Shown: positions 1 to 64,000 of the stretch, piece by piece | Layout: each line of letters starts with the position of its first letter | Position numbering within the stretch: position 1 is the stretch's first letter | Assembly: GCA_028278265.1 (NCBI GenBank) | Contig: JANQET010000041.1 | Location: 18,702-82,701, forward strand | Direction of reading: 5' to 3' | From: Myxococcota bacterium | Lineage (GTDB): Bacteria; Myxococcota_A; Polyangia; JAAYKL01 | Length of the DNA: 64,000 bases | Position numbers and translations under genes: made by a program | The notes under the pieces: model-generated | The model's database searches: none | The model's input: the letters and a program-made list of their open reading frames with translations, nothing else | Told to the model about the DNA's origin: nothing

Positions 1-148
1 AGACCCGGTTTTCGTAGCTGTTGAGGATGATGAAGCGTCCGGTGCATCGCCGGTCGTCGGTCTCTGCGGACGCGAGCACCTCTTCGGGGGTCAGCCGGTG
101 GAACCGCCGAACCAACGAGGGATCGGTTGTCGAGTTGGTGTCATTCAT
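1..148 (-). CDS. Partial CDS (N-terminal ~49 aa, continues beyond window start): stress-response Ser/Thr kinase SrkA/YihE-like
   Basis: Minus-strand translation from ATG at 146-148: MNDTNSTTDPSLVRRFHRLTPEEVLASAETDDRRCTGRFIILNSYENRV. The LNSYENRV motif and the preceding block resemble the E. coli SrkA N-terminus from memory. The gene is truncated by the window edge. Confidence 0.4.
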   Translation of the reverse strand, partial: MNDTNSTTDPSLVRRFHRLTPEEVLASAETDDRRCTGRFIILNSYENRV

Positions 149-242
149 ACCGCGACCTCTACGGCAAAAACGGCGCCGGTGCAAATCTCGGGGTGATTAT
201 TGTGCTATAAAGGGGCGTCCAATATAGAAACGGCCGAGCCCA

Positions 243-3017
243 GTGAACCAAACAGAGCAGACAACCCGGCGATCGAGCGTTCCCCCGGTCCGGGGCGGCA
301 CCGTGGGGCCGTTTCGCTCGCTGATGGGGCGCCTGCTGGTCGCCTTCTTGGTGCTGTGCGCCTTGCCCTTGGGGGCGGTGGGGTTCTACGTGAGCCACCG
401 CTTGAGCGATGTGCGCCGGGCGGCCCATCGGTCGGCGACCACCTATGAACGCCGGGCCCAGTCGATCGCCCGTCGGGTGGCCGAGTTTTTGGGGGAATGC
501 GAAAAAGACCTCGTCGAGTTGGCCGCCCTGCCCCGATCCGCTGAGGCGTACCTGACCTTTGCCGATCAACACCGGCGCGAGATCTGGATTCGCGGGGGCA
601 CCAACGATCAGATGGTAGAGATCCGCCGGTCAATCCCCCTCTATAAGGAGATCAGTTTCATCAATCCCTCCGGCTCGGAACAGATCCTGGTCAGAGGAGA
701 GAATTTGGTGCCGCGCTCCGAACTGCGCGATGTCAGTGATCCGGCGCGGACGACCTATCGGCGGGAGCGGTATTTCGAGCGCGCCATGGCCAACAAGCCG
801 CAACAGATTTACGTGTCCCATCTCCACGGCTTTCACCTGACCAAGTTCGAACAGCTCGGGGTGGATCGGCTGATCGAACGGCTGGTGGACACCGATGAGC
901 GAGCCAAGAAGATCTACCGTTTCATGCTCTATTCGTGGCTCCAACAGGTGAACGCCGTTGAAATCGTTAATCGATACCGGGAAGCGGACAACGGCTATAT
1001 CGTCTATCGGGTACCGGGCAAGGACAGGACGGTGACGATTGAGGATCCCGGTCCCCTTGGAGAGGCGGAGCGGCGGGCCCGGGAGATGGAGCTGCGCCAT
1101 CTGGTCGACGAGTTGGCGCCCGAAGACGTGGTCGAAGGGGAGCGGTTTGACGGGGTGATTCGCTTTGCCATGCCGGTCGTCGACGATCAGGGGAACAAGC
1201 TCGGCGTGGTGAGCCTGGCCCTGGATCACACCCACCTGCAGCAGTTCACCCAACACGTGCGGTCGATGGAGGAGAACGCCGTGGTCTTTGCCGGCTACCG
1301 GGGGGCGAACTACACCTATCTGTTCGATGATGAGGGGTGGATCATCACCCATCCCAAGATGTGGAACATCCGGGGGGTGGATCGGCGGGGCAAACCGGTG
1401 GCCCCTTACACCGCGAAGAGCGATTCGATCGAGCGGCTCACCGGCCGCATCCCGGTCAACCTGATGAAGTTGGACTGGAAGTTGGGCCGCGGATATCACC
1501 GGCTCGTCTACAAGCTCCAACAGGGCCGAACCGATATCGCCTCGGCCTTCAACCTGGGCGGGGTTCCCCGCACCCGCGTGTACAGCCCCATTTTCTATTC
1601 CACCGGCGAGTATGCCAAACACGGGATCTTCGGCGGGGTGATGCTGGGCACCGACTCCCAGTCGTTCATCCAGTTGATGCGTCAGATGAACGTGGATATC
1701 TCGAACCAGATATCCGCGTTGCGCCGGTCCATTTTCTGGCCGCTGCTGGTGGTTTTCTTGTGTGTCGCCGTGTTGTCGATCGTGGTCGCCCGCAATTTGG
1801 TTCGGCCGGTGCGGTTGCTCAGTCAAGCCGCCCGGCGCATCGGTGAGGGGGATTTGGACTCCCCGGTGCCCCCCCATCGGGGGGATGAGATCGGCGTGCT
1901 GGCCGATGCCTTCGGCGAAATGGTGCGAAGCCTCAAGCAGAGCTTCGCCAAGCTCAACCGGCGCAACCAGGAGCTCAAGGAGACCCAGCAAAAGCTGCTG
2001 CGCGCGGAAAAAGAAAAACAGCGCAAGCTCGAGCAGGAGGTGGCCCAGCTGCAACAGGAAATCGCCCGCTCCTCCTTTGCCTCGATGATCGCCCGCAGCC
2101 CGCAGATGAAGCGCATTCAAGAAGAGATCGTACGGGTGGCCTCCTCTTCGGCGACAGTGCTCATTCGCGGGGACAACGGCACCGGCAAGGAGCTGATCGC
2201 CGAATCAATCCATCTCAACAGCGGCCGCCGGGAGCAGAAGTTCGTCCGGGTCAACTGCGCGTCGTTCAACGAGAACCTGTTGGAGAGCGAGCTGTTCGGT
2301 CACGTCAAGGGGGCCTACACCGGCGCCGCGGCAGACCGCAAGGGGTTGTTCGTGCTGGCGGACGGGGGAACCCTGTTGCTGGACGAGATCGGCGATATGA
2401 GCCTCAACATGCAAAAGAAGTTGCTGCGCACCCTGGAGCAGGGGGAAATCACCCCTCTGGGCTCCCACCGGGTCATCAGGGTCGATGTCCGCATCCTGGC
2501 GGCGACCAATCGGGATTTCGAGCAGTTGATGGGCGCCGGGCAGTTCAGGGAGGATCTCTACCACCGATTGAACGTGATCAACATCTACGTCCCACCGTTG
2601 CGGGAGCGCAAAGCCGATATTCTGCCGTTGGCCAAGCGGTTCGTCCGGCAATTCGCCGAAGCCGAGGACCGCCCGGTGATCGGGCTCTCCGCCGAAGCAG
2701 AGCAGTTCCTGCAGAACTACCCCTGGCCGGGAAATGTGCGGGAGCTCAAAAACGCGACCGAACGGGCAGTGGTGCGTACGAGAAACAATATCCTCGAGGT
2801 GGATGATTTTCAGTTGGCCATCGAGCAGCGCAATGCCTCAACGCCGGCCCCGGTCGGCGACCCCTCCTCGGAGATAACCCTCGCCGAAGCGGAAAAAGAG
2901 CACATCCTGCGCGTGCTGGCCCGGTGCGACGGCAACAAAAAATCCGCCGCCCGAATTCTCGACATCGGGTACAACACCCTCTGGCGCAAGCTCAAGAAGT
3001 ACGAAGAATCCAACTGA
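243..3017 (+). CDS. Sigma-54-dependent transcriptional activator (enhancer-binding protein) with N-terminal extracytoplasmic sensor, TM helix, HAMP and coiled coil
   Basis: 924-aa ORF. AAA+ sigma-54 interaction motifs GDNGTGKELIAESIH, GAYTGA, GTLLLDEIGDM and RVIRVDVRILAATNRD, plus a C-terminal Fis-type HTH (NKKSAARILDIGYNTLWRKLKKY). One TM segment (IFWPLLVVFLCVAVLSIVVA) is followed by a HAMP-like region and an EKEKQRKLEQE coiled coil. TGA stop at 3015-3017. The true start may be a downstream Met. Confidence 0.85.
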   Translation: MNQTEQTTRRSSVPPVRGGTVGPFRSLMGRLLVAFLVLCALPLGAVGFYVSHRLSDVRRAAHRSATTYERRAQSIARRVAEFLGECEKDLVELAALPRSAEAYLTFADQHRREIWIRGGTNDQMVEIRRSIPLYKEISFINPSGSEQILVRGENLVPRSELRDVSDPARTTYRRERYFERAMANKPQQIYVSHLHGFHLTKFEQLGVDRLIERLVDTDERAKKIYRFMLYSWLQQVNAVEIVNRYREADNGYIVYRVPGKDRTVTIEDPGPLGEAERRAREMELRHLVDELAPEDVVEGERFDGVIRFAMPVVDDQGNKLGVVSLALDHTHLQQFTQHVRSMEENAVVFAGYRGANYTYLFDDEGWIITHPKMWNIRGVDRRGKPVAPYTAKSDSIERLTGRIPVNLMKLDWKLGRGYHRLVYKLQQGRTDIASAFNLGGVPRTRVYSPIFYSTGEYAKHGIFGGVMLGTDSQSFIQLMRQMNVDISNQISALRRSIFWPLLVVFLCVAVLSIVVARNLVRPVRLLSQAARRIGEGDLDSPVPPHRGDEIGVLADAFGEMVRSLKQSFAKLNRRNQELKETQQKLLRAEKEKQRKLEQEVAQLQQEIARSSFASMIARSPQMKRIQEEIVRVASSSATVLIRGDNGTGKELIAESIHLNSGRREQKFVRVNCASFNENLLESELFGHVKGAYTGAAADRKGLFVLADGGTLLLDEIGDMSLNMQKKLLRTLEQGEITPLGSHRVIRVDVRILAATNRDFEQLMGAGQFREDLYHRLNVINIYVPPLRERKADILPLAKRFVRQFAEAEDRPVIGLSAEAEQFLQNYPWPGNVRELKNATERAVVRTRNNILEVDDFQLAIEQRNASTPAPVGDPSSEITLAEAEKEHILRVLARCDGNKKSAARILDIGYNTLWRKLKKYEESN

Positions 3018-3128
3018 ATTCCCCCCGACAGTCTGACCTTTAAACCCAATTGTGATGCGAAATTGGAACATCTCCTCTATTCCATTTTGGAATCACAACC
3101 TCAACTGTAGTTTTGGTGAGACAGTTCC

Positions 3129-4610
3129 GTGACGACCAATGGGGCTGAATCATACGGTTTTGTCGAATTAACGGACCATGGCCCGCCTCTTGCTTACCTT
3201 CAGGGGGACAGATTGGAGGCAGCGATGGTCCGCATACAATGGAAAACGGGTTTGTTGGGGGTGGCGATCGGGTTGTTGTGCCCCCTCTTCGGCTGGGCCG
3301 AACAGGTGGATGCTCCGTCGGGGAACCGGCGTATCGAGATAATTGAGCAGGGGGATGAGTGGGTTGAAGAGCAACCGACCGAGAGCGCAGCGATGCCTCG
3401 CCCGGAAGGTGTCAAAGAGGTCGATGTGGACTATTTTCACGATCGACTCGCTCCGTACGGTGAATGGATCTGGACCCACAAGTATGGTTGGGTCTGGCAA
3501 CCCCATCAACTGCCGGTGAACTGGCGGCCCTACAGCCGGGGACATTGGGTGCACAGCGATCACGGTTGGATGTGGGTTTCCTCGTTTCCCTGGGGCTGGG
3601 CGGCGTTTCACTACGGCAGTTGGGCCCACATGGGGAATATCGGTTGGATCTGGGTGCCCGGCAGCGTCTGGTCGCCGGCGCGGGTGGTGTGGCGCTATTC
3701 CGACACCTACGTCGGCTGGACCGCGATCATGGCCGGCTATGATCACTGGTTCGGCTGGGACTACTATCCGGTTCATTACCATCACTGGTCCTTTGTCAGG
3801 TGGCACTATTTCTGTCACGCCCACCTGCACCACCACTTCATCCCGTTCGGCCGGATACACCTGGCCTACCACCACACCCACTATCCCCATCGGTGTCGCC
3901 GCCTGGCCGGAGCGGCTTGTCACCGGGGGCCGGCTCACCACCGGGTGTCCAAAATTATCGGTAAGCCGGTGCCCCGGGTGAAGAAGATCATCGCCCGGCC
4001 CCCCAACGCCGAGCCGCAAACCATCAGCCGCGCCAAGAAATGGGGCTACACCAGTGAGGCCAGAGCTAAATTGGGGCGGGCCCGTCCGGCCGCCAGCATT
4101 GGTTCGAAACGCGCGGCCAGCCTGGGTCGACCCAAGTCAGTGGGCTTGAAACCCGCATCATCGAGCACCACCAGGCCCGCCGGTGTGAGACGCGCCACCT
4201 CGAGCACGACGAGGCCTGTTGGTTTAAGACCGGCGGCGTCGACGGGGAGGGCTCGACCTGTGGGCGTGCGGCGGGCCAGAACTATCGCGCCCAGCCGCCG
4301 GGCCCGGCCGTTCGGCACGGTCAAACAGCGAGCGGTGGAGCTGCGGCGTGCCAAACCGGCGTCCACTGTGCGGCGATCCTCCCATCGGGCCAGGCCATCC
4401 GTTTCCAGACCGGCAACCAAGGTGCGACGCGCCCGCCCCTCCTCCAGACCGCGAGCCGTCATCCGGTCCTCGCCGAGCCGATCGAGGCCTCGAGCGATCA
4501 AGCCGGCCCGCAGCGCCCCGAGGTCCAGACCGGCCTACAAGAGCAGCTCGCGAAAAGTAAAGTCCGCCAGCTCATCGACCAAGCGGTCAAAGTCCAAACG
4601 CAGGCGGTAG
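3129..4610 (+). CDS. Secreted Trp/His-rich repeat protein with long Arg/Ser/Pro-rich basic C-terminal tail (function unknown)
   Basis: 493-aa ORF; likely start near 3225 (MVRIQWKTGLLGVAIGLLCPLFGWAEQ, signal peptide). Repeated W-x-W motifs (GEWIWTHKYGWVWQP, GHWVHSDHGWMWVSSFPWGW, IGWIWVPGSVWSP). His-rich block HYHHWSFVRWHYFCHAHLHHHF. About 190 aa of low-complexity R/S/P/K tail (RARPSVSRPATKVRRARPSSRPRAV...KRSKSKRRR). Confidence 0.6.
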   Translation: MTTNGAESYGFVELTDHGPPLAYLQGDRLEAAMVRIQWKTGLLGVAIGLLCPLFGWAEQVDAPSGNRRIEIIEQGDEWVEEQPTESAAMPRPEGVKEVDVDYFHDRLAPYGEWIWTHKYGWVWQPHQLPVNWRPYSRGHWVHSDHGWMWVSSFPWGWAAFHYGSWAHMGNIGWIWVPGSVWSPARVVWRYSDTYVGWTAIMAGYDHWFGWDYYPVHYHHWSFVRWHYFCHAHLHHHFIPFGRIHLAYHHTHYPHRCRRLAGAACHRGPAHHRVSKIIGKPVPRVKKIIARPPNAEPQTISRAKKWGYTSEARAKLGRARPAASIGSKRAASLGRPKSVGLKPASSSTTRPAGVRRATSSTTRPVGLRPAASTGRARPVGVRRARTIAPSRRARPFGTVKQRAVELRRAKPASTVRRSSHRARPSVSRPATKVRRARPSSRPRAVIRSSPSRSRPRAIKPARSAPRSRPAYKSSSRKVKSASSSTKRSKSKRRR

Positions 4611-4615
4611 GCCCC

Positions 4616-5221
4616 TCAATCCGCGTCGACCTGTTTTATCAGGGTCAGGATCTCGTCGATCATCACGTAATCCGATGAAGTGTCCCTGGCGATGACCAGG
4701 CCGTTTTCCATATCAATTACCGCGCTGAAGGGTAGGGCACCGATCGTCCCCGGAGGTTCTTTGCCGGTCCAAAAGCCCCCCTTAAAATGAGGGCTTAAAT
4801 AACCGGCGATCTGGGCCACCGGCGCCGGTAAGTGGTTTTTAGTGTAGACCGCAAAGACAGCGCTGTTGTGTTGGTAGAGCTGGGGCTCGATGGCACCGAC
4901 CTGACTGAACCAGTCGGGACAGGTGCTTCATGTGGAGTCCCCGACGGTCAAAACGATCGATTGCAGGCCCAGACAGTGGATGTCGTCAAGAGTGAACTCG
5001 ACCTCTTCCTGTTCGATTGTGCCGTCCAGGTCGGCGTCCATGAACCCCGACTGATGCCAGTTGGCCACGGGTTTGCCCAAGCCGAGGCCCGTTCCCCAAC
5101 TGAAAGGAGCACAGTTGTCACTATCCGGCTCAGGGATCGATCCGCTATCGGGGGTCTCGGGATGTGATGAATCGCTGTCACATGCGAGGGGCATCGCTGC
5201 CCAACTCGCGATGACGCCCAT
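4616..5221 (-). CDS. Candidate selenoprotein A: secreted EF-hand + thioredoxin-fold (TlpA/Prx-like) protein with in-frame TGA (Sec) in a U-x-x-C motif
   Basis: Two same-frame minus-strand ORFs (4928..5272 and 4616..4819) separated only by TGA at 4928-4930. Read-through translation gives ...IVLTVGDST-U-STCPDWFSQVGAIEPQLYQHNSAVFAVYTKNHLPAPVAQIAGYLSPHFKGGFWTGKEPPGTIGALPFSAVIDMENG... N-terminal signal/lipoprotein-like MGVIASWAAMPLAC. Canonical EF-hand loop DADLDGTIEQEE. Hairpin CCGACUG-GUU-CAGUC(A)GG at 4896-4917 starts 11 nt after the UGA and resembles a bacterial SECIS. Confidence 0.6.
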
Positions 5222-5429
5222 GTAGACTACTGTTGTTGAAAAGCGCACGGTGTACCTCTCTCTTGTCTCCACTACAATAATATCCCAAGACGCATGAATG
5301 CTTCCCCAAAAAGGGGAACCGAGGAGCTGAAATCCTCAAGCGGCTAGCTTCAACAAAAATGGAATTTTGATAAATTAGTTCGCAAACAAAACTTGGCGGG
5401 ATCACTGGAAGAGTTGTGTTTCGGATCAT

Positions 5430-6335
5430 ATGGGTAAGGGGGAGCTGTGGGAAATGAATGTACCTGATCACATTGCGGTCACTGGAGCCTCGAGCGGCGT
5501 GGGACGGGCGTGCTGCCGGATGCTCGCCCAAGAAGGATTTCATGTGCTGGCTTGTGTCCGCAGCGAAACAGATGCGCAGGACGTTAGATCCCTCGATCCC
5601 GATCGAATATCTCCTGTCATGCTGGAGCTGCAGGACCAGGAGACCGTCGAGCGCACTGCACACCTCGCCTCGGAGATCACCGGCGAGGGGGGGCTGACCG
5701 GGTTGGTGAATTGTGCGGGGGTTCTTTTTTGCGGTCCGTTGGAGTACTTCCCACGGGATCAGTGGTTCGCTCAATACGACGTGAACGTGTTCGGGACGTT
5801 GGCGGTGACCCGCGCCCTGTTGCCGCTCATTCGCAAGGCGCACGGGAGGATAGTCAATATCGGCGCGGTGGGCGGAGGCGTGGCATTGCCCTTTTACGGT
5901 GCCATCGCCTCGTCGAAGATGGCGCTCGAGGCCCTGAACGATTGCCTGCGCCGGGAGCTGCACCCCTTTGGGATTCACGTGGCGATCATCGAGCCCGGGG
6001 GTATTGACACCCCGGCCAACGACAAGATGCGCAGCAGCGTCCGAGCGTACCTCGACTCTCTCGATCCGGTGGGAAAAGAGCGCTACGGCCAAGCCATGGA
6101 GGCTTTTTCCAGGTGGGCCGATGAGATGCACAAGCGAAACTTAAAGCCCGAGCAGGTGGCCCGGGCTGTGCTCAAGGCGTTGCGGGCCAGGCGTCCCAAG
6201 ACCCGGTACCGAGTGGGCCTGGATTCCCGCGCGGCCGCGCTCGCCAACCGGCTCCTGCCCGACCGGCTGTTCGACTGGATTGTCCTTCGGGTATCGAGGC
6301 TGCCGGTGCGGTTCGGCGCGTGGAAAGACGGTTAG
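5430..6335 (+). CDS. Short-chain dehydrogenase/reductase (SDR family oxidoreductase)
   Basis: TGASSGVGR Rossmann motif near the N-terminus. Catalytic-region motifs GAIASSKMALEAL (YxxxK-like) and NCAGV are consistent with the classical SDR family. The minus-strand 317-aa ORF 5178..6131 is its shadow. Confidence 0.8.
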   Translation: MGKGELWEMNVPDHIAVTGASSGVGRACCRMLAQEGFHVLACVRSETDAQDVRSLDPDRISPVMLELQDQETVERTAHLASEITGEGGLTGLVNCAGVLFCGPLEYFPRDQWFAQYDVNVFGTLAVTRALLPLIRKAHGRIVNIGAVGGGVALPFYGAIASSKMALEALNDCLRRELHPFGIHVAIIEPGGIDTPANDKMRSSVRAYLDSLDPVGKERYGQAMEAFSRWADEMHKRNLKPEQVARAVLKALRARRPKTRYRVGLDSRAAALANRLLPDRLFDWIVLRVSRLPVRFGAWKDG

Positions 6336-6408
6336 GCCGGGCAGTCGATATCCCGCCAGCCCGGGTGGTATCGACGGCGCCGCCGGGGGTGGCGCTTAAG
6401 CCGGACTT

Positions 6409-9400
6409 TTGCGCCTTCCATTTGAGCTCTGTTCAAGAGCATTCATACTTATGGGGATGTTCCCCCACAGAAAAAAGGGTTCAAAAATTTGCGTCGCGCT
6501 GGCGATGGTGATCGCATTTTGCGGGTCTCAGGCCGGCGCCCAGTCTACAAATGACCTGCGCTTCGAACACATATCGACCAATAAGGGTCTCTCTCAGGTC
6601 TCTGTACTGTCCATGTTGCAGGACCGGTTGGGGTTCATCTGGTTCGCCACCCAGGACGGTCTGAATAAGTACGACGGCTACAATTTCACGACCTTTCGCA
6701 ACGATGAGAACGACGAAAGCAGCATCGGAGACAATGACGTATGGACGCTGGTTCAAGGTGAAAATGACGAAATCTGGATCGGCTTACACTATGCCGGGCT
6801 CAACCGGTATGACCCGCGCACCGGGACGTTCGAGCGGTTTCGACACCATCCGGACGATCCCAACAGTCTGAGCAGCGATAATATTCGATTTCTCTGGTAT
6901 GACACGGACGGCACCCTCTGGATCGGCACGAACGACGCCGGTCTCAATCACTTCAATCCCAAAACCAAAGTGGTCACCCGAGTTGGATTTCATGCCTCAC
7001 AAGAGGATGGTCTCGATCGCAAGCGGGTGCTCGCCATTTTGAGGGATTCTCGCCAAAATCTTTGGATCGGCACCTGTGGGGGTGGCCTCAGTCGCTACGT
7101 TCCCGACTCCCGAACCTTTGTTCATTCGGTGCATCGCGAAGACGATGAAAACAGCCTAAGTGGGAACTGTGTCAGCGCGTTGCTCGAGGACTCAAGGGGT
7201 AATTTGTGGGTCGGCACCAGCGGAAGCGGTCTGAATTTATTTAATCCCAAAACGGGTAAATTCAAGCGCTTTCGCCACCGGCCCAATCAGCCCCACAGCC
7301 TGGGCCACGACTATATCACGATCATGTTGCGGGATAGAGAGGATAACCTGTGGATCGGTACCCGCGGCGGAATCAGCAAGCACAACCCGGCGACGCAAAC
7401 CTTTGTTAACTACGAGCACCAAACCTCAAACCCCACAAGTCTGAGTCACAACGCGGTCTACTCCATCCTCGAAGACAACACCGGCACCCTCTGGTTCGGC
7501 ACACTAGGGGGCGGCGCGAACAAATTTGATGTGTTTACAAAGGGGATCAAAACCTATCGCCACCAAGCGGACAATCCCAACTCGCCGAGCCACAATGTCG
7601 TCCGATCGCTCCTAGTGGATGCCGATGATCATGTGTGGATCAGCACTTATAAAGGGGTAGACAAATACGATCCCCAAAATGGTGCGTTTGCGCACGTTGA
7701 TCTAAAACCCGATGCCAAAGAAAAAGGAAAAAGGGAATATATCTTCTCGATGTCCCAAAAACCACCGTCCAAGAAGGCGTCAATCGAAGGGCCAGCCGAC
7801 GATCTGTGGTTGGGCGTCTTCAAAGGGGGGATCAGGCGATACAACCCGGCTTCGGGAACAATCGCCTCTTTCAAGGCCGAGCCCGGCAACAGCCAGAGCC
7901 TCATCAGCAACGACATCGAAACCATTCTGACGGACAGTAAGGGCAACGTCTGGATCGGAACCTTGGCCTCCGGGTTGAGCAAGCTCGATCCCCAAACGGG
8001 TGCCTATCATCACTTTCGGCACAATCCCGACGATCCGAGCAGCATTAGCAGCGATGCGATAAAGGCGATACTCGAAGATCATCAGGGTGAGATATGGATT
8101 GGCACCAAATTCGGGTTGAACAAATTGGTAGCGGATTCTGGGATTTTTGAAAGATACCGCTATAACCCGTCGAGCCCCGTCCGGCTCAGTCACGATTCCA
8201 TCAACACGATATACCAAGACAGTCGCGAAAACTTGTGGATGGGAACAGATGGTGGACTGGCAAAGATTGATTCGCGCACCGGAAAACAATCGATTTACGC
8301 CAAAAAACACGGGTTTCCAAATTTGCTCACCACGTGCATTGTGGAAGACGATTTGCGAAATCTGTGGGTCGGAACCAACGACGGCTTGGTGCGATTCGAC
8401 CCGGAATCTGAGAAAACCACCGTTTTTGACTCACGTGACGGACTTCAAGGGAACTCGTTCATGAGCCATTCCTGCGGTCGAACCGGGGACGGCATGCTCT
8501 ACTTCGGGGGTGAAAACGGTCTAAGCGTCATTGACCCCAAGATGATCAGAAAAAATGAATACCCACCGCCGATTGTGTTTACCGATTTCAGACTCTTCAA
8601 TAAATCCGTGGCTGTTGCAAAACCGGGTGAGTCTTCAGCGGATTTTCGATTGGCGCGACATATCAGCTATGCCAAAGCGCTCACGCTCGACTACACGGAT
8701 TATATATTCTCGATAGAGTTCTCAGCACTCAACTACCGGCAGCCTGAAAAAAACAGGTACATGTACCAGTTGGAGGGATTGGACAAACAGTGGATCGAAA
8801 CGACCGCCGCGAACCGCAGAGCAACCTACACGGACTTGCCGCACGGCAGCTACTTGCTGCGGGTTAGGGCCTCGAATGACGACGGTGTTTGGAATGAACG
8901 GGCCAGCACGCTAAAACTGACCATCTTGCCGCCACCGTGGCGATCCTGGTGGGCTTATGCGCTCTATCTCGTTTCAGCGATAGCGCTTATTTTTTGGTTT
9001 ATTCAATACCAGCGCAACAAGGTCAGACAAAAGCAGCGAGAATTGGACAAGGAGATCCAGATCTCGCAGCGCCTGCGCCAGGTAGACAAGCTCAAAGACG
9101 AGTTTCTGGCCAATACCTCCCACGAACTCCGCACTCCCTTAAACGGTATAATTGGCATCGTAGAGTCGCTCATCGACCGCCACAAACAGCAATCGGCCGA
9201 TGCGACCGAGTCCAATTTAAAGCTCATCTTCTCCAGCGGCAAACGGTTGGCCAGCCTGGTAGATGACATTTTGGATTTCTCCAAAATGAAGAATCAATCG
9301 CTGGCGCTGGATCTCGCCGCAGTTGAGCTCCGCCCTCTGGTAGACGTCGTCTTGGCCACCTCCCGTACGCTCATCGGAAACAAACCGTTGGAACTGGTAA

Positions 9401-11100
9401 ACGAAATCGACGCCACCCTCCCCCTCGTCTTGGCCGATGAGAACAGACTGCAGCAGATTTTGTTCAATCTGGTAGGCAACGCGATAAAATTCACCGAATC
9501 GGGGACAGTTTCGGTTTCCGCCAAAGATAGCGGTGGCGAAGTGGAAATCGGTGTGTCTGATACCGGCATTGGGATACCGGATGACAAACTCGAGCGAATT
9601 TTTGAGTCTTTTGAGCAGGTAGACGGGGGCAGCACCCGGGCCTATGGTGGCACCGGACTCGGGTTGACGGTTACGCGACAACTCGTCGAGCTTCACGGTG
9701 GGAAGGTATCGGTTGAGTCAACTGTCGATAAAGGATCAGTTTTTAGCTTCACGTTGAAGACCGCGGGAGATGCAAAACCGATCGAGATGGGAGTTACCCC
9801 GTCTGCCCACCCCATTAGCACTATTCTAAGGACCAGCTCAAACGTTCCCAGCGCATCAGATGTGGCCATCTCTCCCAAAGAAGAGCCGGCGCCAGAGGGC
9901 GACTTCAACATTCTGATCGTCGATGATGATCCGATAAATCTAAAGGTTCTCGAAAATCACTTGTCTCTGCAGAACTACACGATTACCCAGGCGACAAACG
10001 GCAACGAGGCGCTTGCTATCTTAACATCTGGCGTGCATATCGACTTAATTCTGTTGGATATTATGATGCCCCGAATGTCGGGGTATGAAGTGGTGGAGAA
10101 GCTTCGAGGGAGTTTCGCCGCTCACGAGTTACCGGTCATTTTTCTAACCGCCAAGAATCAAGTCGCCGACTTGGTGGCCGGTTTTGCGGCGGGTGGAAAT
10201 GACTATTTACCCAAACCAATCGCCAAAGCCGAGCTGTTGTCGCGTGTGAAAACGCACCTGGAGCTGTTGGATATCAATCGCAATTTAGAGACCAAAGTGA
10301 GAGATCGGACAGCAGAGGTCGTCGAACAGAAGAAACAGCTAGAGCTCGCCTATCGCGAAGTGAATCAGACCAAGGATGCCTTGTGGGGCGAAATGCAGTT
10401 GGCCAAGAAGATTCAGGTCGTATTGGTACCAGATTGCCCCCAAATTCCGGGGTATTTCATCGCGACCCATATGGAAACCGCAGATTCAGTGGGGGGTGAC
10501 TACTACGACGTGGTGCAGGCCAACGGGAAAAATTGGCTGATTATCGGCGATGTGTCGGGGCACGGGGTGACCGCCGGTCTCGTGATGATGATGGCGCAGA
10601 CAGCGCTGCACCACGCACTCCACGCTCTGCCCACCGCAACACCGGATGAAATCTTGACCTCCGTGAACAGGGTTGTATTTGAGAATATTCAGAAACTGGG
10701 TGAGTCGAAATACATGACCCTCACCCTGCTCTCGATCGACCCGGACGGCACCATTTTTTACACCGGGCTTCATCAAGACATCTATATTTATCGCCAATCC
10801 CTGGGACAAATTGAAACCGCGGAGACCAAGGGGATATGGCTGGGGGTTGTCGACGATATAGACAAGTTAAACAGCGTGGATCAGCTGAAGCTCCAGTCCG
10901 AAGACGCCTTGATTCTCTATACAGATGGCATTGTCGAAGCGCGTGATCCGCACGGACGGTACACCAACAACCGACTCAAATCTCTAGTTGAGAAAATCGG
11001 CCACGAGCCAGTTGATTCGATTCGCGATCAAATCCTGCGCTCCCTTGAGCATTTCACACGGGACGATGATGTAACCCTTGTGGTGGTGAAGAAAGCTTAG
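6409..11100 (+). CDS. Hybrid sensor histidine kinase: signal peptide, two-component regulator propeller repeats, Y_Y_Y domain, TM, HisKA/HATPase, receiver, C-terminal PP2C/SpoIIE phosphatase
   Basis: 1563-aa ORF; probable start at 6451 (MGMFPHRKKGSKICVALAMVIAFCGSQAGAQS). Many propeller-like repeats (xxDxxGxLWIGTxxGLxxYD). H-box ANTSHELRTPLNGIIG. ATPase motifs (NLVGNAIKFT, DTGIGI, GGTGLGL). Receiver domain (ILIVDDDPINLKV...LLDIMMPRMSGYEV...LPKPI). C-terminal SpoIIE/PP2C motifs (ADSVGGDYYDV, IGDVSGHGVTAG, LYTDGIVEA). Confidence 0.85.
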   Translation: MRLPFELCSRAFILMGMFPHRKKGSKICVALAMVIAFCGSQAGAQSTNDLRFEHISTNKGLSQVSVLSMLQDRLGFIWFATQDGLNKYDGYNFTTFRNDENDESSIGDNDVWTLVQGENDEIWIGLHYAGLNRYDPRTGTFERFRHHPDDPNSLSSDNIRFLWYDTDGTLWIGTNDAGLNHFNPKTKVVTRVGFHASQEDGLDRKRVLAILRDSRQNLWIGTCGGGLSRYVPDSRTFVHSVHREDDENSLSGNCVSALLEDSRGNLWVGTSGSGLNLFNPKTGKFKRFRHRPNQPHSLGHDYITIMLRDREDNLWIGTRGGISKHNPATQTFVNYEHQTSNPTSLSHNAVYSILEDNTGTLWFGTLGGGANKFDVFTKGIKTYRHQADNPNSPSHNVVRSLLVDADDHVWISTYKGVDKYDPQNGAFAHVDLKPDAKEKGKREYIFSMSQKPPSKKASIEGPADDLWLGVFKGGIRRYNPASGTIASFKAEPGNSQSLISNDIETILTDSKGNVWIGTLASGLSKLDPQTGAYHHFRHNPDDPSSISSDAIKAILEDHQGEIWIGTKFGLNKLVADSGIFERYRYNPSSPVRLSHDSINTIYQDSRENLWMGTDGGLAKIDSRTGKQSIYAKKHGFPNLLTTCIVEDDLRNLWVGTNDGLVRFDPESEKTTVFDSRDGLQGNSFMSHSCGRTGDGMLYFGGENGLSVIDPKMIRKNEYPPPIVFTDFRLFNKSVAVAKPGESSADFRLARHISYAKALTLDYTDYIFSIEFSALNYRQPEKNRYMYQLEGLDKQWIETTAANRRATYTDLPHGSYLLRVRASNDDGVWNERASTLKLTILPPPWRSWWAYALYLVSAIALIFWFIQYQRNKVRQKQRELDKEIQISQRLRQVDKLKDEFLANTSHELRTPLNGIIGIVESLIDRHKQQSADATESNLKLIFSSGKRLASLVDDILDFSKMKNQSLALDLAAVELRPLVDVVLATSRTLIGNKPLELVNEIDATLPLVLADENRLQQILFNLVGNAIKFTESGTVSVSAKDSGGEVEIGVSDTGIGIPDDKLERIFESFEQVDGGSTRAYGGTGLGLTVTRQLVELHGGKVSVESTVDKGSVFSFTLKTAGDAKPIEMGVTPSAHPISTILRTSSNVPSASDVAISPKEEPAPEGDFNILIVDDDPINLKVLENHLSLQNYTITQATNGNEALAILTSGVHIDLILLDIMMPRMSGYEVVEKLRGSFAAHELPVIFLTAKNQVADLVAGFAAGGNDYLPKPIAKAELLSRVKTHLELLDINRNLETKVRDRTAEVVEQKKQLELAYREVNQTKDALWGEMQLAKKIQVVLVPDCPQIPGYFIATHMETADSVGGDYYDVVQANGKNWLIIGDVSGHGVTAGLVMMMAQTALHHALHALPTATPDEILTSVNRVVFENIQKLGESKYMTLTLLSIDPDGTIFYTGLHQDIYIYRQSLGQIETAETKGIWLGVVDDIDKLNSVDQLKLQSEDALILYTDGIVEARDPHGRYTNNRLKSLVEKIGHEPVDSIRDQILRSLEHFTRDDDVTLVVVKKA

Positions 11101-11272
11101 CCTCTCACCGGCCTACCGTCCACCGGTGTTGACTGGAGAATAAGCTGGGGATTGCATAACAACCACTGGCGCGATTCGGTAGTTCGTTGGCGGATTTTGC
11201 TAGTGTCAGGGTCCCCTTTCCTTGCCATCTTTTGGGTGTGAGCAATGCAACACCAACCCATAGGAGGGCAAA

Positions 11273-12088
11273 ATGACGCAAACAATATTGATCACAGGGG
11301 CGAGCAGCGGCATCGGAAAAGCAACGGCCAAACTGTTTCACGAAAAGGGCTGGAACGTGGTGGCCACCATGCGCACGCCCGAGAAAGAGGAAGAGCTCAA
11401 AACACTCGACAACGTGCTGGTCACGCGACTGGACGTTACCGACGGTGAGTCGATCGGGACTGCCGTAAAAGAAACTATCGACAGGTTTGGCAAAATAGAC
11501 GTGCTCCTCAACAACGCCGGGTACGGCGCCTACGGTCCGCTCGAAGCCTTTCCCATGGAAAGGATCGTTCGGCAGTTCAACACCAACGTCATCGGTCTGC
11601 TGGAAACCACCAAGGCAGTGCTACCCCACTTCCGCGGAAACAAGTCCGGCACAATTGTCAACATCTCCTCGATTGGCGGAAAGATAACCTTCCCGCTGGG
11701 TACCCTCTACCACGGTACCAAGTTTGCTGTGGAAGGGCTATCCGAAGCGCTCCACTACGAGCTCGAACCCCTTGGCATCCGGGTCAAAATAGTCGAGCCC
11801 GGCGCTATTGCCACAGATTTCAGCGGGCGCTCGTTCGATTTCACCAACGACGAATCCATCACCGAGTACCAGGGCGTCGTGCAAACCATGCTCGCGAGCA
11901 TGCCCGAAATGATGAAAACGGCCTCGCCGGCAAGCCTCTGCGCGGAAGTGATCTGGACCGCCGTCACCGACGGAACGACCACGCTGCGCTACACCGCCGG
12001 AGACGACGCCAAAGAAGTCATGGCCAGCCGCAAAGCCCTGGACGACGACACCTTCATCAGGGGTATCAAACAACGGCTCGGTCTCTGA
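11273..12088 (+). CDS. Short-chain dehydrogenase/reductase (SDR family)
   Basis: MTQTILITGASSGIGKATAK; NNAGYG; YHGTKFAVEGLSEAL (YxxxK). GGAGGG ribosome-binding site 6 nt upstream. TGA stop. Confidence 0.85.
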   Translation: MTQTILITGASSGIGKATAKLFHEKGWNVVATMRTPEKEEELKTLDNVLVTRLDVTDGESIGTAVKETIDRFGKIDVLLNNAGYGAYGPLEAFPMERIVRQFNTNVIGLLETTKAVLPHFRGNKSGTIVNISSIGGKITFPLGTLYHGTKFAVEGLSEALHYELEPLGIRVKIVEPGAIATDFSGRSFDFTNDESITEYQGVVQTMLASMPEMMKTASPASLCAEVIWTAVTDGTTTLRYTAGDDAKEVMASRKALDDDTFIRGIKQRLGL

Positions 12089-12218
12089 TTCCTCTCCGTT
12101 TTCAACTCATTACCCGTCTTCCTTCAGATCTTCGATCACGTGAAGGGGCAGGTCGAAGTCCGTGCCTGCATCATTGTCGGGATCCGTGTCCGTACGGAAT
12201 CGGCTGCTGTTTGGCGTT

Positions 12219-13658
12219 TTAAGGGAGGGGGGACGGGGAATCGCACATCGGGAATACCACGGCCTCAGGATCGATGATCTTCGGTTCTCCTACCTCCACT
12301 TTGAGCGACAGCGGATACCAGTCAATCGTCGGCTCCGCTGACGTCATGGTTGCCGTTGTTGCTTCCATCTTGGACTCGACAGCCCAACAATACTCTGTCA
12401 GATACGGCAGCCCCTGTGGGGAAATCGCCATCGCCCACAGCAGTTGGTCACCGGGGGTCGCGCCGTCGAACGTCACGCCGGTGACGAAGTAGTTCCCGTC
12501 AGGGGCGGGCTGGACATCGTAAAGCCACTCGTTTTCAACACCGCCCCAGTACTTGTGCCACTCTATCTCGCCATCGGTCGGATCCAACCGCATCGCAAAT
12601 CCATCCATACTGCCGTGAGCAGCGACCACACTTCCTCCGACCATGATCAACTCCGTGCTTCCCGGTGCGACCTCGTGCAACGTTGCCGATAGAGCTTCAT
12701 CAGGTGATTGAACGGCCGAGTTCCCATTGTACAGTTTGACCCACTGCGGTGGGTTCTCATTGACCATGTCGAACCGCATCGCCAGAGCGGACGCTCCGGT
12801 CTCTTTCTGGGTTATCATGGTTTTGCCGATTAGAATGTACTGTTCTGCGCCGACTGTAGCATCGGCGACGACAATATCATTTGCGAAATCCGCACCTCCC
12901 GAATCGAATTCACGCTGCCGGCCGATCACGCCCTTGTTGTCGATTTCCATCACCCATAGGTTGGCGTAGCGCGTCTCAGGGTGATACCGCGTACCAGCCA
13001 TCACATATCCCCGCGTGCCCAATTTGGCCAGTGCGATATTGTACCCACTCCCTGCTAAATCGTACCGGTTGTGCCAGACCAGGTTACCCTCCGGATCGAC
13101 GCGCATCGCACACAGATCGCGCTTTGAATAATCGTCCTTCGAAGTGAGTGTCCCGGCAATAGTGATGCCTTGGTGATCGACGACCATATCAGTGGCGGCA
13201 AACTCGAACTTTTTGTTGCTGTACATCTTGTCCCAAACCAAATTTCCAAAGGCGTCGATGTGGGTTAACGTTACCGACAGGGTTTGCTCGCAGATGTTGT
13301 TTTGACAATGAGTGGCCCGTCCTTTTGAAAGCAGGTAGTAGCCAAGGGTTACCCCGAAAAATCGAATCTCGTGCACAGAAACGGCGGGGCGGTCGGACAG
13401 CAAACGGTCCCCCTGCAGCGCGCCATCCGCGTCGTACTTGGCCAAGTAGTGATCCCAGCTAAAGTCATTGGCGGGATAGTCGTAGAACGCAGTTCCGCTG
13501 ATCAAGAAACCACCGTCCGCTGTAGCGATCGTCCGGCTGCCCCTCATATTGCCATCTTTCATGGTATGAAACGTGGCCCAGCTAAGGGCGGCAGCGCTCG
13601 TGGTTGCGAGCATGAGCGTTGTGGCAAGCGCGAATGTCCATTTTCCTCTGCGCATCAT
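12219..13658 (-). CDS. Secreted hypothetical protein, repeat-rich (beta-propeller-like)
   Basis: Likely start at MMRRGKWTFALATTLMLATTSAAALSWA (signal peptide). Recurring GNLVW and GEIEWHKYWGG-type repeats. No catalytic motif recognised. Confidence 0.5.
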   Translation of the reverse strand: MMRRGKWTFALATTLMLATTSAAALSWATFHTMKDGNMRGSRTIATADGGFLISGTAFYDYPANDFSWDHYLAKYDADGALQGDRLLSDRPAVSVHEIRFFGVTLGYYLLSKGRATHCQNNICEQTLSVTLTHIDAFGNLVWDKMYSNKKFEFAATDMVVDHQGITIAGTLTSKDDYSKRDLCAMRVDPEGNLVWHNRYDLAGSGYNIALAKLGTRGYVMAGTRYHPETRYANLWVMEIDNKGVIGRQREFDSGGADFANDIVVADATVGAEQYILIGKTMITQKETGASALAMRFDMVNENPPQWVKLYNGNSAVQSPDEALSATLHEVAPGSTELIMVGGSVVAAHGSMDGFAMRLDPTDGEIEWHKYWGGVENEWLYDVQPAPDGNYFVTGVTFDGATPGDQLLWAMAISPQGLPYLTEYCWAVESKMEATTATMTSAEPTIDWYPLSLKVEVGEPKIIDPEAVVFPMCDSPSPLP

Positions 13659-13991
13659 TATGTTTCTCCATTCAAGCTGTCCCTGTTCAAGGGAGTTTAC
13701 TGTTGATGATTGGGTTTCGCGTAGAGCTGGAAATCTCTGACCAAAAAATTTTCCAAAATCAAAAGGCGGCGGATCGGCAGAACAGTGTTTGGCATCATTC
13801 ATTTTTTTGTTCATAGCAATGAGATTTGCGGTGTTGTTATTTATGTCATGCCTTCACACTGACCGAGGGCAGAACCATTGTGCGTTGTTATGCTTTTCAA
13901 ATTGCACAACGCATGAAGAAACTCGCGCGCATTTTGCGCTATATCGATGAGAGTATTCGCAGAAGAAAACGACAAACAAAGGAGTAAACAA

Positions 13992-14543
13992 ATGAAGATT
14001 ACGAAATTTATCTTGTTGCTGTCTCTCTTTTTCCTCGTCAGCAATGGTGCTTCAGCGGGGGTCGAGAACAAATACTTTAAACACGTTCAGTACTATGCCG
14101 GTGGAGATTCTTGGTTTACGACGACCAGTTTCTCATATCTCAGCACCTGCAACTATGAAAATATGCTGCCGGAGGTCGCGTCCAACTCAGAATGTTATGT
14201 TTACCGAACCAACGTAGGAGTGCCTCCGGTCGATTATCTGCCGCTAAAAGGGGTCAAAAAGATGTATGCCGGGATTTATAAATCCGGCAGTCCAACCATT
14301 CCATATGCGAACTGGTATTTCTGGGATGTCGTTGCCAAATATTGGGATCACACAGTGGACATAGAACGTTCCACGTATGATTCTCCTCATATGGTTTATT
14401 ACGGTTACGAGGATAACGAGCTCAACGATTACCATGGGGTAAATTATCGCACGCGTGACACACCAATGCTGGGAGTGGTCTATAAGGTGCAGGATTCCGG
14501 CCGTAAATATGGGCGGGTTTTTGTGAGCAATCCGTTGCGCTGA
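13992..14543 (+). CDS. Secreted hypothetical protein
   Basis: MKITKFILLLSLFFLVSNGASAG signal peptide. Tyr/Trp-rich. Lies in a lower-GC islet. Confidence 0.45.
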   Translation: MKITKFILLLSLFFLVSNGASAGVENKYFKHVQYYAGGDSWFTTTSFSYLSTCNYENMLPEVASNSECYVYRTNVGVPPVDYLPLKGVKKMYAGIYKSGSPTIPYANWYFWDVVAKYWDHTVDIERSTYDSPHMVYYGYEDNELNDYHGVNYRTRDTPMLGVVYKVQDSGRKYGRVFVSNPLR

Positions 14544-14659
14544 AAATCCGTGTCGAATTGACACACGTCTCTTTTGCGAATATCTGATTCGATTCTCGAA
14601 AATCCTAAACAAAATTGGTCAAGTTCTACTGAAACGTATAAAGCAAACGAAGGTGATAT

Positions 14660-15463
14660 ATGTTTGAAGCTAAGAAAAAAAATATTACCACAAAGAAATC
14701 TCGCGGGTTGGTTTTGGCCTGCTGCATATCGGTACTGGTATTCCTCGGAGCCATTATCTTCAGAGAGGCTGAATCAAAAAATGTAAGAGTAACGCATCAT
14801 AACACGTTACGCATCGGCAATAGCACCGCCAATCGGCCACACCGGAACACATATCTGAAAATGGACGCGCAAAAGATTGCGGCGCTCAGCAATTTTGTCA
14901 GGCAAGCCAGGCGGGATCGGACGTCGGGTGATCAAGATGCGACGTCAGCAGGACCTACCGAAGAAGAGCGAATCGCCGGTGAAATTCTCACCAATCAGAT
15001 CGAATCCCTCACCGATGATCAGCTAGAACAAATTAACAAAGAGAAGGAGATCATCATGAGAACTTACTGGCAGGATGCACCAGGTATACTGACCGAAATG
15101 CTCAATGGCCAGGAGAAGGACGATGATTGGACAAAGCAGGTCCGTGAAACTGGTGAAGAATTTCTGTTCAGCAGCGAGTATCGCGGCACTACACTGGTGA
15201 GTGCGGACTGCCGTGAAACTCTGTGTGAGGTTTTGCTTCACCATCAACATGCAGAAGACGCCGAGAGATTTCGATATAAGGGAGGCGCTGAACAAGGTCC
15301 ATGGTTTGGTGAACAATTCGGTAAAGCGTTTGACCGGGACGACACGTTCATTACGCGCCTTGTGTTTTCCAAGGACAGGAATATCGAGCCGTTCAGGAAG
15401 ATCGGCGATATTATACTGGAGCGATCGCGAACGCGAGTTTCCACAAACGAGGTATCACCATAG
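14660..15463 (+). CDS. Membrane-anchored hypothetical protein
   Basis: N-terminal TM helix (GLVLACCISVLVFLGAIIF) followed by a charged soluble domain. No recognisable motifs. Lower-GC region. Confidence 0.4.
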   Translation: MFEAKKKNITTKKSRGLVLACCISVLVFLGAIIFREAESKNVRVTHHNTLRIGNSTANRPHRNTYLKMDAQKIAALSNFVRQARRDRTSGDQDATSAGPTEEERIAGEILTNQIESLTDDQLEQINKEKEIIMRTYWQDAPGILTEMLNGQEKDDDWTKQVRETGEEFLFSSEYRGTTLVSADCRETLCEVLLHHQHAEDAERFRYKGGAEQGPWFGEQFGKAFDRDDTFITRLVFSKDRNIEPFRKIGDIILERSRTRVSTNEVSP

Positions 15464-15572
15464 TACGTTGGTGTAGCCTCGCACGATTTCACGCCAACCC
15501 CATATTCTACGTTCTACGTTCCGTCTTTTTTTGTCTTGAAGAGTAGTAGGCGAGGGTTATTTGTCTGCTATC

Positions 15573-17054
15573 CTACCATCGGCCGACATACATCGGATAG
15601 GTGTTGTTGCTTGTGTATTGCGTATATTCCACCGGCACAAACTGCGTAAAAATTGTTGCACCGGAAAGAGCAAGCGCTCCATCCCAAGGTTGCGCTCCAG
15701 CCTGCGTGTGTTGTGTATACCACGCCAAGATAATTGCTGAATGTCCGTTGTGTCCTTTTTGTATGTAGTCGCCGCTCTTGGGCGTATATTTTTGACTACA
15801 ATCATACTCTCCCTGGGATATCCATTCCCCAGTGCGGATCCATTTGTAGAAACCAGGTCCATCAGGACAAAAGGAATTGTCAACACCACCGAGGGTATAG
15901 CCGTCCCAACGATAGAGTCGATTATGTGCCTCGAAGATCAGTCCAAGCCCTTCCGGTCCCCCGTGGCCGGGGGGTGGGAATTCTTGGTCATGATCCCACC
16001 AATCATTTTCAGAACTCCACCAATAGTGATTGAAGTACCATGTAGCGGTCTCGTCGCAGCCGCCCTGGGTTGGGGGAATGCCGCCATACTTATTAAAATC
16101 TGTCCCGGACTTGCCGATATCAAAGCGGATGCCTCTTGTCGGATAATTGTTGATGTCTCTGTCGTGAAACTCGAACCAATCGATAAGATTCTCGAAATGA
16201 GTCATCATTTCGAACAGGTGCTGTGTTCGATAGTCCCGCATCCAAACGCTGCCCGAGGGTGCATCCAATCGCCGATCCGTTATCGATTTGATCGCAGGAT
16301 TCCAGAAGAAATCGGGAAAATTGTTGTATTGCTGGCGATTTGTGAAGTATGTGCAAACATCATCGTCATTGGATGGATCGTCATCCGTCGTGCTGGTGTA
16401 ACTGCTCATGGCCACATCGCTATAGTAAACTCGGGTCACCAGAGAGTCGATATCGAGAACAGTAGAACCCCCGTGATTTTTCAAATACATGCTATCCCAG
16501 TATGCCCTGTTTCCGAAAATCGGCAGCTTGTGTAGCTCCGTCAAATTTACGTCCGCCCATGACGCCCGACCACAATAATGGCGACGATTGCCGTTGATCG
16601 GTCTGAACGAGACTGGCACTTCGATGCAATCGCTTGACGTTTTACAGAAGGCGACTTCTCTGGTCCAACGAGTATGAGCTGGATTGGTATCCAGCACAAT
16701 TTCTACGACGAGGTCCAAAGCCTTGGCACCTTCAAAAAGGTCTCCTTTTTGTTCCCCGACCCGCTCCGCATCCCATCTCGACAATTGGTCCGCCATCATC
16801 TCCATTGCCTGATTGATATCTTCATCAGGTGCAACCTCGGTCTGGCTCTGGACATCGGCTAATTCTGGGTAGAGTGGTAAAGGGTTCGCATTTTCCGCGG
16901 TGGCGGGATGGGTCATTTCCTCCGTATCCATATATTGATCTTCGTTTTCGATATTGGGCCCTTCATCGATTTCACAAGCTAAGTTGAAGAACATCAATCC
17001 GACGATCAAAAACTTGAATTTGAACTTCACATTGGATAATTTTTTCATCATCAT
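15573..17054 (-). CDS. Secreted lipoprotein, hypothetical (acidic N-terminal region; Trp/Tyr-rich C-terminal domain)
   Basis: MMMKKLSNVKFKFKFLIVGLMFFNLACEID (signal plus lipobox LAC). 493 aa. No confidently recognised catalytic motif. Confidence 0.5.
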   Translation of the reverse strand: MMMKKLSNVKFKFKFLIVGLMFFNLACEIDEGPNIENEDQYMDTEEMTHPATAENANPLPLYPELADVQSQTEVAPDEDINQAMEMMADQLSRWDAERVGEQKGDLFEGAKALDLVVEIVLDTNPAHTRWTREVAFCKTSSDCIEVPVSFRPINGNRRHYCGRASWADVNLTELHKLPIFGNRAYWDSMYLKNHGGSTVLDIDSLVTRVYYSDVAMSSYTSTTDDDPSNDDDVCTYFTNRQQYNNFPDFFWNPAIKSITDRRLDAPSGSVWMRDYRTQHLFEMMTHFENLIDWFEFHDRDINNYPTRGIRFDIGKSGTDFNKYGGIPPTQGGCDETATWYFNHYWWSSENDWWDHDQEFPPPGHGGPEGLGLIFEAHNRLYRWDGYTLGGVDNSFCPDGPGFYKWIRTGEWISQGEYDCSQKYTPKSGDYIQKGHNGHSAIILAWYTQHTQAGAQPWDGALALSGATIFTQFVPVEYTQYTSNNTYPMYVGRW

Positions 17055-17595
17055 TCCTTCAGTGTTGGCACCTATTGTGCAGGTGGCTTTCGAGATTAGT
17101 TGAGGCCTCAGTTCTCTTAACTGATAAACACCGAAAATGCGGTTGGTACGAACTGATATCTTCGCTGATCTGATTTGATCAATCGGCTGTGAATCGAGTC
17201 GTCAATCGGCAAGAGGAGTAAGTCCATTGAATCCAGCTCACGGATACGCGAATGAATTCTCATTCTGTCGCCGAAGTTGTGTGCCCCTCCGAGTGGACCA
17301 TCTTCTCATCGACAATAATCGAAGACGACACATGGCCCGAGCTCGTGGTGGAACGATAAGCTGTCTGTCATGGGGCCGCCGCCACCCATAGTCGCCAAAA
17401 AGACAATGGTGTCGATCACTACCAATAGTCGGCAACTGCTTCGTTTTTTCTAATTTAGAAAAGATTCTTTTTTTCGCCCAAAACCCAGCCGAGTCCCGTT
17501 CTTTTACTGAGCCGAAAAGAACAGGCGTCTGTAGAGCGACAGATCCTGTCGATTGTTCTTTTCATATCTTGACCCTTAACCAGGAGGAAATTGAA

Positions 17596-18012
17596 ATGTA
17601 TCGATTCTACGTGGGTATGATTCTCTGTTTGGTTTTGGCCATGGGTGGTTGCGATGAATATGAGGACGAAGTCGTCGACGCTGAATTCGCCCAACTTCAG
17701 GACGAGGTGCAAGATCCCAAGCCGATTGTCATGTGCATCAGCGAATGCAAACGCGAATACCGAGATTGTCTGCAAAGCGGGGTACCCGAAGCCCAATGTG
17801 CCCGGGAAAGAACCCAGTGCATCGGTTTCTGCAGCGAGGAAGAAGTCCTCATTCCAGGCGACGGGGCGGAAGAACATTTCTATTCCAACTCGGGTTGGTG
17901 TCCTCCTCACAAAGCATGTGGCCGTCAGTGCTGCAACTCCCGAGCTTCGCAGCATTGTTGTGAGCCTGGAATTTGTTCGAGGAGAATTGGTAGCCAGGAG
18001 GTTTGTCTGTAG
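17596..18012 (+). CDS. Small cysteine-rich secreted lipoprotein
   Basis: AGGAGG ribosome-binding site at 17583-17588. MYRFYVGMILCLVLAMGGCDEYEDE (lipobox). About 19 Cys in 139 aa with an acidic N-terminal segment, the same style as 48401..48934. The overlapping minus ORF 17455..18120 looks non-coding. Confidence 0.45.
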   Translation: MYRFYVGMILCLVLAMGGCDEYEDEVVDAEFAQLQDEVQDPKPIVMCISECKREYRDCLQSGVPEAQCARERTQCIGFCSEEEVLIPGDGAEEHFYSNSGWCPPHKACGRQCCNSRASQHCCEPGICSRRIGSQEVCL

Positions 18013-18207
18013 AGACTTCCCTGAATTACGACCGATTTCACTTCGATAATTTATCCGCATCCAGCAAATCATTACGATGAAAAATATCTGTCGGACTGAG
18101 GGGAGGGTGCGCCCTTTCAAGGCTGCGACTATTCTAAACCCAGCGCGTTGCGTTGAGCTGGTACTGAGTCGCCCCTTCAGCCTACCCTTTGGGCCAGAGC
18201 CTGTTTG

Positions 18208-18873
18208 CTAGTTCCGGCCCTGGTTGGCACGCTTGGCGGCGGCGAGGATTTCTTCGTTGGTGAGGCTGTGAATTTGATCGTCGGCGACGAGGACTTTTCC
18301 ATTCGACATATCGATCACCGCGCGGCCGAGGAGGCCGCTGGAAAGGGGCAGTCGGGATGAATCGGCCCAGAAGCCGCCATCGAAGTATCGGCTCAAATGC
18401 TCGGCCGCGTACGCCATCGGTTCGGAAGCATGGGGATGGGTGTACACGGCGAACACGGCGCTGTTGTGTGTGCTCAGTTGCGCTTCGATCCGACCAACCT
18501 GGCCGAACCGCGTGGCGCAGAGGGCTCCTCACGTTTCATCTCCTTGGACGAAAACGATCGACGACAAGCCGGAGCAGTGAATGTCTTGCAAGCTGAAGCG
18601 AACCTCGTTCCACTCCACCTGACCATCTCGATCGGAGTCAATGAAACCGATTTGCGTCCAATTGGCCACTGGCTGGCCGATCTCGTATTTGGTTCCCCAG
18701 GCGATTTGGGAACACTCGGAATCGGTGTCATTTTCCCAGTTTTCAGGGTCGTCAGAATCGTTGTCCACCTCCGGTGGGTAGCCCCGGACCTCATCATCGC
18801 AGGCGACTTGGAGCCCGACCCAACCGACCGTCCCATACAGGATCAGCAGGGGGAGTGTTACCGGCCGACTCAT
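18208..18873 (-). CDS. Candidate selenoprotein B (paralog of A/C): secreted EF-hand + thioredoxin-fold protein with in-frame TGA
   Basis: ORFs 18529..18873 and 18208..18456 are in the same frame, interrupted only by TGA at 18529-18531: ...IVFVQGDET-U-GALCATRFGQVGRIEAQLSTHNSAVFAVYTHPHAS...YFDGGFWADSS...GRAVIDMSNGKV... Signal MSRPVTLPLLILYGTVGWVGLQVAC. EF-hand loop DSDRDGQVEWNE. Weaker hairpin GGCC-AGGUU-GGUC about 25 nt after the UGA (plus strand 18487-18507). The start ATG overlaps the stop of gene C (ATGA). Confidence 0.5.
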
Positions 18874-19520
18874 CGATCGCTCCCCTGGCCGGCCCGTTCG
18901 CTGCGCTTCACCGCGGCCAAGACCTCGCTGATCATCACATAATCCGTCGACGTGTCCCGGACGACCACTTCACCGGTGCTCAGGTCAATCACCGCGGTGA
19001 AGGGCAGCGCAAAAATGGTTCCCAACCGGGGTCTCTCACCGGTCCAGAACCCTCCCTTGAAATAGGGACTGATATAGCCGGCGATCTCGCGGACCGGCGC
19101 CTCCAGACCGTTCTTGGTGTAGATCACAAAGACAGCGGCATTGTGTTGGTGGAGCTGCGGTTCGATCTCGCCGACCTGACTGAACCAGTCGGGACAGCCG
19201 CTTCACGTCGATCCCCCAATCAGCAACACGATGGACCGCAATCCCAGACAGTGAATGTCGTCGAGGGAGAAAGAGACCTCTTCCCGCTCGATTTCACCGT
19301 TCAGGTCGGCGTCCATGTACCCGGTTTGTCGCCAGTTGGCCACGGGCTTGCCGGGGGTGAGCCCCCTGCCCCAATCAAAGGGAGCGCAATGATCGGTATC
19401 GGTGTCGACCTCCGGGCCGGGGTCTACGGGAATGGGGCGGGCCTCGTCGTCGCAGCCGAGCTGGACGATGCCCCCACCGGTTGTGATGCAAATAGTGAGC
19501 AAGGTGGTTAAGCGATGCAC
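18870..19520 (-). CDS. Candidate selenoprotein C (paralog of A/B): secreted EF-hand + thioredoxin-fold protein with in-frame TGA in U-x-x-C motif
   Basis: ORFs 19203..19634 and 18870..19127 are in the same frame with TGA at 19203-19205: ...IVLLIGGST-U-SGCPDWFSQVGEIEPQLHQHNAAVFVIYTKNGLEAPVREIAGYISPYFKGGFWTGERPRLGTIFALPFTAVIDLSTG... Likely GTG start at 19520 (MHRLTTLLTICITTGGGIVQLGC). EF-hand DADLNGEIEREE. SECIS-like hairpin identical to copy A at plus 19171-19192. Confidence 0.6.
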
Positions 19521-19683
19521 TGTACGGTCCTCTTGCCGTTCTTGTCGGCGGTCGTGATCCCCTATTTTATTAGTTACGCGAGACCCCTCTTTGCTTCCCA
19601 AAAAAAGGATGACAAGGGTAGGGGGTCTTGACAAAAAAATGGAATTTCGATAAATTGGTTCGTATACGAAGGACTGTTATCCC

Positions 19684-20103
19684 ATGAAGCTGCCCCCGAA
19701 CTTTCCGGATTGTACAATTTTCTTACTGGCCAAGGCGTATCAACGATCCCACGCTCGGTTCAAGAATCGGCTCAAACCGTACGCCCTGACCAACCTCCAG
19801 CACCTAGTGTTGGAAGGGCTGTGGTTTAGAGAAGGCCAAACTGCTGCCGAGTTGGGCAAGCTGTTGATTCTCGACAAGGCGACCCTCTCCGGGGTGCTCG
19901 ATCGCCTGGACGACGCGGGTTGGATTGTCAAGGTGCACGATGAGACGGACAAGCGAACGGTTCGCATCTATCCCTCTGGCAAGGCCGACGAGCAGAAGGA
20001 CGCGCTGATCAAGGAGCGGGAGGACGCCAACACCGAGCTGCTCGCCGGATTTTCGTCAGAAGAACAACTGTTGTTGAAGCGGTTCCTCAAGGATCTTTTC
20101 TAG
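19684..20103 (+). CDS. MarR-family transcriptional regulator
   Basis: 139 aa. A winged-helix region (LTNLQHLVLEGLWFREGQTAAELGKLLILDKATLSGVLDRLDDAGWIV...DKRTVRIYPSGKA) is typical of MarR/OhrR. A sigma-70-like promoter (TTGACA-16 nt-ATAAAT) and the 12-bp palindrome TTCGTATACGAA lie immediately upstream. Confidence 0.8.
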   Translation: MKLPPNFPDCTIFLLAKAYQRSHARFKNRLKPYALTNLQHLVLEGLWFREGQTAAELGKLLILDKATLSGVLDRLDDAGWIVKVHDETDKRTVRIYPSGKADEQKDALIKEREDANTELLAGFSSEEQLLLKRFLKDLF

Positions 20104-20199
20104 GCATCATGTGCTGCTGTGCGGAGAGTCTCGGGGTAAGCTGTTTGAATATTGTTTGTATACTAACTTTATCACTTCGAGTGTCCTAGGGAGGCATCA

Positions 20200-21900
20200 A
20201 TGCTATTGAATCCGAAAACCAACTCCTATGATCACCTGGATGCCCGCTCGCAGGAGATCATGAAGAAAACGATCGATTTCTTCGAGGCCAAGGGCAAAGC
20301 CAAGTTGAAGCGGGATCACTACGACCGGGTGTGGTACGACGACTTTCTCGATTTTGTTAAAGAGAACCGGATCTTTGCCACCCTGCTCACCCCGACCGCT
20401 TGCGCCGAGGGGGATCGGGACAAACGCTGGGACACGTCTCGAATTTGCGAGTTCAACGAAATCCTCGGGTTCTACGGGCTGGCGTATTGGTACACCTGGC
20501 AGGTGACCATTTTGGGCTTGGGGCCTATTTGGATGAGCCCGAACGAGGCGGTGAAGAAGCGCACCGCACAACTGCTCGACGAGGGGGGCATTTTTGCTTT
20601 CGGCCTCTCGGAGAAAACGCACGGCGCCGACCTCTACTCGACGGAGATGGCGCTCACCCCGCTGGGGAACGGCCGGTATGCCGCCGACGGGGGCAAGTAC
20701 TACATCGGCAATGCCAACAAAGCCGCGCTGGTCTCCACCTTTGGCAAGAATTCGGACAATGACGAATTCGTGTTCTTTGCCGTTGATCCGAGTCACGAGG
20801 ACTACGACCTGGTGCAAAACGTGGTGGATTGGCAGAGCTATGTCGCCGAATTCGCTCTGCGCGCCTATCCGGTGGCCGAGGCGGATATCCTCTCCACCGG
20901 TCGTGACGCCTGGGACACCGCCCTCAACACGGTCAACGTGGGCAAGTTCAATCTGGGCTGGGCCTCAATCGGTATCTGCACCCACGCGTTTTACGAGGCG
21001 ATTGAGCACGCTGCCGGGCGCAATCTCTACGGCAAGTTCGTCACCGACTTCCCCCATATCCAACAGCTGTTCACCGATGCCTACGCGCGCTTGACGGCGA
21101 TGAAACTGTTCGCCTCGCGAGCAATAGACTACATGCGCACCGCCTCCCCGGCGGATCGGCGCTATCTCTTGTACAACTCGCTGGTTAAAATGAAGGTGAC
21201 CACCCAAGGGGAAGAGGTGATCAATCTGCTGTGGGATGTGATCGCCGCCCGGGGGTTCGAGAAGGACGTCTACTTTGAAAACGCCACACAGGATATTCGG
21301 GCGCTGCCCAAGCTGGAGGGCACCGTGCACGTGAACATGGCGTTGGTCGTCAAGTTCATGGCCAATTACTTCTTCAAGCCCGAACCGTATCCCGAAATAG
21401 CCAAACAGGAGGCACCGGTGGACGACGAATTTCTCTTTAACCAGGGACCGACCAAGGGCCTGGGGGATATTCGGTTCCACGACTATCGGCCGGCCTATGA
21501 CGCGGTGGATCTGCCCAATGTCAATATTTTCAAAGAGCAGGTCGCCCTGTTTAAAAAACTGTTGATGAAGGCCCCCCCGCAACAACAGCAAACCCGGGAT
21601 ATCGATTTTCTGCTCACCGTGGGCGAGCTGTTTACCCTGGTGGTGTATGGTCAGCTGATCCTCGAAAAAACCGAGATGGAGCAGGTCGATCCGCTCCTGG
21701 TGGATCAGATGTTCGACTTCATGGTGAGGGATTTTTCCGGTCACGCGCTCGCGCTTCACAGCAAACCCAGCAGCACGCCCGAGCAGATGGAGCTCGGTCT
21801 GCAGCTGATCAGAAAACCCCACACCGATACCAAGCGGTTCTTTGCCGTGTGGAAGGAGCGAGTACTGCCATTGAAGGACGCGTATACGATGAACGAGTAG
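20200..21900 (+). CDS. Acyl-CoA dehydrogenase family protein (long form)
   Basis: 566 aa. GGAGG upstream. Internal region GIFAFGLSEKTHGADLYSTEM...GKYYIGNANKAALVSTFGK. Size and layout are consistent with long acyl-CoA dehydrogenases. The assignment is from overall pattern, not a diagnostic catalytic residue. Confidence 0.55.
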   Translation: MLLNPKTNSYDHLDARSQEIMKKTIDFFEAKGKAKLKRDHYDRVWYDDFLDFVKENRIFATLLTPTACAEGDRDKRWDTSRICEFNEILGFYGLAYWYTWQVTILGLGPIWMSPNEAVKKRTAQLLDEGGIFAFGLSEKTHGADLYSTEMALTPLGNGRYAADGGKYYIGNANKAALVSTFGKNSDNDEFVFFAVDPSHEDYDLVQNVVDWQSYVAEFALRAYPVAEADILSTGRDAWDTALNTVNVGKFNLGWASIGICTHAFYEAIEHAAGRNLYGKFVTDFPHIQQLFTDAYARLTAMKLFASRAIDYMRTASPADRRYLLYNSLVKMKVTTQGEEVINLLWDVIAARGFEKDVYFENATQDIRALPKLEGTVHVNMALVVKFMANYFFKPEPYPEIAKQEAPVDDEFLFNQGPTKGLGDIRFHDYRPAYDAVDLPNVNIFKEQVALFKKLLMKAPPQQQQTRDIDFLLTVGELFTLVVYGQLILEKTEMEQVDPLLVDQMFDFMVRDFSGHALALHSKPSSTPEQMELGLQLIRKPHTDTKRFFAVWKERVLPLKDAYTMNE

Positions 21901-21983
21901 GGTCTGTCCGGTATTTGTCATCCCCGCGCAGGCGGGGATCCAGATCGGGTCGCGAATCCCGATTTTTTACTCAGCGAGGGAAC

Positions 21984-23774
21984 ATGTACACATACGAAAA
22001 ACCCGATAATCTGGTCGAATGGTTTCACCTGTCAGTTGAGAAACACGCGGAGAATCCACTGTTCGGCACCAAGAATGCGGCGGGATCCTACGAGTGGATC
22101 AATTATCAGCAGGTTGGAACACGGGTCGATAATCTCAGGGGTGGGTTGGCCGCGCTGACCATCGGGAAGGGGGATGCGGTCGGCATCATCGCCAACAACC
22201 GCACCGAGTGGGCCATTGCGGAGTTCGCCACCTTGGGGCTGGGGGCGCGGTTCGTGCCGATGTACGAAAAAGAGCTCCCCCGCATCTGGAAACACATCAT
22301 CAACGATTCGGGGCTCAAGGCGCTGCTCGTCGCCAATCGGGCGATCTACGATCGGATCATCGACCTGAAGGATGAAATGCCCGGCCTCGAGCACCTGTTT
22401 GTGATCGACGATCACGGGGAGAACTCGATGGCCGCTCTCGAACGGTTGGGGGAAACCCATCCGGTCAATCCGTACATTCCCAGCCCGGACGACGTGGCGG
22501 TGTTGATCTACACCTCGGGCACGACCGGCAAACCCAAGGGGGTGCTGCTGACCCACGGCAACTTCACCAGCAACGCCCGCAGTGGCTATCGTTTTTTTGC
22601 CGATCAGTTGAAACCGAGCAGTCGTAGTATTTCCATCTTGCCTTGGGCCCATGCGTATGCCCAAACCGCCGAGCTGTACAACTTCATTCAGTTCGGCGGA
22701 TCGATCGCTTTTGTCGAGTCGGTGGCCACGTTGGCCGATGATATGCAAAAGGCCCAACCTACCTTCCTCATTGCCGTGCCGATGGTGTTCAATCGCATCT
22801 ACGCCAAAGTGCATTCGACCATCGACGAGAAGGCGGGTCTAGGGCGCAAGCTGTTTACGATGGGCATCGATTCCGCTGAAAAGAAACGCAGCAGCATCCC
22901 TCCGGGACCGGGAATGTGGACTGAGCTCAAGTACAAAACCGCCGACACCCTCGTCTTCAAGAAGATCCGCACCCTGTTCGGCGGGCGACTCGAGGCGGCG
23001 ATCACCGCCAGTGCGACGATGAATCCCAAAATCGCCAACTTCTTCTGGGACATCGGGATTCCGATCTTCGACTGCTACGGACTGACCGAGACCTCACCGG
23101 CGATCACGATGAGCTGTTTCGATGGGTACAAGACTCGGAGTGTGGGGCGTTGCCTGGAGAACGTCATCGTGAAAATCGATTCGTCAGTGGTCGAGCCCGA
23201 AGCCAAGGACGGGGAGGTGGTGGTCTACGGCCCCAACGTGATGAAGGGGTACCACAACCGTCCCCAGGCCACCGAAGAGGTGATGACCGAAGACGGCGGC
23301 TTTCGCACCGGGGATCGGGGGTACATGGATGAGGATGGATACCTCTACATCACCGGCCGGATCAAGGAACAGTACAAGCTGGAGAACGGCAAGTATGTGT
23401 TTCCCGCCGGCATCGAAGATGAAATCCGCTTGCTGCCCTGGGTCGAAAACACCATGCTCTACGGTGAAGGAAGGGCGTACAACGTCTGCCTCATCATCCC
23501 CGATTTCGAGGTCCTGGGCCGCTGGGCCGAGGAGCGCAATCTCTCCACCGAGCCAGATGATTTGGTGAAAGAACAGGTTGTGGAGGACATGATCCTCGCC
23601 GCGATCATCGAAACACTGACCGGCAAATTCGGCCGCTACGAGATCCCCAAGAAGATCGCCCTGATCGAGGAGATCTTCTCCCTGGAGAACGGCCTGTTGA
23701 CCCAAACGATGAAGCTCAAACGGCGCAAGGTGGTCGAGCGCTATCGGGCCGAAATCGACAAGCTGTATCAGTAA
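21984..23774 (+). CDS. Long-chain fatty-acid--CoA ligase / acyl-CoA synthetase (AMP-binding)
   Basis: AMP-binding signature YTSGTTGKPKGV. CYGLTETSP, FRTGDRGYMDEDGYLYITGRIKE and the final lysine (LKRRK) match the adenylate-forming enzyme family. Start taken at MYTYEKPDN (21984). Confidence 0.85.
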   Translation: MYTYEKPDNLVEWFHLSVEKHAENPLFGTKNAAGSYEWINYQQVGTRVDNLRGGLAALTIGKGDAVGIIANNRTEWAIAEFATLGLGARFVPMYEKELPRIWKHIINDSGLKALLVANRAIYDRIIDLKDEMPGLEHLFVIDDHGENSMAALERLGETHPVNPYIPSPDDVAVLIYTSGTTGKPKGVLLTHGNFTSNARSGYRFFADQLKPSSRSISILPWAHAYAQTAELYNFIQFGGSIAFVESVATLADDMQKAQPTFLIAVPMVFNRIYAKVHSTIDEKAGLGRKLFTMGIDSAEKKRSSIPPGPGMWTELKYKTADTLVFKKIRTLFGGRLEAAITASATMNPKIANFFWDIGIPIFDCYGLTETSPAITMSCFDGYKTRSVGRCLENVIVKIDSSVVEPEAKDGEVVVYGPNVMKGYHNRPQATEEVMTEDGGFRTGDRGYMDEDGYLYITGRIKEQYKLENGKYVFPAGIEDEIRLLPWVENTMLYGEGRAYNVCLIIPDFEVLGRWAEERNLSTEPDDLVKEQVVEDMILAAIIETLTGKFGRYEIPKKIALIEEIFSLENGLLTQTMKLKRRKVVERYRAEIDKLYQ

Positions 23775-23797
23775 TCAGCGGATTTCCGGCGAATACT

Positions 23798-24727
23798 TCA
23801 ATCGATCGCCGGACGGGGGAAGAGGTTGGCCTTCTCCACGATTTTGGGCACCTTTTTCTCCCACTCGATGGCCATGATGTGCACGCCGCTGAGCCCCTTC
23901 ATCTCTTTTAGGGCGTCGATCAATTCGCAGCAGATCTTGACCCCCTCGATCCCGCCCTTGCCCTTGGGGGCGTCGACCATCCGTTTGACAATCGCTTCGG
24001 GCATGATCACCCCGGGGACGTGCTCGGCCATGTACTTGGCCATCCGGCCGGACTTGAGCGGGATCACCCCGGCGAGAATGTGGCACCGTTCGGTGAGGCC
24101 CAGGTCCCGCGCCTTGCTCAGCCATTGTTCGAAAATCTCGAGATCGAAGACGCATTGGGTCTGGATAAAGTCGGCGCCGGCCTCCACTTTTTTCTTCAGC
24201 CGGTAGGGCCGAAACTCGAACGGCTCAGCAAACGGATTGGCGGCCGCGCCGATGAACATCTTCACCGGGCCGTCCAGTTTTTCGTCGGAGTCCAACAATT
24301 TGTTCTCGTCGCGCAACCGCCGCATCGCGCCCACCAATTGGATCGAGTCGATGTCGAAGACATTTTTGCTGTGGGCCTGGTTGCCGAACTGCTGGTGATC
24401 GCCGCTCAGGCACAACACGTTGGGGATGCCCAGGGCGGCCGCGCCGATGATGTCGCTCTGCATCGCGATGCGGTTGCGATCCCGGCAGACCATCTGCATC
24501 ACCGGCTCGAGGCCCTGTTGCTGGGCGACCACCGCGGTGGCGATGCTGGACATGCGCACCACGGCGGTCTGGTTGTCGGTGATGTTTACCGCGTCCACAT
24601 ACCCCCGCAGCAGGGCGGCCTTTTTTTTGACCGCTGCGACGTTGTTGCCCTTGGGCGGTCCCAGCTCACCGGTGACCACGAAGTGGCCCGCTTCGAGCAG
24701 TTTTTCCAAACGACTTGGGGTTTTCAT
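23798..24727 (-). CDS. metF: Methylenetetrahydrofolate reductase (MetF-like, 309 aa)
   Basis: TIM-barrel-sized protein with N-terminal FVVTGELGPPKG (FFPP-like strand). The immediately upstream MetV-like partner supports the MetFV assignment. Confidence 0.6.
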   Translation of the reverse strand: MKTPSRLEKLLEAGHFVVTGELGPPKGNNVAAVKKKAALLRGYVDAVNITDNQTAVVRMSSIATAVVAQQQGLEPVMQMVCRDRNRIAMQSDIIGAAALGIPNVLCLSGDHQQFGNQAHSKNVFDIDSIQLVGAMRRLRDENKLLDSDEKLDGPVKMFIGAAANPFAEPFEFRPYRLKKKVEAGADFIQTQCVFDLEIFEQWLSKARDLGLTERCHILAGVIPLKSGRMAKYMAEHVPGVIMPEAIVKRMVDAPKGKGGIEGVKICCELIDALKEMKGLSGVHIMAIEWEKKVPKIVEKANLFPRPAID

Positions 24728-24733
24728 CGGCGG

Positions 24734-25414
24734 TCAATCCTTTTTGGTGTAGCGATCCCGGTACGCCTCGTGTACTAGCTGCCCCTGTTTCTGATTTTGC
24801 CAAGCTGTGGGTTGACGGATCCGCTCAATGTTCTCCACCCGCTGCTGAGTTTTCAGGCGGTTGAAAATGTCGACCCAGGCGCAGGGGGTCTCGGCGTCCA
24901 GTTCGCAGCGACCCTCCCGCTGGGTGCCGCCGCACGGTCCGTTGAAGATCGATTTGGCGCAGCGGGTCACCGGGCAGATGCAGCCGGTGTAGGCCAGCTG
25001 GCAGTCGCCGCAGGAGCGGCATTTCTCTTCGTACCAGCCCACCTCCCGGTTGACCCCCAGAAACTGGGTGTTCACCCCGGGGTAGACCGGTTTTTCCGGA
25101 AACTGTTCGGCGATCAGTTGGGCCCCGGCGCCACAGCCCACGCAGAGAAATGCCTCGAACTCTGCGGCGAGGATGTCCAGCTCCTGAATAAAATCGGGAT
25201 CGCAACCGCGCTCGACCACGTATCCCTCGAAGGTCTTGTTGAGTCCCTTTTCTTTGAACAGCTGCTCGAGCTCCAGGCACAGCTGGTCCACCTCGGGCTG
25301 ACCGCCGGCCAGGCAGATCGAGGTGCACCCGCCGCAGCCGACGATCAGCGTCTTGCCGTGGGGTTCGAGCCCTTCGGCGATTTCGGGCAGTGGTTTGATT
25401 TGGGCGACAATCAC
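24734..25414 (-). CDS. metV: MetV-like protein (methylene-THF reductase C-terminal-domain family; Cys-rich, probable Zn/Fe-S)
   Basis: 226 aa with the FNGPCGG motif and multiple CxxC pairs (GCGGCTSIC, CVGCGAG, CRSCGDC, CICPVTRC). The gene sits directly upstream of metF. Confidence 0.55.
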   Translation of the reverse strand: MIVAQIKPLPEIAEGLEPHGKTLIVGCGGCTSICLAGGQPEVDQLCLELEQLFKEKGLNKTFEGYVVERGCDPDFIQELDILAAEFEAFLCVGCGAGAQLIAEQFPEKPVYPGVNTQFLGVNREVGWYEEKCRSCGDCQLAYTGCICPVTRCAKSIFNGPCGGTQREGRCELDAETPCAWVDIFNRLKTQQRVENIERIRQPTAWQNQKQGQLVHEAYRDRYTKKD

Positions 25415-25423
25415 AGTCCCACC

Positions 25424-25807
25424 TCACTTATCGTCAAATCGTTGATAGACCCCTTGGGAGCGACAGATGGCCCGGGCCAGGGCGATCATGCTGGAGACAT
25501 CGATCCCGAACGGGCAGTAACAGCGGCGACACAGGGCGCACTTGTCGAACACCAGTGATTTCATCTGTTCGAGCTCGTGCCGGTTCACCTTTCCGCGTTT
25601 TTTGAAGAGACGGCCCAGGGAGTGCACCGCCTTGTAGGCCGGGGTGGCCTTGGGGTCTCGATGGTTGCGGTAGTAGAAGCAGCTCTCGGCGCACAGCCCG
25701 CACTTGGCGCAGATCGACAGAAACAGTTTGAGCTGTTTCTTTTGCGCCAACAGCTGTTTGATCCGGTGTTGGTCGATCGCCGGGGCCGGTCGGTCGCTCA
25801 CCATGTT
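25424..25807 (-). CDS. Small ferredoxin-like protein with two [4Fe-4S] motifs (HdrC/DsrK N-terminal-like)
   Basis: MVSDRPAPAIDQ... followed by CAKCGLCAESC and CALCRRCYCP cluster-binding motifs. The start overlaps the stop of the upstream membrane protein by about 10 nt. Confidence 0.55.
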   Translation of the reverse strand, partial: NMVSDRPAPAIDQHRIKQLLAQKKQLKLFLSICAKCGLCAESCFYYRNHRDPKATPAYKAVHSLGRLFKKRGKVNRHELEQMKSLVFDKCALCRRCYCPFGIDVSSMIALARAICRSQGVYQRFDDK

Positions 25808-26487
25808 CGGCTCCCGGCGGCCAGGCTGTGTTCGCTGTTGATGCCCAGTCGGGTGAAAAAGAAAAAGATCATGTGGCCGAGCTTGGTCACCCCCAGGGCG
25901 ATGAGCATCAATTGCCCGCTGAGCATATGGGCGATGATGATCTGGGGATAGGGGCCGATTTGCCGAAAGGCCAGCCATCCGGTGACAAACGGAGCGACGG
26001 TGATCCCCAACAGGAGAAAATCGGTGACACCGCTGAGCGCCCGCACCGGGGCGCTGAACAAGCGGCGGCCCAAGAAAACCGCTGCGCAGGAGATGACCGC
26101 GACGGTCAGAGCGTCGGTGAGCGGCTCGACAAAACTGGGCAGGCTGAAGCGCCATGCGTCGTAGAGCAACACCTGGTGGCCCCGGGCGAACAGGGGAGTG
26201 ATGAAGAGCAGGGTGTGAAAGAGAACCGTCAGCCCGATCAACAGGGGATGTCGTCCCAGCACCGAGCGGCGCAGGGCGGTACGCCATCCGGTCATCCGCT
26301 GGCCCAACGACGGGGTCGCAGGGGCCCGCTTCTTCGGGGGCGCGGCGCGCAACAGCCGGCGTTGTTTCCGTGCAGACAGCCGAAAGAGCCGGTGCAGCTG
26401 AATCGCCGAGCCGGCCAGGAAAATGGCCAGTGCGAGCCAGGTCATCGGACCGCGGACAAATTCATACAGTTCGGACGGGTTGACCAT
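25798..26487 (-). CDS. Integral membrane cytochrome b-like protein (NarI/HdrE/DsrM family)
   Basis: 229 aa with 5-6 predicted TM helices and conserved His in helices (HPLLIGLTVLFHTLLF, IIAHMLSG, LGHMIFF), typical of quinone-interacting di-heme b subunits. First gene of the metFV-linked operon. Confidence 0.55.
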   Translation of the reverse strand: MVNPSELYEFVRGPMTWLALAIFLAGSAIQLHRLFRLSARKQRRLLRAAPPKKRAPATPSLGQRMTGWRTALRRSVLGRHPLLIGLTVLFHTLLFITPLFARGHQVLLYDAWRFSLPSFVEPLTDALTVAVISCAAVFLGRRLFSAPVRALSGVTDFLLLGITVAPFVTGWLAFRQIGPYPQIIIAHMLSGQLMLIALGVTKLGHMIFFFFTRLGINSEHSLAAGSRTW

Positions 26488-26498
26488 GATACGTACTT

Positions 26499-27545
26499 TT
26501 AGTCGGTTTGATCGATCTTGTCGATAATTCCCAACGCGGCAATTGTCTCGAGGATCTGATCGTGCAGCGGTCCGTTAGTGGCGATGATACCCCGGTTTTG
26601 CGCCAGGGTGCGACCGTGAGTGAATGCCAGCGGTCGCCCCGTGATATCGGTGACCCGCCCGCCCGCCTCGAGCACGATCAGCGCGCCGGCGGCGTGATCC
26701 CAGATTTTTTCCCGATAGGCCCGGTCCCGGGGGAGGCGCAGGTAAGCTTCTGCGTCACCCCGGGCGACCACGCCATACTTGGTCTGGCTGTCCAGTCGCA
26801 CCGGATCGGCCCCGATGGCGAGCCGCTTGGCCAGTCGCGCCGTGTCATCGTGAGAGGAGTGGGCCTTTTCCACGGATTCACAAAAGCGGATGCGGGTTGC
26901 CTGACGCTCCTCACTGACCCGGATGCAGGTCGCCTGGTCGGTCTCTTCGGCGCTGAGCTCGTAGCAGCCCACACCGCGGATGGCCGCGAACACGGTACCA
27001 TCGCCGATTCGATCGGGGGCACGGTGGGCCGCGTTCAGGTTGGGGCAGCCCAGGACCCCTACCTGGAGCTCCCCTTCGACGACCAGGGCCAGGGCGATGG
27101 CGTACTGTCCGCCGCGCAGAAAACCCTTGGTGCCGTCGATCGGATCAAGGGTCCAGAACCGATCCGTGTACTGTTTCTGGCCGCCCTGATCGATCAGGTG
27201 ACAAATCGCCGATGCGTCCAAGCTGGGATCGATGGGTTGTATCCGGTCCACCAGGTGGCCGAGCAGTTCGGCATTCTGGGGCTGCCTTAGGGCAGCGGCG
27301 TCCTCTTCGGCGATGATCGGATCGGCTGGAAAGTGCTCTTTTAGGATCTGGCAGACCAATGCCTGGCTGCCGAAATCGGCCAGGGTCACCGGGCTGCGGT
27401 CTTTCTTCTCCAAGGTATCTTTGGCGATCGCCGCTTGAACGGCACGGCAGAGTCGGGCGGCGCGGCGAACGGCAAAGATGGCGGCGCGGCATTCATCGCG
27501 ATAGGGAGTGGTCTCGGCCCAGTCCAGTGTCAAATTGATCATCAT
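26499..27545 (-). CDS. 3'(2'),5'-bisphosphate nucleotidase / inositol-monophosphatase family (CysQ/HAL2-like)
   Basis: The WTLDPIDGTKGF motif (IMPase signature DPIDGT), together with the VLGCPNL block and a size of ~348 aa, fits the HAL2/SAL1-like PAP phosphatases. Confidence 0.65.
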   Translation of the reverse strand: MMINLTLDWAETTPYRDECRAAIFAVRRAARLCRAVQAAIAKDTLEKKDRSPVTLADFGSQALVCQILKEHFPADPIIAEEDAAALRQPQNAELLGHLVDRIQPIDPSLDASAICHLIDQGGQKQYTDRFWTLDPIDGTKGFLRGGQYAIALALVVEGELQVGVLGCPNLNAAHRAPDRIGDGTVFAAIRGVGCYELSAEETDQATCIRVSEERQATRIRFCESVEKAHSSHDDTARLAKRLAIGADPVRLDSQTKYGVVARGDAEAYLRLPRDRAYREKIWDHAAGALIVLEAGGRVTDITGRPLAFTHGRTLAQNRGIIATNGPLHDQILETIAALGIIDKIDQTD

Positions 27546-27866
27546 TAACCTCCAGTCCCGCTAGTGAATATCAAGGTGAATCATCGCGGCATTTCCGATT
27601 CCATACCCCATTTCCCGCTGAAACTGTTCTTTTTTTCTCCGAGAAGAGGGAATGGGGAATCCGGTGGAGGGGATTCTGACGTTTTTCGCTTTAAATTTAG
27701 ATGGTTACGCTACAGTAGGTCAGAAGCCACGTTCATCTGGTACTGGATTTTTTTACTGGAAAATATTAGAAAAATATGTTGTCATGGGAAAGTTTGGACA
27801 CCAAACAAAGTTGCTTGTCCTTTGGGAAAGTGTAGTGAGCGTCATTGGCCAGGGAGTACTGTCGTA

Positions 27867-29735
27867 ATGAAACATCTCTTTTTTAACGCTTTTCTGTTCA
27901 TTTTAGTCGTCTCAGTTGCACCCCACCGTGTCGCTGCCCAAGAGAATTCCGCTGAGGCCCAGCGCCTGCTCGTCGAGGCGATGGAAGCCTATGCCGATTT
28001 GAAGTTGGACGAGGCCAAGCAGGCGTTCAACAAGGCGTTGGCCTTGGCTGCCGAGGGGCTCGATCGGGATACATTGGCCGATCTGTATCTCAAGTACGGG
28101 GCATTTTGGATTGGCGGGTTTGTGGAAAACCAAAAGGGACTGCAGTGCTTTCTCATCGCTCTGTGTATCGATGATTCGGTGAAGCTGGAGGCGAAATTCT
28201 ATACCCCGGGCATTGAGCTGCTCTTTCGTAAAGCCCAATCGATGGTCAATGCCACGCAGTGTCAGGAGGTGCTCGAGGGGGTGGTGCTGCCGGAAGGGTT
28301 GATCGCTCCGGGGCAAGGCGAAAGCGCTGAGTCGGATGAAGGACTGGTTCGAGAGATTCATCACGAGGGAGAGAGCACCGGAGTGCCACCGATTCCGGCC
28401 TGCGGATGGCACCGGGCGCCCAAATCCCAGCGACAACAACACGAGTTGCCGATTCACATCATCGTCAACCGACATTACCACGAACAGATCGGGCAGGTGG
28501 TCGCCCACTACGCCTTTGACAATGCCCAGGGGTTCAAGCAGCTGATCCTGGACCACTCCAGCACGGGATACGGAAAAAAAATCGATTGTGACAAAGAACG
28601 CATCGGCAGTGCCAACCCGAGTATCATCGCCTACTACATAGAGCTCTATGATCACGCGGGAAACCGCATGTGTACCCACGGCTCCCGAGAGATTCCCTTC
28701 CGCGTGATGATGATTCCCGAGGCCGATCCCCTGGGCGAGATGGGTGGTATGGTGCCGAAAAAGTGTGAGGAATCCTCTTTCGACGGGAAGCGAACGGCCA
28801 AACCCCTGCTCGGTGAACCGTGCCTGCCCGCGATCGGTTGCGCTGCCGGATTGGTCTGCGGCAAATTGGAAATGTGTGTCGAGCCCGACGACGAGCAAGC
28901 CATCGCCAAGATCGATGATTCCGAGCTGCCTGCAACCGAGCCCTCCCCCAGCCGCGTGTACATCAACGTGAGCGCCGGGGTCGGTGTGGGATATCTCAAG
29001 CAGGAGCAGTCCTTCAGTCAGTGGACCCAATATGCGGACAAGCCGTACAACGTGCTCGAACCGGTGCGCGTCGATTCTCGAGGTGCCGCCTGGAGCGGGA
29101 TGCCGATCCGCGCAGCGCTGGGGGTTCGCCTCACCGAGCGGCTCTCCCTTGAGGTGGGCGGACGGTTCGACGCCAAACCCGAAACCACCGATTCCTACAT
29201 CAGCTGTTGGGACGCCTACCGGTCTCGCAGTGACGTGACCCTGGGTCAGGTGCCCTGCGACGGGCCGCTCAACCACCCGGATGTCGATTTGGATGAGTTC
29301 GATGCTGCCAATCCCCAATCGACCGAGGCGTCGAGACAGATCGTGCTCGCGGCCCAACGCAGCGTGGCCCACCGGGACAGCACGCTGCAGCAACCCCTGA
29401 CGGAGTCGGTCACGCGGTACGCCTGGATGGTCAACCTCCGCGCGCGATATGCGCTGGCCCAAACCGAGACCCGGTTGGGTAGGTTCGATTTTTCCGCGAT
29501 AGCCGGAGTGGGGTACGGACACGCTGCCTACCGGGTCAAGGTGTCGGGCTTGGACAACAAGAGCGAGGATCGCGTTCCCAAGGTCGGTTGGGCCGTGATC
29601 GAGCTCGGTCCGGCAATGGCCTACCGGATCAACAATCACTTCAACCTGTTCCTGGATCTGCCGTTTGATCTGATTCTCGGCGACGGGTTCGCCGTCAACG
29701 CAGATATCAACCTGGGGTTGGGGGTCGGTTTCTGA
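27867..29735 (+). CDS. Secreted protein, N-terminal helical/TPR-like region and C-terminal probable outer-membrane beta-barrel
   Basis: Start MKHLFFNAFLFILVVSVAPHRVAAQEN (signal peptide). Alternating hydrophobic beta-strand pattern at the C-terminus ending ...NLGLGVGF (terminal aromatic Phe, typical of outer-membrane barrels). The upstream part of the listed ORF (27564-27866) is unlikely to be coding. Confidence 0.5.
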   Translation: MKHLFFNAFLFILVVSVAPHRVAAQENSAEAQRLLVEAMEAYADLKLDEAKQAFNKALALAAEGLDRDTLADLYLKYGAFWIGGFVENQKGLQCFLIALCIDDSVKLEAKFYTPGIELLFRKAQSMVNATQCQEVLEGVVLPEGLIAPGQGESAESDEGLVREIHHEGESTGVPPIPACGWHRAPKSQRQQHELPIHIIVNRHYHEQIGQVVAHYAFDNAQGFKQLILDHSSTGYGKKIDCDKERIGSANPSIIAYYIELYDHAGNRMCTHGSREIPFRVMMIPEADPLGEMGGMVPKKCEESSFDGKRTAKPLLGEPCLPAIGCAAGLVCGKLEMCVEPDDEQAIAKIDDSELPATEPSPSRVYINVSAGVGVGYLKQEQSFSQWTQYADKPYNVLEPVRVDSRGAAWSGMPIRAALGVRLTERLSLEVGGRFDAKPETTDSYISCWDAYRSRSDVTLGQVPCDGPLNHPDVDLDEFDAANPQSTEASRQIVLAAQRSVAHRDSTLQQPLTESVTRYAWMVNLRARYALAQTETRLGRFDFSAIAGVGYGHAAYRVKVSGLDNKSEDRVPKVGWAVIELGPAMAYRINNHFNLFLDLPFDLILGDGFAVNADINLGLGVGF

Positions 29736-29755
29736 GCCTGATTTCGATCCTGCTC

Positions 29756-30876
29756 CTACTCCGGAGTGATCGGCTCGCAGCCGTAGGCGATGAGAATCTT
29801 GTCCACTTTTCCCGACTCGACTGTTTCACAGGCCTCGCCGCAGAACTCGACGATGGTGTGCTCCGGATCGCGCCAGGTCCAGCCCACGCCCACCGCACAG
29901 TCTGCGTCGTAGAGAACGAGCTCCTCTTCACCGTCGATTTCGAAATAGAAATTCACATTGTCCACATCGACCATCGGATCGTCGGGGTGTTCGACGGTAT
30001 AGGTGCAGCTGACCAGGGTTTCGACGATTGCCGTCAACGCCTCTTCCAGACTTGCTTGGTCGTCGGCGATCAGATACTCGGTAAAATCGGTTCCGCCGTT
30101 CTGAGCGATGGCGTTGAGCTCGTCCGGAGCGACGCCGTCACCGAAACCGATGACAAACGATTTGATGTCGTGATCCTGAAGCAACTCGGTGGTGAGCTGA
30201 CCGAGGGTCTCGGGATTGACCTGGCCCATCGGGTTGTCGGCGATGCCGCATTTGTCCGCACCATCGGAAACGACCAGCAGGTAACTGTTGGCATCGTCAG
30301 CTAAGAAACCGGGCGCATAGGCGGGATTTTTGAACATTGCCATCCCATTGTAAAGGGGGGTCGAGCCCTCCGGCTCTTCGGCGTTGAGATGATCGATAAT
30401 CGTCTGCGCGTTGGTCGCGGCCGCATCCGAGATGACCGGACCGTTGACCCCACAGGTGGAGATGAATCCCGAGCCGTCCGGGAAGTAGTCCAAGCCAAAG
30501 GCCACCTTTGTTTCAAAATCAGCGACCAGCTTGATCAACGCCGCCTTGGCTTGATTCCATTTTTCCACCGGCTGGCCGTCCTCCATCACCATCGAGCTGG
30601 AGGTGTCCTGTAGAATCATCAGCTTGGGCAGCTTCACGCTAATGTTGATCTCTTGGGTATCGCACACATCGGTGTCGATAAAGTCGCTGTCATCGTCGTC
30701 GTCATCATCGTCTCAGCCACCGCCGTCGACGCCGTTGTCATTGTCGTCGTCATCATCATCGTCATCGGGAACCCCTCCATCGGAATCATCGTCAGCAGCA
30801 ACCCCGTCGTCGGAGCAGCAGCAGAAAAGCACCGATAGAAATAACCAGGTGAGAATTGTGATCAAGCGGACCATTC
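29756..30876 (-). pseudogene. VWA (von Willebrand factor A) domain lipoprotein interrupted by an in-frame TGA at 30713-30715
   Basis: Minus strand from ATG 30876: MVRLITILTWLFLSVLFCCCSDDGVAADDDSDGGVPDDDDDDDDNDNGVDGGG-TGA-DDDDDDDSDFIDTDVCDTQEIN...LQDTSSSM (MIDAS DxSxS)... Signal/lipobox, poly-Asp linker and VWA domain are all in one frame. There is no ribosome-binding site for an internal restart and no SECIS-like hairpin after the TGA. Confidence 0.45.
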
Positions 30877-31145
30877 TCTTCGACCTCCTCAGTTATGTCG
30901 TGTGTAGTGCAACTCGTCTTGTTTAAAGTAGTGCGTTGCAATGGATGTTTGGGATCCCTCTCATTTTCGCACCGCCCGTTGATTCCCGTTTCCCTGACCG
31001 CTGGGGTCGAAGTGGTGAAACTGTTGACTGCTGGAACAAACGTGAAACCTCACCGGTAACCGCGAAACATTGGGTTTCATCCGTCGGTGGCGGCATTGGC
31101 GCGTGAATGCCGATTTATCGATGGGTTCTGAGGAGTTCCCCGAGA

Positions 31146-31161
31146 TGGCACTGCCTTTGCT
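31146..31161 (+). promoter_or_regulatory. Sigma-54 (RpoN) promoter, -24/-12 elements TGGCAC-N5-TTGCT
   Basis: Perfect match to the TGGCAC-N5-TTGCW consensus. AGGAGG ribosome-binding site at 31174-31179 and ATG at 31186 of the NifX-like gene follow. Confidence 0.7.
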
Positions 31162-31185
31162 TTGTACGGCTTCAGGAGGTTTGAA

Positions 31186-31602
31186 ATGCTCGTCGCTGTT
31201 CCCCTGTTTGGCCAAGAGATCGCCCCCCGATTCGGTTTTGCCGATCTGTTTTTGATCGCCGAAATCACCGGCAGAGGGGTTGGTTCGACGGTACGTGAGG
31301 TAACCCTGACGCCAGGGTGGTCGACCAAGTTGGAGGCCTTGCGGACCATGGGTGTAGAGGTGTTGTTGTGCGGTGGGTTCAATCGCCAGTTCGTGCCCCA
31401 AGCGACCGCATTGGGCCTCACCGTCTTCGCCGGATTGACCGGCGGTGCCAGGGAGGCTGTTGAGGCGTTTGCCCGTCGGGAAACGATGCCGACCTTCTAC
31501 TGCAACCATCCGGGATCCCCAAAGGGGACCGGGCGGAACGGGAAATGTGGCTCGATCAGCGGGCCGCAAAACAGGAGAGGTATGAAAGGAGCCAGAAAAT
31601 GA
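31186..31602 (+). CDS. Dinitrogenase FeMo-cofactor-binding family protein (NifX/NifB C-terminal/NafY-like small protein)
   Basis: MLVAVPLFGQEIAPRFGFADLFLIAEI...VLLCGGFN. The layout is typical of the PF02579-type small proteins. Preceded by the sigma-54 promoter. Confidence 0.55.
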   Translation: MLVAVPLFGQEIAPRFGFADLFLIAEITGRGVGSTVREVTLTPGWSTKLEALRTMGVEVLLCGGFNRQFVPQATALGLTVFAGLTGGAREAVEAFARRETMPTFYCNHPGSPKGTGRNGKCGSISGPQNRRGMKGARK

Positions 31603-32009
31603 ATATTTGTATTCCAGTAGATGAGGACAAAGGAGAGCTGAGTCCGGTCTGTGCCCATTTCGGATCAGCGCCGATCTTCATGATGGTCGATGTGGACACG
31701 ATGGACACCACTGCCGTACCCAATGCCAACGCCCACCACGCTCACGGCATGTGCCAGCCGCTGGCCTCCCTGTACGGTCATCAAGTGGACGCAATTGTCG
31801 TCAGCCAGATCGGGATGGGCGCCCTGACCCGGTTGGAGGCGGCCCGGATTGCGGTGTATCTCTGTGAGTTTCCCACGGTCAAAGAAACGGTCGACGCGTT
31901 CAAGGCGGGAACCCTCGGCCGGGCCAATCGTGCCAATGCGTGTGGTCATCATGGAGGCGGGAAGGGTCGAGGAGCAGGGTGTGGCCATCAGCGGCGCGGT
32001 GGTGCGTGA
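31599..32009 (+). CDS. Second NifX/NafY-like FeMo-cofactor-binding family protein
   Basis: MNICIPVDEDKGELSPVCAHFGSAPIFMMVDVDT...AIVVSQIGMGA. Tandem paralog that overlaps the previous gene. Confidence 0.5.
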   Translation: MNICIPVDEDKGELSPVCAHFGSAPIFMMVDVDTMDTTAVPNANAHHAHGMCQPLASLYGHQVDAIVVSQIGMGALTRLEAARIAVYLCEFPTVKETVDAFKAGTLGRANRANACGHHGGGKGRGAGCGHQRRGGA

Positions 32010-32013
32010 GACT

Positions 32014-33420
32014 CTACTCAGCCCAACAAGAGTAGTCGGGCAGCAGGACGTAGTCGATGACCCCGTCCTGACCCGTATCATTGGTCGTCATCAGCAGATT
32101 GCCGTGCTCGTCGTATTCATGAACCACCGTTAACGTATCACTTCCGTCGATCGCTCTGGTGTAGCGGATGACGTTGCCCATTGCGTCGTACTCATAAGTG
32201 ATGCTTCGCTCCAGGATCCCGTCCAGATCTCTGTCCCTCTTAACGGTCAGCAGGCGACCCGCAGCGTCGTAGGTGTACCATTCCCGGGTTTCGACGATAC
32301 CGTCCGAATTGTAGTCGAACCTGTCCTCCAAGAGGTTGCCGTTTTGATCAAAGGTTTGCGTCAAGGTCAGGTCGATGGTGTCGTTCCCATCTTGATCGAC
32401 TTCGTGAATTTTCACCAAACCGTCGGCGCTGTAGGTATATGTTTCACGCTGGTCCACTTCAAAGCCGTCGTCCACTTCGTGGAGGACTTCGCGGCCCTGT
32501 TCATCGTATTCCCAGAGGTATCGGGTGCTGTATTGGGCTGTCGCGAACGGGGGATTGTCGAATTTGTATATCGCGACGAGATTCCCTTCGATATCGTATT
32601 CCAGATTCTCCCCTCGATCGAACTCTCCGTCAGCGTTCGTATCGATCCGCTGTTGGAGTCGGTTGCCTTGGACGTCATAGGCGGAAACGACAATTATGTC
32701 GATCACTCCGTCGGCATTGTTGTCCGCCGTGATTTTGACGATATTTCCGGCCTCGTCATACCCGAAGTATGTTGCATAGTCCAAAACGCCGTCTGCGGAG
32801 AGATCCACTTCCGAAGCGGTCTTTTGACCGTACTCGTCGTAGGTGAACACTTCTCGATAGTCGGGCAACCCGTCTCCGTCGCTGTCCGACTCGTTGGCAC
32901 ACGGTCCCGGGGCTTTGTCCGATAGCTCGGGGAACCCCGGTCGAACCTGGAATCCGATCTCCAGCGTACCGCCGAAGACAATCGTGCCGCCGGGGATGTC
33001 GAACACGTACTTCAAATGGGTGGTGGAGGTGTTGGTGACGCTGAAATCCTGATGCGCCTCCCCCTGCAAAATAGCATTCTGCAGTGTTGTCGTACCGTCC
33101 GGGTTGCGTTTGGCTATTTGCCAACCGGCGGCCAGTTGTGCGGTGTAATCGCCGGCGGCCAGATCCGCTGATAAAGTGGTCTGTTCCAAGTCATCGTCGA
33201 TGCCGACCAGCGTGGTGACCAGTCGGGGGTCCTGGACAATGTCGATCACGATGTTCTGCAACAGATAGACATCGCCGTTGTTGGTTGTCGTGACGAGTGG
33301 CAGCTGGACATTGCCCAGGTGTTCAGCGGCCGGTGGCTCCACACATGATGGGACAAAGAGGAGCGCACAAATCGTCGATGCCAAGGTAGTTAATGTTAAA
33401 TGTCGGATAGATGTGCTCAT
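32014..33420 (-). CDS. Secreted YD-repeat (RHS-like) protein
   Basis: N-terminal signal (MSTSIRHLTLTTLASTICALLFVPSC). Multiple YD repeats (YTYDAAGRLLT, YEYDAMGNVIRY, HEYDEHGNLL, YTYSADGLV, AYDVQGNRL). Confidence 0.65.
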   Translation of the reverse strand: MSTSIRHLTLTTLASTICALLFVPSCVEPPAAEHLGNVQLPLVTTTNNGDVYLLQNIVIDIVQDPRLVTTLVGIDDDLEQTTLSADLAAGDYTAQLAAGWQIAKRNPDGTTTLQNAILQGEAHQDFSVTNTSTTHLKYVFDIPGGTIVFGGTLEIGFQVRPGFPELSDKAPGPCANESDSDGDGLPDYREVFTYDEYGQKTASEVDLSADGVLDYATYFGYDEAGNIVKITADNNADGVIDIIVVSAYDVQGNRLQQRIDTNADGEFDRGENLEYDIEGNLVAIYKFDNPPFATAQYSTRYLWEYDEQGREVLHEVDDGFEVDQRETYTYSADGLVKIHEVDQDGNDTIDLTLTQTFDQNGNLLEDRFDYNSDGIVETREWYTYDAAGRLLTVKRDRDLDGILERSITYEYDAMGNVIRYTRAIDGSDTLTVVHEYDEHGNLLMTTNDTGQDGVIDYVLLPDYSCWAE

Positions 33421-33837
33421 TGCTTTCCTTTCTTCTTCTCTACACTAATAGAAATCTGAGTGAGGATCGGTGGTCATCAGCGAATCAATCGTGACAACCC
33501 ATTAATGATAATGTCGGTGCAAAAGCGTCCGTTTCCGCGCAAAAGCGTCTGTTTCCGCAATACGGCCGGGTGCGACTTCAATGAAAAACAGTGCAATGAC
33601 GTGCCCATAAATAATTAAACGATAATCTTGTTCTCCGCGATAGTGCCCTGCTGCCGGGAACGCCTCCTTTCCGAGCCAAAAATCGCAGCCGTCACACCCG
33701 CTCCGCAAGAGAAACTGAGGGTTGGACCCGGCAATGGCGCGAAGATTCAAGTTTTGCCGAGATTACCGCAGGATGGCGATTTTGGGATGATTTCTTGACC
33801 GGCATCAGGGGAGTCGGGATAGTGGGAAGATCCCAAG

Positions 33838-35100
33838 ATGGATTGTGAGGGGAGTGCGTCGATGAAAGAGATCAGCAAGATATTCGAGTCGCTCTACGGC
33901 GATTTTCTGCTGCGGGATCTGTTTGCCAAAATCGTCCCCGGATTCGTCGTGCTGGCCACTGTCTTTTGTCTTCACGACGCCGATCGATTTGAGAAGGTGA
34001 TCGTGCTGTTCAACTGGGCCGCTATTCTGCTCGCCGCCGGGGTGTGCTGGATCTTGGGGTTCGGCATCCAGCAATTGGGGGAACTGACAAAATTACTAAA
34101 ACACCACCCAAAGAGCTTCGACGATTCAAAAAAGCGGTACGGACTACGGACTGAGTTTGATCGGTTCGCATCTGACAAAGAAAAAAAACAGACCGAACGC
34201 TATGCGGTGATCAAAGAATCGACCGGTAATCTCGCCACGGCACTGCTGGTGGTGATCGTCATGCTGGTGGCAAATCGGCTGTACGAGGTGATCTCAGATC
34301 CCATCTATGCGCCAGATATAAAAATAGATGAGATAGCTGTGCTCATGTTGTTCGGTGCAACCGATTACTTGCTGTGGCGGGCCAGTCGCTCCCATGCAAA
34401 AAAGCACTATGTATTCATGGAAACAGCCCATGAATTGAGAAAGGACGCAGGTCGCCAACTAACGACAAGCGCAGCTATTTTCAATTTTGATGGGATCATC
34501 CTCGATACCATGCCCAAGCAGGAATCCCTGTGGAGGAGTGCAGCGAGCAAGATTGACGACACCCAGACAAAAAGACTGTTGGAAAACTTTCGCAGAGGTA
34601 AAGTGGGCGCACAAATATTCGAGAATTTGTCGATTAGCACCATTGTACAACATGAGCTCCTCGAGCAGTATAATCGAGATTGGCTTGAAAACAGAGCAAA
34701 GGTTCAGTTGGTATGGGGCGCGGTAGAGGCGCTGCGGGAGCTCGAACCCCGTATGGTGCTCGCCATCGCATCATCTGCGCCAAGGGACTACATCCTCGAC
34801 CACCTCAATAAAAACGGATTGGGTGATCTGTTTTCCACTGTGGTGACCGACAAAGAGGTCAATCGCGCGAAACCCGATCCGGAAATGTTGTACCGCATTG
34901 CGGGAAAAACAGGGGTGCCGGCCAGTCGAACCATCATGATTGGCGATTCATGGGATGATGCCAAAATGGCTGAACAGGCCGGGATGGAATTCATCCTGTT
35001 TCAACACGCCAATAGAACCGATATTGTCCCAAATCTCAAACCGGTCACCGCCTGGAAAGATCTCAAGAATAGAATCCTTAGGTGGCTGCCCAGCGAATAG
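33838..35100 (+). CDS. Membrane-anchored HAD-superfamily hydrolase (beta-phosphoglucomutase-like C-terminal domain)
   Basis: The N-terminal ~220 aa carry 3-4 TM helices. C-terminal HAD motifs are FNFDGIILDT (motif I, DxD) and IMIGDSWDDAKMA (motif IV). Lower-GC region. Confidence 0.6.
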   Translation: MDCEGSASMKEISKIFESLYGDFLLRDLFAKIVPGFVVLATVFCLHDADRFEKVIVLFNWAAILLAAGVCWILGFGIQQLGELTKLLKHHPKSFDDSKKRYGLRTEFDRFASDKEKKQTERYAVIKESTGNLATALLVVIVMLVANRLYEVISDPIYAPDIKIDEIAVLMLFGATDYLLWRASRSHAKKHYVFMETAHELRKDAGRQLTTSAAIFNFDGIILDTMPKQESLWRSAASKIDDTQTKRLLENFRRGKVGAQIFENLSISTIVQHELLEQYNRDWLENRAKVQLVWGAVEALRELEPRMVLAIASSAPRDYILDHLNKNGLGDLFSTVVTDKEVNRAKPDPEMLYRIAGKTGVPASRTIMIGDSWDDAKMAEQAGMEFILFQHANRTDIVPNLKPVTAWKDLKNRILRWLPSE

Positions 35101-35234
35101 GGGCTTTCGCACCAAGGATCAGTAGGTGTCCAAGACAGGCCGAAAGTCGCGTGATAAACCAGCGGTGGGAGGCCATCCAAGTAATTGGGTGGATTGTCCC
35201 GAGGGATAGCTTCACTTTTCTCCGAGAGGCTGAC

Positions 35235-36641
35235 TCAGCGATTCGCTGATTCGATGCGGTGTTTTTTCATCTTGCGCCAGAGGGTGGTGCGGCTGATTTG
35301 CAGCGCCTGGGCGGTTTTTCCCAGATGACCCCGATTCGCCTTGAGGGCGTTGCGAATCACTTCCACCTCGGCCAATTGCAACTGTGACGGTGGCTGCTCC
35401 TCTCTGGTACCCTCCGGACATTCGTCGAGCGGGATCACGTCCTCGGGGAGATGGTGGAGATCGATTGTGCCGTTGTGACACAGCACGAAGCCGTATTCGA
35501 TGATGTTCTCCAGCTCTCGGACGTTGCCGGGAAAATCGTGGCGCATCAATGCCTCCATCACCGCGGGCGTGACCCCGGCGATCCGTTTGCCCCGTTTGGC
35601 ATTGAAGCGTTGGACAAAGTGATCGACGAGCAGGGGGATGTCCCCCCGGCGTTTACAGAGCGGCGGAATGTTGAGGCGAATCACGGCCAGGCGGAAGTAG
35701 AGATCATCGCGAAATTGATCCTCGCTGACCATCGCAGCCAACTTGCGATTGGTCGCCGCAACGACCCGCACATTGGCCTTGAGCGTCTTGGTCCCCCCGA
35801 GCGGTTCGTACTCCCGCTCCTGCAGGACGCGCAGCAGCTTGACCTGGGTCGGCGGCGGCAGCTCGGCCACCTCGTCGAAAAAGATCGTGCCCCGTTCGGC
35901 CAGGGCAATGCGGCCTGGCTTGGAGCGCTTGGCATCGGTAAAGGCCCCTTGCACGTAGCCGAACAACTCGGACTCGAACAGATTGGCCGGCAGGGTGCCG
36001 CAGTTGACCACCACGTAGGGTTCGTTGCTGCGGGTGCTCAGATTGTGCACCGCCCGAGCCAGCAGCTCCTTGCCCGAGCCGCTCGGTCCTTCAATCAGCA
36101 CGGTGGATTCACTTTCGGCGATGTCGGGCAGGATGGCGAAGATCTTCTGGAACGCCTCGCTCTTGCCGACAATATCCTCGAAGGTGTACCGATTGGTGAT
36201 CTCCCGGCGTAGCTGTTCAATCGCCGACAGATCGCGAAACGTCTCCACCGCGCCCAATAGATTTCCCTCGTCGTCGTGCATCGCCGCAGTGCTGACGCTG
36301 ATCGGAATAGAGCGGCCCTGGCGGTCGAGAATTCTGGCGGGCAGGTCGATCTGCTCACAACCGGTCTTGAGCGTCTGGCGCAGGGCGCACCCCCGCTCGC
36401 AGATATTGGCGTGAAACACGTCGGAGCAGCGCCGGCCGATGGCCTCGGCGGCAGACATTCCGGTGATACGCTCTGCCGCGCGATTGAATGAGGTGATGCG
36501 CCACTGTCGATCCACGGTGAACACCCCGTCGGCGATGGAGTTCAAGATGGTTTCGGTAAATCTCTTTTCTTTGTCCGGACTGAGCAATATCGGTTGCTGG
36601 GGTTCTGCTGGGGTCACTGATCCTCCTGGTGAAACGTTCAT
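35235..36641 (-). CDS. Sigma-54-dependent Fis-family transcriptional activator with N-terminal Cys-containing PAS domain
   Basis: PAS domain (FTVDRQWRITSFNRAAERITGMSAAEAIGRRCSDVFHANICERGCALRQTL). AAA+ sigma-54 motifs (GPSGSGKELLARAVH, GAFTDA, GTIFFDEV). C-terminal HTH (LGKTAQALQISRTTLWRKMKKH). Confidence 0.85.
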   Translation of the reverse strand: MNVSPGGSVTPAEPQQPILLSPDKEKRFTETILNSIADGVFTVDRQWRITSFNRAAERITGMSAAEAIGRRCSDVFHANICERGCALRQTLKTGCEQIDLPARILDRQGRSIPISVSTAAMHDDEGNLLGAVETFRDLSAIEQLRREITNRYTFEDIVGKSEAFQKIFAILPDIAESESTVLIEGPSGSGKELLARAVHNLSTRSNEPYVVVNCGTLPANLFESELFGYVQGAFTDAKRSKPGRIALAERGTIFFDEVAELPPPTQVKLLRVLQEREYEPLGGTKTLKANVRVVAATNRKLAAMVSEDQFRDDLYFRLAVIRLNIPPLCKRRGDIPLLVDHFVQRFNAKRGKRIAGVTPAVMEALMRHDFPGNVRELENIIEYGFVLCHNGTIDLHHLPEDVIPLDECPEGTREEQPPSQLQLAEVEVIRNALKANRGHLGKTAQALQISRTTLWRKMKKHRIESANR

Positions 36642-36817
36642 CTCCTATTGTGCAAAAAAGCAACATTCGTACCGCACGACGGCGTCGGGATGATTGTCCC
36701 GGGAACGCTGGTGTTCATCGTCATCAAACAACGACTCACCAATGCGCTTGTGTTTCAATGGTGAGCCGCTTCGGTGAAACATGAAACAATTTGAAACAGC
36801 GGGTGAATCAGTCGGGA

Positions 36818-37231
36818 TCAACCGAGGATTTTGGCAATCGTCTTCAACAGCTCTTGTTGGTCAATTGGCTTGGGGATGAATCCGTCAGGCGGTGGGGCCG
36901 ACTTGCGGGAGTTCAGAAATCGTTTGAACGGCTCGGGATCTTTGCCGTAGTAAGTCACCGCAGTCACCACGACCACCGGGATATCCGATAGGCCGGGTTG
37001 GGCTTTCAAATCCCGGTAGAAGCGAATGCCCGATTGCTCCGGCATCGTGATATCGAGACAGACCAAGTCGGGTTTGCTTCGCTCCACCGCCTCCATCGCC
37101 TCCCGTCCATTGGATGCGGTCTCGGTTTCGTAACCGTTGTCCTCCAGCAGGGTCTTGATGTAGGTCACCACGTGGGGTTCGTCGTCGACCACCAATATCG
37201 TCTTTTTCGTTTGGGGTGTTGTGTCGGTCAT
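36818..37231 (-). CDS. Single-domain response regulator (CheY-like receiver)
   Basis: MTDTTPQTKKTILVVDDEPHVV...LVCLDITMPEQSG...PVVVVTA...KP receiver motifs. Confidence 0.75.
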   Translation of the reverse strand: MTDTTPQTKKTILVVDDEPHVVTYIKTLLEDNGYETETASNGREAMEAVERSKPDLVCLDITMPEQSGIRFYRDLKAQPGLSDIPVVVVTAVTYYGKDPEPFKRFLNSRKSAPPPDGFIPKPIDQQELLKTIAKILG

Positions 37232-37312
37232 CCGGTCTCTCCTTCGACAGGGATCATTGTTCCCCCGGGTTAGGGACAGTCGTGTCAATCGACCACTGTC
37301 CCGCAACCGGGA

Positions 37313-37840
37313 TCAGTCCTTCACCCTGTTTTTCAGTGCGGCAAGCGCTTGTTGCAGCGCCTCGGGACTGGCGCTTCGAATCTCCTTTTGCAAGGACTCC
37401 TTGAGCGTGAGCTTCTGTTCTTCCGCCGGGGATTCCTCAATCCCCAACGCCCGCTGGACACTGCGCACATAGGACATCGGCTGGACCGGCTTTTCCAAGT
37501 AAGTGCCCGGACCGGACATCACCCGGTTTTGCAGCAGATCGTCGAGATCCCGTTTTCCCAGCTCGTCCTTGGCATGGGCGGTGACAATGAGCACGGGAAT
37601 GCGCGACAACACCTTGTCCTTCTTGAGCTCGTACAGCAGTTGGTGGCCGGTCTTCTTGGGCATCAGCAGATCCAATGAGATGAAATCCGGCGGGTCGGAT
37701 CGGATCATCTCCAGCGCCTGTTGGCCATCGGGCGCCGTAACGACGTTGAACCCGGCATCTTCGAGAATGGCCCGCAGGTAGTGCCGCACATCCGGCTCGT
37801 CATCGACCACGAGAATTGTTTTGTCCTGTGCCCGTTCCAC
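37313..37840 (-). CDS. Single-domain response regulator (receiver) with short C-terminal extension
   Basis: KTILVVDDEPDVRHYL...FISLDLLMPKKTG...PVLIVTAHA...KP. Confidence 0.75.
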   Translation of the reverse strand: MERAQDKTILVVDDEPDVRHYLRAILEDAGFNVVTAPDGQQALEMIRSDPPDFISLDLLMPKKTGHQLLYELKKDKVLSRIPVLIVTAHAKDELGKRDLDDLLQNRVMSGPGTYLEKPVQPMSYVRSVQRALGIEESPAEEQKLTLKESLQKEIRSASPEALQQALAALKNRVKD

Positions 37841-37842
37841 GT

Positions 37843-38991
37843 CTATTCCTCCTCGTCCTCACCGCCTGTCTTCGAAACAGGGGGAAGGGTTTGCGAGCGG
37901 TGCGAGTCGTTCAGTCGGTTTAATTTGTCTCTGGCGAACTCCAAACGAAACACCGATCCCCGGCCGCTGCTAGAGTCAAACGACACCTTGCCCCCGTGAG
38001 CCAGGACTATTTTTCGCGTTGTCAACAACCCCAATCCGGTGCCCCGATCCGAGCCCTTGGTGGAGAAGAAGTTGGTAAACACCTTCTTGGCGATTTCCGA
38101 GTCGATGCCGATGCCGTCGTCTTTGACTGCAAAGATCACTGTTCCCTCGCGCTCATAGACCGACACCTCGACCCGACCGTTCTCCTTGACGCTCATCTCG
38201 CAGGCATCCAGGGCGTTGGAGACCAGGTTGGCCAGGCAGGTGTGTATCCCCTCCTCGTCCAACGGCGCGGCAGCGATGGTTTCGTCGAGAGTGGTGACGA
38301 GCTCGATACCGGCGAGGGCCGCCCCGTCGGCGAACAGCTCGACCACCTTGGCGGCGATGCGGTTGGGATCAGTGGGGCAGACTTCGATCGGTCGACCCTT
38401 GGCGAAATCGAGAAACTCTTTGACGAAGGAGGAGATGCGCGCGATGTTCTCCTCGAGCATGTCCCACCCCTCGAGCATGCGATCCATGTCCCCTTTTTGA
38501 ATGCCCGTGCGGGCCATGTACATCCCGCCGTCCAGGCCGGTGATCACGTTCTTGATCCCGTGGGCCAACCCGGCCACCGTTTGTCCGACCACGGCCAAGC
38601 GCTCGGCTTGTCGCTTCTCCTGCTCCAAGGTCTTGGTCTCGGTGATATCGGTGGACATCTCGATAATGAAGGGGATTTCCCCATCCGGATGAACCAACGG
38701 CACCATGTGCACCAGGTAGTGGATTGCGCTGCCGTCCTGGGAGACCCCTTGCTCCTCCCGGATACGGAGCTGGCCATCGGCAAAGGTGTTCGCTGCGGCG
38801 CACTCCTGACAGCGGGCGGTGCGGTCCTTGTAAACCGCGTAGCACGGTCGGTTGCGCCACTGGCCATAGGTCTGGGCAAAGGTCTGATTCGCTTCGATGA
38901 TGCGGTACTCCCGGTTGATCACGCTGATACTGACCGGAACCTGATCCCACAACTCGGTGCGGACCCAGTGCTTGACATCCGGGGTAATCAC
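37843..38991 (-). CDS. Cytoplasmic PAS-domain sensor histidine kinase
   Basis: PAS domain with Cys triad (RPCYAVYKDRTARCQECAA). HisKA H-box (RLAVVGQTVAGLAHGIKNV). HATPase motifs (NLVSNALDA, DDGIGI, GTGLGL). The start overlaps the upstream gene (ATGA). Confidence 0.8.
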   Translation of the reverse strand: MITPDVKHWVRTELWDQVPVSISVINREYRIIEANQTFAQTYGQWRNRPCYAVYKDRTARCQECAAANTFADGQLRIREEQGVSQDGSAIHYLVHMVPLVHPDGEIPFIIEMSTDITETKTLEQEKRQAERLAVVGQTVAGLAHGIKNVITGLDGGMYMARTGIQKGDMDRMLEGWDMLEENIARISSFVKEFLDFAKGRPIEVCPTDPNRIAAKVVELFADGAALAGIELVTTLDETIAAAPLDEEGIHTCLANLVSNALDACEMSVKENGRVEVSVYEREGTVIFAVKDDGIGIDSEIAKKVFTNFFSTKGSDRGTGLGLLTTRKIVLAHGGKVSFDSSSGRGSVFRLEFARDKLNRLNDSHRSQTLPPVSKTGGEDEEE

Positions 38992-40883
38992 TTGGTGTCA
39001 CCCGGTTTTGCCGGAGCGGCGTAGGGGCCGATATGTCGCCAGGACGCCACTGCTTGCTTCTGATGACACAAGGCGCAGTCGCCGGTGCTGGGTTCAGTGG
39101 CGTCGGCCGCGGATTCCCGTTGATGGCAGCTGATGCATAGTCCATGCATCGCATCCAAGTAGCCGACGGCCAGGCCGGTCGACCCACCGGTAGGCGGAGT
39201 GATGGACGACCCCGTCACGATCATCCCCTGGTGGCAATCGGCACACGGCGTGGCGGTCTCACGGGTTTTCACCTGGTCCGCATTTCGATGACAGCGACTG
39301 CAGCCCTGTCGGCCCTCGAGGTGGTTGATGTGACTGGAGTGATCAAAAATATCGGTGGCCAAGTACATGTCACGATGGCAGTCGCTGCAAGCGCTTTGGG
39401 AGTCAAAGGGCAACCGTTGGTGGTGGCACATCTCGCACGCCTCTTTGTCGCCGAGATCTTCGACGTGCTGATCGTGGGCGAACAGAACCCCTCTCCCGTC
39501 CCGGTTGCCGTCCACCACCATCAGGCGGGCCGCGGAATGGTCGATCAGCTTGCCCTCGATCGTCCGGGGGGCCGAAACCGGCGTGGCCGCCAATTGGGCG
39601 CCGAACAGGTCACCGTCGGCGAGCAGAAAAATTGCCCCCACGGCACCGAGCATCGCGGCCAGGGAATACCGGCGCGGTGCGGACATGCTGTGGGGCAGCA
39701 GCAGACGAAGGCTCCCGGCCAGCCGCGGAGCGACGGCGCCGGTCGGTTCGGGGGAGTGTGGCTCCTCATCTTCTGGATAGACCCGTAGCCGCTCCACCAA
39801 CCAGATGAAGACCATCAGCGCGCAGGCGACCACCCCCAGGCTGACCGCGATTTCGATCCAACTGGGAAAGTAGGAGACCCCATCGGGTCGACCAAAGGCC
39901 ACGATTGCCACGTCGAAGCGATACCCGATGACGCCGAAGACGGTCATCAGCGCGGTGACCAGCAGACCGGCCGAGCTGCTGCGCACCCGGGAGAACATCA
40001 GCAACAGTCCGGGCACCAGGGCACCGAGGGACAGCTCGAACCAAAAGAGCGCAGCCATCCCCGAACCATCGAACGCCTGGGCCAGCCCACCGCGCGTCGC
40101 CAAGTCGCCGAGACGCAGTGCCGCGTAGCCGAGGAGGACGGATCCGGCAGCCCGGCCCAGACCGGACAGCTGTTTGAGCTTGAGCGGGTGACCGAAGTAC
40201 CAGGCCGAGAAGAACGATTCCAGGGTAACCATCATCAATCCCAGGCCGATCGCCGAGATATAGAACAGGATCCAGATGATCGGGCTGTACCACAGGGGGT
40301 GCACCCGATGTGGGGCGATCAAAAACAGGGAGCCCAATGACGATTGGTGCAGGGTCGACAGCACGATGCCGGCGATGACCAGCACAATGGTCAGCTTTTT
40401 GATCAATCGATGGACCGTGCGGAACAGGGGGCGATTGAACAGCCGGTGTTCGAGAATCGCCGGACTGAACTCGAACAGCAGCACCGTGAGGTAGATCATC
40501 ACGCACATCGCCACTTCGAAGAGCACCGAGCGCGGTTGGGGGAAGACGATGGGATGCCAGATGTGCCAGGGCAGACCCAGGTCGTACAACAGACCGACCG
40601 CCACTGCGGCGTAGCCCAACAGGGCGGTGAGGATTGCCGGTCGGGCAAATCCTTTGTACTGCTCAAGGCGAAAGATGTAGACCGCCGCGGCGAGGACGAA
40701 TCCTCCGGCCGCCAGCGCCACCCCGGCCATCACATCAAAGGCGATCCAAAATCCCCAGGGAGTGGCGTCGTTTAACCCGGTGGTGGCCCCCAAGCCGCCG
40801 ACAAAACGGGCGATGGTCACCACGCCGAAGATACCGATCAGAGCCCACAGAACCGTTTTGAGAGTGCGCTGGCGAGTGGTCAT
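38988..40883 (-). CDS. NrfD/PsrC-family polytopic membrane subunit fused to a C-terminal hexaheme cytochrome c domain
   Basis: The N-terminal ~400 aa carry about 10 TM helices in NrfD/PsrC/DsrP style. The C-terminal domain has six CxxCH motifs (CEMCHH, CSDCHR, CSRCHR, CADCHQ, CISCHQ, CALCHQ). Confidence 0.75.
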   Translation of the reverse strand: MTTRQRTLKTVLWALIGIFGVVTIARFVGGLGATTGLNDATPWGFWIAFDVMAGVALAAGGFVLAAAVYIFRLEQYKGFARPAILTALLGYAAVAVGLLYDLGLPWHIWHPIVFPQPRSVLFEVAMCVMIYLTVLLFEFSPAILEHRLFNRPLFRTVHRLIKKLTIVLVIAGIVLSTLHQSSLGSLFLIAPHRVHPLWYSPIIWILFYISAIGLGLMMVTLESFFSAWYFGHPLKLKQLSGLGRAAGSVLLGYAALRLGDLATRGGLAQAFDGSGMAALFWFELSLGALVPGLLLMFSRVRSSSAGLLVTALMTVFGVIGYRFDVAIVAFGRPDGVSYFPSWIEIAVSLGVVACALMVFIWLVERLRVYPEDEEPHSPEPTGAVAPRLAGSLRLLLPHSMSAPRRYSLAAMLGAVGAIFLLADGDLFGAQLAATPVSAPRTIEGKLIDHSAARLMVVDGNRDGRGVLFAHDQHVEDLGDKEACEMCHHQRLPFDSQSACSDCHRDMYLATDIFDHSSHINHLEGRQGCSRCHRNADQVKTRETATPCADCHQGMIVTGSSITPPTGGSTGLAVGYLDAMHGLCISCHQRESAADATEPSTGDCALCHQKQAVASWRHIGPYAAPAKPGDTK

Positions 40884-41665
40884 GATTTTTTCTCTTTTTT
40901 GTCAGTAGCGGTCTCAACTGTCCCGGCCAGTTTCTGGCGACGGCCGGTAATCCACCACACTCCGGCCATTAGGCCACCCATTCCAAGAATGATCGGGGGC
41001 ACTTTGGACAACGCGGCCCAGGTGAGGTCGGGGAGCGGGGTGTCGCCGAGCTCGGGGTTCAGACTCAAAAAATCCAACGGGATGTCCGAGACGTAGAGCA
41101 CCGAGGTGCCCCCCACTTGGGTTTCGCCGTACACTTTGTCGATGTATTTTTTGGGATTGCGTTTTAGACGGTGATGGGCCTCTTCGCGCAATTGATCCCG
41201 CGGACCGAAAACGGTTGCCCCTTGGTCGCAAGCGTCGACACAGGCCGGTTGCCCGCCCGCCTCAATGCGCGAATAACACATCGTGCATTTGCGCACGTAG
41301 GGAATCGGCTTTTCCCAGTCGTAACGAGGAATGCCGTAGGGGCAGGCGACCATGCAGTAGCGGCAGCCCATGCATTTGTCCCCATCGTAGATCACCGGTC
41401 CCTGAGGAGTTTTCGTGAGGGCGCCGACGATGCAGGCCGAGACACAGGCCGGCTCGAGGCAGTGCCGGCACTGTTGACGGACGAAGCGGCCCCCCGATTT
41501 GGCCAGCACGGTGGTAAAGCGGGTCGACGAGAGATCGTCGATGCGGCGTTTCCAACGGCGGGGTAGATCCTTGCTCAGTTGATTCTCTTTTTTGCAGGCA
41601 TCGACACAGGCATTGCAGCCGATGCAGTGGGTTGTGTCGGTGAGGATAGCCTGACGGATGGTCAT
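40880..41665 (-). CDS. Four-cluster [4Fe-4S] ferredoxin-type subunit with C-terminal TM anchor (HybA/PsrB/DsrO/HmcB-like)
   Basis: CIGCNACVDAC, CRHCLEPACVSAC, CMGCRYCMVACP and CTMCYSRIEAGGQPACVDAC motifs. C-terminal hydrophobic helix (PPIILGMGGLMAGVWWI). Start MTIRQAIL overlaps the DsrM-like stop (ATGA). Confidence 0.75.
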   Translation of the reverse strand: MTIRQAILTDTTHCIGCNACVDACKKENQLSKDLPRRWKRRIDDLSSTRFTTVLAKSGGRFVRQQCRHCLEPACVSACIVGALTKTPQGPVIYDGDKCMGCRYCMVACPYGIPRYDWEKPIPYVRKCTMCYSRIEAGGQPACVDACDQGATVFGPRDQLREEAHHRLKRNPKKYIDKVYGETQVGGTSVLYVSDIPLDFLSLNPELGDTPLPDLTWAALSKVPPIILGMGGLMAGVWWITGRRQKLAGTVETATDKKEKKS

Positions 41666-42363
41666 ACGGGTTCCCCTTCTTTGTTCAACGCGATTGCCAC
41701 CTTGCTGCCCGCGTCCGACGGCCAATGCCAACCGATTTCGGAGACATATTGGGCACCGGGCAGGAGCACGGCGTGACTCAATTTGGAGAGCGGCATCAGT
41801 ACCAGTAAGAGGTTGGCGCTCATCACATGAACCAACAGGGTGGCATCATATGAAAACGGATTGACCCCTGGGTGCATCACGCCGAAGCCGGTGACGAACG
41901 GCACGGCGATCAGCAGGGGCAGGGCGTAGTCTTGAAAGCGGGACAGGTTGCGTGTCGCCCGTGCGGACAGCCGTTGAATCACCAGCGCCACCGCGGTGAC
42001 GATCGCCACCAGGGTCAGTACATCTGCCAGGTGGTTGGGAATCGCCGGCCAGGAGAGCCCCGTGCCACGGGCCCAGAGCACGATATGGCCCGCTAGAAAA
42101 ATCGGCACCACCAGGATGGCGATGTGGAACAGAATCGAGGTCGCGCTGAACAACCACTGACTCTTGAGCTTGCGCAGGGGAAAGAGCCAGTTGAGGGTGG
42201 CGACGAAGATTTGAAGCGTGGGGATGGTCCGGTCGCCGGCGCGCCGCAGGTGACGCCTGATTTCGAAAAACGTGACCAGCAGGTGGCGCAGGTAGCCGAG
42301 CACCATGAAACTGAAGGCGCCGATGAAAATCGGTCCTCTCGCCCATTCCAGCCAGGTTGCCAT
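41662..42363 (-). CDS. Membrane cytochrome b subunit (NarI/DsrM/HmcE-like)
   Basis: 233 aa with about 5 TM helices and conserved His residues (LFHIAILVV, LLVHVMSANLL). Sits directly after the HdrD/DsrK-like gene. Confidence 0.7.
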   Translation of the reverse strand: MATWLEWARGPIFIGAFSFMVLGYLRHLLVTFFEIRRHLRRAGDRTIPTLQIFVATLNWLFPLRKLKSQWLFSATSILFHIAILVVPIFLAGHIVLWARGTGLSWPAIPNHLADVLTLVAIVTAVALVIQRLSARATRNLSRFQDYALPLLIAVPFVTGFGVMHPGVNPFSYDATLLVHVMSANLLLVLMPLSKLSHAVLLPGAQYVSEIGWHWPSDAGSKVAIALNKEGEPV

Positions 42364-43824
42364 TTAGTCTCCTCCCGATTGTTCCGAGTGCTCTTCGGCA
42401 GTCGAAGACTCGTCGGTTGAACCGGTGTCGATTTTCAACTCGTCGCCGAAATCGATCACTTTCAACAACAGGTCGTGCAGCCCGACCACTTCCACGTCGT
42501 CGAGGTGATGGTCCTCGAGCACCTCTTTGAGCTGTTTCTTGCAATTGGCGCACGGTGCGACAACGAGAGAGGCCCCGGTGGCGCGGATCTGATCCGCCTT
42601 GCGTTTGCCCATCAGCTCGGTGCGAAAGGACCGAATTTCATCGATCGAGACCGTTCCTCCCCCACCACCGCAGCAGAAGTTCTCGGTCCGGTTGGGGGTC
42701 ATCTCGACAAAGTCGGTGCAAATCGCGCGCAGGATCTCACGGGGCTCTTCGAGGATGCGAGCAGAGCGGGCGATGTTGCAGGGGTCGTGGTAGGTGACCC
42801 GTTCGGTGATGCGATCCGGCTTGAGCGGAATGTTGCCCCGGCGCAATTGTTCGGCGGTGTATTGCAGAAAATTGACCACCGGCGGCGCCTCGGGTCCACA
42901 AAAGGTAGGGATGAACCAGGCGCTGCGGGTGGCGTGACCGCATTCACCGATCAGCACCTTTTGACCCTCGAGCCGACGGACCTCGGCGACCTCGTTTTGC
43001 ACGATACGCTCCATCAATCGATCGCTGTAAAACAGGCCGTAGTTGATGCCGTCATAGTTGCCGGTACCGATGGTCCATGATCCCCCGGTCACCGCCATCA
43101 CCGCGGCGTTGCCCATCAGGGTGTCCGGCTCCAGCAGGTAATCCGAGACCGCGGGAAAAAAGACGTACTCCGCACCTTTGACGTCGATCGGGAATTTGAT
43201 GTTGACGCCGTAGTCGTCCTGAAATTCCTCTTCGAGAAACTCGCAGGTGTTTTTGAGCGCGTTCGGCGGAATCGCCGAGGTGTTGCCCACCCCTTCGAGC
43301 TGTTCGCGGGTCGCCACGACCAACGCTTTGGGCACCACGCCCACTTCGGCCAACAGCCAGCGGGCCAGGTGGGTCACCAGGCCGTGATCCACGCCCATCG
43401 GGCAGGTCAGTTTGCAGCGCCGACAAGCCGTGCACCGATAAAAGGCTTCGGCCATTTCGTCGAGGTAGTCGTCAGTTAGGGTGAAGCCGTTGGTCAACCT
43501 CGCTTTGAGCAAACCGGTGCGGGTGAAGTAGCGGCGGTAGACGCGAAACAGCAGCTCTGACCGCTGGCAGGGAATATCCCGGTTCTCTTCGGTGCTTTGA
43601 TACAACTGACAGGCCGCCGCACACCGGCTGCACTTGGTGCTCAGGCGGGTGTAGAGCTCCAGGGCCAAGCCATAGCTGGAGTGATCCAGCACCGCCGCAA
43701 AGGCAGCGAGAAATTTTTGCGGGCGGTCAGTCACCTCTAAGGCGCTACGCTCGACATAGAAACTGTACTTGGTTCTGGTATCGTCCATCCTATCCGTTCC
43801 CCTGTGGTTTGTTTCCATCATCAT
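42364..43824 (-). CDS. HdrD/DsrK/HmcF-like Fe-S oxidoreductase with CCG domains
   Basis: Fe-S motifs (CSRCAAACQLYQST, CTACRRCKLTCPMG). CCG-domain signatures include NFCCGGGGG and CGHATRS...CANC. The start is possibly the internal Met at 43788. Confidence 0.75.
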   Translation of the reverse strand: MMMETNHRGTDRMDDTRTKYSFYVERSALEVTDRPQKFLAAFAAVLDHSSYGLALELYTRLSTKCSRCAAACQLYQSTEENRDIPCQRSELLFRVYRRYFTRTGLLKARLTNGFTLTDDYLDEMAEAFYRCTACRRCKLTCPMGVDHGLVTHLARWLLAEVGVVPKALVVATREQLEGVGNTSAIPPNALKNTCEFLEEEFQDDYGVNIKFPIDVKGAEYVFFPAVSDYLLEPDTLMGNAAVMAVTGGSWTIGTGNYDGINYGLFYSDRLMERIVQNEVAEVRRLEGQKVLIGECGHATRSAWFIPTFCGPEAPPVVNFLQYTAEQLRRGNIPLKPDRITERVTYHDPCNIARSARILEEPREILRAICTDFVEMTPNRTENFCCGGGGGTVSIDEIRSFRTELMGKRKADQIRATGASLVVAPCANCKKQLKEVLEDHHLDDVEVVGLHDLLLKVIDFGDELKIDTGSTDESSTAEEHSEQSGGD

Positions 43825-44161
43825 CGTGCATGGGCTTGACCGGGCGCCGCGATCCCGATGTCAACCGATTGTCGATGAACCGTCGCACCAGCGCCTCGGC
43901 ATTGCCCGACACCCAAGAGATGGCCCGAATGCCGTTGGCCAAAATCAGATCCTCGAACCGATCCTGGATCCCCCCGCAGATCAACACGTCGACCCCCTGA
44001 TCCTTGAGCAGCCGCAGCCGATCAAAGGGCCGCTGACTCTGCAGGACAAAGTCGGTCTGGTCGGTGATCACCCCGGCCTCGATGGTAAAAATCGCGATCG
44101 TGGCCGAATACTCGAAACACGGGGCAACTTCTTCTCCAAAACGCGGGATGGCGACTTTCAC
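43790..44161 (-). CDS. NifX/NafY-like FeMo-cofactor-binding family small protein (GTG start)
   Basis: MKVAIPRFGEEVAPCFEYSATIAIFTIE...VLICGGI, the same family as 31186..32009. A ribosome-binding site GAGGTGAGG precedes the GTG. First gene of the long minus-strand operon. Confidence 0.5.
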   Translation of the reverse strand: MKVAIPRFGEEVAPCFEYSATIAIFTIEAGVITDQTDFVLQSQRPFDRLRLLKDQGVDVLICGGIQDRFEDLILANGIRAISWVSGNAEALVRRFIDNRLTSGSRRPVKPMHDDDGNKPQGNG

Positions 44162-44190
44162 TTTGCCTCACCTCTCCTGCCATTTACCCA

Positions 44191-44207
44191 GCGCAATTTC
44201 CGGGCCA
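44191..44207 (-). promoter_or_regulatory. Sigma-54 promoter (minus strand: TGGCCC-N5-TTGCGC)
   Basis: The reverse complement of 44191-44207 reads TGGCCCggaaaTTGCGC, with GG-N10-GC spacing preserved. About 30 nt upstream of the GTG at 44161. Confidence 0.5.
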
Positions 44208-44330
44208 GTCTGCGGCTAGACAAATTGTCTTTTACTTATCGATTACCGTTGAATTGACAGGACCAGGGCGTGTCACAGATGCGAAACAAGGGGGTGTTTC
44301 AATGGTTCATTTGTGAAACATCGGAGGGAA

Positions 44331-47300
44331 TCAGCGCTCACTCCAGGCCGGTGAACCGAAGAGATCGTCGGAAATGGCGGCGTTCAGGGCGACCTTTTCG
44401 ATTTGATACTCTTCCCTGTCGATCAGCCTGCGCTCCCAGGGGTTGACGCGGTAGGTTCTGAAGCGCACGCGGTGTGGAATCCGAATGCCTTGGACGGTTT
44501 GGTAATCCCCGTATTGTTCGATGTAAATAAGGGTCGGCCGGTTGTCGTTCCAGCTGAGACGCAACTCTTGTTGAAGCAAGAGATCGGTCTGCTGATCGAA
44601 GTACTCCACAACGACCACCCCGCTCGGTCGTCTTTTTTCGACCACGTGGACCGGGGTGCCATCGACCTCGGTCATTCGCACATCGCTGATGGTCTCATAG
44701 TGCTGTCGCCAACCGGTGAATGGGTTGAACAGGGCGTACTGACGCAGGGCGTCGTTTTTCAACTCGCCGAGATCCCCCGTGGGGAAGCGGGTATTCCATT
44801 GGTGGGAGGTGTTGCCGTCGAACACAATGCGACTGCGGGTCACTTCCCGCTTGAATGCGGTGTAGATCCGCTCCTGGCACAGTCGGTTCTCCTGATCCCG
44901 GTACTCCGCCATCCTGCCGCTCATCCCGTCCAGCGGACGTTGGAGGCGATAGTGCAGCACCATTGAGCGGAGGTCGGCGATGGCGTCGGCATTGTGCGCT
45001 TTTGCAGCACGGGCCTCCAAGTCGGCGGGGGTGATCGTCGGCGCCTGTTCCTCCAGCTTGTTCAGCTCTATCGTTCGATCCATGAATCGATAACGGGCAC
45101 CGATGATCCTTCCGGCAGCATCTCGCCTCATCTCAATCGCAATATCTTCTCGGGTCGCCACAAACCCATAGGTGTCAGCCGGTGTCCCTTCGCGATGGAT
45201 CAACGCCAGGGGAACTTTGCCGGGTTCGATCAGACTGAGCGTTCCTTCATTGGGTGTGATGCGGTAGTCCACTGATTGGTCTGCCGGCTGGTAACTGCCG
45301 ACCAATTCCATTAATTCGGCCGGCAGCGGACGGTTGGTCGCAGCGGCGATCAGCCGGGGGGTCAATTGGCGATAGACCACCGTACCGTACGGTCGCTCGA
45401 ACACCAGCTCGCTCATCTTCGGATTCTGCTTGCTGGGGCGGAACGTCACGTAAAATCCTTCGGGTGGATCGCTCCACCGGTATTTCCGATCGGCCTCCGG
45501 GAGCAACGTCTGGACGGGTAAGCCCTTACTGTGCATGGTCAGATAGCCATCGCGCCAACGGATCTCATACTTGATCCCGCCGAGCACACCGTACAGCCCG
45601 GCCTCTTCGGCGGCGCCTGCGGGATAGGCCGGTTTGTCCGGCTGGTCCGTGCTGTCGAGCAGTGCGAACACCTGAGTGGTAACGAAGTCGACGATTTGCG
45701 GGGCGTCGTCCCGGTTGACCAACAAGGCAAAGCCCAGCCGTTTGCCCGGCAACAGACCGATCATCGACAGAAATCCCTCCCCGCGACCCGGGTGCCCCAG
45801 TTGCAGGTCTCCCTGCCGATCTCTGAGCATCCAGCCCAACCGGTAGTCCTCGACAGCATGGGGCGGAATCCACTGCGCCATTTTTTGAGGAGAGATCAGC
45901 TGTACGTTCTCGAGACGACCTCCGTTGAGCAACAGGCGCAGCCAGCGGGCCAGATCGTCGGCCGAGGCGATGATCCCGGTGGAAGAGGCATAGCTGTCCG
46001 AGGAAAAGCTGCCGACCGGTTGAACGCCGACGGTTTGGCTCAGCTTGCGATATCCCACCGCGGCGAGCGGTTCATTCACCATCGAGGACTGGGTCGCGCG
46101 CGCCTTTTTCATGCCCAAGGGATCGAAGATCCGGGCTTGCACCAGCTGTTCGTACGGTTGGCCCAGGGCGCCGGCAGCGCACTCTCCGGCGACCACCATC
46201 ATGGTCTGTTGATATTGGAACGCTTTTCCCAGCTCAGCGGTCGGCTCTGCCTGACCGAGGAGCCGGATCGATTCTTCACGGGACAGACGACCCGCCCAGT
46301 AGGACATGTCGACATCGGCCAATCCGGTGGTGTGGTTGAGCAGGTGGCGGATGGTGACGGCGTCGTTGGCCGCGGGATCTTTCAGCGAGAAATAGGGCAG
46401 CCAGTCTCTCGGGGAGTCGTCGAGGCTGAGGTTTCCCTCCTCTTCGGCCATCAACAGCAGGGCCGAGGTAAAGCCCCAGGTCATCTGATTGATCGGAAAA
46501 ACGGTATCGGTGGTCACCGGGAGCTGTTGCGCTGCGTTGCGAACCCCATGCCCCTTGGCGTAGATGACTTGATCGTCTTTTACGACGACCAGCGCCAAAC
46601 CGGGAATATCCAGCGCCTCCCGCTTGGCGGCCACCGCCTCGTCCAAACGCGCCAGTCGTGTTTCCATTTCTGTATCCGAAACGAACGGCTGGGCCGATTT
46701 ATTGCTCCGATTGGAGAGGGTCATGCAGCCCACGGCAATGATCACGCCGCAGGCCAGCCAGGACCAGCGGTACGCGTCACGCTTGAAAAATGTGATCATT
46801 TTGATCCTCCTTTTGAGTTGGGATTTGTCCTCCAACACCCCCACCAGATTGGGCAATCCGCGAGGCCTGCCCAAACGGGTCAGCATGTTGACGATGGTGT
46901 GTCCGTAGGATGCCGGTGTGTGGAGCTCCATGGCGCTCAGGGCCAGACTGTCCGTGGCCAGCTCTTGGTCGAGCCGCAGGCGCGCAAAACCGAACCAGAC
47001 GAACGGGTTGAACCAGTGCGCCACCTGGAGCAGCGCCAATACCCAACCGAGTGGGATGTCGTGACGTTTGAGATGGGCCAGTTCGTGAAAGAACACGTGG
47101 CGCAGCTCCTCGCGGGAGAGGGAGTCGATCAGCCCTGTCGGCAGCAGCAAGCGGGGGCGAACAAATCCGAACAGGGCCGGGGTGCGAACCGTGTCGGTCT
47201 CCACGATCGCCAGCACGGTTTGAACCTTCATCTGCTCCTTGCAGTTCTCCAGTAGCGTCAGTACCGCTTGGTCCACCACCGGTCGTCGCCGTTTCACCTC

Positions 47301-47858
47301 CAGCCACATCCGCAATCCGCTGCGAAAGACCAGCGCGGCCAGGATCACCGCCCCCAGCAGCCACAGCACCACCACCAGATGCAGAACCGACCAGGCAAAA
47401 CGGGGCGGATCGGTGAGCGGTTTTGGCGAGGATGTGAGGGGGAGGCTGGATGGCGCTTCCCCAAGAGCGGTCGGGAGGTCGGGTGGCTGATCCGGCAGAA
47501 CCGGTGACCCGGTCGTGGTTGACATCGGAAGGTCGAGTGGATCGAATTTTGCCGATCTAGGGGTGGATGATGGTGCGCCCGGTGGTCGGTCCGACACGGG
47601 GGAGGTCTTCCCGAGCAATTGTTGCAGTGCGAGCTGGGGGGGTGGCGGTACCAACTCGTTGATACCGATGCCTAGCGGGACACCCCAGGGGATGATCATG
47701 CGAAGGGGTAGTATCAGCCAGAGCAACCCGTACCAGCGTGCCTCGATCCTCCGACCGGCGATGACTTTGACCAGCATGATCAGACATACCAACAGCACGG
47801 CTTGCCAGCTGGACCACCACAGCCAATCGAGAAATGACTGTAGGTTACTGTTCATCAT
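44331..47858 (-). CDS. BlaR1/MecR1-family M56 peptidase fused to a beta-lactamase-related serine hydrolase domain and a large C-terminal extension
   Basis: Probable start MMNSNLQSFLDWLWWSSWQAVLLVCL (overlaps blaI by 14 nt). Four N-terminal TM helices. M56 zinc motif HELAHLKRHD. Middle domain resembles class-C beta-lactamase/PBP-like hydrolases. About 1175 aa in total. Confidence 0.7.
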   Translation of the reverse strand: MMNSNLQSFLDWLWWSSWQAVLLVCLIMLVKVIAGRRIEARWYGLLWLILPLRMIIPWGVPLGIGINELVPPPPQLALQQLLGKTSPVSDRPPGAPSSTPRSAKFDPLDLPMSTTTGSPVLPDQPPDLPTALGEAPSSLPLTSSPKPLTDPPRFAWSVLHLVVVLWLLGAVILAALVFRSGLRMWLEVKRRRPVVDQAVLTLLENCKEQMKVQTVLAIVETDTVRTPALFGFVRPRLLLPTGLIDSLSREELRHVFFHELAHLKRHDIPLGWVLALLQVAHWFNPFVWFGFARLRLDQELATDSLALSAMELHTPASYGHTIVNMLTRLGRPRGLPNLVGVLEDKSQLKRRIKMITFFKRDAYRWSWLACGVIIAVGCMTLSNRSNKSAQPFVSDTEMETRLARLDEAVAAKREALDIPGLALVVVKDDQVIYAKGHGVRNAAQQLPVTTDTVFPINQMTWGFTSALLLMAEEEGNLSLDDSPRDWLPYFSLKDPAANDAVTIRHLLNHTTGLADVDMSYWAGRLSREESIRLLGQAEPTAELGKAFQYQQTMMVVAGECAAGALGQPYEQLVQARIFDPLGMKKARATQSSMVNEPLAAVGYRKLSQTVGVQPVGSFSSDSYASSTGIIASADDLARWLRLLLNGGRLENVQLISPQKMAQWIPPHAVEDYRLGWMLRDRQGDLQLGHPGRGEGFLSMIGLLPGKRLGFALLVNRDDAPQIVDFVTTQVFALLDSTDQPDKPAYPAGAAEEAGLYGVLGGIKYEIRWRDGYLTMHSKGLPVQTLLPEADRKYRWSDPPEGFYVTFRPSKQNPKMSELVFERPYGTVVYRQLTPRLIAAATNRPLPAELMELVGSYQPADQSVDYRITPNEGTLSLIEPGKVPLALIHREGTPADTYGFVATREDIAIEMRRDAAGRIIGARYRFMDRTIELNKLEEQAPTITPADLEARAAKAHNADAIADLRSMVLHYRLQRPLDGMSGRMAEYRDQENRLCQERIYTAFKREVTRSRIVFDGNTSHQWNTRFPTGDLGELKNDALRQYALFNPFTGWRQHYETISDVRMTEVDGTPVHVVEKRRPSGVVVVEYFDQQTDLLLQQELRLSWNDNRPTLIYIEQYGDYQTVQGIRIPHRVRFRTYRVNPWERRLIDREEYQIEKVALNAAISDDLFGSPAWSER

Positions 47859-48234
47859 CGGATGTCCTTTTCTCGTTGAGCATCGCCTTGAGCGCGGCGA
47901 TGTCTTCCTCGGACAGGGCATCGGCCTCCAAAAAGGTCGCCAGCAGCGGTCGAATCGCCGCAGAGCGAATTTTGGCCAAAAAAGAGTGGGCTTCGGCGCG
48001 AACGCACTCGGCTTCCGACAAGGTGGGGTAGTAGTGATACTCCCGGCCGATCACATCAAACGCCAGCGCCCCCTTGCCGACCAGACGGCTGATCAACGTG
48101 CGAATGGTTTTGTCCCCCCAAGAGGTGGACGCTTTCAACAGGTCGACCACTTGGTTGGCCGTGAGCGGAGACTGGCTCCAGAACACGTTCATTACGGTCC
48201 ACTCCGCTTGTGAAATTTTTGGTTTTTGTTCCAT
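47845..48234 (-). CDS. blaI: BlaI/MecI/CopY-family transcriptional repressor
   Basis: MEQKPKISQAEWTVMNVFWSQSPLTANQVVDLLKASTSWGDKTIRTLISRLVGKGAL... is a typical penicillinase-repressor winged helix. 129 aa. Confidence 0.85.
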   Translation of the reverse strand: MEQKPKISQAEWTVMNVFWSQSPLTANQVVDLLKASTSWGDKTIRTLISRLVGKGALAFDVIGREYHYYPTLSEAECVRAEAHSFLAKIRSAAIRPLLATFLEADALSEEDIAALKAMLNEKRTSDDEQ

Positions 48235-48249
48235 TTTATCGCTCCAGGA

Positions 48250-48286
48250 TTACAGCTGTAATAGTGTAAATATTACAACTGTAATC
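48250..48286. promoter_or_regulatory. BlaI operator: two palindromic boxes ATTACAGCTGTAAT and ATTACAACTGTAAT separated by 9 bp
   Basis: Both boxes match the BlaI/MecI consensus half-sites TACA/TGTA (TTACAnnTGTAA). They lie 16 bp upstream of the blaI start codon. Confidence 0.7.
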
Positions 48287-48400
48287 CTGTTGTCAAGCGG
48301 AAAGGTGGAAAAAGTTCACAACAAAGAAGAAGTGGGTCACCCGGCTTAAGCCACGGAGTTGCGCGCCGGTTCAGATGGTAAAGAATTTAACGTAGGGGGA

Positions 48401-48934
48401 AAGATGGGAGATCATCGGAAAATACTCGGATCGTGTGGCATCGTCGGGTGGGTGCTGATCGCCCTGCTCAGCTGTGACGACGACGAGAAAGACAACCTGG
48501 CCTGCGAGAGCGATTGTGTCTCTGATTATAAGGCCGAGCTCGGCGGGTGCGAAGAAGCATCCATCGAATGCATTCAGGGATGCGCGGATTTAGAGGACTA
48601 CGATTGTCTATGGGATTGCGAAGATCACTTGGACGATTGTCAATTCGACTTCACCATGTGCGCCTCCGGGTGTCCCTGTCTGAGTGATGTCCAGGGGTGT
48701 ATTTTCGATTGCGAAAACGATGTGAACTGTATGATCGAATGTTCCGAGATTTACGCAGACTGTGCGGGTCAGGATGCCCCCTACACCTGCGTGATGATCT
48801 GCGACTCAGAACACGCGGGCTGTGAATCAACCTGTGACGACGCCGCCGCCGATCTGGCGGAGTACATCACCTGCCGCGCCCCTTGTCACCAGAATCAGCT
48901 GGAGTGTCTGGACGACTGCGTCCAATCGCCCTAA
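48401..48934 (+). CDS. Cysteine-rich, acidic secreted lipoprotein
   Basis: MGDHRKILGSCGIVGWVLIALLSCDDDEKD (lipobox LSC). 25+ Cys in repeated C-x3-C / CxDC arrangements (CESDCVSDY, CIQGCADLEDYDCLWDCEDHLDDC...). Confidence 0.5.
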   Translation, partial: KMGDHRKILGSCGIVGWVLIALLSCDDDEKDNLACESDCVSDYKAELGGCEEASIECIQGCADLEDYDCLWDCEDHLDDCQFDFTMCASGCPCLSDVQGCIFDCENDVNCMIECSEIYADCAGQDAPYTCVMICDSEHAGCESTCDDAAADLAEYITCRAPCHQNQLECLDDCVQSP

Positions 48935-49102
48935 CTCGCAAGTCCCAAAAGCGGTTTTGTTCAATGGGAAGTTGACAAAAAAGTTCTCCTTCCTGGTTCA
49001 TCGTTTTCCGCCTGCCGGTGTTGGTATCAGCGATGGCATGATCAACTGCGTCGCTCGGCCGTGCGGGCTTCGCGCACATTCTACTTGAAGAAGGAGTAAA
49101 AG

Positions 49103-50716
49103 ATGAAACGCACCAATTTACTAAACAGCCTGATCGCTTTGGTGATTTTACTGGGACTGCCCCACTGCCAGATGGCAGATCGATTGCCGGGTGATCCCGA
49201 GGATGAGGGAAACCCATTCTATCATGAAGACAATTTTGATGCCGATCCGGCGCTCGATGACGCCACCCCGGCATTGCCGTTGCCTGTTGACGAAGAAGTG
49301 GATCAATCAGCCGGTGGGCGCCTCACCGTGCCGATTACCCCGCGGAACTTTGTCGTCGACGAATCGGGCAGTGATTGCAAGGCCACTCGCTTTACGTACA
49401 CCAAGACCCCACCTTATCAGGGAAGGCAACCGTTGGAGTACGTGCTCGAGCGCAAGCGGGATGCCACCGGCAGGTGGATGAAGGTAGCGGGTCAGGGTGG
49501 CGGTGACGGTGCGGTGATATATGACGGTCGGTTCATCCCCATGCCGCATGAACGGTACCAGTATCGTCTGAAGGCGCGCTATCCCCAGGGCTATTCCCGG
49601 TCGTCTGCGGTGATCACCCGTCGACCGGTGGGCTGTGAGGTCGAGCACGATCTGGACGTCACTGTCTTCCTCTTTTCGCCCAATGACATCTCGTTGCCGT
49701 ACGGCAATCCCTACGCCGATGACGTTGTGTTCGACGAGACCCCGGGCAGCCTCAGTGTGCACAACTACCTCGTCGAAGTTTCGGCCGGTCTTTATGCGAC
49801 GCCCCAAGCGATTGAACAACACGCGGTCCAAATCGAAGGGACGACAAGAGGGTGGTACTGGCTCCCGCACGGTAGAGACTATTTTTGCAAACCTGGTAGC
49901 AACCCCTGCGCCGGCGTGATGAACGGCGTGGCGTCCTGGTTGTGGAGTTGGGACACCTATCACAGCCTGCGGGCGATGTATCCGGCAGATTATTATGTCG
50001 TGATCATTAATGATGACACAACCACCAACGGGGGCGGTGTCTTCATGGGCGGCGATACCGCGTTTGTGGGTAGCTCAGCGCTCAATGGCAAAGATCCCCA
50101 TACCATCATTCATGAGCTCGGGCATGCCATGGGCCTCAATCACAACCCGGGGATTTACTGTCCCGACGGTGTGTTCCCCTCCAACATCTACTATCAGGGC
50201 AACTGCAGAATGGGGGTCTATGCCAACATGGCCGATCCGATGAGTGGGGTCGATTCGCTGGCGCACTTCCCGGCGTACTCCAAGTGGATTCTGGGATTCC
50301 TGCCGGGCAGCCGAACCATTGAGACCTCCCTCACTTCGGGTCAGAGTCGGCAGTACAGGCTCCATGAAGCCTCGATGGCCTACTATGGTAACTACACCCA
50401 GCTGGTGATGATCAAGCTCGATGACTACGATACACACCTGACGGTCGAATTCCGCCGTCCGGTCGGGTTCAACGAGCACGCCGGATACGGCGATACGCCG
50501 CTACCGGAAGGGGTATATGTGAGCTTGCGGCCTGGACGTACCCGCAACAGCAACATGGGGGGCAACGACCTGTACACCCCGTACCACTACTTCTCCTGGA
50601 ACCAGCCGGACGTGGCTACCAAGTCCCAAGATTTCTACGATCCGAACCTCGGCATTCGGGTAGAGGTCAGAAACATGTACAGCTATCGCGCAGACATCAC
50701 CATTTCTCGCGACTAA
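49103..50716 (+). CDS. Secreted zinc metalloprotease lipoprotein (metzincin, HExxHxxGxxH)
   Basis: MKRTNLLNSLIALVILLGLPHC signal/lipobox. HTIIHELGHAMGLNHN zinc-binding consensus, with downstream Met (CRMGVYANM) as a possible Met-turn. Confidence 0.75.
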   Translation: MKRTNLLNSLIALVILLGLPHCQMADRLPGDPEDEGNPFYHEDNFDADPALDDATPALPLPVDEEVDQSAGGRLTVPITPRNFVVDESGSDCKATRFTYTKTPPYQGRQPLEYVLERKRDATGRWMKVAGQGGGDGAVIYDGRFIPMPHERYQYRLKARYPQGYSRSSAVITRRPVGCEVEHDLDVTVFLFSPNDISLPYGNPYADDVVFDETPGSLSVHNYLVEVSAGLYATPQAIEQHAVQIEGTTRGWYWLPHGRDYFCKPGSNPCAGVMNGVASWLWSWDTYHSLRAMYPADYYVVIINDDTTTNGGGVFMGGDTAFVGSSALNGKDPHTIIHELGHAMGLNHNPGIYCPDGVFPSNIYYQGNCRMGVYANMADPMSGVDSLAHFPAYSKWILGFLPGSRTIETSLTSGQSRQYRLHEASMAYYGNYTQLVMIKLDDYDTHLTVEFRRPVGFNEHAGYGDTPLPEGVYVSLRPGRTRNSNMGGNDLYTPYHYFSWNQPDVATKSQDFYDPNLGIRVEVRNMYSYRADITISRD

Positions 50717-50802
50717 CGGATCATCTATTCGCTATCAAATAGGGTCAACAAATCTCGATAGCCGCTGAGATCCCTGTCGATGAAAACCGTATCATGGGAT
50801 CG

Positions 50803-52224
50803 TTACACCAACCCATACTCTTTCATCCGGCGCCAGAGGGTGGTTCGGCCGATGCCCAGGGATTCGGCGGTGCGGCTGCGGTTCCAGTTGTTGGATTCGA
50901 GCACCGCGAGTAGGCGGGTCTTTTCGGGGGGTATCGCTTGGCCAGTATCCGCGCCAATCGATGCGGCGAAGATGCGTTGTTCGGAGGGGCGCAGGGATCG
51001 GCTATCCGGGGTCGCGTCTAGAGCTACCTCCGGACGAATTTCCGGGGGGAGGTGGTGCAGATCGATCAGGTCGCCGGAGCTGAGCACGAACGCCCGTTCG
51101 ATGATGTTGCGCAGCTCGCGCACATTGCCCGGATAGCCGTAGTCATACAAGGCGCGCATGGCCTTGATGGTCAGTTGCGGGCGCCGGCGACCCGTACGGG
51201 TGGCTAGTCGGGCGACGAAATGGTCGACCAGAAGTGGGATGTCCTTGCGCCGATCGGCCAGTAGGGGCAACTCCACCGGCACGACTCTGATGCGGTAGTA
51301 CAGATCGTCGCGAAATTGTTCTTGTTGCACCATTTCGGCCAGGTTGCGATGGGTCGCCGAGATCAGCCGCACGTCGACCTTCTTGGTTTTCATGCCCCCC
51401 AGGGGTTGAATTTCCCCTTCCTCGAGAGCGCGGAGCAGTTTGACCTGAAACGCCGGCGAGACATCGCCGATTTCGTCGAGAAACAGGGTGCCCCCGTCCG
51501 CCTGCTCGAACCGGCCGGGTTTGTCGCGAATTGCTCCGGTAAAGGCGCCCCGGACGTGCCCGAACAATTCCGACTCGAGCAATGAATCGGGAATCGCACC
51601 GCAATTGACCCGCACGAACGGCTGGTCGGCGCGGGGCGACATTTCGTGAATCGCCTGGGCCACCAACTCCTTGCCGGTGCCGCTAGCCCCGTTGATCAAC
51701 ACCGCTGCGTCCGATTGGGCCAGCTGGGGGATCAGGGCGAACACCTCCTGCATCGAACGGCTCTGGCCGATGATGTTTTTAAAGCGATTGCGCTCTTCGA
51801 GCTCATTGCGCAGCAGCTCCAAATCCGAGACATCGCGAAAGATCTCCACCCCGCCGACCAGCCGGTCGTCACTATCTCTGAGTACGGCTGTCGACACGGC
51901 GATCGGCACGACCTCCATCTCGGCGTTGAGCACGTCGATGCGAATGTCCCGCTGGGGTTGACCGCTGGCCAAGGTTTCTCGCAGGGCGCATCCCCGCTGG
52001 CAAATGCTGGCCCGAAACACTTCGTGGCAACGGCGCCCAATCGCCTGGTCCCGACGGATGCCGATGATTCGCTCCGCCGCAGCGTTGAATGAGGTGATGT
52101 GAAACGTCTCATCCACGGTGAACACACCGTCGTTGACGCTGTCGAAGATAATCGGAAACAAGTGTTGTAGGTCGTGTTCCATTTGGATCAACAGTTCGCA
52201 AAGGCAATGCCAATTATGCAACAT
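50803..52224 (-). CDS. Sigma-54-dependent Fis-family activator with Cys-containing PAS domain (paralog of 35235..36641)
   Basis: PAS domain ([51 protein letters not shown]). Sigma-54 AAA+ motifs ([31 protein letters not shown]). HTH ([14 protein letters not shown]). Confidence 0.85.
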
Positions 52225-52379
52225 CGCCTAATCACAGTGTTAATAGCACGTGTGACGTTTCAATTCAACTTAATTGAAACATTTTGTTTCGTTGATAACG
52301 GTATTATGAGACATTGTTGAAACTATTTTGAAACAAAGAACAGACTGTTTCAGGTATCATTTACCACTTCGATTTCACA

Positions 52380-53228
52380 TCATGTGGTGAGAATTGAAGA
52401 GACCGTTTCATTGTACAGCAGTTCGATTTGTTGCACCAAGGGACCGAGGCTCTGCGGGTTGAAACTCAGAAACTCGACTGCCTCGGGGATCAGCGGCGGA
52501 ACCAGTTGTTCACCGCTGCTGCCCAGTCGCAGGGCGTTGGCGATCAGATCCCCCAGGTGGACAATGGCGACCTCGGCGGTCGCGGCCCACGGGCCGTGGT
52601 GAAACTGAATCGCATTGCAGATCGTTTCGGGCAGGTTCCAGGCCTTGGCCAGCAGGACGCCGAGCTGGGTGTGGTTGAAGCCGAGCACGTCGTTCTCAAT
52701 GCGATAGAACGGGAGCGTTTCCCGCTGGTGACGGGTGATGATCTCCAGTGCCAGGTCGGGCAGCTGGGTGTAGACCACCAGCTTACCGATGTCGTGCAAC
52801 ATCCCGGAGACAAATGCTTGCTCGGTATTTTTGAAGCGACGCGACTTGGCGATGGCGCGGGCCCCGATTCCCGTGGCGATGCTGTGCTTCCAGAATTGGC
52901 GCATGTTGATCACCTCTTCGGGAATGTCCTCGAACTGGGAAACGACCGAGGTGGCCAGGGCCAGATCCCGTAGCTCGTCAAAGCCGATCACCAGGGTGGC
53001 GCGGGTCACCGTCTCGATTGGATTGGATAGACAGTAGAACGGGCTGTTGACCAGTCGCAGCAGGCGGGCGGTGAGATCCGGGTCCTCACTGACCACTTCG
53101 CCGATCTCCTGCACCGATACATCCGGGCGTTTCATCACCGCGTTGAGCCGCGTATACACATCCGGCAGACTCGCAATCCGGCCCAGGGATTTGATCAACT
53201 TGTTCGGATCGAGGCGGTGGGTCATCAA
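52380..53228 (-). CDS. HDOD-domain signalling protein
   Basis: LPDVYTRLNAVM...VSGMLHDIGKLVVYTQL is the characteristic HDOD (HD-related output domain) motif with MLHDIGK. Confidence 0.75.
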   Translation of the reverse strand: MMTHRLDPNKLIKSLGRIASLPDVYTRLNAVMKRPDVSVQEIGEVVSEDPDLTARLLRLVNSPFYCLSNPIETVTRATLVIGFDELRDLALATSVVSQFEDIPEEVINMRQFWKHSIATGIGARAIAKSRRFKNTEQAFVSGMLHDIGKLVVYTQLPDLALEIITRHQRETLPFYRIENDVLGFNHTQLGVLLAKAWNLPETICNAIQFHHGPWAATAEVAIVHLGDLIANALRLGSSGEQLVPPLIPEAVEFLSFNPQSLGPLVQQIELLYNETVSSILTT

Positions 53229-53557
53229 TCCCTCTCGGCACCGGCGGTGAACAAGAGCCGCTGGAGACAGACCTCGTAGAGTTGGGCAACCAGGGGATCT
53301 TCTCGATCGGTGTTGACGAAACGGGTGTCCAACCCCTCTCGGGCCCGTTCAATTTCAGCGGGGTCGAACTCCTCCGGTGTCTGGGGATCATCCTCGGTTT
53401 GAATATCCACGTGGGTGATTTGCTGGGCGATGATGATGCGGATATGGCGGTCGGATATCGGCCGGCCCGCCGGCAGCATCAGCTGTCCGTTGCTGTTGAA
53501 CAGGTCGGTTTTGAGAACCATTCCGGTGGTCAATTCTTCGACTTCGACCAGTGCCAT
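53225..53557 (-). CDS. Small regulatory-domain protein (resembles the DUF3391-type N-terminal domain often fused to HD-GYP proteins)
   Basis: MALVEVEELTTGMVLKTDLFNSNGQLMLPAGRPISDRHIRII. Overlaps the HDOD gene start (ATGA). The assignment rests on overall similarity only. Confidence 0.4.
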   Translation of the reverse strand: MALVEVEELTTGMVLKTDLFNSNGQLMLPAGRPISDRHIRIIIAQQITHVDIQTEDDPQTPEEFDPAEIERAREGLDTRFVNTDREDPLVAQLYEVCLQRLLFTAGAERD

Positions 53558-53734
53558 CTAGGCTGCTCCGGTTCGTTGAGCTTGAACAGGCGCTGAGCAA
53601 AAGCATAGTGTCAATCTTTCACACCCTCTCAATTAAATCTGGATCGAATTTCGAGGGGAGACAACATTGCAGGATTGCAGGGGTGCCGTACCACGTTGTT
53701 ATACAGAGGATTGGAAATCCCAATTTGTGGCGGC

Positions 53735-54232
53735 TCAGGAAGTAATCTCACCAAGAACGAAACGAGCGCGTTCCCGTCGCAACATCTCGAAGGGCGTCAG
53801 AAATTTTATTTTTAGTCCGATACAAGCATTTGGAATTTTTATTCTTTTCCGGGAATCTGAAAGGATTTCATGTGTTACAACGGTATGGCCATGAGCGAGG
53901 GCGTAGGCGATAAGAAAATAGTCGGCAATCTGGAGAAACAAACTCACTGCTGCCGGATCATAATCCTGACCTTGAGCCCACCTGGCTACGTCCCCTAGAA
54001 CGGTGAGCATTTTTTGGTCCGGTTGAAGAAAGAAGTTTGTGTCTCTCTCCGCTGCCCACCGGGCGAGATCATCATTACCAGCGTGTAGCTCATCTGCGAT
54101 CTTCTCAATGCTGTATACACGTTCTGCTTTGTTTTCCAAAATAAGCCAGTCCCAGAAAGCGGGACAAAAGTCCATTCCATAGTGCAAATTTTTAGCCTGA
54201 ATAAACACGTTGGCGTCTAGAAGATATGCCAT
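53735..54232 (-). CDS. DUF4411-family PIN-like putative nuclease
   Basis: MAYLLDANVFIQAKNLHYGMDFCPAFWDWL... has an N-terminal Asp in a PIN-like strand. Its size and its position immediately after an ImmA/IrrE gene match the known DUF4411 context. Low-GC islet. Confidence 0.6.
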   Translation of the reverse strand: MAYLLDANVFIQAKNLHYGMDFCPAFWDWLILENKAERVYSIEKIADELHAGNDDLARWAAERDTNFFLQPDQKMLTVLGDVARWAQGQDYDPAAVSLFLQIADYFLIAYALAHGHTVVTHEILSDSRKRIKIPNACIGLKIKFLTPFEMLRRERARFVLGEITS

Positions 54233-55374
54233 TACATCACACCCAGGCGTTGTCCGAGTGCGTTGAATGTGGTCATTTTTGAAATGCTAAGCATCCGCAA
54301 TGCATCTCGGTGGAGTGTCTGACCCTCAAGCGTGCTGATAACAAGCGCACGGGCAAAACGTTTGCTTACTCTGGCGGTTTGTGTGAGGTAGAAATTACCG
54401 CCGCTGCCCTTTGGTAGTGCCATCAAATGTGCAAGCTGATTTTCGTACGCCTTTCCTAGCTCATCTCGCGTCACCCCCCCAACGTCATAGATGCGACGCA
54501 GAATGACCAAAGTACTCGCTTTAAAATACCGGGCCAGACGATTGATCTCGTCATTGAGATTATTGGAACGATCATAAATTCTGTTCAGATGATTCAAGGG
54601 TACCAGCAGCTCCGCCGCCACCTGATTGCACCAGCTCTCGATTTGGTGAGTTGATGGTTCAAGTGCCTGAGTATCGGACAACGCCGCCTGTCCCAGCCAG
54701 ATATGCGCCAACTCATGCGCCAGCGTAAACATTTGTGCTGATTTGGTATCCCCTCCGTTAACGAATATGAGAGGTGCGAGTTCATCAGCTAGGGTGAAAC
54801 CGCGAAACTCGTGTGGATTGAGTTTTCGTTTTGTGTTGTTGCCAACAACACCACTCACCATCACTAGTATGCCCTGTTCATCTGCAAGTTCGATGAAGCG
54901 ACGCAATGCATCGGTCCAGGTTCTCATGTGCTGACGCTCTTCGAGATTGAATCCCAATGTATTCCGGATGTCCGCAGCAGCAATATTTGTATCATCAGCG
55001 AGTTTGGATGTGCCAACGAACGGTAGAGGCCCCGCTCCCATCGAACGTTCGAAATCGCGGTACCATTCCTGTCGCTGCTGGCAGAGGTGAATAGTGTCGA
55101 GCAGATCAGGACTGGGTCGGACGAGATCGGCTCTGTTCAAGGTGCGAAAGTCAGGAATTGGCACTGACTCTTTGGGAGGGGTATCAAGAAAAAAGAAGCC
55201 AATTGGTGTGTAGGTCGCCTTGGCAAAGGATTCAAGTTGTTTGAGTGTTGGAGATAGTTGACCGCTTAGCCAATTGTCGAGTTTTGGAAGTTTTTTCCTG
55301 AGATCTGTAGGGCTTTTGTTGCAACGCAGAAGGGCCCAACGGAGCATCTCCTTTTTCACATTTACTCGATTCAT
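54232..55374 (-). CDS. XRE-type HTH fused to ImmA/IrrE-family zinc metallopeptidase (COG2856)
   Basis: N-terminal HTH-like (MNRVNVKKEMLRWALLRCNKSPTDLRKKL). HEXXH-containing ImmA/IrrE core (FTLAHELAHIWLGQAALSD) followed by a C-terminal helical domain. Confidence 0.7.
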   Translation of the reverse strand: MNRVNVKKEMLRWALLRCNKSPTDLRKKLPKLDNWLSGQLSPTLKQLESFAKATYTPIGFFFLDTPPKESVPIPDFRTLNRADLVRPSPDLLDTIHLCQQRQEWYRDFERSMGAGPLPFVGTSKLADDTNIAAADIRNTLGFNLEERQHMRTWTDALRRFIELADEQGILVMVSGVVGNNTKRKLNPHEFRGFTLADELAPLIFVNGGDTKSAQMFTLAHELAHIWLGQAALSDTQALEPSTHQIESWCNQVAAELLVPLNHLNRIYDRSNNLNDEINRLARYFKASTLVILRRIYDVGGVTRDELGKAYENQLAHLMALPKGSGGNFYLTQTARVSKRFARALVISTLEGQTLHRDALRMLSISKMTTFNALGQRLGVM

Positions 55375-56220
55375 GTACTCTTCGCTACCAAATCAATCAC
55401 CCCTTGAATATAGATCAAGCTCAAATTGGATACCAGTTCTTGTTGAAACCGGTTTTCGGACTCTTTAACTATACGAGTCTGCGGACAGTGATGTGGACGG
55501 TGATTCGGACAATGATGCGGATAGCGATGGAGATGCGGAGTCGTAGAGATCGCATGCGGCGTCGGTGTCGGAATCGATACCAGTGCGCTTGTCCAGGGAC
55601 GCCGGAGTGTGAGACGTTGAAGGCGTGTCTGGCCGATCCCAACGGGGCCGGGTGTACGGGGATTCTGCAGCGCAAGCGGTGTCCGACGATCTGCGGCGGT
55701 TGAGCATGGAGCGGGAGGCGTTCACCCCTCAAGAACCGCACACCCTGCGGCTCGATTTTCTCAAGGACTCGGCCGAGCTCGAGCCGGTGTTTATTCGTGG
55801 CGATTCCGAGCTGGGCTATTTTCGCGCTCTGTACATGATGAACAACGTGCGGTGGGCCCCGGCTACTCCAATATCTGGGAGTGAGAAGAGGACTACGACG
55901 ATCCCACCACCGGGAACCGGTGATCGGCTGGATGTGGAACATCGGACACACCATTCGCCCCAACGGAGAAGTGCTCCAGGGAAATCCCGCCTTGACCAAG
56001 GAGCAGCTACCCATGACCCCGCAAAACGAAAAGCACCTACTACGACGACCTGGTCCTGTGGGCATTGGAGTATCTGGGATAATGAGAGTCGGTACGATCC
56101 GCCAATCAGGACAATCGGGATTGTAAAAAGATGTAAAAACTGTCACCTCTCTTTTTACATCTTTTCATTGGTTCCCTGCCTCAGGCTCACCTATATTCAA
56201 AGAAGCCAAAAGGAGCGGAA

Positions 56221-57669
56221 ATGTCCAACAATCATCAGAACGATAAATCCTCAGTTGTGAATCGCCGTGGGTTTCTGAAACTGTCGGGTACGGCCGCAGT
56301 GGTGGCAGGTGGTATCGTCGGGGGATGCGGGGGGGCTGTTTTGTCGAGCGGCGCCGGGAAACCGACCTCGATCGCACCGGACGTTGAAGCGGTGACTCCT
56401 GTGGAGGAGGATTCACCGGCTCAGTCCACTCCCGGTATCAAGCAGTATCGCGTATTGGGCAGGACCGGGTTCGAGGTTTCCGATATTTCGATGGGGGGAT
56501 CCCTTTCCGATTCCAATGTGCTGCGCTATGCCTACGATCGAGGTGTCAACCTGGTCGACACAGCCGAGGTTTACGGCAACGGGGACTCCGAGAGAAAAAT
56601 CGGAATGGCGTTACCCGAGATGGATCGCAAGAAGATTTTCGTGGTGACCAAGTTGATCTTGCGACCTGACGACACGGAACAGACCTTGTTCGACCGATTC
56701 ACAAAATGCCAGGAACGTCTCGACACAGAATATGTCGACGCCCTCTACATTCACAATGCGACCCTCGTCAAAGAGGTTTCCCACGAGGCGTTTCATCAAA
56801 CGGCTACCCGGCTCAAGCGAGATGGCAGGTTGCGCTTTATTGGGATTTCGTCTCACGGACCCAGCGACCCGCAGCACGACAGCATGGAGAAAGTCCTCCT
56901 GAGCGCCGTGGAGGATGGGCGTTTCGATCTGATGCTGATGACGTACAACTTTCTCAACGCTCAAGAGGGTGGACGGGTGCTCAACGCCTGTAAAGAGAAG
57001 AACATCGGCACTGTCTGTATGAAAGCCGCAGCCGGCAGAATCGAAATCGACTCGTTCGATCCGGAGAATCCAACGGAAGATCAGCGGCGCCTGTTGGACA
57101 AATATACGAAACGAGGGATGACTCGCGACAAAGCTATTGAAATCATCCAAAAGCGAGTCGATCACGCCACTGCCCAGTGGGAAAAGGACAACCCCGCGGT
57201 GCGCACTTTCATGAGCAAGTACGGTGTCGACGACCAGAGATCCCTCGATCGGGCGAGTCGTCAATGGGTGCTGCAAAATTCGGACATGCATACCCTCTGC
57301 GTCACCATGCCGGATTTCGACTCCATCGACGCGACACTCCCTCTCTCCGGTATCGGGATCTCGCCTCGCCAGGCGGCGATGCTCGACGACTATCGCAGAG
57401 TATTCGGCGGCCGGTACTGTCGACACGGCTGCACCATGTGCGCCCATCTCTGTCCCAAGGGCGTTCGTGTCAGCACAGTGATGCGTTACTTCTATTATTT
57501 TCACAATCAAGGTCGAGAGCGAATGGCGATGGAAAAGTACGCGCGGTTGGACCAGCGCAACGCCGAATCCTGCTGGGACTGTGACGCTCCTTGTCTGGCG
57601 GGTTGCCCGTACAACTTTCAAATTCAAGCCTCGCTGACCAAAGCCCACAATACGCTGTCATTTGCTTAA
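56221..57669 (+). CDS. Tat-exported aldo/keto reductase fused to a C-terminal Fe-S (ferredoxin-like) domain
   Basis: Tat-like NRRGFLKLSGTAAVVAGG. Aldo/keto-reductase core (YAYDRGVNLVDTAEVYGNGDSE, FIGISSHG). C-terminal Cys motifs (CRHGCTMCAHLCPKG, CWDCDAPCLAGCPYN). AAAAGGAG ribosome-binding site upstream. Confidence 0.7.
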   Translation: MSNNHQNDKSSVVNRRGFLKLSGTAAVVAGGIVGGCGGAVLSSGAGKPTSIAPDVEAVTPVEEDSPAQSTPGIKQYRVLGRTGFEVSDISMGGSLSDSNVLRYAYDRGVNLVDTAEVYGNGDSERKIGMALPEMDRKKIFVVTKLILRPDDTEQTLFDRFTKCQERLDTEYVDALYIHNATLVKEVSHEAFHQTATRLKRDGRLRFIGISSHGPSDPQHDSMEKVLLSAVEDGRFDLMLMTYNFLNAQEGGRVLNACKEKNIGTVCMKAAAGRIEIDSFDPENPTEDQRRLLDKYTKRGMTRDKAIEIIQKRVDHATAQWEKDNPAVRTFMSKYGVDDQRSLDRASRQWVLQNSDMHTLCVTMPDFDSIDATLPLSGIGISPRQAAMLDDYRRVFGGRYCRHGCTMCAHLCPKGVRVSTVMRYFYYFHNQGRERMAMEKYARLDQRNAESCWDCDAPCLAGCPYNFQIQASLTKAHNTLSFA

Positions 57670-57760
57670 AAATCACTCGTTAGATGGATGCGGTGTTTTT
57701 TAGAGAAACGGCGGCGGGTACAGTTTGGTTTATACCTGCCGTTGGCTACTCAAGTTAAAG

Positions 57761-58306
57761 TCAAATCCCCGCGGGATTGCTGTGTGCGATGTGAAGGGCG
57801 ATGAATATAAAGAAGGCAATTAGCATCGCCCATATTGCGATAGTATGGCCAGCCCTGAACGTTAAGATTTTGTCAATGTCCTTCAAATGAGCGCACTTGC
57901 TCTGTAAGAGACGATTGAGTTTGTTGGCGCTGACACCGTATGCGGTTGGGTTGACCACAAAAATCTTCTCACCCGAAGCATTGTAGAAATTGTAGTAGAT
58001 GTAGCGACCAGCACCAAAGCCTCCCCTTTCCCGATCCACTCTATCGATATCGCAGAATCGAACTGATTTTTTTCCACGGCGCATCCGATCATGAAAAAAA
58101 ACCAATGCTCCTCCTCTGTATCGAAAGATGAACATCAGCGATAAAAAGATGAGAAATACCGCCGGAACTACCCGATCGGTATCGAGGCGATCGCTGAACA
58201 GAGATCCGCCCAGAATTGCGAGTGCGAGCAACAACGGAGCGACCGGCAACAGCGGTGATGGCCACACCTTGATGTGTGGGTCTTTTTCTGAGAGAGACGG
58301 GTTCAT
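57761..58306 (-). CDS. Small membrane protein, hypothetical
   Basis: MNPSLSEKDPHIKVWPSPLLPVAPLLLALAILGGSLF and a second TM helix (AVFLIFLSLMFIF), followed by a soluble C-terminal domain. Confidence 0.4.
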   Translation of the reverse strand: MNPSLSEKDPHIKVWPSPLLPVAPLLLALAILGGSLFSDRLDTDRVVPAVFLIFLSLMFIFRYRGGALVFFHDRMRRGKKSVRFCDIDRVDRERGGFGAGRYIYYNFYNASGEKIFVVNPTAYGVSANKLNRLLQSKCAHLKDIDKILTFRAGHTIAIWAMLIAFFIFIALHIAHSNPAGI

Positions 58307-58563
58307 TTCGCAATGGTTTCCTGTTTGGCGTGTCGTACGATTCGTCTTCGGCCCTCCGAACACCGTTCCAAGGTGTGGTAGCACTCGCCGACGCCTGCTA
58401 TCTTTTTGATGCGAATTAATACCTTGCGTTTATCGGGCTCGCTCAATCTTCTTGTTCCCCAAAGGGATCTATTTTTATCCCAAAATTTTATTTAATGCAC
58501 CATCCCTCGATTTGAGAATTACGGTTCAAAGGACAACCTGTGGGATTATCGAAGACAAAAAAG

Positions 58564-61272
58564 CTAGTAGTTTCTGAGAAAGCTCGCCACAGCGGATGCC
58601 CGCGCCTTGCGTTCGGCGATGCACAATTCCATGCGCTCCATTGCCTGAGCAAAGATTCGCTGTCCACCGGGCACGGCCTCCACGTGGGGTTTGAACAGGG
58701 TTTCTATTTCTCTTCTCAATGACGCGTCACATTGAACGGCCGGCACATCGGCCAGCTCCAGTCTAGTCTCCTCGGGGGCTCGGTTCGCGATGGTGGTGAG
58801 GTTTTCCCTGACGAATTGGTAGGCCAGTTTGCGGGTGGTGCGATGATCGAGGCTGCCCCATACCAATACCATGGACTCGCGAATGTCGAAATCGTCGGTC
58901 AGCGCGAGCGCCAAAGATCGTCGCGCCAGGCTCGGCTCGCGGAAGCGCGATAGAGCGCGTAACAGCTTCAGGCGATCCTGCCTTTTTGACGTGCGCTTTG
59001 CTTCTTCGTAAAACAAGGTCCACAGTTGCTGGTCACCGTTTTGGGCTGCCGTATTGAGCACCAGATTGACCAGATCCCGATCGACAGTTTTCCGATCGGT
59101 GAGCCACTTTTCGGCGAGCACACGGGCTTGTTTTGTCAGTGCTTTGGCCCCTCCCTGGTTGGCCACCAATTCGAGCAGGTGCTTGCGCAGGATGATGGTG
59201 TCATCGGATTCACCCGGCGCCGAGCGCCAACCCAGCTTTGCCGCCCGTCGGCCGAAGACCTTTCGCACGTACCGCGCGTAGTTGGCGGTCATGTCATCTG
59301 GTACGATCTCGTCCACTTCACGAGCAATGGTGACGGCCCCTTCCACGATGTGTCGGTTTTTGTCCTTTGCCAATCGAACGGCCAGGCGAAGCGCTACCCC
59401 GGAGTCGATCGCACCCGATTTGACGAGCGCGGTCACATCGTCGACCAGACCTACTCGTTCGACCAGGGTCAATTGCTGCTTCCCTTTTGCTAGGAGTCCT
59501 TCTATCAACTCTGTGCTCAACGCGGAGCGATAGTAGCCGGTGTAACCCTCATTGGGCAGTAGCCAGGCCGGACAGCCCTTGGCTTGGGAGAGCTCGAGCG
59601 TGTCAGTCGGCGTCGAGAGCAAGGTGCACTGACGCACGCGGATTTTGCGCACCGGATAGCTCACGCAGACCGGCACCTGCCACACGTGCCGGCGTTCGGC
59701 TTTCGAGCCCAACGGCAGATAGCGTTCCTGTTGCATGGTCAAGACAGGATTGCTCCCTTTCATGCAGGAGAGGGCAAAGGTGATTTGCGGCGAACCGACC
59801 TGCTCGAGAAATGTGGCTGCGGCCTGATGGACTCCAGGCCCTCCGACTCGGCTAATCGCCTCGAGAAAATCTTTTGTCGACGCGTTTTGCCAGGCATGCG
59901 TGTTCAAATAGTTTCGCACCCCACGCTGGAATCGTTCGGCACCCAACCAGGTTTCGAACATGTGCATCACCGCCGCTCCCTTGGAGTAGGTGATGTGGTC
60001 AAATGCATTTTCGATATCGTCCGCGTTGTTAATGGGCTGCCGGATCTGACGGGCGCTGGCCAGACCGTCCAACCGCAACGCCCTGGCGCGCCGATGCACC
60101 ATGGCCACATCTCTGCCCCACTGGGGCCTGAACCGATGGACCATCTTTTCCGTCATCCAGGTGGTCAGCCCTTCGTTGAGCCACAGGTCGTGCCAATATC
60201 CCATGGTGACCATGTTGCCGAACCACATGTGGATCAGCTCGTGAATCGTCACCCGAGCGTAGCGGCGTTTGAAAATCAGCGTCTCATTGGCTTCATTGGC
60301 GAGAATCATTTTTTGCACGTAGGTCACCAGGCCTACGTTCTCCATGGCGCCGAACGATACCGTCAGTGGAATGGCCACCAAATCGAGCTTGGCATAAGGG
60401 TAGGGCATGCCGAAGTACTCCTCGACCAAGCTCAGGATCGGCAGGGTCACCTCCTGCGCATACCGCGCATCCCCGGTTCGCCCCCGCGGTGTCACGATGC
60501 GAACCGGAATGCCGCTCGGCGAATCGCCCAAGTTGACAAATTCGAACGGACCCACGGCAAAGGCAACCAAATAGCTGGGCATCGGCTTGCTCTTGGCGAA
60601 TGTCACCGTGTGCATCCCTGCCGGGTCTTGTTCAATAGCCTGCTGTGGCGTATTGGACAACGCCACCAGATCCTCGGGGATGACTAACGTCAGCTGCCAC
60701 GGCACCTTGCTGTCGGGCTCGTCAAAGCAGGGAAAAGCTCGGCGGGCGTCGGTCGGCTCGAAGTCCGAGAAGAGGTACCAGTCATCCCCCTCTTGCTGGC
60801 GAAACACCCCTCGAGTTTCCCTGCTGCTCGTAAGGCCGGTGTAATCGATGGCAATCGTCACTGAACCGACGGGCAGGGGCAGGGGCGTGCGAAATCCCAC
60901 GAAGTCGTTTTTCTGAGGGAAGACCTCGAGATCCCATTTGCCGGCGGGACTCGTCACCGTTGCTCGAACAACGGTCAGCTCCTGTGCGTTCAACCAAAAG
61001 AAATCGGTCGACTCAATCACCCGGGCGGCAATCTCGATACGGCCGGTAAAGAGTTCCTGCCGGGGATCGAGCACCAACTTGACTCGGTTCGATTCGGGCA
61101 TCACCAGACGGGGCAGACGCAATGCCGGAGCTGCCGGAACTGGCGCAGTCGGCTGGATTTCGGGCGTTGAAGTGGGTTGGGATGTCGGTGCAACCGGCGA
61201 TGGAACCACGGTGCCGGAGCCACAACTCACGCTGCAGGCGGCTATTAGCAGCAGCAGGAAGACTCTCAACAT
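58564..61272 (-). CDS. pepN: Aminopeptidase N (M1 family) lipoprotein
   Basis: Signal/lipobox MLRVFLLLLIAACSVSC. GAMENVG exopeptidase motif. HELIHMWFGNMVTMGYWHDLWLNEG (HEXXH-X18-E) zinc-binding site. Confidence 0.85.
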   Translation of the reverse strand: MLRVFLLLLIAACSVSCGSGTVVPSPVAPTSQPTSTPEIQPTAPVPAAPALRLPRLVMPESNRVKLVLDPRQELFTGRIEIAARVIESTDFFWLNAQELTVVRATVTSPAGKWDLEVFPQKNDFVGFRTPLPLPVGSVTIAIDYTGLTSSRETRGVFRQQEGDDWYLFSDFEPTDARRAFPCFDEPDSKVPWQLTLVIPEDLVALSNTPQQAIEQDPAGMHTVTFAKSKPMPSYLVAFAVGPFEFVNLGDSPSGIPVRIVTPRGRTGDARYAQEVTLPILSLVEEYFGMPYPYAKLDLVAIPLTVSFGAMENVGLVTYVQKMILANEANETLIFKRRYARVTIHELIHMWFGNMVTMGYWHDLWLNEGLTTWMTEKMVHRFRPQWGRDVAMVHRRARALRLDGLASARQIRQPINNADDIENAFDHITYSKGAAVMHMFETWLGAERFQRGVRNYLNTHAWQNASTKDFLEAISRVGGPGVHQAAATFLEQVGSPQITFALSCMKGSNPVLTMQQERYLPLGSKAERRHVWQVPVCVSYPVRKIRVRQCTLLSTPTDTLELSQAKGCPAWLLPNEGYTGYYRSALSTELIEGLLAKGKQQLTLVERVGLVDDVTALVKSGAIDSGVALRLAVRLAKDKNRHIVEGAVTIAREVDEIVPDDMTANYARYVRKVFGRRAAKLGWRSAPGESDDTIILRKHLLELVANQGGAKALTKQARVLAEKWLTDRKTVDRDLVNLVLNTAAQNGDQQLWTLFYEEAKRTSKRQDRLKLLRALSRFREPSLARRSLALALTDDFDIRESMVLVWGSLDHRTTRKLAYQFVRENLTTIANRAPEETRLELADVPAVQCDASLRREIETLFKPHVEAVPGGQRIFAQAMERMELCIAERKARASAVASFLRNY

Positions 61273-61471
61273 GCGCTCTCCTTGTAGTGAAACGTAATCA
61301 TAATGAGTATGAATTGATCAGTCGCCCACGCAAGTCGCGCAGCGCAGGGTGAACTACGCTTTTGAGCTCGTACTGTCGGTGGGAGCGCCCAGGCCTCGAG
61401 ATCGCTACCAGGCGCCTATCGCCTCTGTGCTGACCAAAAACATCACAACGTCCTTTCGAACAAACCAAGCT

Positions 61472-62116
61472 TTAAGGGGCGATGAGAATGCGCTGACCAG
61501 CTATTTTCGCGTGAAGCGGCTTTGAGAGATCGAATGCGCTCAGCAAGGTGAGTGGCAGGTGGAATACTACGGGGTGGTTGAATTGGATTGTCGCACAAAC
61601 CGTGTTGCCGGTGCTCGTCGGGTTGCACAGGGCCAGGGCCGGTCCGGCGCCGTCCAGCTCGACCTGCACGTCGGGTCCGTTGATGCCCGCTTGCTCCAGA
61701 AAAGCGCGCGCTATTCGGGCTCTCCCGTCTTTGCCGATATCGACGAGGCACTCGGTCTTCGCGCTGAGAGCCGATCGTTGATCCTGAATCGAGACCGGTG
61801 GTGTGGCCATTTGGCGTCGCTGGGAGCCGGTGTAGTCCTCTGGATCATCATCATCCAGGTGGTACAAGAAGGTCTGCACCTTTTTGTGCCCATCGGCGAT
61901 GACATCGATCAGGGTGCGCGTGTAGTCCTCGCCGAGATCACCGTTGGAATAGATGTCCCTCACAATCGGTGCCACCTCCCGATGCCGCACCCCCGGCAGG
62001 ACCTTCTTGACCTCGTTCGAGACGTCCAACGCTGTGAACAGGAATCCGTCGTACGTCATCGTGTCGATGACCCTCCGCGTTACCGACTCAATATCGTTGC
62101 CGTCATTTGCCGCCAT
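61472..62116 (-). CDS. Hypothetical protein co-transcribed downstream of the PARP homolog
   Basis: 214 aa with no recognisable motifs (no macro/PARG GGG...QEE signature). A 23-bp gap separates it from the PARP gene stop. Confidence 0.45.
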   Translation of the reverse strand: MAANDGNDIESVTRRVIDTMTYDGFLFTALDVSNEVKKVLPGVRHREVAPIVRDIYSNGDLGEDYTRTLIDVIADGHKKVQTFLYHLDDDDPEDYTGSQRRQMATPPVSIQDQRSALSAKTECLVDIGKDGRARIARAFLEQAGINGPDVQVELDGAGPALALCNPTSTGNTVCATIQFNHPVVFHLPLTLLSAFDLSKPLHAKIAGQRILIAP

Positions 62117-62139
62117 CGGTCATCCTTTCTATGCCGCCA

Positions 62140-63891
62140 CTATCTGTGGACGATCTCCAACATGTGGGTCATTCTCGAGGCGCGTTCGTCGAAGGTTACC
62201 ACCTCATCATGGGAGAGCTGCGGATTGCCGAACGCCTTGGCGTAGATATAGTCCTTGCCCTTTGCGGGGCGTCTTTTGTCCCAACAAGCGGTGAGGTGTA
62301 TCTCGGGAACTCCCAAAGCGAGCTCCTCCAAAAACAGAAAGCCGGCGGTTCCGGCGCTCGCCGGATTCCAATAGGCTCCGGCAATCGAAGTGTAGTTCAT
62401 ACTCTTGAGCGCACCGTTGTAACGGCAGAAGGTTTTGCCCTTCTCTTTTTTGGGCTCTCCCGCGTCCGGCCAGCAGGGCGCGTGATAGATGCCACGGCCG
62501 AATGCCTTGCCGGTAATCTGTACCCCCTTGGGCAGGTTCTCCGGCATCAAGAGACCCGAGCGGGATATGCCCATCAAGTTTTCGGTGCGCGTCCCATGCC
62601 AGCCCGGAATGATGCCGGTGGCGTTTTTCTTCTTGGTCGCAGTGGCGGCATATTTGTCGAAGCCCGTTTTTTCATCCTGGCGCTCCAGCAACCAAGCTCG
62701 GTTGACGCGCAGCTTGCCGAAGAAATTGGAATTCTTGGGCGACTGGCCCTTGTCGAAAAGCGCCATAACCTGTTGGAACATCCCAGAGTCGGGCTCCAGG
62801 AACTCGATGGTGCAATTGAGACCGTCGTACCAAACCTCCACCGGGTCGTCCGCCTGAGATGCCTGGGCGAAAACATCCTTGGCCAGATGGGCGTCCCGCA
62901 GCAGGGTCAAAAATTCCCGCTCTTTTTCAATCCGTTCCATCGTGTTGAGCAAAATGGCGTCAATATCCAGTCGCGAGCCTTTTCTCGCGTGATCGATGTT
63001 TCGCGGAATATTGGAGAGATAGTCGTTGGTCAGCTCGATGAGTTTGTTGCGCGCCGGCTTGCGTTTTTTCTGCAGCAGGGATTCCAGGGTGATCAGGATC
63101 TCGGCGCCGTGGTCGATTTGCGAGTCGTGCAGATTGCCCAGGGGCGCATCTGAAGAAGCTCCAGAAGAGGAGCTCAATCCGGATTTAATCGCCCTGCCGG
63201 TGGCGGTGTACATGGTTTTCAACAGCGAAGCCACCTGCGGATGAAATTCCCTGGTGGATTTGGTTTTCTTTTTTTTGGGCTTGTCGAGCTTGACACCTTT
63301 TTCAATTGCCCGCTGACGCTCATCCTCTTCTGAGCGCATCTCGACCTTGGTGTACCCCTTGGCTATTTTGGCCCGGACCTTTTTGTCGAGCGCTCTTCGC
63401 GCGGCGTCCAGATCAGAAAACGTCTGTTGCTGAACCTGGCCGTCGGTCCCCACCCTGCCGTAGTTGAATGTCACAACGAAGGTGCTGGGGGCCGATTCGA
63501 CTAGGGTGGCTTTGTAGAATTTATTAGAACCAAAACTCGTCGCACCGGTCTTCGCTCCCGATAGGTCAGCCCAGTTGAGGGTGACGTCTTCGATGGTGCC
63601 GGAGTCGCTCTTCTTTGACGCAGTATCTTTCTTCGAGACGGCTTTCTTGGCGGGCGCGTTCTTGGTCGATTTTTTCTTGGCCGAAGCTTTCTTGACCGGG
63701 GCCTTCTTCTTGGCTGGCGCTTTTTTTGCTGCACTCTTCTTGGCTGGCGCTTTTTTCTTTGCCGGGGCTTTCTTTGCTGGGGGCTTCTTGGCCGGAGGCT
63801 TCTTGGCCGCTTTTTTCTTGGCTGTGGCTTTTGTCAAAGCTTTCTTCTTAGCGGTCACCGTCTTTTTTGATTTCTTTTTTGTCTTGGCCAT
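62140..63891 (-). CDS. Bacterial poly(ADP-ribose) polymerase homolog: histone-H1-like Lys/Ala-rich tail + WGR domain + PARP regulatory helical domain + PARP catalytic domain
   Basis: Start [10 protein letters not shown] at 63891 with GGAGG ribosome-binding site. N-terminal ~95 aa of AKK/PAKK repeats. WGR-like block (WADLSG...[28 protein letters not shown]). Catalytic signature WHGTR...[11 protein letters not shown]...FLFLEEL aligns with PARP1 H-G-S / GKGIYFA / E988 (H-Y-E triad). Confidence 0.75.
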
Positions 63892-64000
63892 AATTGCCTC
63901 CAATAATCTGCGGGCGCTGTTAAAAAGGATTGACAATATCAGTCGCGTCTTTCAAATGATGCCTCGAAACTACTTTCCGAGGCCTGCCTTGTGTTAAATC

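What the first reader, a model, noticed from the sequence alone, without database searches (positions are those of the whole stretch)
36818..44207. Sigma-54-driven operon encoding a DsrMKJOP/Hmc-like membrane redox complex (NrfD subunit fused to a hexaheme cytochrome c) co-transcribed with a PAS kinase and two receivers
Minus-strand gene order, with overlapping or abutting stops and starts, is below.

- NifX-like small protein (43790..44161)
- HdrD/DsrK-like CCG protein (42364..43824)
- NarI/DsrM-like cytochrome b (41662..42363)
- HybA/DsrO-like 4x[4Fe-4S] subunit (40880..41665)
- NrfD/DsrP-like membrane protein fused to six CxxCH hemes (38988..40883)
- PAS histidine kinase (37843..38991)
- Two CheY-like receivers (37313..37840 and 36818..37231)
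- Divergently, a PAS sigma-54 activator (35235..36641)

The subunit set is that of DsrMKJOP/HmcABCDEF quinone-interacting transmembrane electron-transfer complexes. Here the cytochrome c (DsrJ/HmcA equivalent) is fused to the NrfD subunit and has six hemes. The Fe-S subunit lacks an obvious Tat motif.

Translational coupling to a two-component system suggests the complex may act as, or feed, a redox sensor rather than only conserving energy. A sigma-54 promoter candidate (TGGCCC-N5-TTGCGC) lies at 44191-44207.
Basis: partly seen in the sequence, partly recalled or inferred. Interest (0 to 1): 0.65.

Follow-up and report, generated by a model that had tools for sequence, protein, structure and literature searches.

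The report
Self-regulated Hmc/Dsr-like membrane redox cassette
This is a real nine-gene cassette, conserved across several phyla of uncultured bacteria, that encodes an undescribed fused variant of the membrane electron-transfer complexes known from sulfate reducers, together with its own sigma-54 activator, kinase and two receivers.

Summary
All ORFs and domain calls are correct, six CxxCH motifs are present, and the junctions are tight. One detail is wrong: the PAS sigma-54 activator is co-directional and downstream, not divergent.

The gene order nifX-like, DsrK/HdrD-like, cytochrome b, 4x[4Fe-4S] subunit, NrfD::hexaheme, PAS kinase, receiver, receiver recurs co-linearly in 43 loci. These come from Myxococcota, Planctomycetota, Acidobacteriota, Gemmatimonadota, Deferrimicrobia and Riflebacteria, and all are MAGs.

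The sigma-54 motif alone is no better than chance. However, a GG-N10-GC element sits 40-57 nt upstream of the first gene in 33 of 34 relatives, with TGTTTCA/TGAAACA repeats further upstream.

Every subunit scores below the NCBIfam cut-offs for Hmc, Tmc and Dsr. The cassette is therefore a distinct family in that class.

The lack of a Tat signal on the Fe-S subunit is conserved family-wide and remains unexplained.

Eight related loci lie directly beside sat, aprBA or qmo genes, which points to dissimilatory sulfur metabolism. This window shows no such genes.

The most likely function is a quinone-linked transmembrane electron conduit to a cytoplasmic DsrK-like reductase. The "redox sensor" idea is neither shown nor excluded. 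I found no prior description. Verdict: new variant of a known kind, moderate-to-high interest.

The parts
44271..44320 (-). Upstream activator sites (inferred binding sites of the PAS activator): TGTTTCA-N12-TGAAACA at 44295-44320, plus TGTTTCG..TGTGACA at 44271-44288
   Evidence: The palindrome is found once at this site with 0 mismatches against 0.2 expected in the window, and the repeat finder reports it as I1. TGAAAC/GTTTCA hexamers are about 30-fold enriched at -260..-90 in 31 of 35 related loci.
44192..44207 (-). Sigma-54 -24/-12 promoter P1: TGGCCCGGAAATTGCG, 46 nt upstream of the nifX-like GTG start
   Evidence: The sequence is shown. Alone it is not above chance. An equivalent GG-N10-GC element lies at -40..-57 in 33 of 34 related loci from several phyla.
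43790..44161 (-). Small NifX/ORP-like protein (Nitro_FeMo-Co domain) with two conserved Cys (C15, C62). It is the first gene of the operon.
   Evidence: Pfam PF02579 matches at E 1.4e-6. NCBIfam matches the MrpORP C-terminal domain. The gene is present upstream of hdrD in 35 loci.
42364..43824 (-). Cytoplasmic DsrK/HmcF/TmcB-like iron-sulfur protein with two [4Fe-4S] motifs and one CCG domain. It is the putative catalytic thiol/sulfur reductase. The start may be the ATG at 43788.
   Evidence: Pfam finds CCG and Fer4_8. NCBIfam scores are DsrK 278 bits (cut-off 400), HmcF 213 and TmcB 202. Conserved Cys are C65/68/72/86, C131/134/137/141, C349/384/385/425/428 and C295/C369. Identity to relatives across phyla is 59-84%.
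41662..42363 (-). NarI/TmcC/HmcE-like membrane cytochrome b. It has 5 predicted TM helices (N-out, C-in) and four conserved His for two hemes b.
   Evidence: NCBIfam scores are TmcC 117 bits and HmcE 107 bits, both below cut-off. Hydropathy and positive-inside analysis give the topology. H80, H93, H179 and H197 are conserved in at least 90% of 44 sequences.
40880..41665 (-). HmcB/HybA-like 4x[4Fe-4S] subunit with a C-terminal TM anchor and no Tat signal
   Evidence: Pfam finds Fer4_11. NCBIfam scores are HmcB 256 bits (cut-off 420) and HybA 191. All 16 Cys are conserved. No signal peptide is seen in ~76 homologs. The alignment to E. coli HybA starts at HybA residue 39. The C-terminal tail carries 7 K/R residues.
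38988..40883 (-). Fusion protein: a HybB/HmcC-type NrfD membrane domain of 10 TM helices, an eleventh TM helix (about residues 404-426), and a periplasmic hexaheme cytochrome c domain (residues ~430-631)
   Evidence: Domain calls come from Pfam and NCBIfam. Six CxxCH and six distal His are invariant. Identity to E. coli HybB is 36%, with R89, Y99, E148, H184 and the quinone-site residues conserved. The AF2 model shows 10+1 helices. The best fold match is ActC of alternative complex III. The K/R distribution gives N-in and the heme domain out.
37843..38991 (-). Soluble PAS histidine kinase with conserved C50-x10-C61-x2-C64 in the PAS domain and H144 as phospho-acceptor. Its start overlaps the fusion gene's stop by 4 nt.
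   Evidence: Pfam finds PAS_4 and HATPase_c. The kinase core resembles ThkA 3a0r. No solved PAS domain carries this motif.
37313..37840 (-). Stand-alone receiver RR1 (175 aa) with a conserved C-terminal extension
   Evidence: Pfam finds Response_reg. The best NCBIfam family is DVU0259_DivK at 78 bits, below the 160 cut-off. Identity to relatives is 60-73%.
36818..37231 (-). Stand-alone receiver RR2 (137 aa)
   Evidence: Pfam finds Response_reg. DVU0259_DivK scores 104 bits, below cut-off. The ATG at 37231 matches the independent gene call in L001.
36729..36770 (-). Hairpin followed by UUGUUUG: a possible intrinsic terminator of the nifX-RR2 transcript. It overlaps one activator half-site.
   Evidence: Inverted repeat I1 is reported. 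The RNA fold is -20.2 kcal/mol with z = -2.4. The simple terminator scan did not call it.
36751..36798 (-). Second set of activator-type repeats: three TGTTTCA and one TGAAACA, upstream of the activator gene
   Evidence: Sequence is.
36659..36674 (-). Second -24/-12-like element: cGGtACgaatgTTGCt (P2), upstream of the activator gene
   Evidence: Reported. It is only a candidate, because most relatives lack an equivalent upstream of their activator gene.
35235..36641 (-). PAS sigma-54 enhancer-binding protein with no receiver domain. The PAS domain has a conserved C72-x4-H77-x3-C81-x3-C85. The likely true start is the GTG at 36617.
   Evidence: Pfam finds PAS, Sigma54_activat, AAA_lid_14 and HTH_8. 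The gene call on L001 starts at the position equivalent to 36617. In relatives the orthologue (65-74% identity) lies upstream of the nifX-like gene.

Best explanation
**What it is.** The region is a self-contained, laterally distributed cassette. It encodes a four-polypeptide transmembrane redox complex of the Hmc/Tmc/DsrMKJOP class together with its own regulators.

**Anatomy shown here.**
- A HybB/HmcC-type NrfD quinone module with 10 TM helices. The quinone-site and proton-path residues are conserved.
- An eleventh helix tethers six bis-His c-type hemes on the periplasmic side.
- A tail-anchored 4x[4Fe-4S] subunit.
- A diheme NarI-type cytochrome b.
- A cytoplasmic DsrK-like protein with two cubane-cluster motifs and one CCG (non-cubane cluster) site.

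**Mechanism (inferred).** The inference is by analogy with the A. fulgidus DsrMKJOP structure (bioRxiv 10.64898/2026.08.25.746951).
- Electrons pass between the menaquinone pool at the NrfD P-side site, the Fe-S subunit and the hemes c.
- They then cross the membrane through the two hemes b to the CCG subunit.
- The CCG subunit reduces a cytoplasmic disulfide or sulfur-carrier substrate. Candidates are a DsrC-like protein or the co-encoded two-cysteine NifX-like protein.
- The chain could equally run in the reverse direction.
- The periplasmic hemes could also accept electrons from soluble donors, as proposed for Hmc.

**Pathway context.** In several lineages the complex sits within sat-aprBA-qmo clusters. 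Its likeliest role there is dissimilatory sulfur metabolism.

**Regulation.**
- Supported by comparative evidence: a sigma-54 promoter with TGTTTCA/TGAAACA upstream sites drives nifX through RR2.
- Inferred: the PAS activator, which has no receiver domain and carries a Cys3His motif, binds these sites. In this window it also appears to regulate itself.
- Inferred: the co-transcribed soluble PAS kinase (Cys3 motif) and the two stand-alone receivers add a second, probably redox-responsive, control layer.
For: - Domain and family assignments.
- Cofactor ligands are invariant across 44-80 homologs.
- Topology: the positive-inside analysis and the AF2 model with 10+1 helices place the heme domain outside.
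- Fold: the best match is ActC of alternative complex III, E 8e-10.
- HybB functional residues R89, Y99, E148, H184 and quinone-site residues D58, D109, S129, E133, S190 align to invariant R81, Y91, E138, H179 and D50, D101, S119, E123, S185. Their functional importance is taken from PMC8076601.
- The nine-gene order is conserved in 43 loci from at least 6 phyla, with variable flanks and tight junctions.
- The promoter is conserved in 33 of 34 loci. The upstream hexamers are 30-fold enriched.
- sat, aprB, aprA and qmoC pass NCBIfam equivalog cut-offs directly beside the cassette. Eight loci from Myxococcota, Deferrimicrobia, Acidobacteriota and Riflebacteria show such adjacency.
- About ten loci, mostly Gemmatimonadota MAGs, carry an extra DsrK-like gene next to the cassette; the one member tested (L060) scores DsrK 319.6 bits.
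Against: - No subunit reaches the equivalog cut-off of Dsr, Hmc or Tmc, so the substrate cannot be transferred by homology.
- The Fe-S subunit has no Tat signal in any homolog, and no Tat-signal partner is encoded in the cassette. Its periplasmic location, which the proposed electron path needs, is therefore unproven.
- Among the window ORFs I scanned with Pfam, and in a tblastn of the window with sat, aprA, aprB and qmo queries, no sulfur-metabolism gene was found.
- No DsrC-like ORF was found in any flank.
- Most loci (about 74 of 82) have no adjacent sulfur genes.
- The direction of electron flow is unknown. The HybB/HmcC/QrcD clade is thought to act mainly as quinone reductases (PMC6303296).
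- There are no expression or biochemical data.
Confidence: 0.6

Rival explanations
1. Redox-sensing device. The membrane complex is mainly the input module of the two-component system. The redox state of the quinone pool or periplasm is relayed through the hemes and Fe-S clusters to the DsrK-like subunit or the NifX-like protein. That in turn changes the Cys-rich PAS domain of the kinase, so signalling output, not energy conservation, is the point.
For: - The kinase and two receivers follow the fusion gene co-directionally in 43 loci across phyla, often with overlapping or near-abutting junctions.
- Both PAS domains carry conserved Cys motifs compatible with a metal or Fe-S cofactor.
- The receivers have no output domain.
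- The activator has no receiver domain.
Against: - The kinase has no TM segment and no domain known to dock to such complexes.
- In L010 the redox genes are followed by aprBA instead of the kinase.
- In Phycisphaerae the FeS-NrfD::hexaheme pair occurs with a large multiheme cytochrome and no kinase.
- A complex with about 27 redox centres and conserved HybB proton-path residues is more elaborate than a sensor would need.
- Regulators encoded with respiratory operons are common (Geobacter cbcBA, bioRxiv 10.1101/2021.04.15.440034).
Confidence: 0.15
2. Periplasmic or extracellular electron-output module. The FeS-NrfD::hexaheme unit is a quinol dehydrogenase that feeds periplasmic or extracellular acceptors such as metals or other cytochromes. 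The cytochrome b plus DsrK-like pair is a separate quinone-linked enzyme that merely shares the operon.
For: - In the Phycisphaerae/Planctomycetales subfamily, the one locus examined in detail (L028) has the same FeS-NrfD::hexaheme pair followed by an 848-aa multiheme cytochrome, with no DsrK-like gene. The other loci of that subfamily also show no DsrK-like hit.
- Modules of a tail-anchored Fe-S protein, a HybB-like protein and a cytochrome c are described as stand-alone units (bioRxiv 10.1101/2023.11.02.564894).
- The MBNT15/Deferrimicrobium genome paper proposes similar modules for iron reduction (PMC9386147).
Against: - In the subfamily of this window the four redox genes are always together, with 4-nt overlaps.
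- The DsrK-like subunit is its most conserved protein, at up to 84% identity.
- In DsrMKJOP the hemes c contact the cytochrome b directly (bioRxiv 10.64898/2026.08.25.746951), which gives a precedent for a single complex.
- No outer-membrane or large multiheme cytochrome genes are in the cassette or its flanks here.
Confidence: 0.12
3. Inverted or non-canonical arrangement. Because it has no Tat signal, the Fe-S subunit stays in the cytoplasm. There it serves the DsrK-like/cytochrome b side, for example as an extra electron entry point from cytoplasmic donors. The NrfD::hexaheme protein then works without a bound Fe-S partner.
For: - The Tat signal is absent in all ~76 homologs and in the alignment to HybA.
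- No Tat-signal-bearing partner is encoded in the conserved cassette.
Against: - The C-terminal TM helix is followed by a K/R-rich tail (7 of 21 residues). That favours C-in and N-out.
- The subunit is homologous over its whole length, including the C-tail, to HmcB/HybA, which are periplasmic (bioRxiv 10.1101/2023.11.02.564894).
- The FeS and NrfD genes overlap by 4-7 nt in 42 of 43 loci, as in all known NrfD modules.
- Signal-less C-tail Fe-S proteins are known to be exported by hitchhiking (FdnH) or proposed to be (a FeFe-hydrogenase case, same preprint).
Confidence: 0.1

Closest known systems
HmcABCDEF (high-molecular-weight cytochrome complex of Desulfovibrio/Nitratidesulfovibrio vulgaris)
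   Same: - It has the same set of modules: a periplasmic multiheme cytochrome c, a tail-anchored 4x[4Fe-4S] protein, a 10-TM HybB-like NrfD subunit, a NarI-like cytochrome b and a cytoplasmic CCG iron-sulfur protein.
- HmcB and HmcC are the best NCBIfam hits for the Fe-S and NrfD parts.
- Regulator genes (rrf1, a response regulator, and rrf2) lie downstream of hmc (bioRxiv 10.1101/2023.11.02.564894).
   Different: - The cytochrome has 6 hemes rather than 16 and is fused to the C-terminus of the NrfD subunit through an extra TM helix.
- There is no HmcD.
- The Fe-S subunit has no Tat signal.
- All scores are below the equivalog cut-offs: 256 against 420, 318 against 550, 107 against 275 and 213 against 750.
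- The cassette adds a NifX-like gene, a PAS kinase, two receivers and a sigma-54 activator.
DsrMKJOP (DsrC-trisulfide reductase complex of dissimilatory sulfate/sulfite reduction)
   Same: - It has the same five functional modules and probably the same cofactor chain: quinone site, Fe-S subunit, hemes c, hemes b, CCG subunit.
- DsrK is the best NCBIfam hit for the CCG subunit, at 278 bits.
- Both have a single CCG domain.
- Several related loci are embedded in sat-aprBA-qmo clusters.
   Different: - DsrJ is a separate triheme protein with a His/Cys heme. Here there are six hemes with six conserved distal His, fused to the NrfD subunit.
- DsrO has a Tat signal.
- DsrO scores only 112 bits against a cut-off of 200, and DsrP and DsrM do not appear among the hits.
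- No dsrAB or dsrC is seen nearby.
TmcABCD and its neighbouring DVU0258-0260 regulators (D. vulgaris)
   Same: - TmcC is the best hit for the cytochrome b, at 117 bits.
- TmcB is a close hit for the CCG subunit.
- Both receivers hit best the NCBIfam family named after DVU0259. From my own knowledge, DVU0259 lies next to the tmc operon.
   Different: - Tmc has no NrfD or Fe-S pair.
- Its cytochrome is a separate tetraheme c3.
- TmcD is absent here.
- All scores are below cut-off.
E. coli hydrogenase-2 membrane module HybA/HybB
   Same: - Identity is 36% over the whole NrfD domain and over the Fe-S domain.
- The HybB residues needed for proton transfer and quinone binding are conserved (PMC8076601).
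   Different: - No hydrogenase subunits are encoded.
- HybA carries a Tat signal that is missing here.
- HybB has no heme domain.
Geobacter sulfurreducens cbcBA operon with BccR
   Same: A sigma-54-dependent operon for an inner-membrane b/c-type cytochrome complex that includes a response regulator gene and has a dedicated enhancer-binding protein next to it (bioRxiv 10.1101/2021.04.15.440034).
   Different: - The redox proteins are unrelated: CbcB is a HydC/FdnI-like diheme b and CbcA is a heptaheme.
- BccR has a receiver domain, whereas the activator here has a PAS domain and no receiver.
- Geobacter Cbc6 (CbcMNOPQR) may be Hmc-like. That is from my memory only and was not tested.

Membership tests
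DsrMKJOP | DsrK equivalog (NCBIfam NF045796, cut-off 400 bits) | tested here: not met
   278.3 bits. It is the best-scoring family but falls below the cut-off.
DsrMKJOP | Single functional CCG / non-cubane cluster domain in the catalytic subunit | tested here: met
   Pfam finds one CCG stretch at residues 343-433. Cys 349, 384, 385, 425 and 428 are conserved. The N-terminal half-domain keeps only C295.
DsrMKJOP | Separate triheme DsrJ with one His/Cys-ligated heme | tested here: not met
   There are six CxxCH with six conserved distal His, and the domain is fused to NrfD.
DsrMKJOP | DsrO (Tat-exported Fe-S subunit) and DsrP equivalogs | tested here: not met
   DsrO scores 112 bits against a cut-off of 200. 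There is no Tat signal, and no DsrP hit is listed.
DsrMKJOP | Genomic association with dsrAB/dsrC | tested here: inconclusive
   No sat/apr/qmo homologue was found in the 64-kb window, and no DsrC-like tail was found in the window or the flanks; dsrAB itself was not searched for. Eight related loci adjoin sat, aprBA or qmo. Whole genomes were not available.
HmcABCDEF | 16-heme HmcA as a separate periplasmic subunit | tested here: not met
   The domain has six hemes and is fused. HmcA scores 30 bits against a cut-off of 400.
HmcABCDEF | HmcB, HmcC, HmcE and HmcF equivalog scores | tested here: not met
   Scores against cut-offs are 256 of 420, 318 of 550, 107 of 275 and 213 of 750. These are the best or near-best families but fall below cut-off.
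HmcABCDEF | Small hydrophobic subunit HmcD | tested here: not met
   There is no extra ORF between the FeS/NrfD and cytochrome b genes. The junctions overlap.
TmcABCD | TmcB and TmcC equivalogs, tetraheme TmcA, TmcD | tested here: not met
   Scores against cut-offs are 202 of 735 and 117 of 240. No TmcA-like or TmcD-like genes are present.
NrfD/PsrC family, 10-TM HybB/HmcC/QrcD clade | NrfD Pfam domain, 10 TM helices, no cofactor ligands, conserved quinone-site and proton-path residues | tested here: met
   - PF03916 scores 65.7 bits against a cut-off of 25.8.
- The model and hydropathy show 10 helices.
- The fold matches ActC.
- HybB residues R89, Y99, E148, H184, D58, D109, S129 and E133 are conserved.
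Tat-dependent tail-anchored Fe-S proteins (HybA/HmcB type) | N-terminal twin-arginine signal peptide plus a C-terminal TM anchor | tested here: not met
   The C-tail is present and the signal is absent in all homologs. The subunit resembles the signal-less hitchhiker type (FdnH), but no signal-bearing partner is encoded nearby.
Sigma-54-dependent operon | -24 GG / -12 GC element at correct spacing upstream of the first gene, plus a cognate bEBP with upstream binding sites | tested here: met
   The sequence is present and positionally conserved in 33 of 34 loci. The repeats are enriched 30-fold. The bEBP gene is in the cassette. Transcription itself is not testable with these tools.
Two-component system | Phospho-acceptor His in the kinase; Asp pocket, Thr and Lys in the receivers | tested here: met
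   H144 lies in AHGIKN. Both receivers have DD, D, T and K conserved in 44 sequences. Phosphotransfer specificity is not testable here.

The most novel reading that the evidence does not exclude
The cassette is an unrecognised, horizontally spreading respiratory module, so far seen only in uncultured bacteria. The collection scan confirmed 470 matching stretches in GTDB species genomes, and all 80 best are MAGs.

On this reading it provides the membrane link between the quinone pool or periplasm and cytoplasmic sulfur or thiol chemistry in the non-classical lineages that carry sat-apr-qmo/dsr genes (Acidobacteriota, Gemmatimonadota, Planctomycetota, Myxococcota, Riflebacteria, Deferrimicrobia).

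Its Fe-S subunit would reach the periplasm by a route that needs neither its own Tat signal nor a co-encoded partner. Its dedicated Cys-rich PAS kinase and activator would read the redox state generated by the complex itself.
Probability: 0.2. Interest if true: 0.8.

Novelty: new variant of a known kind. Interest (0 to 1): 0.58.

Why it matters
- Hmc, Tmc, Qrc and DsrMKJOP are the complexes through which sulfate reducers conserve energy. They have been defined almost entirely in Desulfovibrio and Archaeoglobus.
- Dissimilatory sulfur genes are now found in many uncultured phyla whose membrane electron-transfer components are unknown.
- This cassette is a compact and very conserved candidate for that role. 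The catalytic subunit is up to 84% identical across phyla.
- It comes with its promoter, activator sites and regulators, so it could be moved as a unit into a tractable host.
- It also poses a clear cell-biology question: how a tail-anchored four-cluster Fe-S protein without a Tat signal is placed.
- Finally, it offers two uncharacterised Cys-rich PAS sensor domains.

Tried and rejected
- **Motif count alone.** Counting sigma-54 consensus matches in the window gave no excess (32 against 31.9). I replaced this with positional conservation in relatives.
- **Heme-domain structure.** The AF2 model of the fusion has pLDDT below 50 in the heme domain, so I made no fold claim for it. Only the NrfD part was used.
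- **PDB sequence searches.** DsrMKJOP is not in the PDB copy. The nearest chain to the CCG subunit is 9ojn_A at E 2e-12. The heme domain hits only c3 and Hmc, weakly. The PAS domains have no solved relative with the Cys motifs.
- **Literature.** Eight full-text searches and seven papers read found no description of this fused cassette. The BBA 2021 review of NrfD modules by Duarte et al. is not held, so a prior mention there cannot be excluded.
- **DsrC-like ORFs.** Searching the flanks by the C-terminal Cys pattern found none.
- **Rfam.** A scan of 34800-44600 found nothing.
- **Upstream extension of the Fe-S gene.** I considered a hidden in-frame signal peptide and rejected it. The apparent conservation upstream is the cytochrome b C-terminus read in another frame, and it has no hydrophobic core.
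- **Source organism.** Exact-sequence look-ups returned no names. I ran no further search on it.
- **Stand-alone hexaheme domain.** A search of 1.84 billion representatives gave 360 hits. Most short ones look like fragments of fusions. A few, such as P0123 and P0129, could be unfused versions with an N-terminal anchor. This is unresolved.

Full report
**1. Observation**

Pfam and NCBIfam confirm each domain assignment:

| Gene | Coordinates | Domains |
|---|---|---|
| NifX/ORP-like | 43790-44161 | Nitro_FeMo-Co |
| CCG iron-sulfur protein | 42364-43824 | Fer4_8, one CCG domain |
| cytochrome b | 41662-42363 | NarI/TmcC/HmcE-like |
| Fe-S subunit | 40880-41665 | four-cluster ferredoxin-like |
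| NrfD::cytochrome c fusion | 38988-40883 | NrfD plus c3/c7-like domain |
| PAS histidine kinase | 37843-38991 | PAS_4, HATPase_c |
| receiver RR1 | 37313-37840 | Response_reg |
| receiver RR2 | 36818-37231 | Response_reg |
| PAS sigma-54 activator | 35235-36641 | PAS, Sigma54_activat, HTH_8 |

- The fusion protein has exactly six CxxCH motifs, all in its last 150 residues.
- The junctions are as tight as described. hdrD/cytb abut. Three junctions overlap by 4 nt. HK/RR1 has a 2-nt gap. The last two gaps are 81 and 176 nt.
- One statement is wrong: the activator is on the same strand, downstream of RR2, not divergent.
- An independent gene call on an identical metagenome contig starts the activator at the GTG at 36617 and RR2 at the ATG at 37231.

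**2. Is it more than chance?**

- The fusion protein has over 120 full-length relatives at 53-61% identity in the protein collection.
- The scan of one genome per GTDB species confirmed 470 matching stretches. The 80 best loci are all from MAGs.
- I mapped the window's nine proteins onto those loci. The order [activator]-nifX-hdrD-cytb-FeS-nrfD::cyt-HK-RR1-RR2 is kept co-linearly in 43 loci.
- These loci come from Myxococcota/Polyangia, Planctomycetota, Acidobacteriota, Gemmatimonadota, Deferrimicrobia (MBNT15), Riflebacteria and unclassified Thermodesulfobacteriota.
- Subunit identities are 50-84%. The CCG protein is the most conserved.
- Junction spacing is also conserved. cytb to FeS is -4 nt in 42 of 43 loci. 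FeS to nrfD is about -7 nt in 42 of 43. nrfD to HK lies within 40 nt in 35 of 43.
- The flanking genes differ from locus to locus. In this window they are BlaR1/BlaI-like, HAD hydrolase and RHS genes. The nine genes therefore behave as a self-contained cassette.

**3. Promoter and activator sites**

- The proposed -24/-12 element TGGCCCGGAAATTGCG (44192-44207) is no better than chance by itself. There are 32 matches at 2 or fewer mismatches against 31.9 expected.
- In 33 of 34 related loci, however, the best GG-N10-GC match in the 380 nt around the nifX-like start lies between -40 and -57. In the window it lies at -46. Random placement would not give this.
- Further upstream, TGAAAC/GTTTCA hexamers occur 1.94 times per 170 nt, against a background of 0.064. 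They are present in 31 of 35 loci and concentrate 140-180 nt before the start codon.
- The window has a perfect TGTTTCA-N12-TGAAACA at 44295-44320 (0.2 expected) and a second, degenerate pair at 44271-44288.
- These repeats are the likely binding sites of the cassette's activator. This is an inference.
- Unusually, this window has a second set between RR2 and the activator gene: three TGTTTCA and one TGAAACA at 36751-36798, plus cGGtACgaatgTTGCt at 36659-36674. Most relatives lack this, and there the activator lies upstream of nifX.
- A hairpin of -20 kcal/mol followed by UUGUUUG lies just after RR2.
- I therefore read the region as two units: nifX through RR2 from P1, and a possibly autoregulated activator gene.

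**4. Anatomy of the redox proteins**

*NrfD domain*
- It is 36% identical to E. coli HybB over its whole length.
- It keeps the residues reported to matter for proton transfer (HybB R89, Y99, E148, H184) and for quinone binding (D58, D109, S129, E133, S190; PMC8076601).
- The equivalent residues are invariant, or at least 90% conserved (S185), in 38 family members.
- Hydropathy with the positive-inside rule and the AF2 model (pLDDT 80-95 in this part) both give 10 TM helices with N- and C-termini inside.
- An eleventh helix (about residues 404-426, preceded by PRR) puts the heme domain outside.
- The best structural match is ActC of alternative complex III (E 8e-10).

*Heme domain*
- Six CxxCH and six further His (H470, 473, 488, 515, 518, 580) are invariant. 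This fits six bis-His hemes.
- The domain forms its own small family of 360 representatives at 50% clustering. It is found almost only at the C-terminus of NrfD proteins.

*Cytochrome b*
- It has 5 predicted helices (N-out, C-in) and four conserved His in helices 2 and 5.

*Fe-S subunit*
- It has 16 conserved Cys and a C-terminal TM helix followed by a K/R-rich tail.

*CCG protein*
- It has two cubane-cluster motifs, one complete CCG motif and two further conserved Cys.

**5. The unexplained feature: no Tat signal**

- HybA, HmcB, DsrO and NrfC are exported with their clusters by the Tat system. HybA and HmcB are then tail-anchored (bioRxiv 10.1101/2023.11.02.564894).
- Here the Fe-S protein begins 5-13 residues before its first cluster motif in every one of about 76 homologs, including the Phycisphaerae subfamily.
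- It aligns to HybA only from HybA residue 39.
- The charge distribution around the C-tail still predicts a periplasmic Fe-S domain. The parity of the NrfD topology agrees with that.
- Signal-less tail-anchored Fe-S proteins are known to hitchhike (FdnH with FdnG), and the same preprint proposes this for a FeFe-hydrogenase case. The cassette, however, encodes no signal-bearing partner.
- Either an unlinked partner is used, or the export route is new, or the subunit is cytoplasmic. I cannot decide between these.

**6. What it is and how it probably works**

- The module set is that of Hmc and DsrMKJOP.
- The cryo-EM structure of A. fulgidus DsrMKJOP shows one cofactor chain (bioRxiv 10.64898/2026.08.25.746951). 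It runs from the quinol site in DsrP through DsrO clusters, DsrJ hemes c and DsrM hemes to DsrK clusters and the non-cubane site.
- The same path fits this cassette. The fused hexaheme replaces DsrJ, and the tethering helix replaces DsrJ's anchor.
- The direction of flow is open. The HybB/HmcC/QrcD clade, to which this NrfD domain is closest, is thought to work mostly as electrogenic quinone reductases (PMC6303296). DsrP oxidises quinol.
- The cytoplasmic substrate is unknown. Candidates are a DsrC-type sulfur carrier or the co-translated NifX-like protein with two invariant Cys. Both are inferences.

**7. Link to sulfur metabolism**

- Eight of 82 loci have dissimilatory sulfate-pathway genes touching the cassette (for L068 and L080).
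- L068, L071 and L076 (Acidobacteriota) read sat-cassette-aprB-aprA-HdrA/QmoA-like. In L068, sat, aprB and aprA pass the NCBIfam equivalog cut-offs.
- L080 (Riflebacteria) reads qmoC-sat-activator-cassette, with a sulfate permease downstream. Its qmoC passes the cut-off.
- L022 (Deferrimicrobium) shows qmoC- and sat-like genes by tblastn (58% and 42% identity). L036 shows sat.
- In L010 (Polyangiaceae) the four redox genes are followed by aprB-aprA and a QmoA-like gene instead of the kinase.
- About ten loci, mostly Gemmatimonadota MAGs, carry an extra membrane protein plus DsrK-like pair next to the cassette. The one pair tested, in L060, scores DsrK 319.6 bits, below the 400 cut-off.
- This supports a role in dissimilatory sulfur metabolism in at least part of the family.
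- The window itself shows no such genes in 64 kb, among the ORFs I scanned and by tblastn with the sat, apr and qmo queries.
- No DsrC-like ORF was found in any flank. For this locus the link is therefore indirect.

**8. Regulators**

- The kinase has no TM segment. Its kinase core is ordinary and resembles ThkA.
- Its PAS domain has an invariant C-x10-C-x2-C motif.
- The activator has a PAS domain with C-x4-H-x3-C-x3-C and no receiver domain. Neither motif has a solved relative.
- Both receivers have complete phospho-acceptor pockets and no output domain.
- Their best NCBIfam family is the one named after DVU0259 (below cut-off). From my own knowledge, DVU0259 is a receiver encoded next to the tmc operon.
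- The conserved coupling fits a dedicated control circuit. Precedents are rrf1/rrf2 behind hmc and the sigma-54-dependent cbcBA operon of Geobacter, which has a receiver gene and the activator BccR (bioRxiv 10.1101/2021.04.15.440034).
- Nothing shows that the complex is itself the sensor. The redox genes also occur without the kinase (L010, Phycisphaerae).

**9. Comparison and novelty**

- Every subunit scores best against Hmc, Tmc or Dsr models but below each curated cut-off.
- The defining features of those families are not met: a 16-heme HmcA and HmcD; a triheme His/Cys DsrJ and Tat-DsrO; a tetraheme TmcA and TmcD.
- The cassette works like those complexes but is not a member of any of them.
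- Sources name the fusion only generically, as "Ni/Fe-hydrogenase cytochrome b subunit", "HybB-like" or "NrfD/PsrC family".
- Eight literature searches and seven papers gave no description. One relevant review could not be read.
- I rate it a new variant of a known kind. Its distinguishing features are the NrfD::hexaheme fusion, the family-wide loss of the Tat signal, the NifX-like first gene and the fixed regulatory set.

**10. Verdict**

- The structural interpretation is supported.
- The sensor interpretation is undecided.
- Interest is moderate to high (0.58). The cassette is widespread, uncharacterised and apparently mobile. It probably matters for sulfur and redox metabolism in uncultured phyla, and it carries a concrete unexplained feature. 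It nonetheless belongs to a well-known class of complexes.

Noticed in passing
window 50803-52224 (-), 52197-52212 (-), 52256-52281: A second PAS sigma-54 activator is 49% identical to the cassette's activator and has the same Cys motif ([16 protein letters not shown]). It is preceded by CGTTTCA-N12-TGAAACA and by a -24/-12 match, TGGCATTGCCTTTGCG. An HDOD/HD gene (52380-53228) lies upstream. Its target is unknown, and cross-talk with the cassette's sites is conceivable.
   Followed up: partly
window 31146-31161 (+): This is the only perfect match to the sigma-54 consensus in the window (TGGCACTGCCTTTGCT). It lies about 380 nt upstream of a 154-aa ORF at 31545-32009.
   Followed up: no
window 44331-47921 (-) and 47845-48234 (-): Directly upstream of the cassette lies a 1196-aa protein that combines a BlaR1 M56 peptidase domain with a serine beta-lactamase domain. 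A BlaI/Penicillinase_R repressor gene precedes it.
   Followed up: no
window 243-3017 (+) and 6409-11100 (+): The same 64 kb holds more signalling genes. One is a dCache-HAMP sigma-54 activator of 924 aa. Another is a 1563-aa hybrid kinase with Reg_prop/Y_Y_Y, receiver and SpoIIE phosphatase domains. In all, at least three sigma-54 activators lie in the window.
   Followed up: no
L028 6182-12550 (and L026-L044, L065-L072 generally): A Phycisphaerae/Planctomycetales subfamily carries the Tat-less Fe-S protein and the NrfD::hexaheme fusion, preceded by a weakly related membrane-protein gene. It has no DsrK-like gene, kinase or receivers. In L028, the one locus examined in detail, that membrane protein is 317 aa and an 848-aa multiheme cytochrome (Paired_CXXCH) follows the fusion gene.
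   Followed up: partly
L068 1566-3299 (-), also L071 and L076: A GltD/DsrL-like NAD(P)-binding iron-sulfur flavoprotein (NCBIfam PRK12771, above cut-off) lies next to sat in the Acidobacteriota loci that embed the cassette in a sat-aprBA-qmoA cluster.
   Followed up: no
L082 855-7091: In one long JGI contig the activator is separated from the rest of the cassette by a NosD/beta-helix protein on the opposite strand and a radical SAM gene. The linkage of the activator is therefore not absolute.
   Followed up: no
P0123, P0129 (hits): Some short proteins carry the hexaheme domain behind a single N-terminal hydrophobic helix. They may be unfused versions of the cytochrome, or they may be fragments of fusions from contig ends.
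   Followed up: partly
window 42364-43824 versus PDB 9ojn_A: The only solved chain with sequence similarity to the CCG subunit is a 1042-aa "iron-sulfur-binding reductase" (E 2e-12). The DsrMKJOP cryo-EM structure described in a 2026 preprint is not yet in the PDB copy.
   Followed up: no

Follow-up and report, generated by a model that had tools for sequence, protein, structure and literature searches.

An AT-rich islet on the minus strand of the window (the whole 64,000-nt stretch of DNA analysed here) is very probably an intact, horizontally acquired type II toxin-antitoxin (TA) cassette of the VapBC52 kind. The same kind of cassette can also be described as an HTH-ImmA/IrrE-peptidase antitoxin with a DUF4411 toxin, or as 'RosmerTA-like with a PIN toxin'. 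The initial annotation had already pointed to a TA- or abortive-infection-like module, and this claim is strengthened by the characterisation of the homologous VapBC52 pair of M. tuberculosis and by the constant pairing of the two genes in related loci. For expression, toxicity, neutralisation, self-cleavage and RNA targets of the islet pair itself, we infer by homology throughout.

Two overlapping genes in an AT-rich islet

The islet contains two minus-strand ORFs, both full length, encoding proteins of 380 and 165 aa (Table 1). At their junction (GTG ATG TAATGG), base 54232 is common to the TAA stop of the antitoxin gene and the ATG of the toxin gene, giving a 1-nt overlap. The adjacent genes with a shared stop and start that the initial annotation had called were thereby recovered at exactly the same coordinates, with a TAATG junction.

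The islet has a GC content of 0.485, compared with 0.566 for the window. GC3 was 0.50 for the M78 gene (z -2.2) and 0.45 for the DUF4411 gene (z -2.8), with the 35 long ORFs of the window as reference (mean 0.69, sd 0.09), and synonymous-codon log-likelihoods were shifted to a similar degree (z -2.1 and -2.2, respectively). Only 3.9% of 1640-bp segments are equally AT-rich, nearly all of them in one other region at ~13-16.5 kb. Both the GC profile and codon usage deviate in the way expected from the AT-richness relative to the flanks that had been claimed; this AT-richness is real, yet modest. In the GC profile, the low-GC tract extends over ~53600-55500 and includes both genes and ~100-170 nt on either side, which makes the islet ~1.9 kb long. 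Such a composition appears foreign and fits recent horizontal acquisition.

A consensus scan found no convincing promoter for the pair; promoter and terminator counts were not clearly above shuffled expectation. The best candidate, a weak sigma-70-like site, lies ~95 nt upstream of the antitoxin ATG in a region whose site count does not exceed that of shuffled sequence. No terminator-like site was found past the toxin stop codon. Nor did a conserved operator emerge upstream of the antitoxin gene, where nine loci had no palindrome or k-mer in common beyond what close relatives share. The next host gene past the toxin is a 110-aa ORF at 53225-53557. Identical copies of the two proteins were confined to a single NCBI contig and a single Logan contig.

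Table 1. Features of the islet, with positions in the window
Feature	Position	Strand	Evidence
Antitoxin gene, 380 aa, VapB52-like three-domain protein	54232..55374	-	Pfam, PADLOC, phmmer vs 9vzy_A
N-terminal Xre-like five-helix domain, residues 1-71	55162..55374	-	alignment to VapB52 NTD, AF2, Foldseek
D75-F76-R77 junction motif	55144..55152	-	aligned to VapB52 'FR' motif
Zinc-peptidase core, Pfam M78, residues 164-295	54490..54885	-	Pfam and alignment
HELAH zinc motif	54703-54717	-	M78 core
S233, at VapB52 cysteine-switch position	54676-54678	-	alignment
E246, third zinc ligand	54637-54639	-	alignment
C-terminal helical domain, residues 324-380, opening with conserved GGNFY	54235..54405	-	alignment to VapB52 CTD
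Toxin gene, 165 aa, predicted DUF4411 PIN-like nuclease	53735..54232	-	Pfam and 9vzy_D match
Toxin acidic residue D6, in N-terminus MAYLLDANVF	54215-54217	-	alignment
Toxin acidic residue E48	54089-54091	-	alignment
Toxin acidic residue D104	53921-53923	-	alignment
Toxin acidic residue E122	53867-53869	-	alignment
Candidate sigma-70-like promoter, weak (TCCACA, 18-nt spacer, TATAGT)	55468..55497	-	consensus scan, 9/12 matches
AT-rich 3' flank of cassette, reaching start of next host gene	53558..53734	-	GC profile and sequence

Homology of the pair to VapBC52

Judged from alignment, the closest characterised system to the islet pair is VapBC52 of M. tuberculosis (PDB 9vzy, 9vzz; Singh et al., Nucleic Acids Res 2026, PMC13273310). 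Its toxin cleaves tRNA and its antitoxin neutralises the toxin, and the crystal complex 9vzy shows VapB52 bound directly to VapC52 in a 1:2 ratio (PMC13273310). The N-terminal domain (NTD) of VapB52, a five-helix Xre-type fold, contacts the VapC52 dimer on its outer face, and binding requires this domain (PMC13273310). Upon triggering by single-stranded DNA, the VapB52 protease cuts off its own N-terminal toxin-binding domain, probably at an FR motif, and acts on no separate repressor (PMC13273310).

The islet antitoxin matched VapB52 (9vzy_A) by phmmer with an E-value of 6.4e-18, over residues 6-345 against chain residues 2-356 and with 24% identity across 332 aligned residues; the antitoxin family profile gave an E-value of 2.9e-25 with the same chain. 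The toxin matched VapC52 (9vzy_D) with an E-value of 7.8e-7, over toxin residues 33-148 only. Gene order, both protein families, the three-domain plan of the antitoxin with its HEXXH + Glu zinc site, internal HTH and GGN[FW]Y start of the C-terminal domain (CTD), and the PIN acidic residues of the toxin are all shared. In contrast, the homology is distant, the phylum is another one, and the chromosomal setting here is solitary. According to the alignments, all residues tied to function in VapBC52 are present here and conserved among 125 representatives of the family, with the exception of the cysteine switch.

Domain plan and conservation of the proposed antitoxin

From its sequence, the antitoxin is a three-domain protein with an Xre-like NTD, an IrrE/CapP-type zinc peptidase with an internal HTH and a helical CTD. 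Its conservation was assessed in a sample of 125 diverse members of the antitoxin family (35-61% identity). This sample has 46 columns with conservation of 90% or more; the islet protein agrees with the consensus at 45 of them, compared with a median of 44 for family members.

The HEXXH protease of ImmA/IrrE type named in the initial annotation was readily recognised, as a Pfam Peptidase_M78 match (E 7.7e-16) that spans residues 164-295 and includes HELAH at positions 220-224. H220, E221, H224 and E246 correspond in the alignment to H216, H220 and E245 of VapB52 and occur in 121, 120, 122 and 124 of the 125 representatives, respectively. That HTH and protease form one polypeptide is also correct for this 380-aa chain; such fusion is the family norm, already described in 2017, and not a special feature of the islet.

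The claim of an XRE-like HTH at the N-terminus held only in part: homology to VapB52, structure prediction and Foldseek favour it, but no Pfam HTH profile matched residues 1-168 even at E<=10. Because of this null result, we rely on homology to the VapB52 crystal structure, to whose NTD residues 6-71 align; by the same homology, residues 1-71 would be the toxin-binding domain. An AF2 model built from a 25-sequence alignment (mean pLDDT 58; usable only in the NTD and some stretches of the peptidase core) placed helices at residues 8-18, 22-25, 32-36, 44-53 and 58-62 of the NTD, with pLDDT values of 73-88. In Foldseek, this model was matched locally by 7t8i, the DNA-binding domain of ImmR (TMt 0.76), and by the Xre antitoxin 3omt (TMt 0.71), and the top matches were PrpR, IrrE, CapP and PprI, all with weak E-values because the model is poor.

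Downstream of the NTD, F76 and R77 align to the FR motif of VapB52, and D75-F76-R77 is on this basis the probable self-cleavage site. Among the 125 representatives, D is found in 122, F in 99 and R in 124. The GGNFY motif aligns to the GGNWY that opens the VapB52 CTD, and G325, G326, F328, Y329, R339 and F340 of this domain are kept in relatives. By homology, the CTD may occlude the toxin active site, in a region where the AF2 model has low confidence.

One residue tied to function in VapB52 is replaced here. A zinc-capping cysteine (C229 in VapB52) has been proposed as a switch that holds VapB52 and CapP off until single-stranded DNA binds (PMC13273310). This cysteine is absent from the islet antitoxin, which has Ser233 at the aligned position; Ser is also present in 100 of the 125 relatives, followed in frequency by Asp (10), Thr (5) and Phe (5), with Cys outside the five commonest residues. 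Because this residue is a serine, activation by single-stranded DNA through the cysteine switch is not simply transferable, and gating and activation of the peptidase here probably differ in detail from those of VapB52.

The proposed DUF4411 toxin

The toxin matched Pfam DUF4411 over its full length (E 6e-53; toxin residues 3-158 against profile positions 1-159 of 159). This supports the PIN-like DUF4411 partner proposed earlier, whose N-terminus MAYLLDANVF includes D6. D6, E48, D104 and E122 were invariant in 21 distinct toxin copies with 33-71% identity, and VapC52 has E, D and E at the positions of the last three. The AF2 model of the toxin reached a pLDDT of only 49. As both AF2 models are poor (pLDDT 58 and 49), the PIN fold, like the folds assigned to the antitoxin, is supported mainly by sequence homology.

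Pairing and genomic context of relatives

To see whether the pairing is kept in other genomes, we inspected independent loci seeded with DUF4411. In all 21, the toxin start coincides with the end of a full-length gene of the M78 family. The related pairs were found on chromosomes and plasmids, in a prophage and within type I restriction-modification (R-M) operons. On plasmid pCADAB1 the pair stands in a row of three TA modules, and on an IncF plasmid it adjoins a DUF1778-GNAT TA. Two unrelated type I R-M operons carry it between hsdS and hsdR, one of them together with DarTG. The prophage copy is flanked by KilA-N/DUF968 on one side and by lysis and terminase genes on the other. A solitary two-gene cassette amid housekeeping genes, as in our window, is common elsewhere and was seen in several other genomes. 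The antitoxin family is very large (2,352 clusters at E<=1e-30); among viruses, 50,697 phage genomes yielded only two weak matches and 2.9 million viral contigs 14 loci.

Flanks of the islet

The initial annotation had suggested that the islet is what is left of a mobile element reduced to this module. Scans of the window for tRNA and Rfam families gave no match, Pfam detected no integrase or transposase domains in neighbouring genes, and a search for att-like direct repeats around the islet returned nothing beyond short pairs expected by chance. Among them, an exact 12-nt repeat with copies at 53433 and 55512 is the best, and one of its copies lies inside the neighbouring gene. As integrase, tRNA and att repeats are all missing, and as the pair is free-standing elsewhere, a remnant of a larger mobile element is unsupported. 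There were also no other defence genes in the neighbourhood within the window; the cassette stands alone among housekeeping genes. In searches for a close relative without the islet, the AKR flank gene had at most 48% identity to genome contigs and no match in metagenomes, and the HDOD flank gene at most 41% identity in metagenomes. None of these relatives is close enough to define the insertion boundaries by comparison.

The 0.85 kb at 55375-56220 had been described as degraded coding sequence downstream of the module. It may indeed include an ORF remnant on the plus strand, but it is situated 5' of the operon and has a host-like GC content (0.55-0.67). Its plus strand carries an 81-aa ORF, or ORF remnant, with one significant relative; the candidate remnant (55600-56126, plus strand, host-like GC) matches one hypothetical protein only, and no link to the module was detectable. 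A minus-strand ORF of 225 aa in the same region (55469-56146) was rejected as a part of the operon: with GC2 of 0.53, GC3 of 0.61, no Pfam match and no other member in its cluster, it looks like a shadow ORF.

Comparison with other known systems

RosmerTA (RmrT/RmrA) is said to comprise anti-phage TA systems, a description attributed to Millman et al. 2022. Like the islet antitoxin, the antitoxin of RosmerTA combines an HTH with an ImmA-type zinc peptidase, and 14 PADLOC RmrA models matched our protein (best E 4.8e-11, some over residues 27-306). However, these matches are weak beside that to VapB52, and the DUF4411 toxin was matched by no PADLOC model, RmrT or other, at E<=0.01. According to NetFlax, PIN-like toxins are among the partners of the ImmA/RmrA hub (Ernits et al., PNAS 2023, PMC10440598); those RmrT toxins that have been validated belong to different types, for example membrane-depolarising (PMC10440598).

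The pairing itself is not new. A fused HTH-DUF955 (COG2856) gene followed by a DUF4411.1 gene, exactly the architecture of the islet, was predicted in 2017 as a three-component TA module (Matelska et al., NAR 2017, PMC5499597), and the pairing was also predicted in PMC10440598. The 2017 modules are a genomic prediction only, with a mechanism that goes no further than 'regulator, nuclease, protease' (PMC5499597). The islet pair very probably belongs to the VapBC52 kind, which is known.

CapP/CapH (CBASS), IrrE(PprI)/DdrO (Deinococcus) and ImmA/ImmR (ICEBs1) share with the islet antitoxin the M78 zinc-peptidase core and an HTH motif next to it. For CapP, as for VapB52, activation of the protease by a DNA-damage or single-stranded DNA signal has been reported (PMC13273310). 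CapP, IrrE and ImmA cleave a separate HTH repressor to turn genes on, whereas in the islet protein protease and substrate would be one chain and the output the release of a bound toxin. The alignable part is only the core, residues ~188-298.

Alternative explanations

Two alternatives assign the antitoxin a regulatory role. A prophage or ICE could have decayed here to its regulatory core, with the HTH-ImmA protein as an ImmR/ImmA-type switch as in ICEBs1 and DUF4411 as accessory cargo. M78 and Xre-like domains are the domain types of ImmA and ImmR, the composition is foreign, two related pairs adjoin integrases and a third lies inside a prophage, and the 0.85 kb next to the islet may contain a decayed ORF. 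We nevertheless consider this very unlikely, given flanks that have none of the mobile-element marks searched for, a low-GC tract that stops ~100-170 nt from the two genes, and an ORF remnant that is host-like in GC, lies on the opposite strand and matches a single hypothetical protein. Solitary cassettes among housekeeping genes in several genomes and the few matches in phage genomes and viral contigs argue in the same direction, as do the proteins: the HTH-like domain and the protease form a single chain with no small HTH ORF adjacent, and the full-length homologue VapB52 cleaves itself and no separate repressor. The repressor/anti-repressor model of the initial annotation is for these reasons abandoned, as there is also no mobile element here to regulate. 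Alternatively, the protein could be a DNA-damage regulator like CapP/CapH or IrrE/DdrO, and DUF4411 a regulated effector, not a bound and neutralised toxin. The best PADLOC match of the antitoxin was capP (8.9e-15), IrrE, CapP and PprI are among its closest Foldseek matches, and two related pairs lie within larger defence operons. Yet the capP and IrrE matches are confined to the peptidase core (residues 188-298), whereas that to VapB52 extends over residues 6-345; the strict 1:1 adjacency with stop/start overlap in 21/21 loci is the hallmark of two proteins paired in fixed stoichiometry; the homologues bind each other directly in the crystal structure; and no separate small HTH gene of CapH or DdrO type lies beside the pair in the window. 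This makes a DNA-damage regulator highly improbable.

The cassette might also be an inert passenger, silenced or decaying and no longer functional. Its solitary place in a housekeeping neighbourhood and the lack of a convincing promoter would fit such a state, but both ORFs are full length, the highly conserved antitoxin positions are kept as well as in the median family member, and neither protein has lost a catalytic or motif residue; we therefore give this explanation little credence.

Discussion

An intact VapBC52-type cassette, the reading we prefer, suggests the following mechanism. The pair would be co-transcribed and, as the 1-nt overlap implies, translationally coupled. A single antitoxin would hold a toxin dimer, with the Xre-like NTD on the outer face and the helical CTD over the PIN active site. 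A stress or infection signal, which in VapB52 is single-stranded DNA, would turn on the zinc peptidase of the antitoxin; cleavage at the D-F-R junction would then remove the N-terminal toxin-binding domain. The released DUF4411 nuclease may cut the anticodon or variable loop of tRNA and arrest translation, with growth arrest, plasmid addiction or abortive infection as the outcome. For VapBC52, phage protection was seen only when the toxin was overexpressed alone and not when the antitoxin was co-expressed (PMC13273310), so defence by the intact system is unproven even there.

For this genome, the result is a routine gain in annotation, as two unnamed genes become a VapBC52-type TA pair. For the family, the sole characterised example, M. 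tuberculosis VapBC52, is a sequence outlier, and the mainstream consists of thousands of clusters in many phyla, often in defence islands, in which Ser replaces the cysteine switch. Because most members, this one included, carry Ser in place of the zinc-capping Cys, self-destruction of the antitoxin might respond to another trigger or gating, and the recurrence of the pair between hsdS and hsdR raises the possibility of a second-line abortive-infection device that senses the DNA processing products of restriction; we put both ideas forward tentatively and hold them to be rather doubtful. Overall, the islet pair is a reasonable representative for asking whether an intact two-gene system of this family defends against phage, and what its trigger is.

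An AT-rich islet encodes a probable fused antitoxin and DUF4411 toxin

The two minus-strand ORFs of the islet lie exactly where the initial annotation had placed them (Table). As their junction reads GTG ATG TAATGG, the antitoxin stop codon and the toxin start codon overlap by one base within TAATG, the stop/start sharing originally proposed. Together the two genes have a GC content of 0.485, compared with 0.566 for the window, and GC3 is 0.50 in the antitoxin gene and 0.45 in the toxin gene, against a mean of 0.69 (sd 0.09) in 35 long window ORFs (z = -2.2 and -2.8, respectively). Synonymous-codon scores of both genes were displaced about as far as GC3, and only 3.9% of windows of equal length, nearly all at ~13-16.5 kb, were as AT-rich. 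The GC profile and codon usage thus bear out the AT-richness that had been noticed, which is genuine yet modest. The low-GC tract stops ~100-170 nt outside the two genes; as we found no genome related closely enough to reveal an empty site, the boundaries were drawn from composition alone.

A second, larger AT-rich stretch (12219-18120; GC 0.455-0.49 in 1.6-kb windows) may likewise be an acquired tract of orphan genes; its four long ORFs had no Pfam match at E<=1e-3. Also AT-rich is a 207-aa ORF (57761-58384, minus strand; GC 0.495, GC3 0.54) that has hydrophobic segments and falls in no Pfam family; it lies 2.4 kb from the islet, past the aldo-keto-reductase/ferredoxin gene.

Coordinates of features in the window and of related pairs at loci in other DNA (L002, L103 and L100, own coordinates)
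Feature	Position	Strand	Description
Antitoxin gene	54232-55374	-	380 aa ORF
Toxin gene	53735-54232	-	165 aa ORF
Long ORF	12219-13814	-	AT-rich stretch
Long ORF	14660-15463	+	AT-rich stretch
Long ORF	15573-17054	-	AT-rich stretch
Long ORF	17455-18120	-	AT-rich stretch
81-aa ORF	55881-56126	+	Motif MWNIGHTIRPNGE(V/I)L(Q/E)GNPAL; window form MWNIGHTIRPNGEVLQGNPAL
L002	6859-8495		Pair between type I R-M hsdS and hsdR, with AAA-ATPase gene and 211-aa gene
L103	4859-6495		Pair between hsdS and hsdR, with HEPN gene and DarT-DarG
L100	4847-6504		40%-identical pair in bona fide prophage

The pair is homologous to VapBC52 of Mycobacterium tuberculosis

Pfam searches confirmed an ImmA/IrrE domain (Peptidase_M78) at antitoxin residues 164-295, with the HEXXH motif HELAH at residues 220-224, and a complete DUF4411 domain in the toxin. 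The antitoxin N-terminal 168 residues matched no Pfam HTH, even at E<=10, and the XRE-like HTH of the initial annotation therefore needed other evidence. Residues 6-71 align with the N-terminal domain of the antitoxin VapB52, a five-helix Xre-type fold, and AlphaFold2 predicted five helices in this region (pLDDT 73-88) within a model that was poor elsewhere (mean pLDDT 58). Local Foldseek matches of ~61 residues were to the ImmR DNA-binding domain and an Xre antitoxin; the best whole-chain matches were PrpR, IrrE, CapP and PprI. The HTH assignment is supported by alignment and predicted structure, not by a Pfam profile.

The antitoxin family profile matched PDB 9vzy_A (E 2.9e-25, residues 6-344), recorded as 'HTH cro/C1-type domain-containing protein', and the toxin family profile matched 9vzy_D ('DUF4411 family protein'); the window proteins alone gave E 6.4e-18 and 7.8e-7, respectively. 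According to its description (Nucleic Acids Research, June 2026; PMC13273310), 9vzy is the M. tuberculosis VapB52:VapC52 complex. VapC52, a tRNase of PIN fold, cuts in anticodon or variable loops. VapB52, which is unusually large for an antitoxin and has three domains, binds the toxin dimer 1:2. Its Xre-like N-terminal domain, essential for binding, sits on the outer face of the VapC52 dimer, a zinc peptidase resembling IrrE/CapP forms the middle domain, and the C-terminal helical domain occludes the VapC52 active site (PMC13273310). In our alignments, the VapB52 FR motif corresponds to F76-R77 of the window antitoxin, its zinc ligands to H220, H224 and E246, and the start of its C-terminal domain to GGNFY (from residue 325), whereas its cysteine switch C229, the zinc cap, corresponds to Ser233. 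Three of the toxin residues D6, E48, D104 and E122 align to VapC52.

The pair thus belongs to a family predicted in 2017 and characterised in 2026. Earlier work had already noted the M78-DUF4411 pairing: putative three-component toxin-antitoxin (TA) systems were described in which a DUF4411.1 gene lies downstream of a gene for fused HTH and DUF955 domains (Matelska et al. 2017, PMC5499597), and the ImmA/RmrA antitoxin hub has been tied to PIN-like toxins (NetFlax, PMC10440598). In PADLOC, the capP model and 14 RmrA (RosmerTA antitoxin) models matched the antitoxin; no model exists there for the DUF4411 toxin.

Key residues and gene pairing are conserved

Searched against 1.84 billion representative proteins, the antitoxin profile recovered 2,352 clusters at E<=1e-30, nearly all full length (~380-390 aa). 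Among 125 full-length representatives with 35-61% identity to the window protein, the junction residues D75, F76 and R77 were kept in 122, 99 and 124, and H220, E221, H224 and E246 in 120-124 each. Because the window antitoxin has the consensus residue in 45 of 46 columns conserved at >=90%, it is not decaying. All 21 distinct copies of the toxin (33-71% identity) retain D6, E48, D104 and E122.

Conserved synteny was likewise found: with the toxin as query we gathered 21 loci, on chromosomes, plasmids and viral contigs, and in every one the toxin start coincides with the end of a full-length M78-family gene. This pairing and the VapBC52 homology make the original TA-like reading largely right. 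In some loci the cassette occurs alone amid housekeeping genes. On a conjugative Sphingomonas plasmid it is one of three consecutive TA modules, and on an IncF plasmid its neighbour is a DUF1778-GNAT TA. Elsewhere it adjoins an integrase and restriction-modification (R-M) genes, or is embedded in type I R-M operons, two of them, unrelated to each other (Table). The prophage pair is flanked by KilA-N/DUF968 genes and by endolysin (GH108) and large terminase genes, a typical accessory-gene slot. Phage carriage is rare, with two weak matches in 50,697 phage genomes and 14 loci with the pair in 2.9 million viral contigs.

The surroundings do not point to a larger mobile element

The islet had also been read as the remnant of a mobile element. 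Scans for tRNA genes and Rfam elements found none, neighbouring genes encode no integrase or transposase domain, and flanking repeats, att-like direct repeats included, did not exceed chance; the reading as a relic of a larger element is unsupported. The adjoining 55375-56220 stretch, described as degraded coding sequence downstream of the pair, is in fact 5' of the operon and host-like in GC (0.55-0.67). Its period-3 GC signal favours the plus strand and moves, near 55860, from frame +1 (~55600-55850) to frame +2 (~55880-56120). In a search of 5.8 billion sequences, the 81-aa ORF shared a motif with a single hypothetical protein of metagenomic origin (P0241; E 3.6e-6). Signal and motif together indicate a small or frameshifted plus-strand gene at 55600-56126. 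The degraded-coding claim is right in part; nothing links this gene with the module or any mobile element.

A minus-strand ORF annotated here by gene callers (55469-56146; 198/225 aa) has atypical codon-position GC, no Pfam match and no relatives, and is probably a shadow ORF. At 56126-56165, 56 nt before the aldo-keto-reductase/ferredoxin gene (start 56221), a perfect 14-nt inverted repeat (AAAAGATGTAAAAA / TTTTTACATCTTTT, 12-nt spacer) could be an operator or hairpin.

A serine replaces the cysteine switch in most of the family

The module is real and was correctly spotted, and what is established for the window copy is the gene arrangement, the homology and the intact key residues. By homology, the pair most likely works as VapBC52 does: the antitoxin would clamp the toxin dimer until a signal activates its own peptidase, cutting at the D-F-R junction would remove the toxin-binding domain, and the released PIN nuclease would cleave tRNAs and arrest translation. 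In the VapBC52 study, VapC52 protected against phage D29 only when overexpressed alone, and not with the antitoxin co-expressed (PMC13273310); for the intact pair, a defence role is supported from genomic context only.

Three residues past the zinc ligand E246, Cys249 (54628-54630) is kept in 120/125 relatives and is also present in VapB52 (RCN; WCN in the window antitoxin). We found no discussion of it in the accessible part of PMC13273310; it might have a role in metal or redox control of a family without the cysteine switch.

At position 233, Ser is found in 100 of the 125 relatives; next come Asp (10), Thr (5) and Phe (5), and Cys is absent from the five commonest residues. The ssDNA gating mechanism is therefore not to be assumed here, and this Cys-to-Ser difference at the switch position, common to most of the family, is the most interesting new point.

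Follow-up and report, generated by a model that had tools for sequence, protein, structure and literature searches.

Bacterial PARPs have been known for more than a decade; according to reviews, neither their function nor their targets are known, and they are regarded as having been acquired sporadically from eukaryotes. Animal PARP1 and PARP2 have an accessory factor, HPF1. The solved bacterial enzymes, HaPARP from Herpetosiphon aurantiacus and CdPARP from Clostridioides difficile, are DNA-dependent PAR polymerases (PMC8120803, PMC5966428) with a WGR-(reg)-CAT architecture, and an eraser, in their case a bacterial-type PARG, is co-encoded with them. Type XIII retrons (the Mx162/Mx65/Sa163 class) have been described as consisting only of an ncRNA, an RT, a SWIM protein and HEAT/WGR proteins (PMC7736814).

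Here, we analyse a PARP gene and its downstream neighbour at the end of a 64-kb stretch of DNA from a Myxococcota bacterium (hereafter, the window), show that they close a Myxococcota operon encoding, in order, an ADP-ribosylglycohydrolase (ARH), a LigA-like NAD+-dependent DNA ligase, the PARP and a partner protein, and identify this partner as a true and specific PARP companion. We found no description of the partner or of the module in the literature searched.

The PARP open reading frame starts at an ATG, and a TTG 15 codons upstream is likewise open. Pfam profiles detected a WGR domain (PF05406, residues 120–183, 7.6e-16), a PARP_reg or helical regulatory domain (HD; PF02877, residues 217–352, 2.2e-14) and an ART catalytic domain (PF00644, residues 372–472, 1.8e-07), all three above their cut-offs. 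PARP2 and PARP1 were matched at 3.5e-15 in a PDB sequence search, and the AF2 model (pLDDT 76.8) superposes on the WGR-CAT regions of human PARP1 and PARP2, its best Foldseek matches (E ~1e-25 to 3e-25). By its WGR-HD-ART order, the protein is predicted to be a DNA-dependent PARP of the PARP1/2/3-like clade, and invariant residues in the WGR domain of its homologues include W107, G145 and R146. No zinc finger or BRCT domain was matched in residues 1–95, which form a disordered tail, and this separates the protein from PARP1 orthologues; its architecture, a basic disordered N-terminus followed by WGR, HD and ART domains, is that of PARP2. Eukaryotic PARP2 (and also PARP1) has the same domain order, and a basic unstructured extension likewise precedes the WGR domain, although sequence identity between the eukaryotic enzymes and the window PARP is only ~20%.

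Table 1. Position of the genes, domains and active-site residues in the 64-kb window.
Feature	Coordinates	Strand	Evidence
PARP gene, 583 aa plus stop	62140..63891	(-)	ORF list, Pfam domains, PDB sequence matches, AF2 model
Lys/Ala/Pro-rich disordered tail (residues 1–95), degenerate PAKKA-type 5-aa repeats	63607..63891	(-)	Composition, repeats, pLDDT
WGR domain (about residues 99–185)	63337..63597	(-)	Pfam PF05406; beta-sheet and helix in model
Helical regulatory (HD / PARP_reg) domain (residues 217–352)	62836..63243	(-)	Pfam PF02877; all-helical in model
ART catalytic domain (residues 360–583)	62143..62814	(-)	MAFFT alignment with hPARP1, invariant columns, codon check
H432	62596-62598	(-)	Codon check, hPARP1 alignment
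Y469	62485-62487	(-)	Codon check, hPARP1 alignment
Y500 (= hPARP1 Y907)	62392-62394	(-)	Codon check, hPARP1 alignment
Catalytic E563	62203-62205	(-)	Codon check, hPARP1 alignment
PARP-partner spacer, 23 nt, with GAAAGGA ribosome-binding site	62117..62139	(-)	Sequence
Partner gene, 214 aa: PARP-associated, winged-helix-like plus MraZ-like double AbrB/SpoVT domain	61472..62116	(-)	
Partner N-domain (residues 5–87): three helices and beta-hairpin wing	61856..62104	(-)	
Partner C-domain (residues 122–213): two tandem strand-strand-helix-strand-strand units	61478..61753	(-)	
102-nt spacer upstream of PARP and last 7 nt of LigA-like gene (63994-64000)	63892..64000	(-)	Contig L001

The H-Y-E triad that the PARP has in common with PARP1 and PARP2 is intact, with H432, Y469 and E563 corresponding to H862, Y896 and E988 of human PARP1 (hPARP1), and these residues together with Y500 are invariant among 37 homologues. 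The correspondence was read from a MAFFT alignment with the hPARP1 catalytic sequence, and the histidine and first tyrosine were independently confirmed by the PDB alignment. The H-Y-Y-E set is also retained in every partner-linked PARP tested, including those of phages. Neither the catalytic histidine nor the glutamate has been lost, as might have marked an inactive ART, and a first-pass annotation of this DNA, which had described a PARP1/2-like enzyme, holds in that the H-Y-E site is compatible with poly-ADP-ribosylation. The annotation erred in reading the motif LEEL (E522/E523) as the site of the catalytic glutamate, since LEEL aligns with hPARP1 'LGEVALG'; the actual catalytic residue, E563, sits in SHDEVVTF ([10 protein letters not shown]). 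Compared with hPARP1 in the same alignment, the ART domain is extended by a family-specific insert (~21 aa) directly behind GIYHA, and it is missing ~26 aa of the acceptor loop.

Because the spacer between the PARP and partner genes is 23 nt long and contains a ribosome-binding site, and no minus-strand terminator-like site was found in it or in the 199 nt past the partner gene, the two genes are probably co-transcribed, as first proposed. A scan for sigma-70 promoters and terminators around them was uninformative. Whether they form a two-gene operon, as had also been proposed, could not be judged from the window, which includes only the last 7 nt of the gene upstream. A longer contig (L001), which shares 12,373 nt with the window at 100% identity, extends further upstream and, together with relatives, reveals the order retron-type RT, ARH, LigA-like ligase, PARP and partner, with 14 nt between RT and ARH, a 1-nt overlap between the ARH and ligase genes and 102 nt between ligase and PARP. 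The operon thus contains at least four genes, with the retron RT close upstream, and the eraser that had seemed to be missing lies two genes upstream of the PARP, just beyond the window.

This eraser matches PF03747 (9.2e-39), and its closest solved relatives in a PDB sequence search are DraG (7e-15) and ARH3 (1.6e-12), although it scores far under the DraG and Tri1 equivalog cut-offs. It is an ARH/DraG-family glycohydrolase instead of the PARG found beside HaPARP and CdPARP. Elsewhere within the 64-kb window we found no PARG, ARH, NADAR or second LigA, and we rejected a Herpetosiphon-type PARP-PARG pair at this locus. The ligase is full length, aligning over positions 1–652 of the 652 in TIGR00575, with Pfam aden, OB, BRCT and Ia domains, a Cys4 finger or cluster and the KxDG catalytic lysine present as KGDG; it has the Ia-NTase-OB-Zn-HhH-BRCT architecture, and it scores 426 bits with TIGR00575 (cut-off 444) and 388 with NF005932 (cut-off 369). 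The ligase and the partner, a winged-helix/AbrB protein, are additions relative to the HaPARP and CdPARP systems, and we found no mention of either in PMC4245714, PMC8120803 or PMC5966428. The set of eraser, ligase and prokaryote- and phage-specific partner likewise distinguishes the locus from eukaryotic PARPs.

The partner returned no match in Pfam, NCBIfam, PADLOC, PHROGs or PDB sequences in either single-sequence or profile searches, consistent with its initial description as uncharacterised. A profile for the AbrB-type domain (PF04014) leaves the window protein itself unmatched, although it does match one homologue from a phage and, among 60 distant relatives, 8. The structural model (pLDDT 82.6) places a winged-helix-like domain at the N-terminus, and predicts for the C-terminal domain, which carries the motif GKDGRARIxRxFLExAGI, a tandem swapped-hairpin beta-barrel of the MraZ-like AbrB/SpoVT/MazE type. 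The cryptic macro, PARG or DarG-like fold that had been suspected is therefore rejected, and the partner, like the PARP, is a real gene. Residues F27, T28, D31, H45, Y85 and Y95 are invariant, phage relatives included, and the putative recognition helix, 'RHRE', preceded by FTxLDxSN, is unchanged from Myxococcota to phages.

In the classic cases, MraZ and AbrB proteins act as transcription factors. The partner differs from MraZ, AbrB, SpoVT and MazE proteins in that a distinct, unclassified winged-helix-like domain is fused to its N-terminus, in having no sequence-level match to them, and in its PARP context as opposed to a dcw or toxin-antitoxin context. With HPF1 it has a functional analogy only, in that both are non-enzymatic and are dedicated, by genetic linkage, to a DNA-dependent PARP; the folds are unrelated, completion of the active site by the partner is unsupported, and the comparison is a lead and not a statement of membership.

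To measure linkage, loci were fetched by partner similarity alone and made non-redundant, and flanks were considered adequate if they reached at least 4 kb on both sides where no PARP was seen. A PARP was found nearby in 87 of the 104 partner loci with adequate flanks, bearing out the conservation of the gene pair; 17 (~16%) lacked one despite at least 4 kb on each side, in one case with a PARP ~290 kb away in the same genome, and a further 37 had flanks too short to judge. The linked loci span many Myxococcota lineages, where the genes occur in at least eight orders, as well as other bacteria and AT-rich phage-like contigs; Paraliomyxa miuraensis SMH-27-4 (L043) is a carrier that can be cultivated. 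Among large AT-rich viral contigs with a partner, 25 of 26 are PARP-linked, and no partner homologue was found in cultured phage genomes, though those phages have PARPs. The initial view of bacterial PARPs as rare does not apply to Myxococcota, in which this PARP clade is common (at least 300 clusters).

Across PARP-partner loci the erasers are interchangeable, being ARH, PARG or NADAR: a Myxococcota relative (L058) encodes a PARG_cat_microb protein directly upstream of the PARP, and NADAR adjoins the pair on large phage-like contigs. Linkage to a ligase is common, not universal. Neighbours in high-GC loci were called with a GC3-based gene picker in place of ORF clustering, which was swamped by antisense ORFs. 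The flanks hold ordinary housekeeping genes, and the recurrent neighbours MatE, P450, amino-acid kinase, polyphosphate kinase, Usp and VIT-VWA were judged lineage-specific housekeeping genes and not parts of the module.

Upstream of the module in this clade lie a SWIM_XIII gene (1.4e-234, PADLOC) and, following it, RT_XIII (1e-76 in L001, where the gene is partial, and 3.5e-186 in L003), both components of type XIII retrons. The ARH, ligase, PARP and partner are not among the listed components of that class (PMC7736814). An Rfam scan for the retron ncRNA gave no match; Rfam may have no model for type XIII. A 1005-aa gene also lies upstream. PADLOC has no model that fits the ARH, the partner or the catalytic part of the PARP; similarity of the PARP to WGR_XIII is confined to the WGR domain, and the ligase aligns with just 76 C-terminal residues of PDC-S48.

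The recurring gene set around the PARP points to DNA-break metabolism, and we lean, with modest confidence, towards a module of writer, eraser and ligase that responds to DNA breaks and has a DNA-binding accessory protein dedicated to it. By homology, the PARP would bind DNA breaks through its WGR domain, helped in this lineage by the Lys/Ala tail; binding would relieve the helical regulatory domain and allow the enzyme to build ADP-ribose chains from NAD+. We infer the activity, DNA dependence and targets of the PARP alike. The partner would be a dedicated accessory subunit working with the PARP on DNA, targeting or activating it or serving as its main acceptor or platform, and would not be an ordinary sequence-specific repressor. 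As gene linkage suggests, the ligase would then seal the break and the glycohydrolase strip the modification, resetting the system. In other lineages PARG or NADAR takes the eraser's place beside the PARP-partner core. The link to DNA damage proposed at the outset is plausible.

Both domains of the partner have classic transcription-factor folds, and it could instead be a sequence-specific MraZ/AbrB-type regulator with an extra winged helix that represses or activates the PARP operon, possibly together with a damage regulon, and has no direct biochemical interplay with the PARP. In line with this idea, all strict matches to the element G[TG][GC]ACAGnnTAT[GT]TCC-N8-10-CTTGAC in 920 kb, 14 in number (15 if the pattern is relaxed), lie immediately before partner genes of two lineages, the partner and LigA genes are divergent around a common promoter region of ~40 nt in Kofleriaceae and Haliangiales loci, and the partner can lie far from the PARP. 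However, neither the window nor its clade has this promoter-like element, and sequences upstream of the partner are not conserved between groups, whereas the putative recognition helix and its flanking residues do not vary among Myxococcota, other bacteria and AT-rich phages, a pattern more easily reconciled with a constant ligand than with operators specific to each lineage. Local repressors are, moreover, seldom kept beside one enzyme in many gene orders across phage and bacterial genomes. We consider a purely regulatory partner unlikely though credible; the element is compatible with autoregulation as well, a point against the accessory-subunit reading. PARP1-3 can ADP-ribosylate DNA ends in vitro, raising the idea that the PARP chiefly modifies DNA ends and not proteins, with the partner holding the ends, ARH or NADAR removing DNA-linked ADP-ribose and the ligase acting on a processed or ADP-ribose-capped 5' phosphate. 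The linked erasers do include ARH-family enzymes and NADAR, which is known to reverse DNA base ADP-ribosylation (PMC11543638, PMC11125620), the coupling to the ligase is translationally tight, and every component binds or processes DNA or NAD+. This purely inferential scheme is nonetheless very improbable: an H-Y-E triad and a helical regulatory domain are just as typical of enzymes that PARylate proteins, and PARG, the eraser at L058, acts on PAR chains.

The presence of the pair in phages and the adjacency to a retron hint that the role may lie in conflict and not in repair. In this clade, the neighbouring type XIII retron could use the module as its sensor or effector, the PARP sensing msDNA or phage DNA ends through the WGR domain and depleting NAD+ or modifying targets, and the phage set of PARP, NADAR and partner could be counter-defence. 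At least nine contigs, as judged from their matching lengths, have both RT_XIII and module genes, the 14-nt spacing between RT_XIII and ARH is seen in the source contig and its relatives, a second, divergent lineage (L152) has RT_XIII beside LigA-PARP in another arrangement, and WGR domains also occur in retron XIII accessory proteins (PMC7736814); the frequency of the PARP-partner pair beside NADAR on phage-like contigs fits as well. Yet most PARP-partner loci have no retron. Other type XIII retron loci have no module, by which we reject a general retron-PARP linkage. Type XIII retrons are inherited vertically in myxobacteria (PMC7736814), and the adjacency can therefore be explained by shared ancestry. 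The housekeeping flanks and the partial or absent PADLOC matches also argue against a conflict system, which we regard as quite improbable. Functional coupling to the upstream Mx162-class retron as such, in which the WGR domain of the PARP would detect msDNA or a disturbance of it, as retron accessory WGR domains might, and ADP-ribosylation, NAD+-dependent ligation and de-ADP-ribosylation would be the output, seems rather unlikely; if true, it would assign a function to bacterial PARPs and likewise to the classic myxobacterial retrons.

A PARP clade widespread in Myxococcota sits within a recurring set of eraser, NAD+-dependent ligase and specific DNA-binding-type partner, and the recurrence of the PARP-partner pair in other bacteria and in large phage-like genomes gives a lead to bacterial PARP function. 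We nominate the partner as a new family of PARP accessory proteins, possibly a prokaryotic counterpart in role to HPF1-like factors. The four proteins form a defined, cloneable system for probing prokaryotic PARylation, and the module bears on the question of a bacterial or phage ancestry for the eukaryotic PARP DNA-damage system.

The N-terminal tail of the PARP, predicted to be disordered (pLDDT below 40 in the AF2 model), contains 41 K, 24 A, 9 P, no R and one acidic residue over 95 aa, with 11 AKK and 6 PAKK motifs, and is encoded by about 12 (12.4) degenerate 15-nt tandem repeats. It had been presented as a histone H1-like tail and a defining, unusual substitute for zinc fingers. Residues 4–95 match Pfam HC2 compositionally at 37.1 bits, under the 40-bit cut-off, and other H1-like profiles score 37.7 against 80 (NF038053) and 18.7 against 135 (NF038052), and we rejected membership of the Hc1/Hc2/AlgP families. 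The Lys/Ala/Pro repeat composition common to the tail and to Hc1/Hc2, AlgP and Burkholderia H1-like proteins is a likeness of low complexity and not homology. In a further difference from eukaryotic PARPs, this Lys/Ala repeat is gained and lost between lineages, with many close homologues having no tail, and such a distribution does not support the tail as a defining zinc-finger substitute; where present, it resembles the basic N-terminus of PARP2.

The window carries both open reading frames described in the first-pass annotation, whose observation was confirmed and whose interpretation was supported only in part. WGR, PARP_reg and PARP catalytic domains all score above the Pfam cut-offs in the PARP protein, and among solved structures it is nearest in sequence to human PARP2 and PARP1 (3.5e-15). 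An AlphaFold model built from 37 homologues (pLDDT 76.8) superposes on the WGR-CAT structures of DNA-break-bound PARP1 and PARP2 with E about 3e-25. The catalytic and regulatory architecture is intact, and the protein adds a new member to a known family.

In an alignment of 18 homologues with the human PARP1 (hPARP1) catalytic domain, the latter independently confirmed for its N-terminal half by PDB alignment, H432, Y469, Y500 and E563 occupy the hPARP1 columns H862, Y896, Y907 and E988, and all four are invariant. The catalytic glutamate is part of '[10 protein letters not shown]' and precedes the C-terminus by 21 residues. The 'LEEL' motif previously taken as the catalytic signature instead pairs with the non-catalytic hPARP1 'LGEVALG'; despite the wrong glutamate, the proposed H-Y-E triad stands, and with it the compatibility with chain elongation. 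H-Y-Y-E is retained in all partner-linked PARPs checked. Compared with hPARP1, the family carries a ~21-residue insert behind GIYHA, and its acceptor loop is shorter by ~26 residues.

The N-terminal tail contains 41 Lys, 24 Ala, 9 Pro and no Arg in 95 residues, is encoded by about 12 degenerate 15-nt repeats and is predicted to be disordered; a histone-like HC2 match at residues 4-95 is sub-threshold in Pfam and compositional. Long Lys/Ala tails occur at related loci (L005, L007, L008, L019, L038, L039, L043 and L057), are short in other lineages and are missing from many PARPs 55-60% identical to the window protein, so an H1-like tail does not define the family. Because its presence varies between lineages, the tail is an accessory, fast-evolving DNA-affinity extension. 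The N-terminus of PARP2 is basic, and the tail is comparable to it in position and charge.

The supposed two-gene operon is truncated by the window edge. The public contig L001 matches the window at 100% identity across 12.4 kb and extends further upstream, where it adds a reverse transcriptase (RT), an ADP-ribosylglycohydrolase (ARH) and an NAD+-dependent DNA ligase; the final 7 nt of the window form the 3' end of a 660-aa gene. The earlier statement that no eraser lies beside the PARP was therefore an edge artefact, and a co-encoded eraser and NAD+ ligase accompany the PARP. Among solved structures the glycohydrolase is nearest to DraG and ARH3. The ligase is full length against LigA models and keeps the KxDG lysine and Cys4 finger, with scores only around the equivalog cut-offs. 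A GAAAGGA ribosome-binding site precedes the partner start.

Features of the PARP-partner system in the window and at related loci
Feature	Location	Strand	Details
PARP gene	window 62140..63891	minus	583 aa, ORF list
Partner gene	window 61472..62116	minus	214 aa, ORF list
Reverse transcriptase, partial	L001, order 1		14 nt to ARH
ADP-ribosylglycohydrolase	L001, order 2		PF03747, 9e-39; 1-nt overlap with ligase
NAD+-dependent DNA ligase	L001, order 3		102 nt to PARP
PARP	L001, order 4		23 nt from stop to partner start
Partner	L001, order 5		199 nt to M1 aminopeptidase
M1 aminopeptidase	L001, order 6, last listed
Type XIII retron genes RT_XIII, SWIM_XIII	L001 1-642; L003 87-3527; L005 1-3399; L010 1916-5332		directly upstream of ARH-LigA-PARP-partner
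RT_XIII, divergent lineage	L152 11045-12211		other arrangement
Conserved element	L011-L018, L024-L034, L045, L050		~60-90 nt upstream of partner start codon

The system is associated with two distinct LigA-like classes, with 'SLKGDGASAA' versus 'VTEKLDGLSLA' around the catalytic lysine and ~33% mutual identity (L028, L036 and L041 compared with L001, L007 and L008). The scores of both lie only close to the LigA equivalog cut-offs, suggesting that they are specialised paralogues.

We fetched loci from species-representative genomes, viral contigs and metagenomes through partner similarity alone and then sought the PARP by tblastn. In the resulting non-redundant set, in which some loci stem from related genomes and not all are independent, PARP flanked the partner at 87 loci (27 in genomes, 35 in metagenomes, 25 in viral contigs), versus 17 without it despite at least 4 kb on both sides (10, 6 and 1); flanks were too short at 37 (10, 27 and 0). 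The linkage is strong and phylogenetically broad. At least eight arrangements of the pair occur in Myxococcota, among them PARP>partner, partner>PARP and a convergent one, and ARH and/or either LigA class can be neighbours. The order in one relative is PARG>PARP, the partner being convergent, and one genome whose partner looks 'lonely' has its PARP on the same contig at a distance of ~290 kb. Other neighbours vary by lineage (MatE, P450, kinases, Usp, polyphosphate kinase). On contigs of intermediate GC, PARPs just ~30% identical likewise have a partner homologue as the very next gene. At L042 (about 9716-10000), only a PARP C-terminal remnant (...NDEMITYY-IETNPKAKA and stop) lies between a LigA-like gene and the partner, which indicates PARP decay while ligase and partner were retained. 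In Kofleriaceae and Haliangiales, a VIT + VWA protein follows the partner (L037 3657-5681, L044 4587-6710, L046 2991-5042, L047 7012-9063); eukaryotic vault PARP4 has the same two domains in its C-terminal half.

AT-rich IMG/VR contigs (GC 0.30-0.48, up to 480 kb) carry the set in two forms: PARP directly followed by a 220-290-aa partner, or PARP, two or three small ORFs, a NADAR gene and a 158-170-aa partner-like protein. The latter block (158-aa partner-like protein) recurs on large AT-rich viral contigs L066-L086 (e.g. L082 2148-5486), where one small ORF is phosphatase-like (phrog_335) and a GIY-YIG homing endonuclease is often next. The partner was not detectable in the cultured PARP phages Klebsiella FBKp34, Xanthomonas XacN1 and Cellulophaga phi17:2.

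The partner has 77 close homologues, the named ones all from Myxococcota; a profile search gave 1045 cluster representatives, most sharing just the N-terminal 110 residues. Its AlphaFold model (pLDDT 82.6, pTM 0.76) places three helices and a beta-hairpin at residues 5-87, from which a linker of low confidence leads to two strand-strand-helix-strand-strand units in tandem at residues 122-213; Foldseek agrees with this domain reading. Among 60 distant relatives, 8 matched MazE_antitoxin, the Pfam SpoVT/AbrB family, as did a single phage homologue. There was no sign of a macro, PARG or ARH fold; in place of the suggested cryptic macro or PARG fold, the model shows two DNA-binding-type folds. Most homologues in the closest clade carry an extra N-terminal extension of ~60-70 aa (alignment columns 1-100; e.g. 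P0005, P0021, P0039) that includes an 'AAPWAS' motif as well as a strongly acidic stretch of Asp/Glu and a basic one of Pro/Arg. This extension is missing from the window partner, and in sampled relatives that have it (L003, L010) the PARP tail is only short and weakly basic.

By homology to the characterised HaPARP and CdPARP and to PARP1-3 (PMC8120803, PMC5966428), DNA breaks would activate the PARP; the co-encoded ligase would seal the break, the glycohydrolase would reset the system, and the partner may be an accessory subunit acting on DNA. A plain repressor is a strong competing reading of the partner: members of the AbrB and MraZ families are transcription factors, and two lineages have in common a promoter-like element ahead of the partner gene. 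This element, G[TG][GC]ACAGnnTAT[GT]TCC-N8-10-CTTGAC[AC], is a candidate promoter or operator, with 14 strict matches (15 with a looser pattern) in 920 kb. Each match directly precedes a partner gene, with or without a PARP behind it; the element was not found in the window. An accessory role is nevertheless favoured from sequence comparison, because F27, T28, D31, H45, Y85 and Y95 are invariant, and S33, N34, K37, R44 and R53 invariant or nearly so, from Myxococcota to phages, and because the upstream DNA is not conserved between groups.

Functional coupling to a retron is possible. PADLOC assigned the RT upstream of ARH to RT_XIII (1e-76 for the L001 fragment, 3.5e-186 for L003) and the preceding gene to SWIM_XIII (1.4e-234); type XIII corresponds to the Mx162/Mx65 class, for which vertical inheritance in myxobacteria has been reported (PMC7736814). 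The retron-module block recurs on at least nine contigs, as judged from contigs of matching length, and L152 adds a divergent lineage whose RT_XIII scores 8.8e-147 yet is just 43% identical to the L003 RT. However, other type XIII loci lack the module, and the majority of PARP-partner loci lack a retron. At L053 (11774-13195), a type XIII retron RT has a WGR + beta-propeller protein as its immediate downstream neighbour; with a published WGR/HEAT accessory protein of type XIII (PMC7736814) and the WGR-PARP added, this means that type XIII retrons repeatedly adjoin WGR-domain proteins.

Reviews and surveys present bacterial PARPs as WGR(-reg)-CAT enzymes whose function is not known and whose distribution is sporadic, paired with PARG (PMC4245714, PMC8120803, PMC5966428), and phage PARPs are mentioned just in passing (PMC7824862, PMC9503650). 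A full-text literature search, with many subscription papers outside its scope, returned no description of the ligase link, the Myxococcota operon, the partner family or the retron XIII link. Among ADP-ribosylation writer/eraser systems, the module and the PARP-associated partner family look like a variant that has not been described before.

Elsewhere in the window (53735-55374, minus), a DUF4411 gene (165 aa) comes directly after a Peptidase_M78 gene (ImmA/IrrE-like, 380 aa) in a patch of GC 0.48-0.49 versus 0.56-0.60 around it; the two may form a small toxin-antitoxin or defence-like pair that was acquired.
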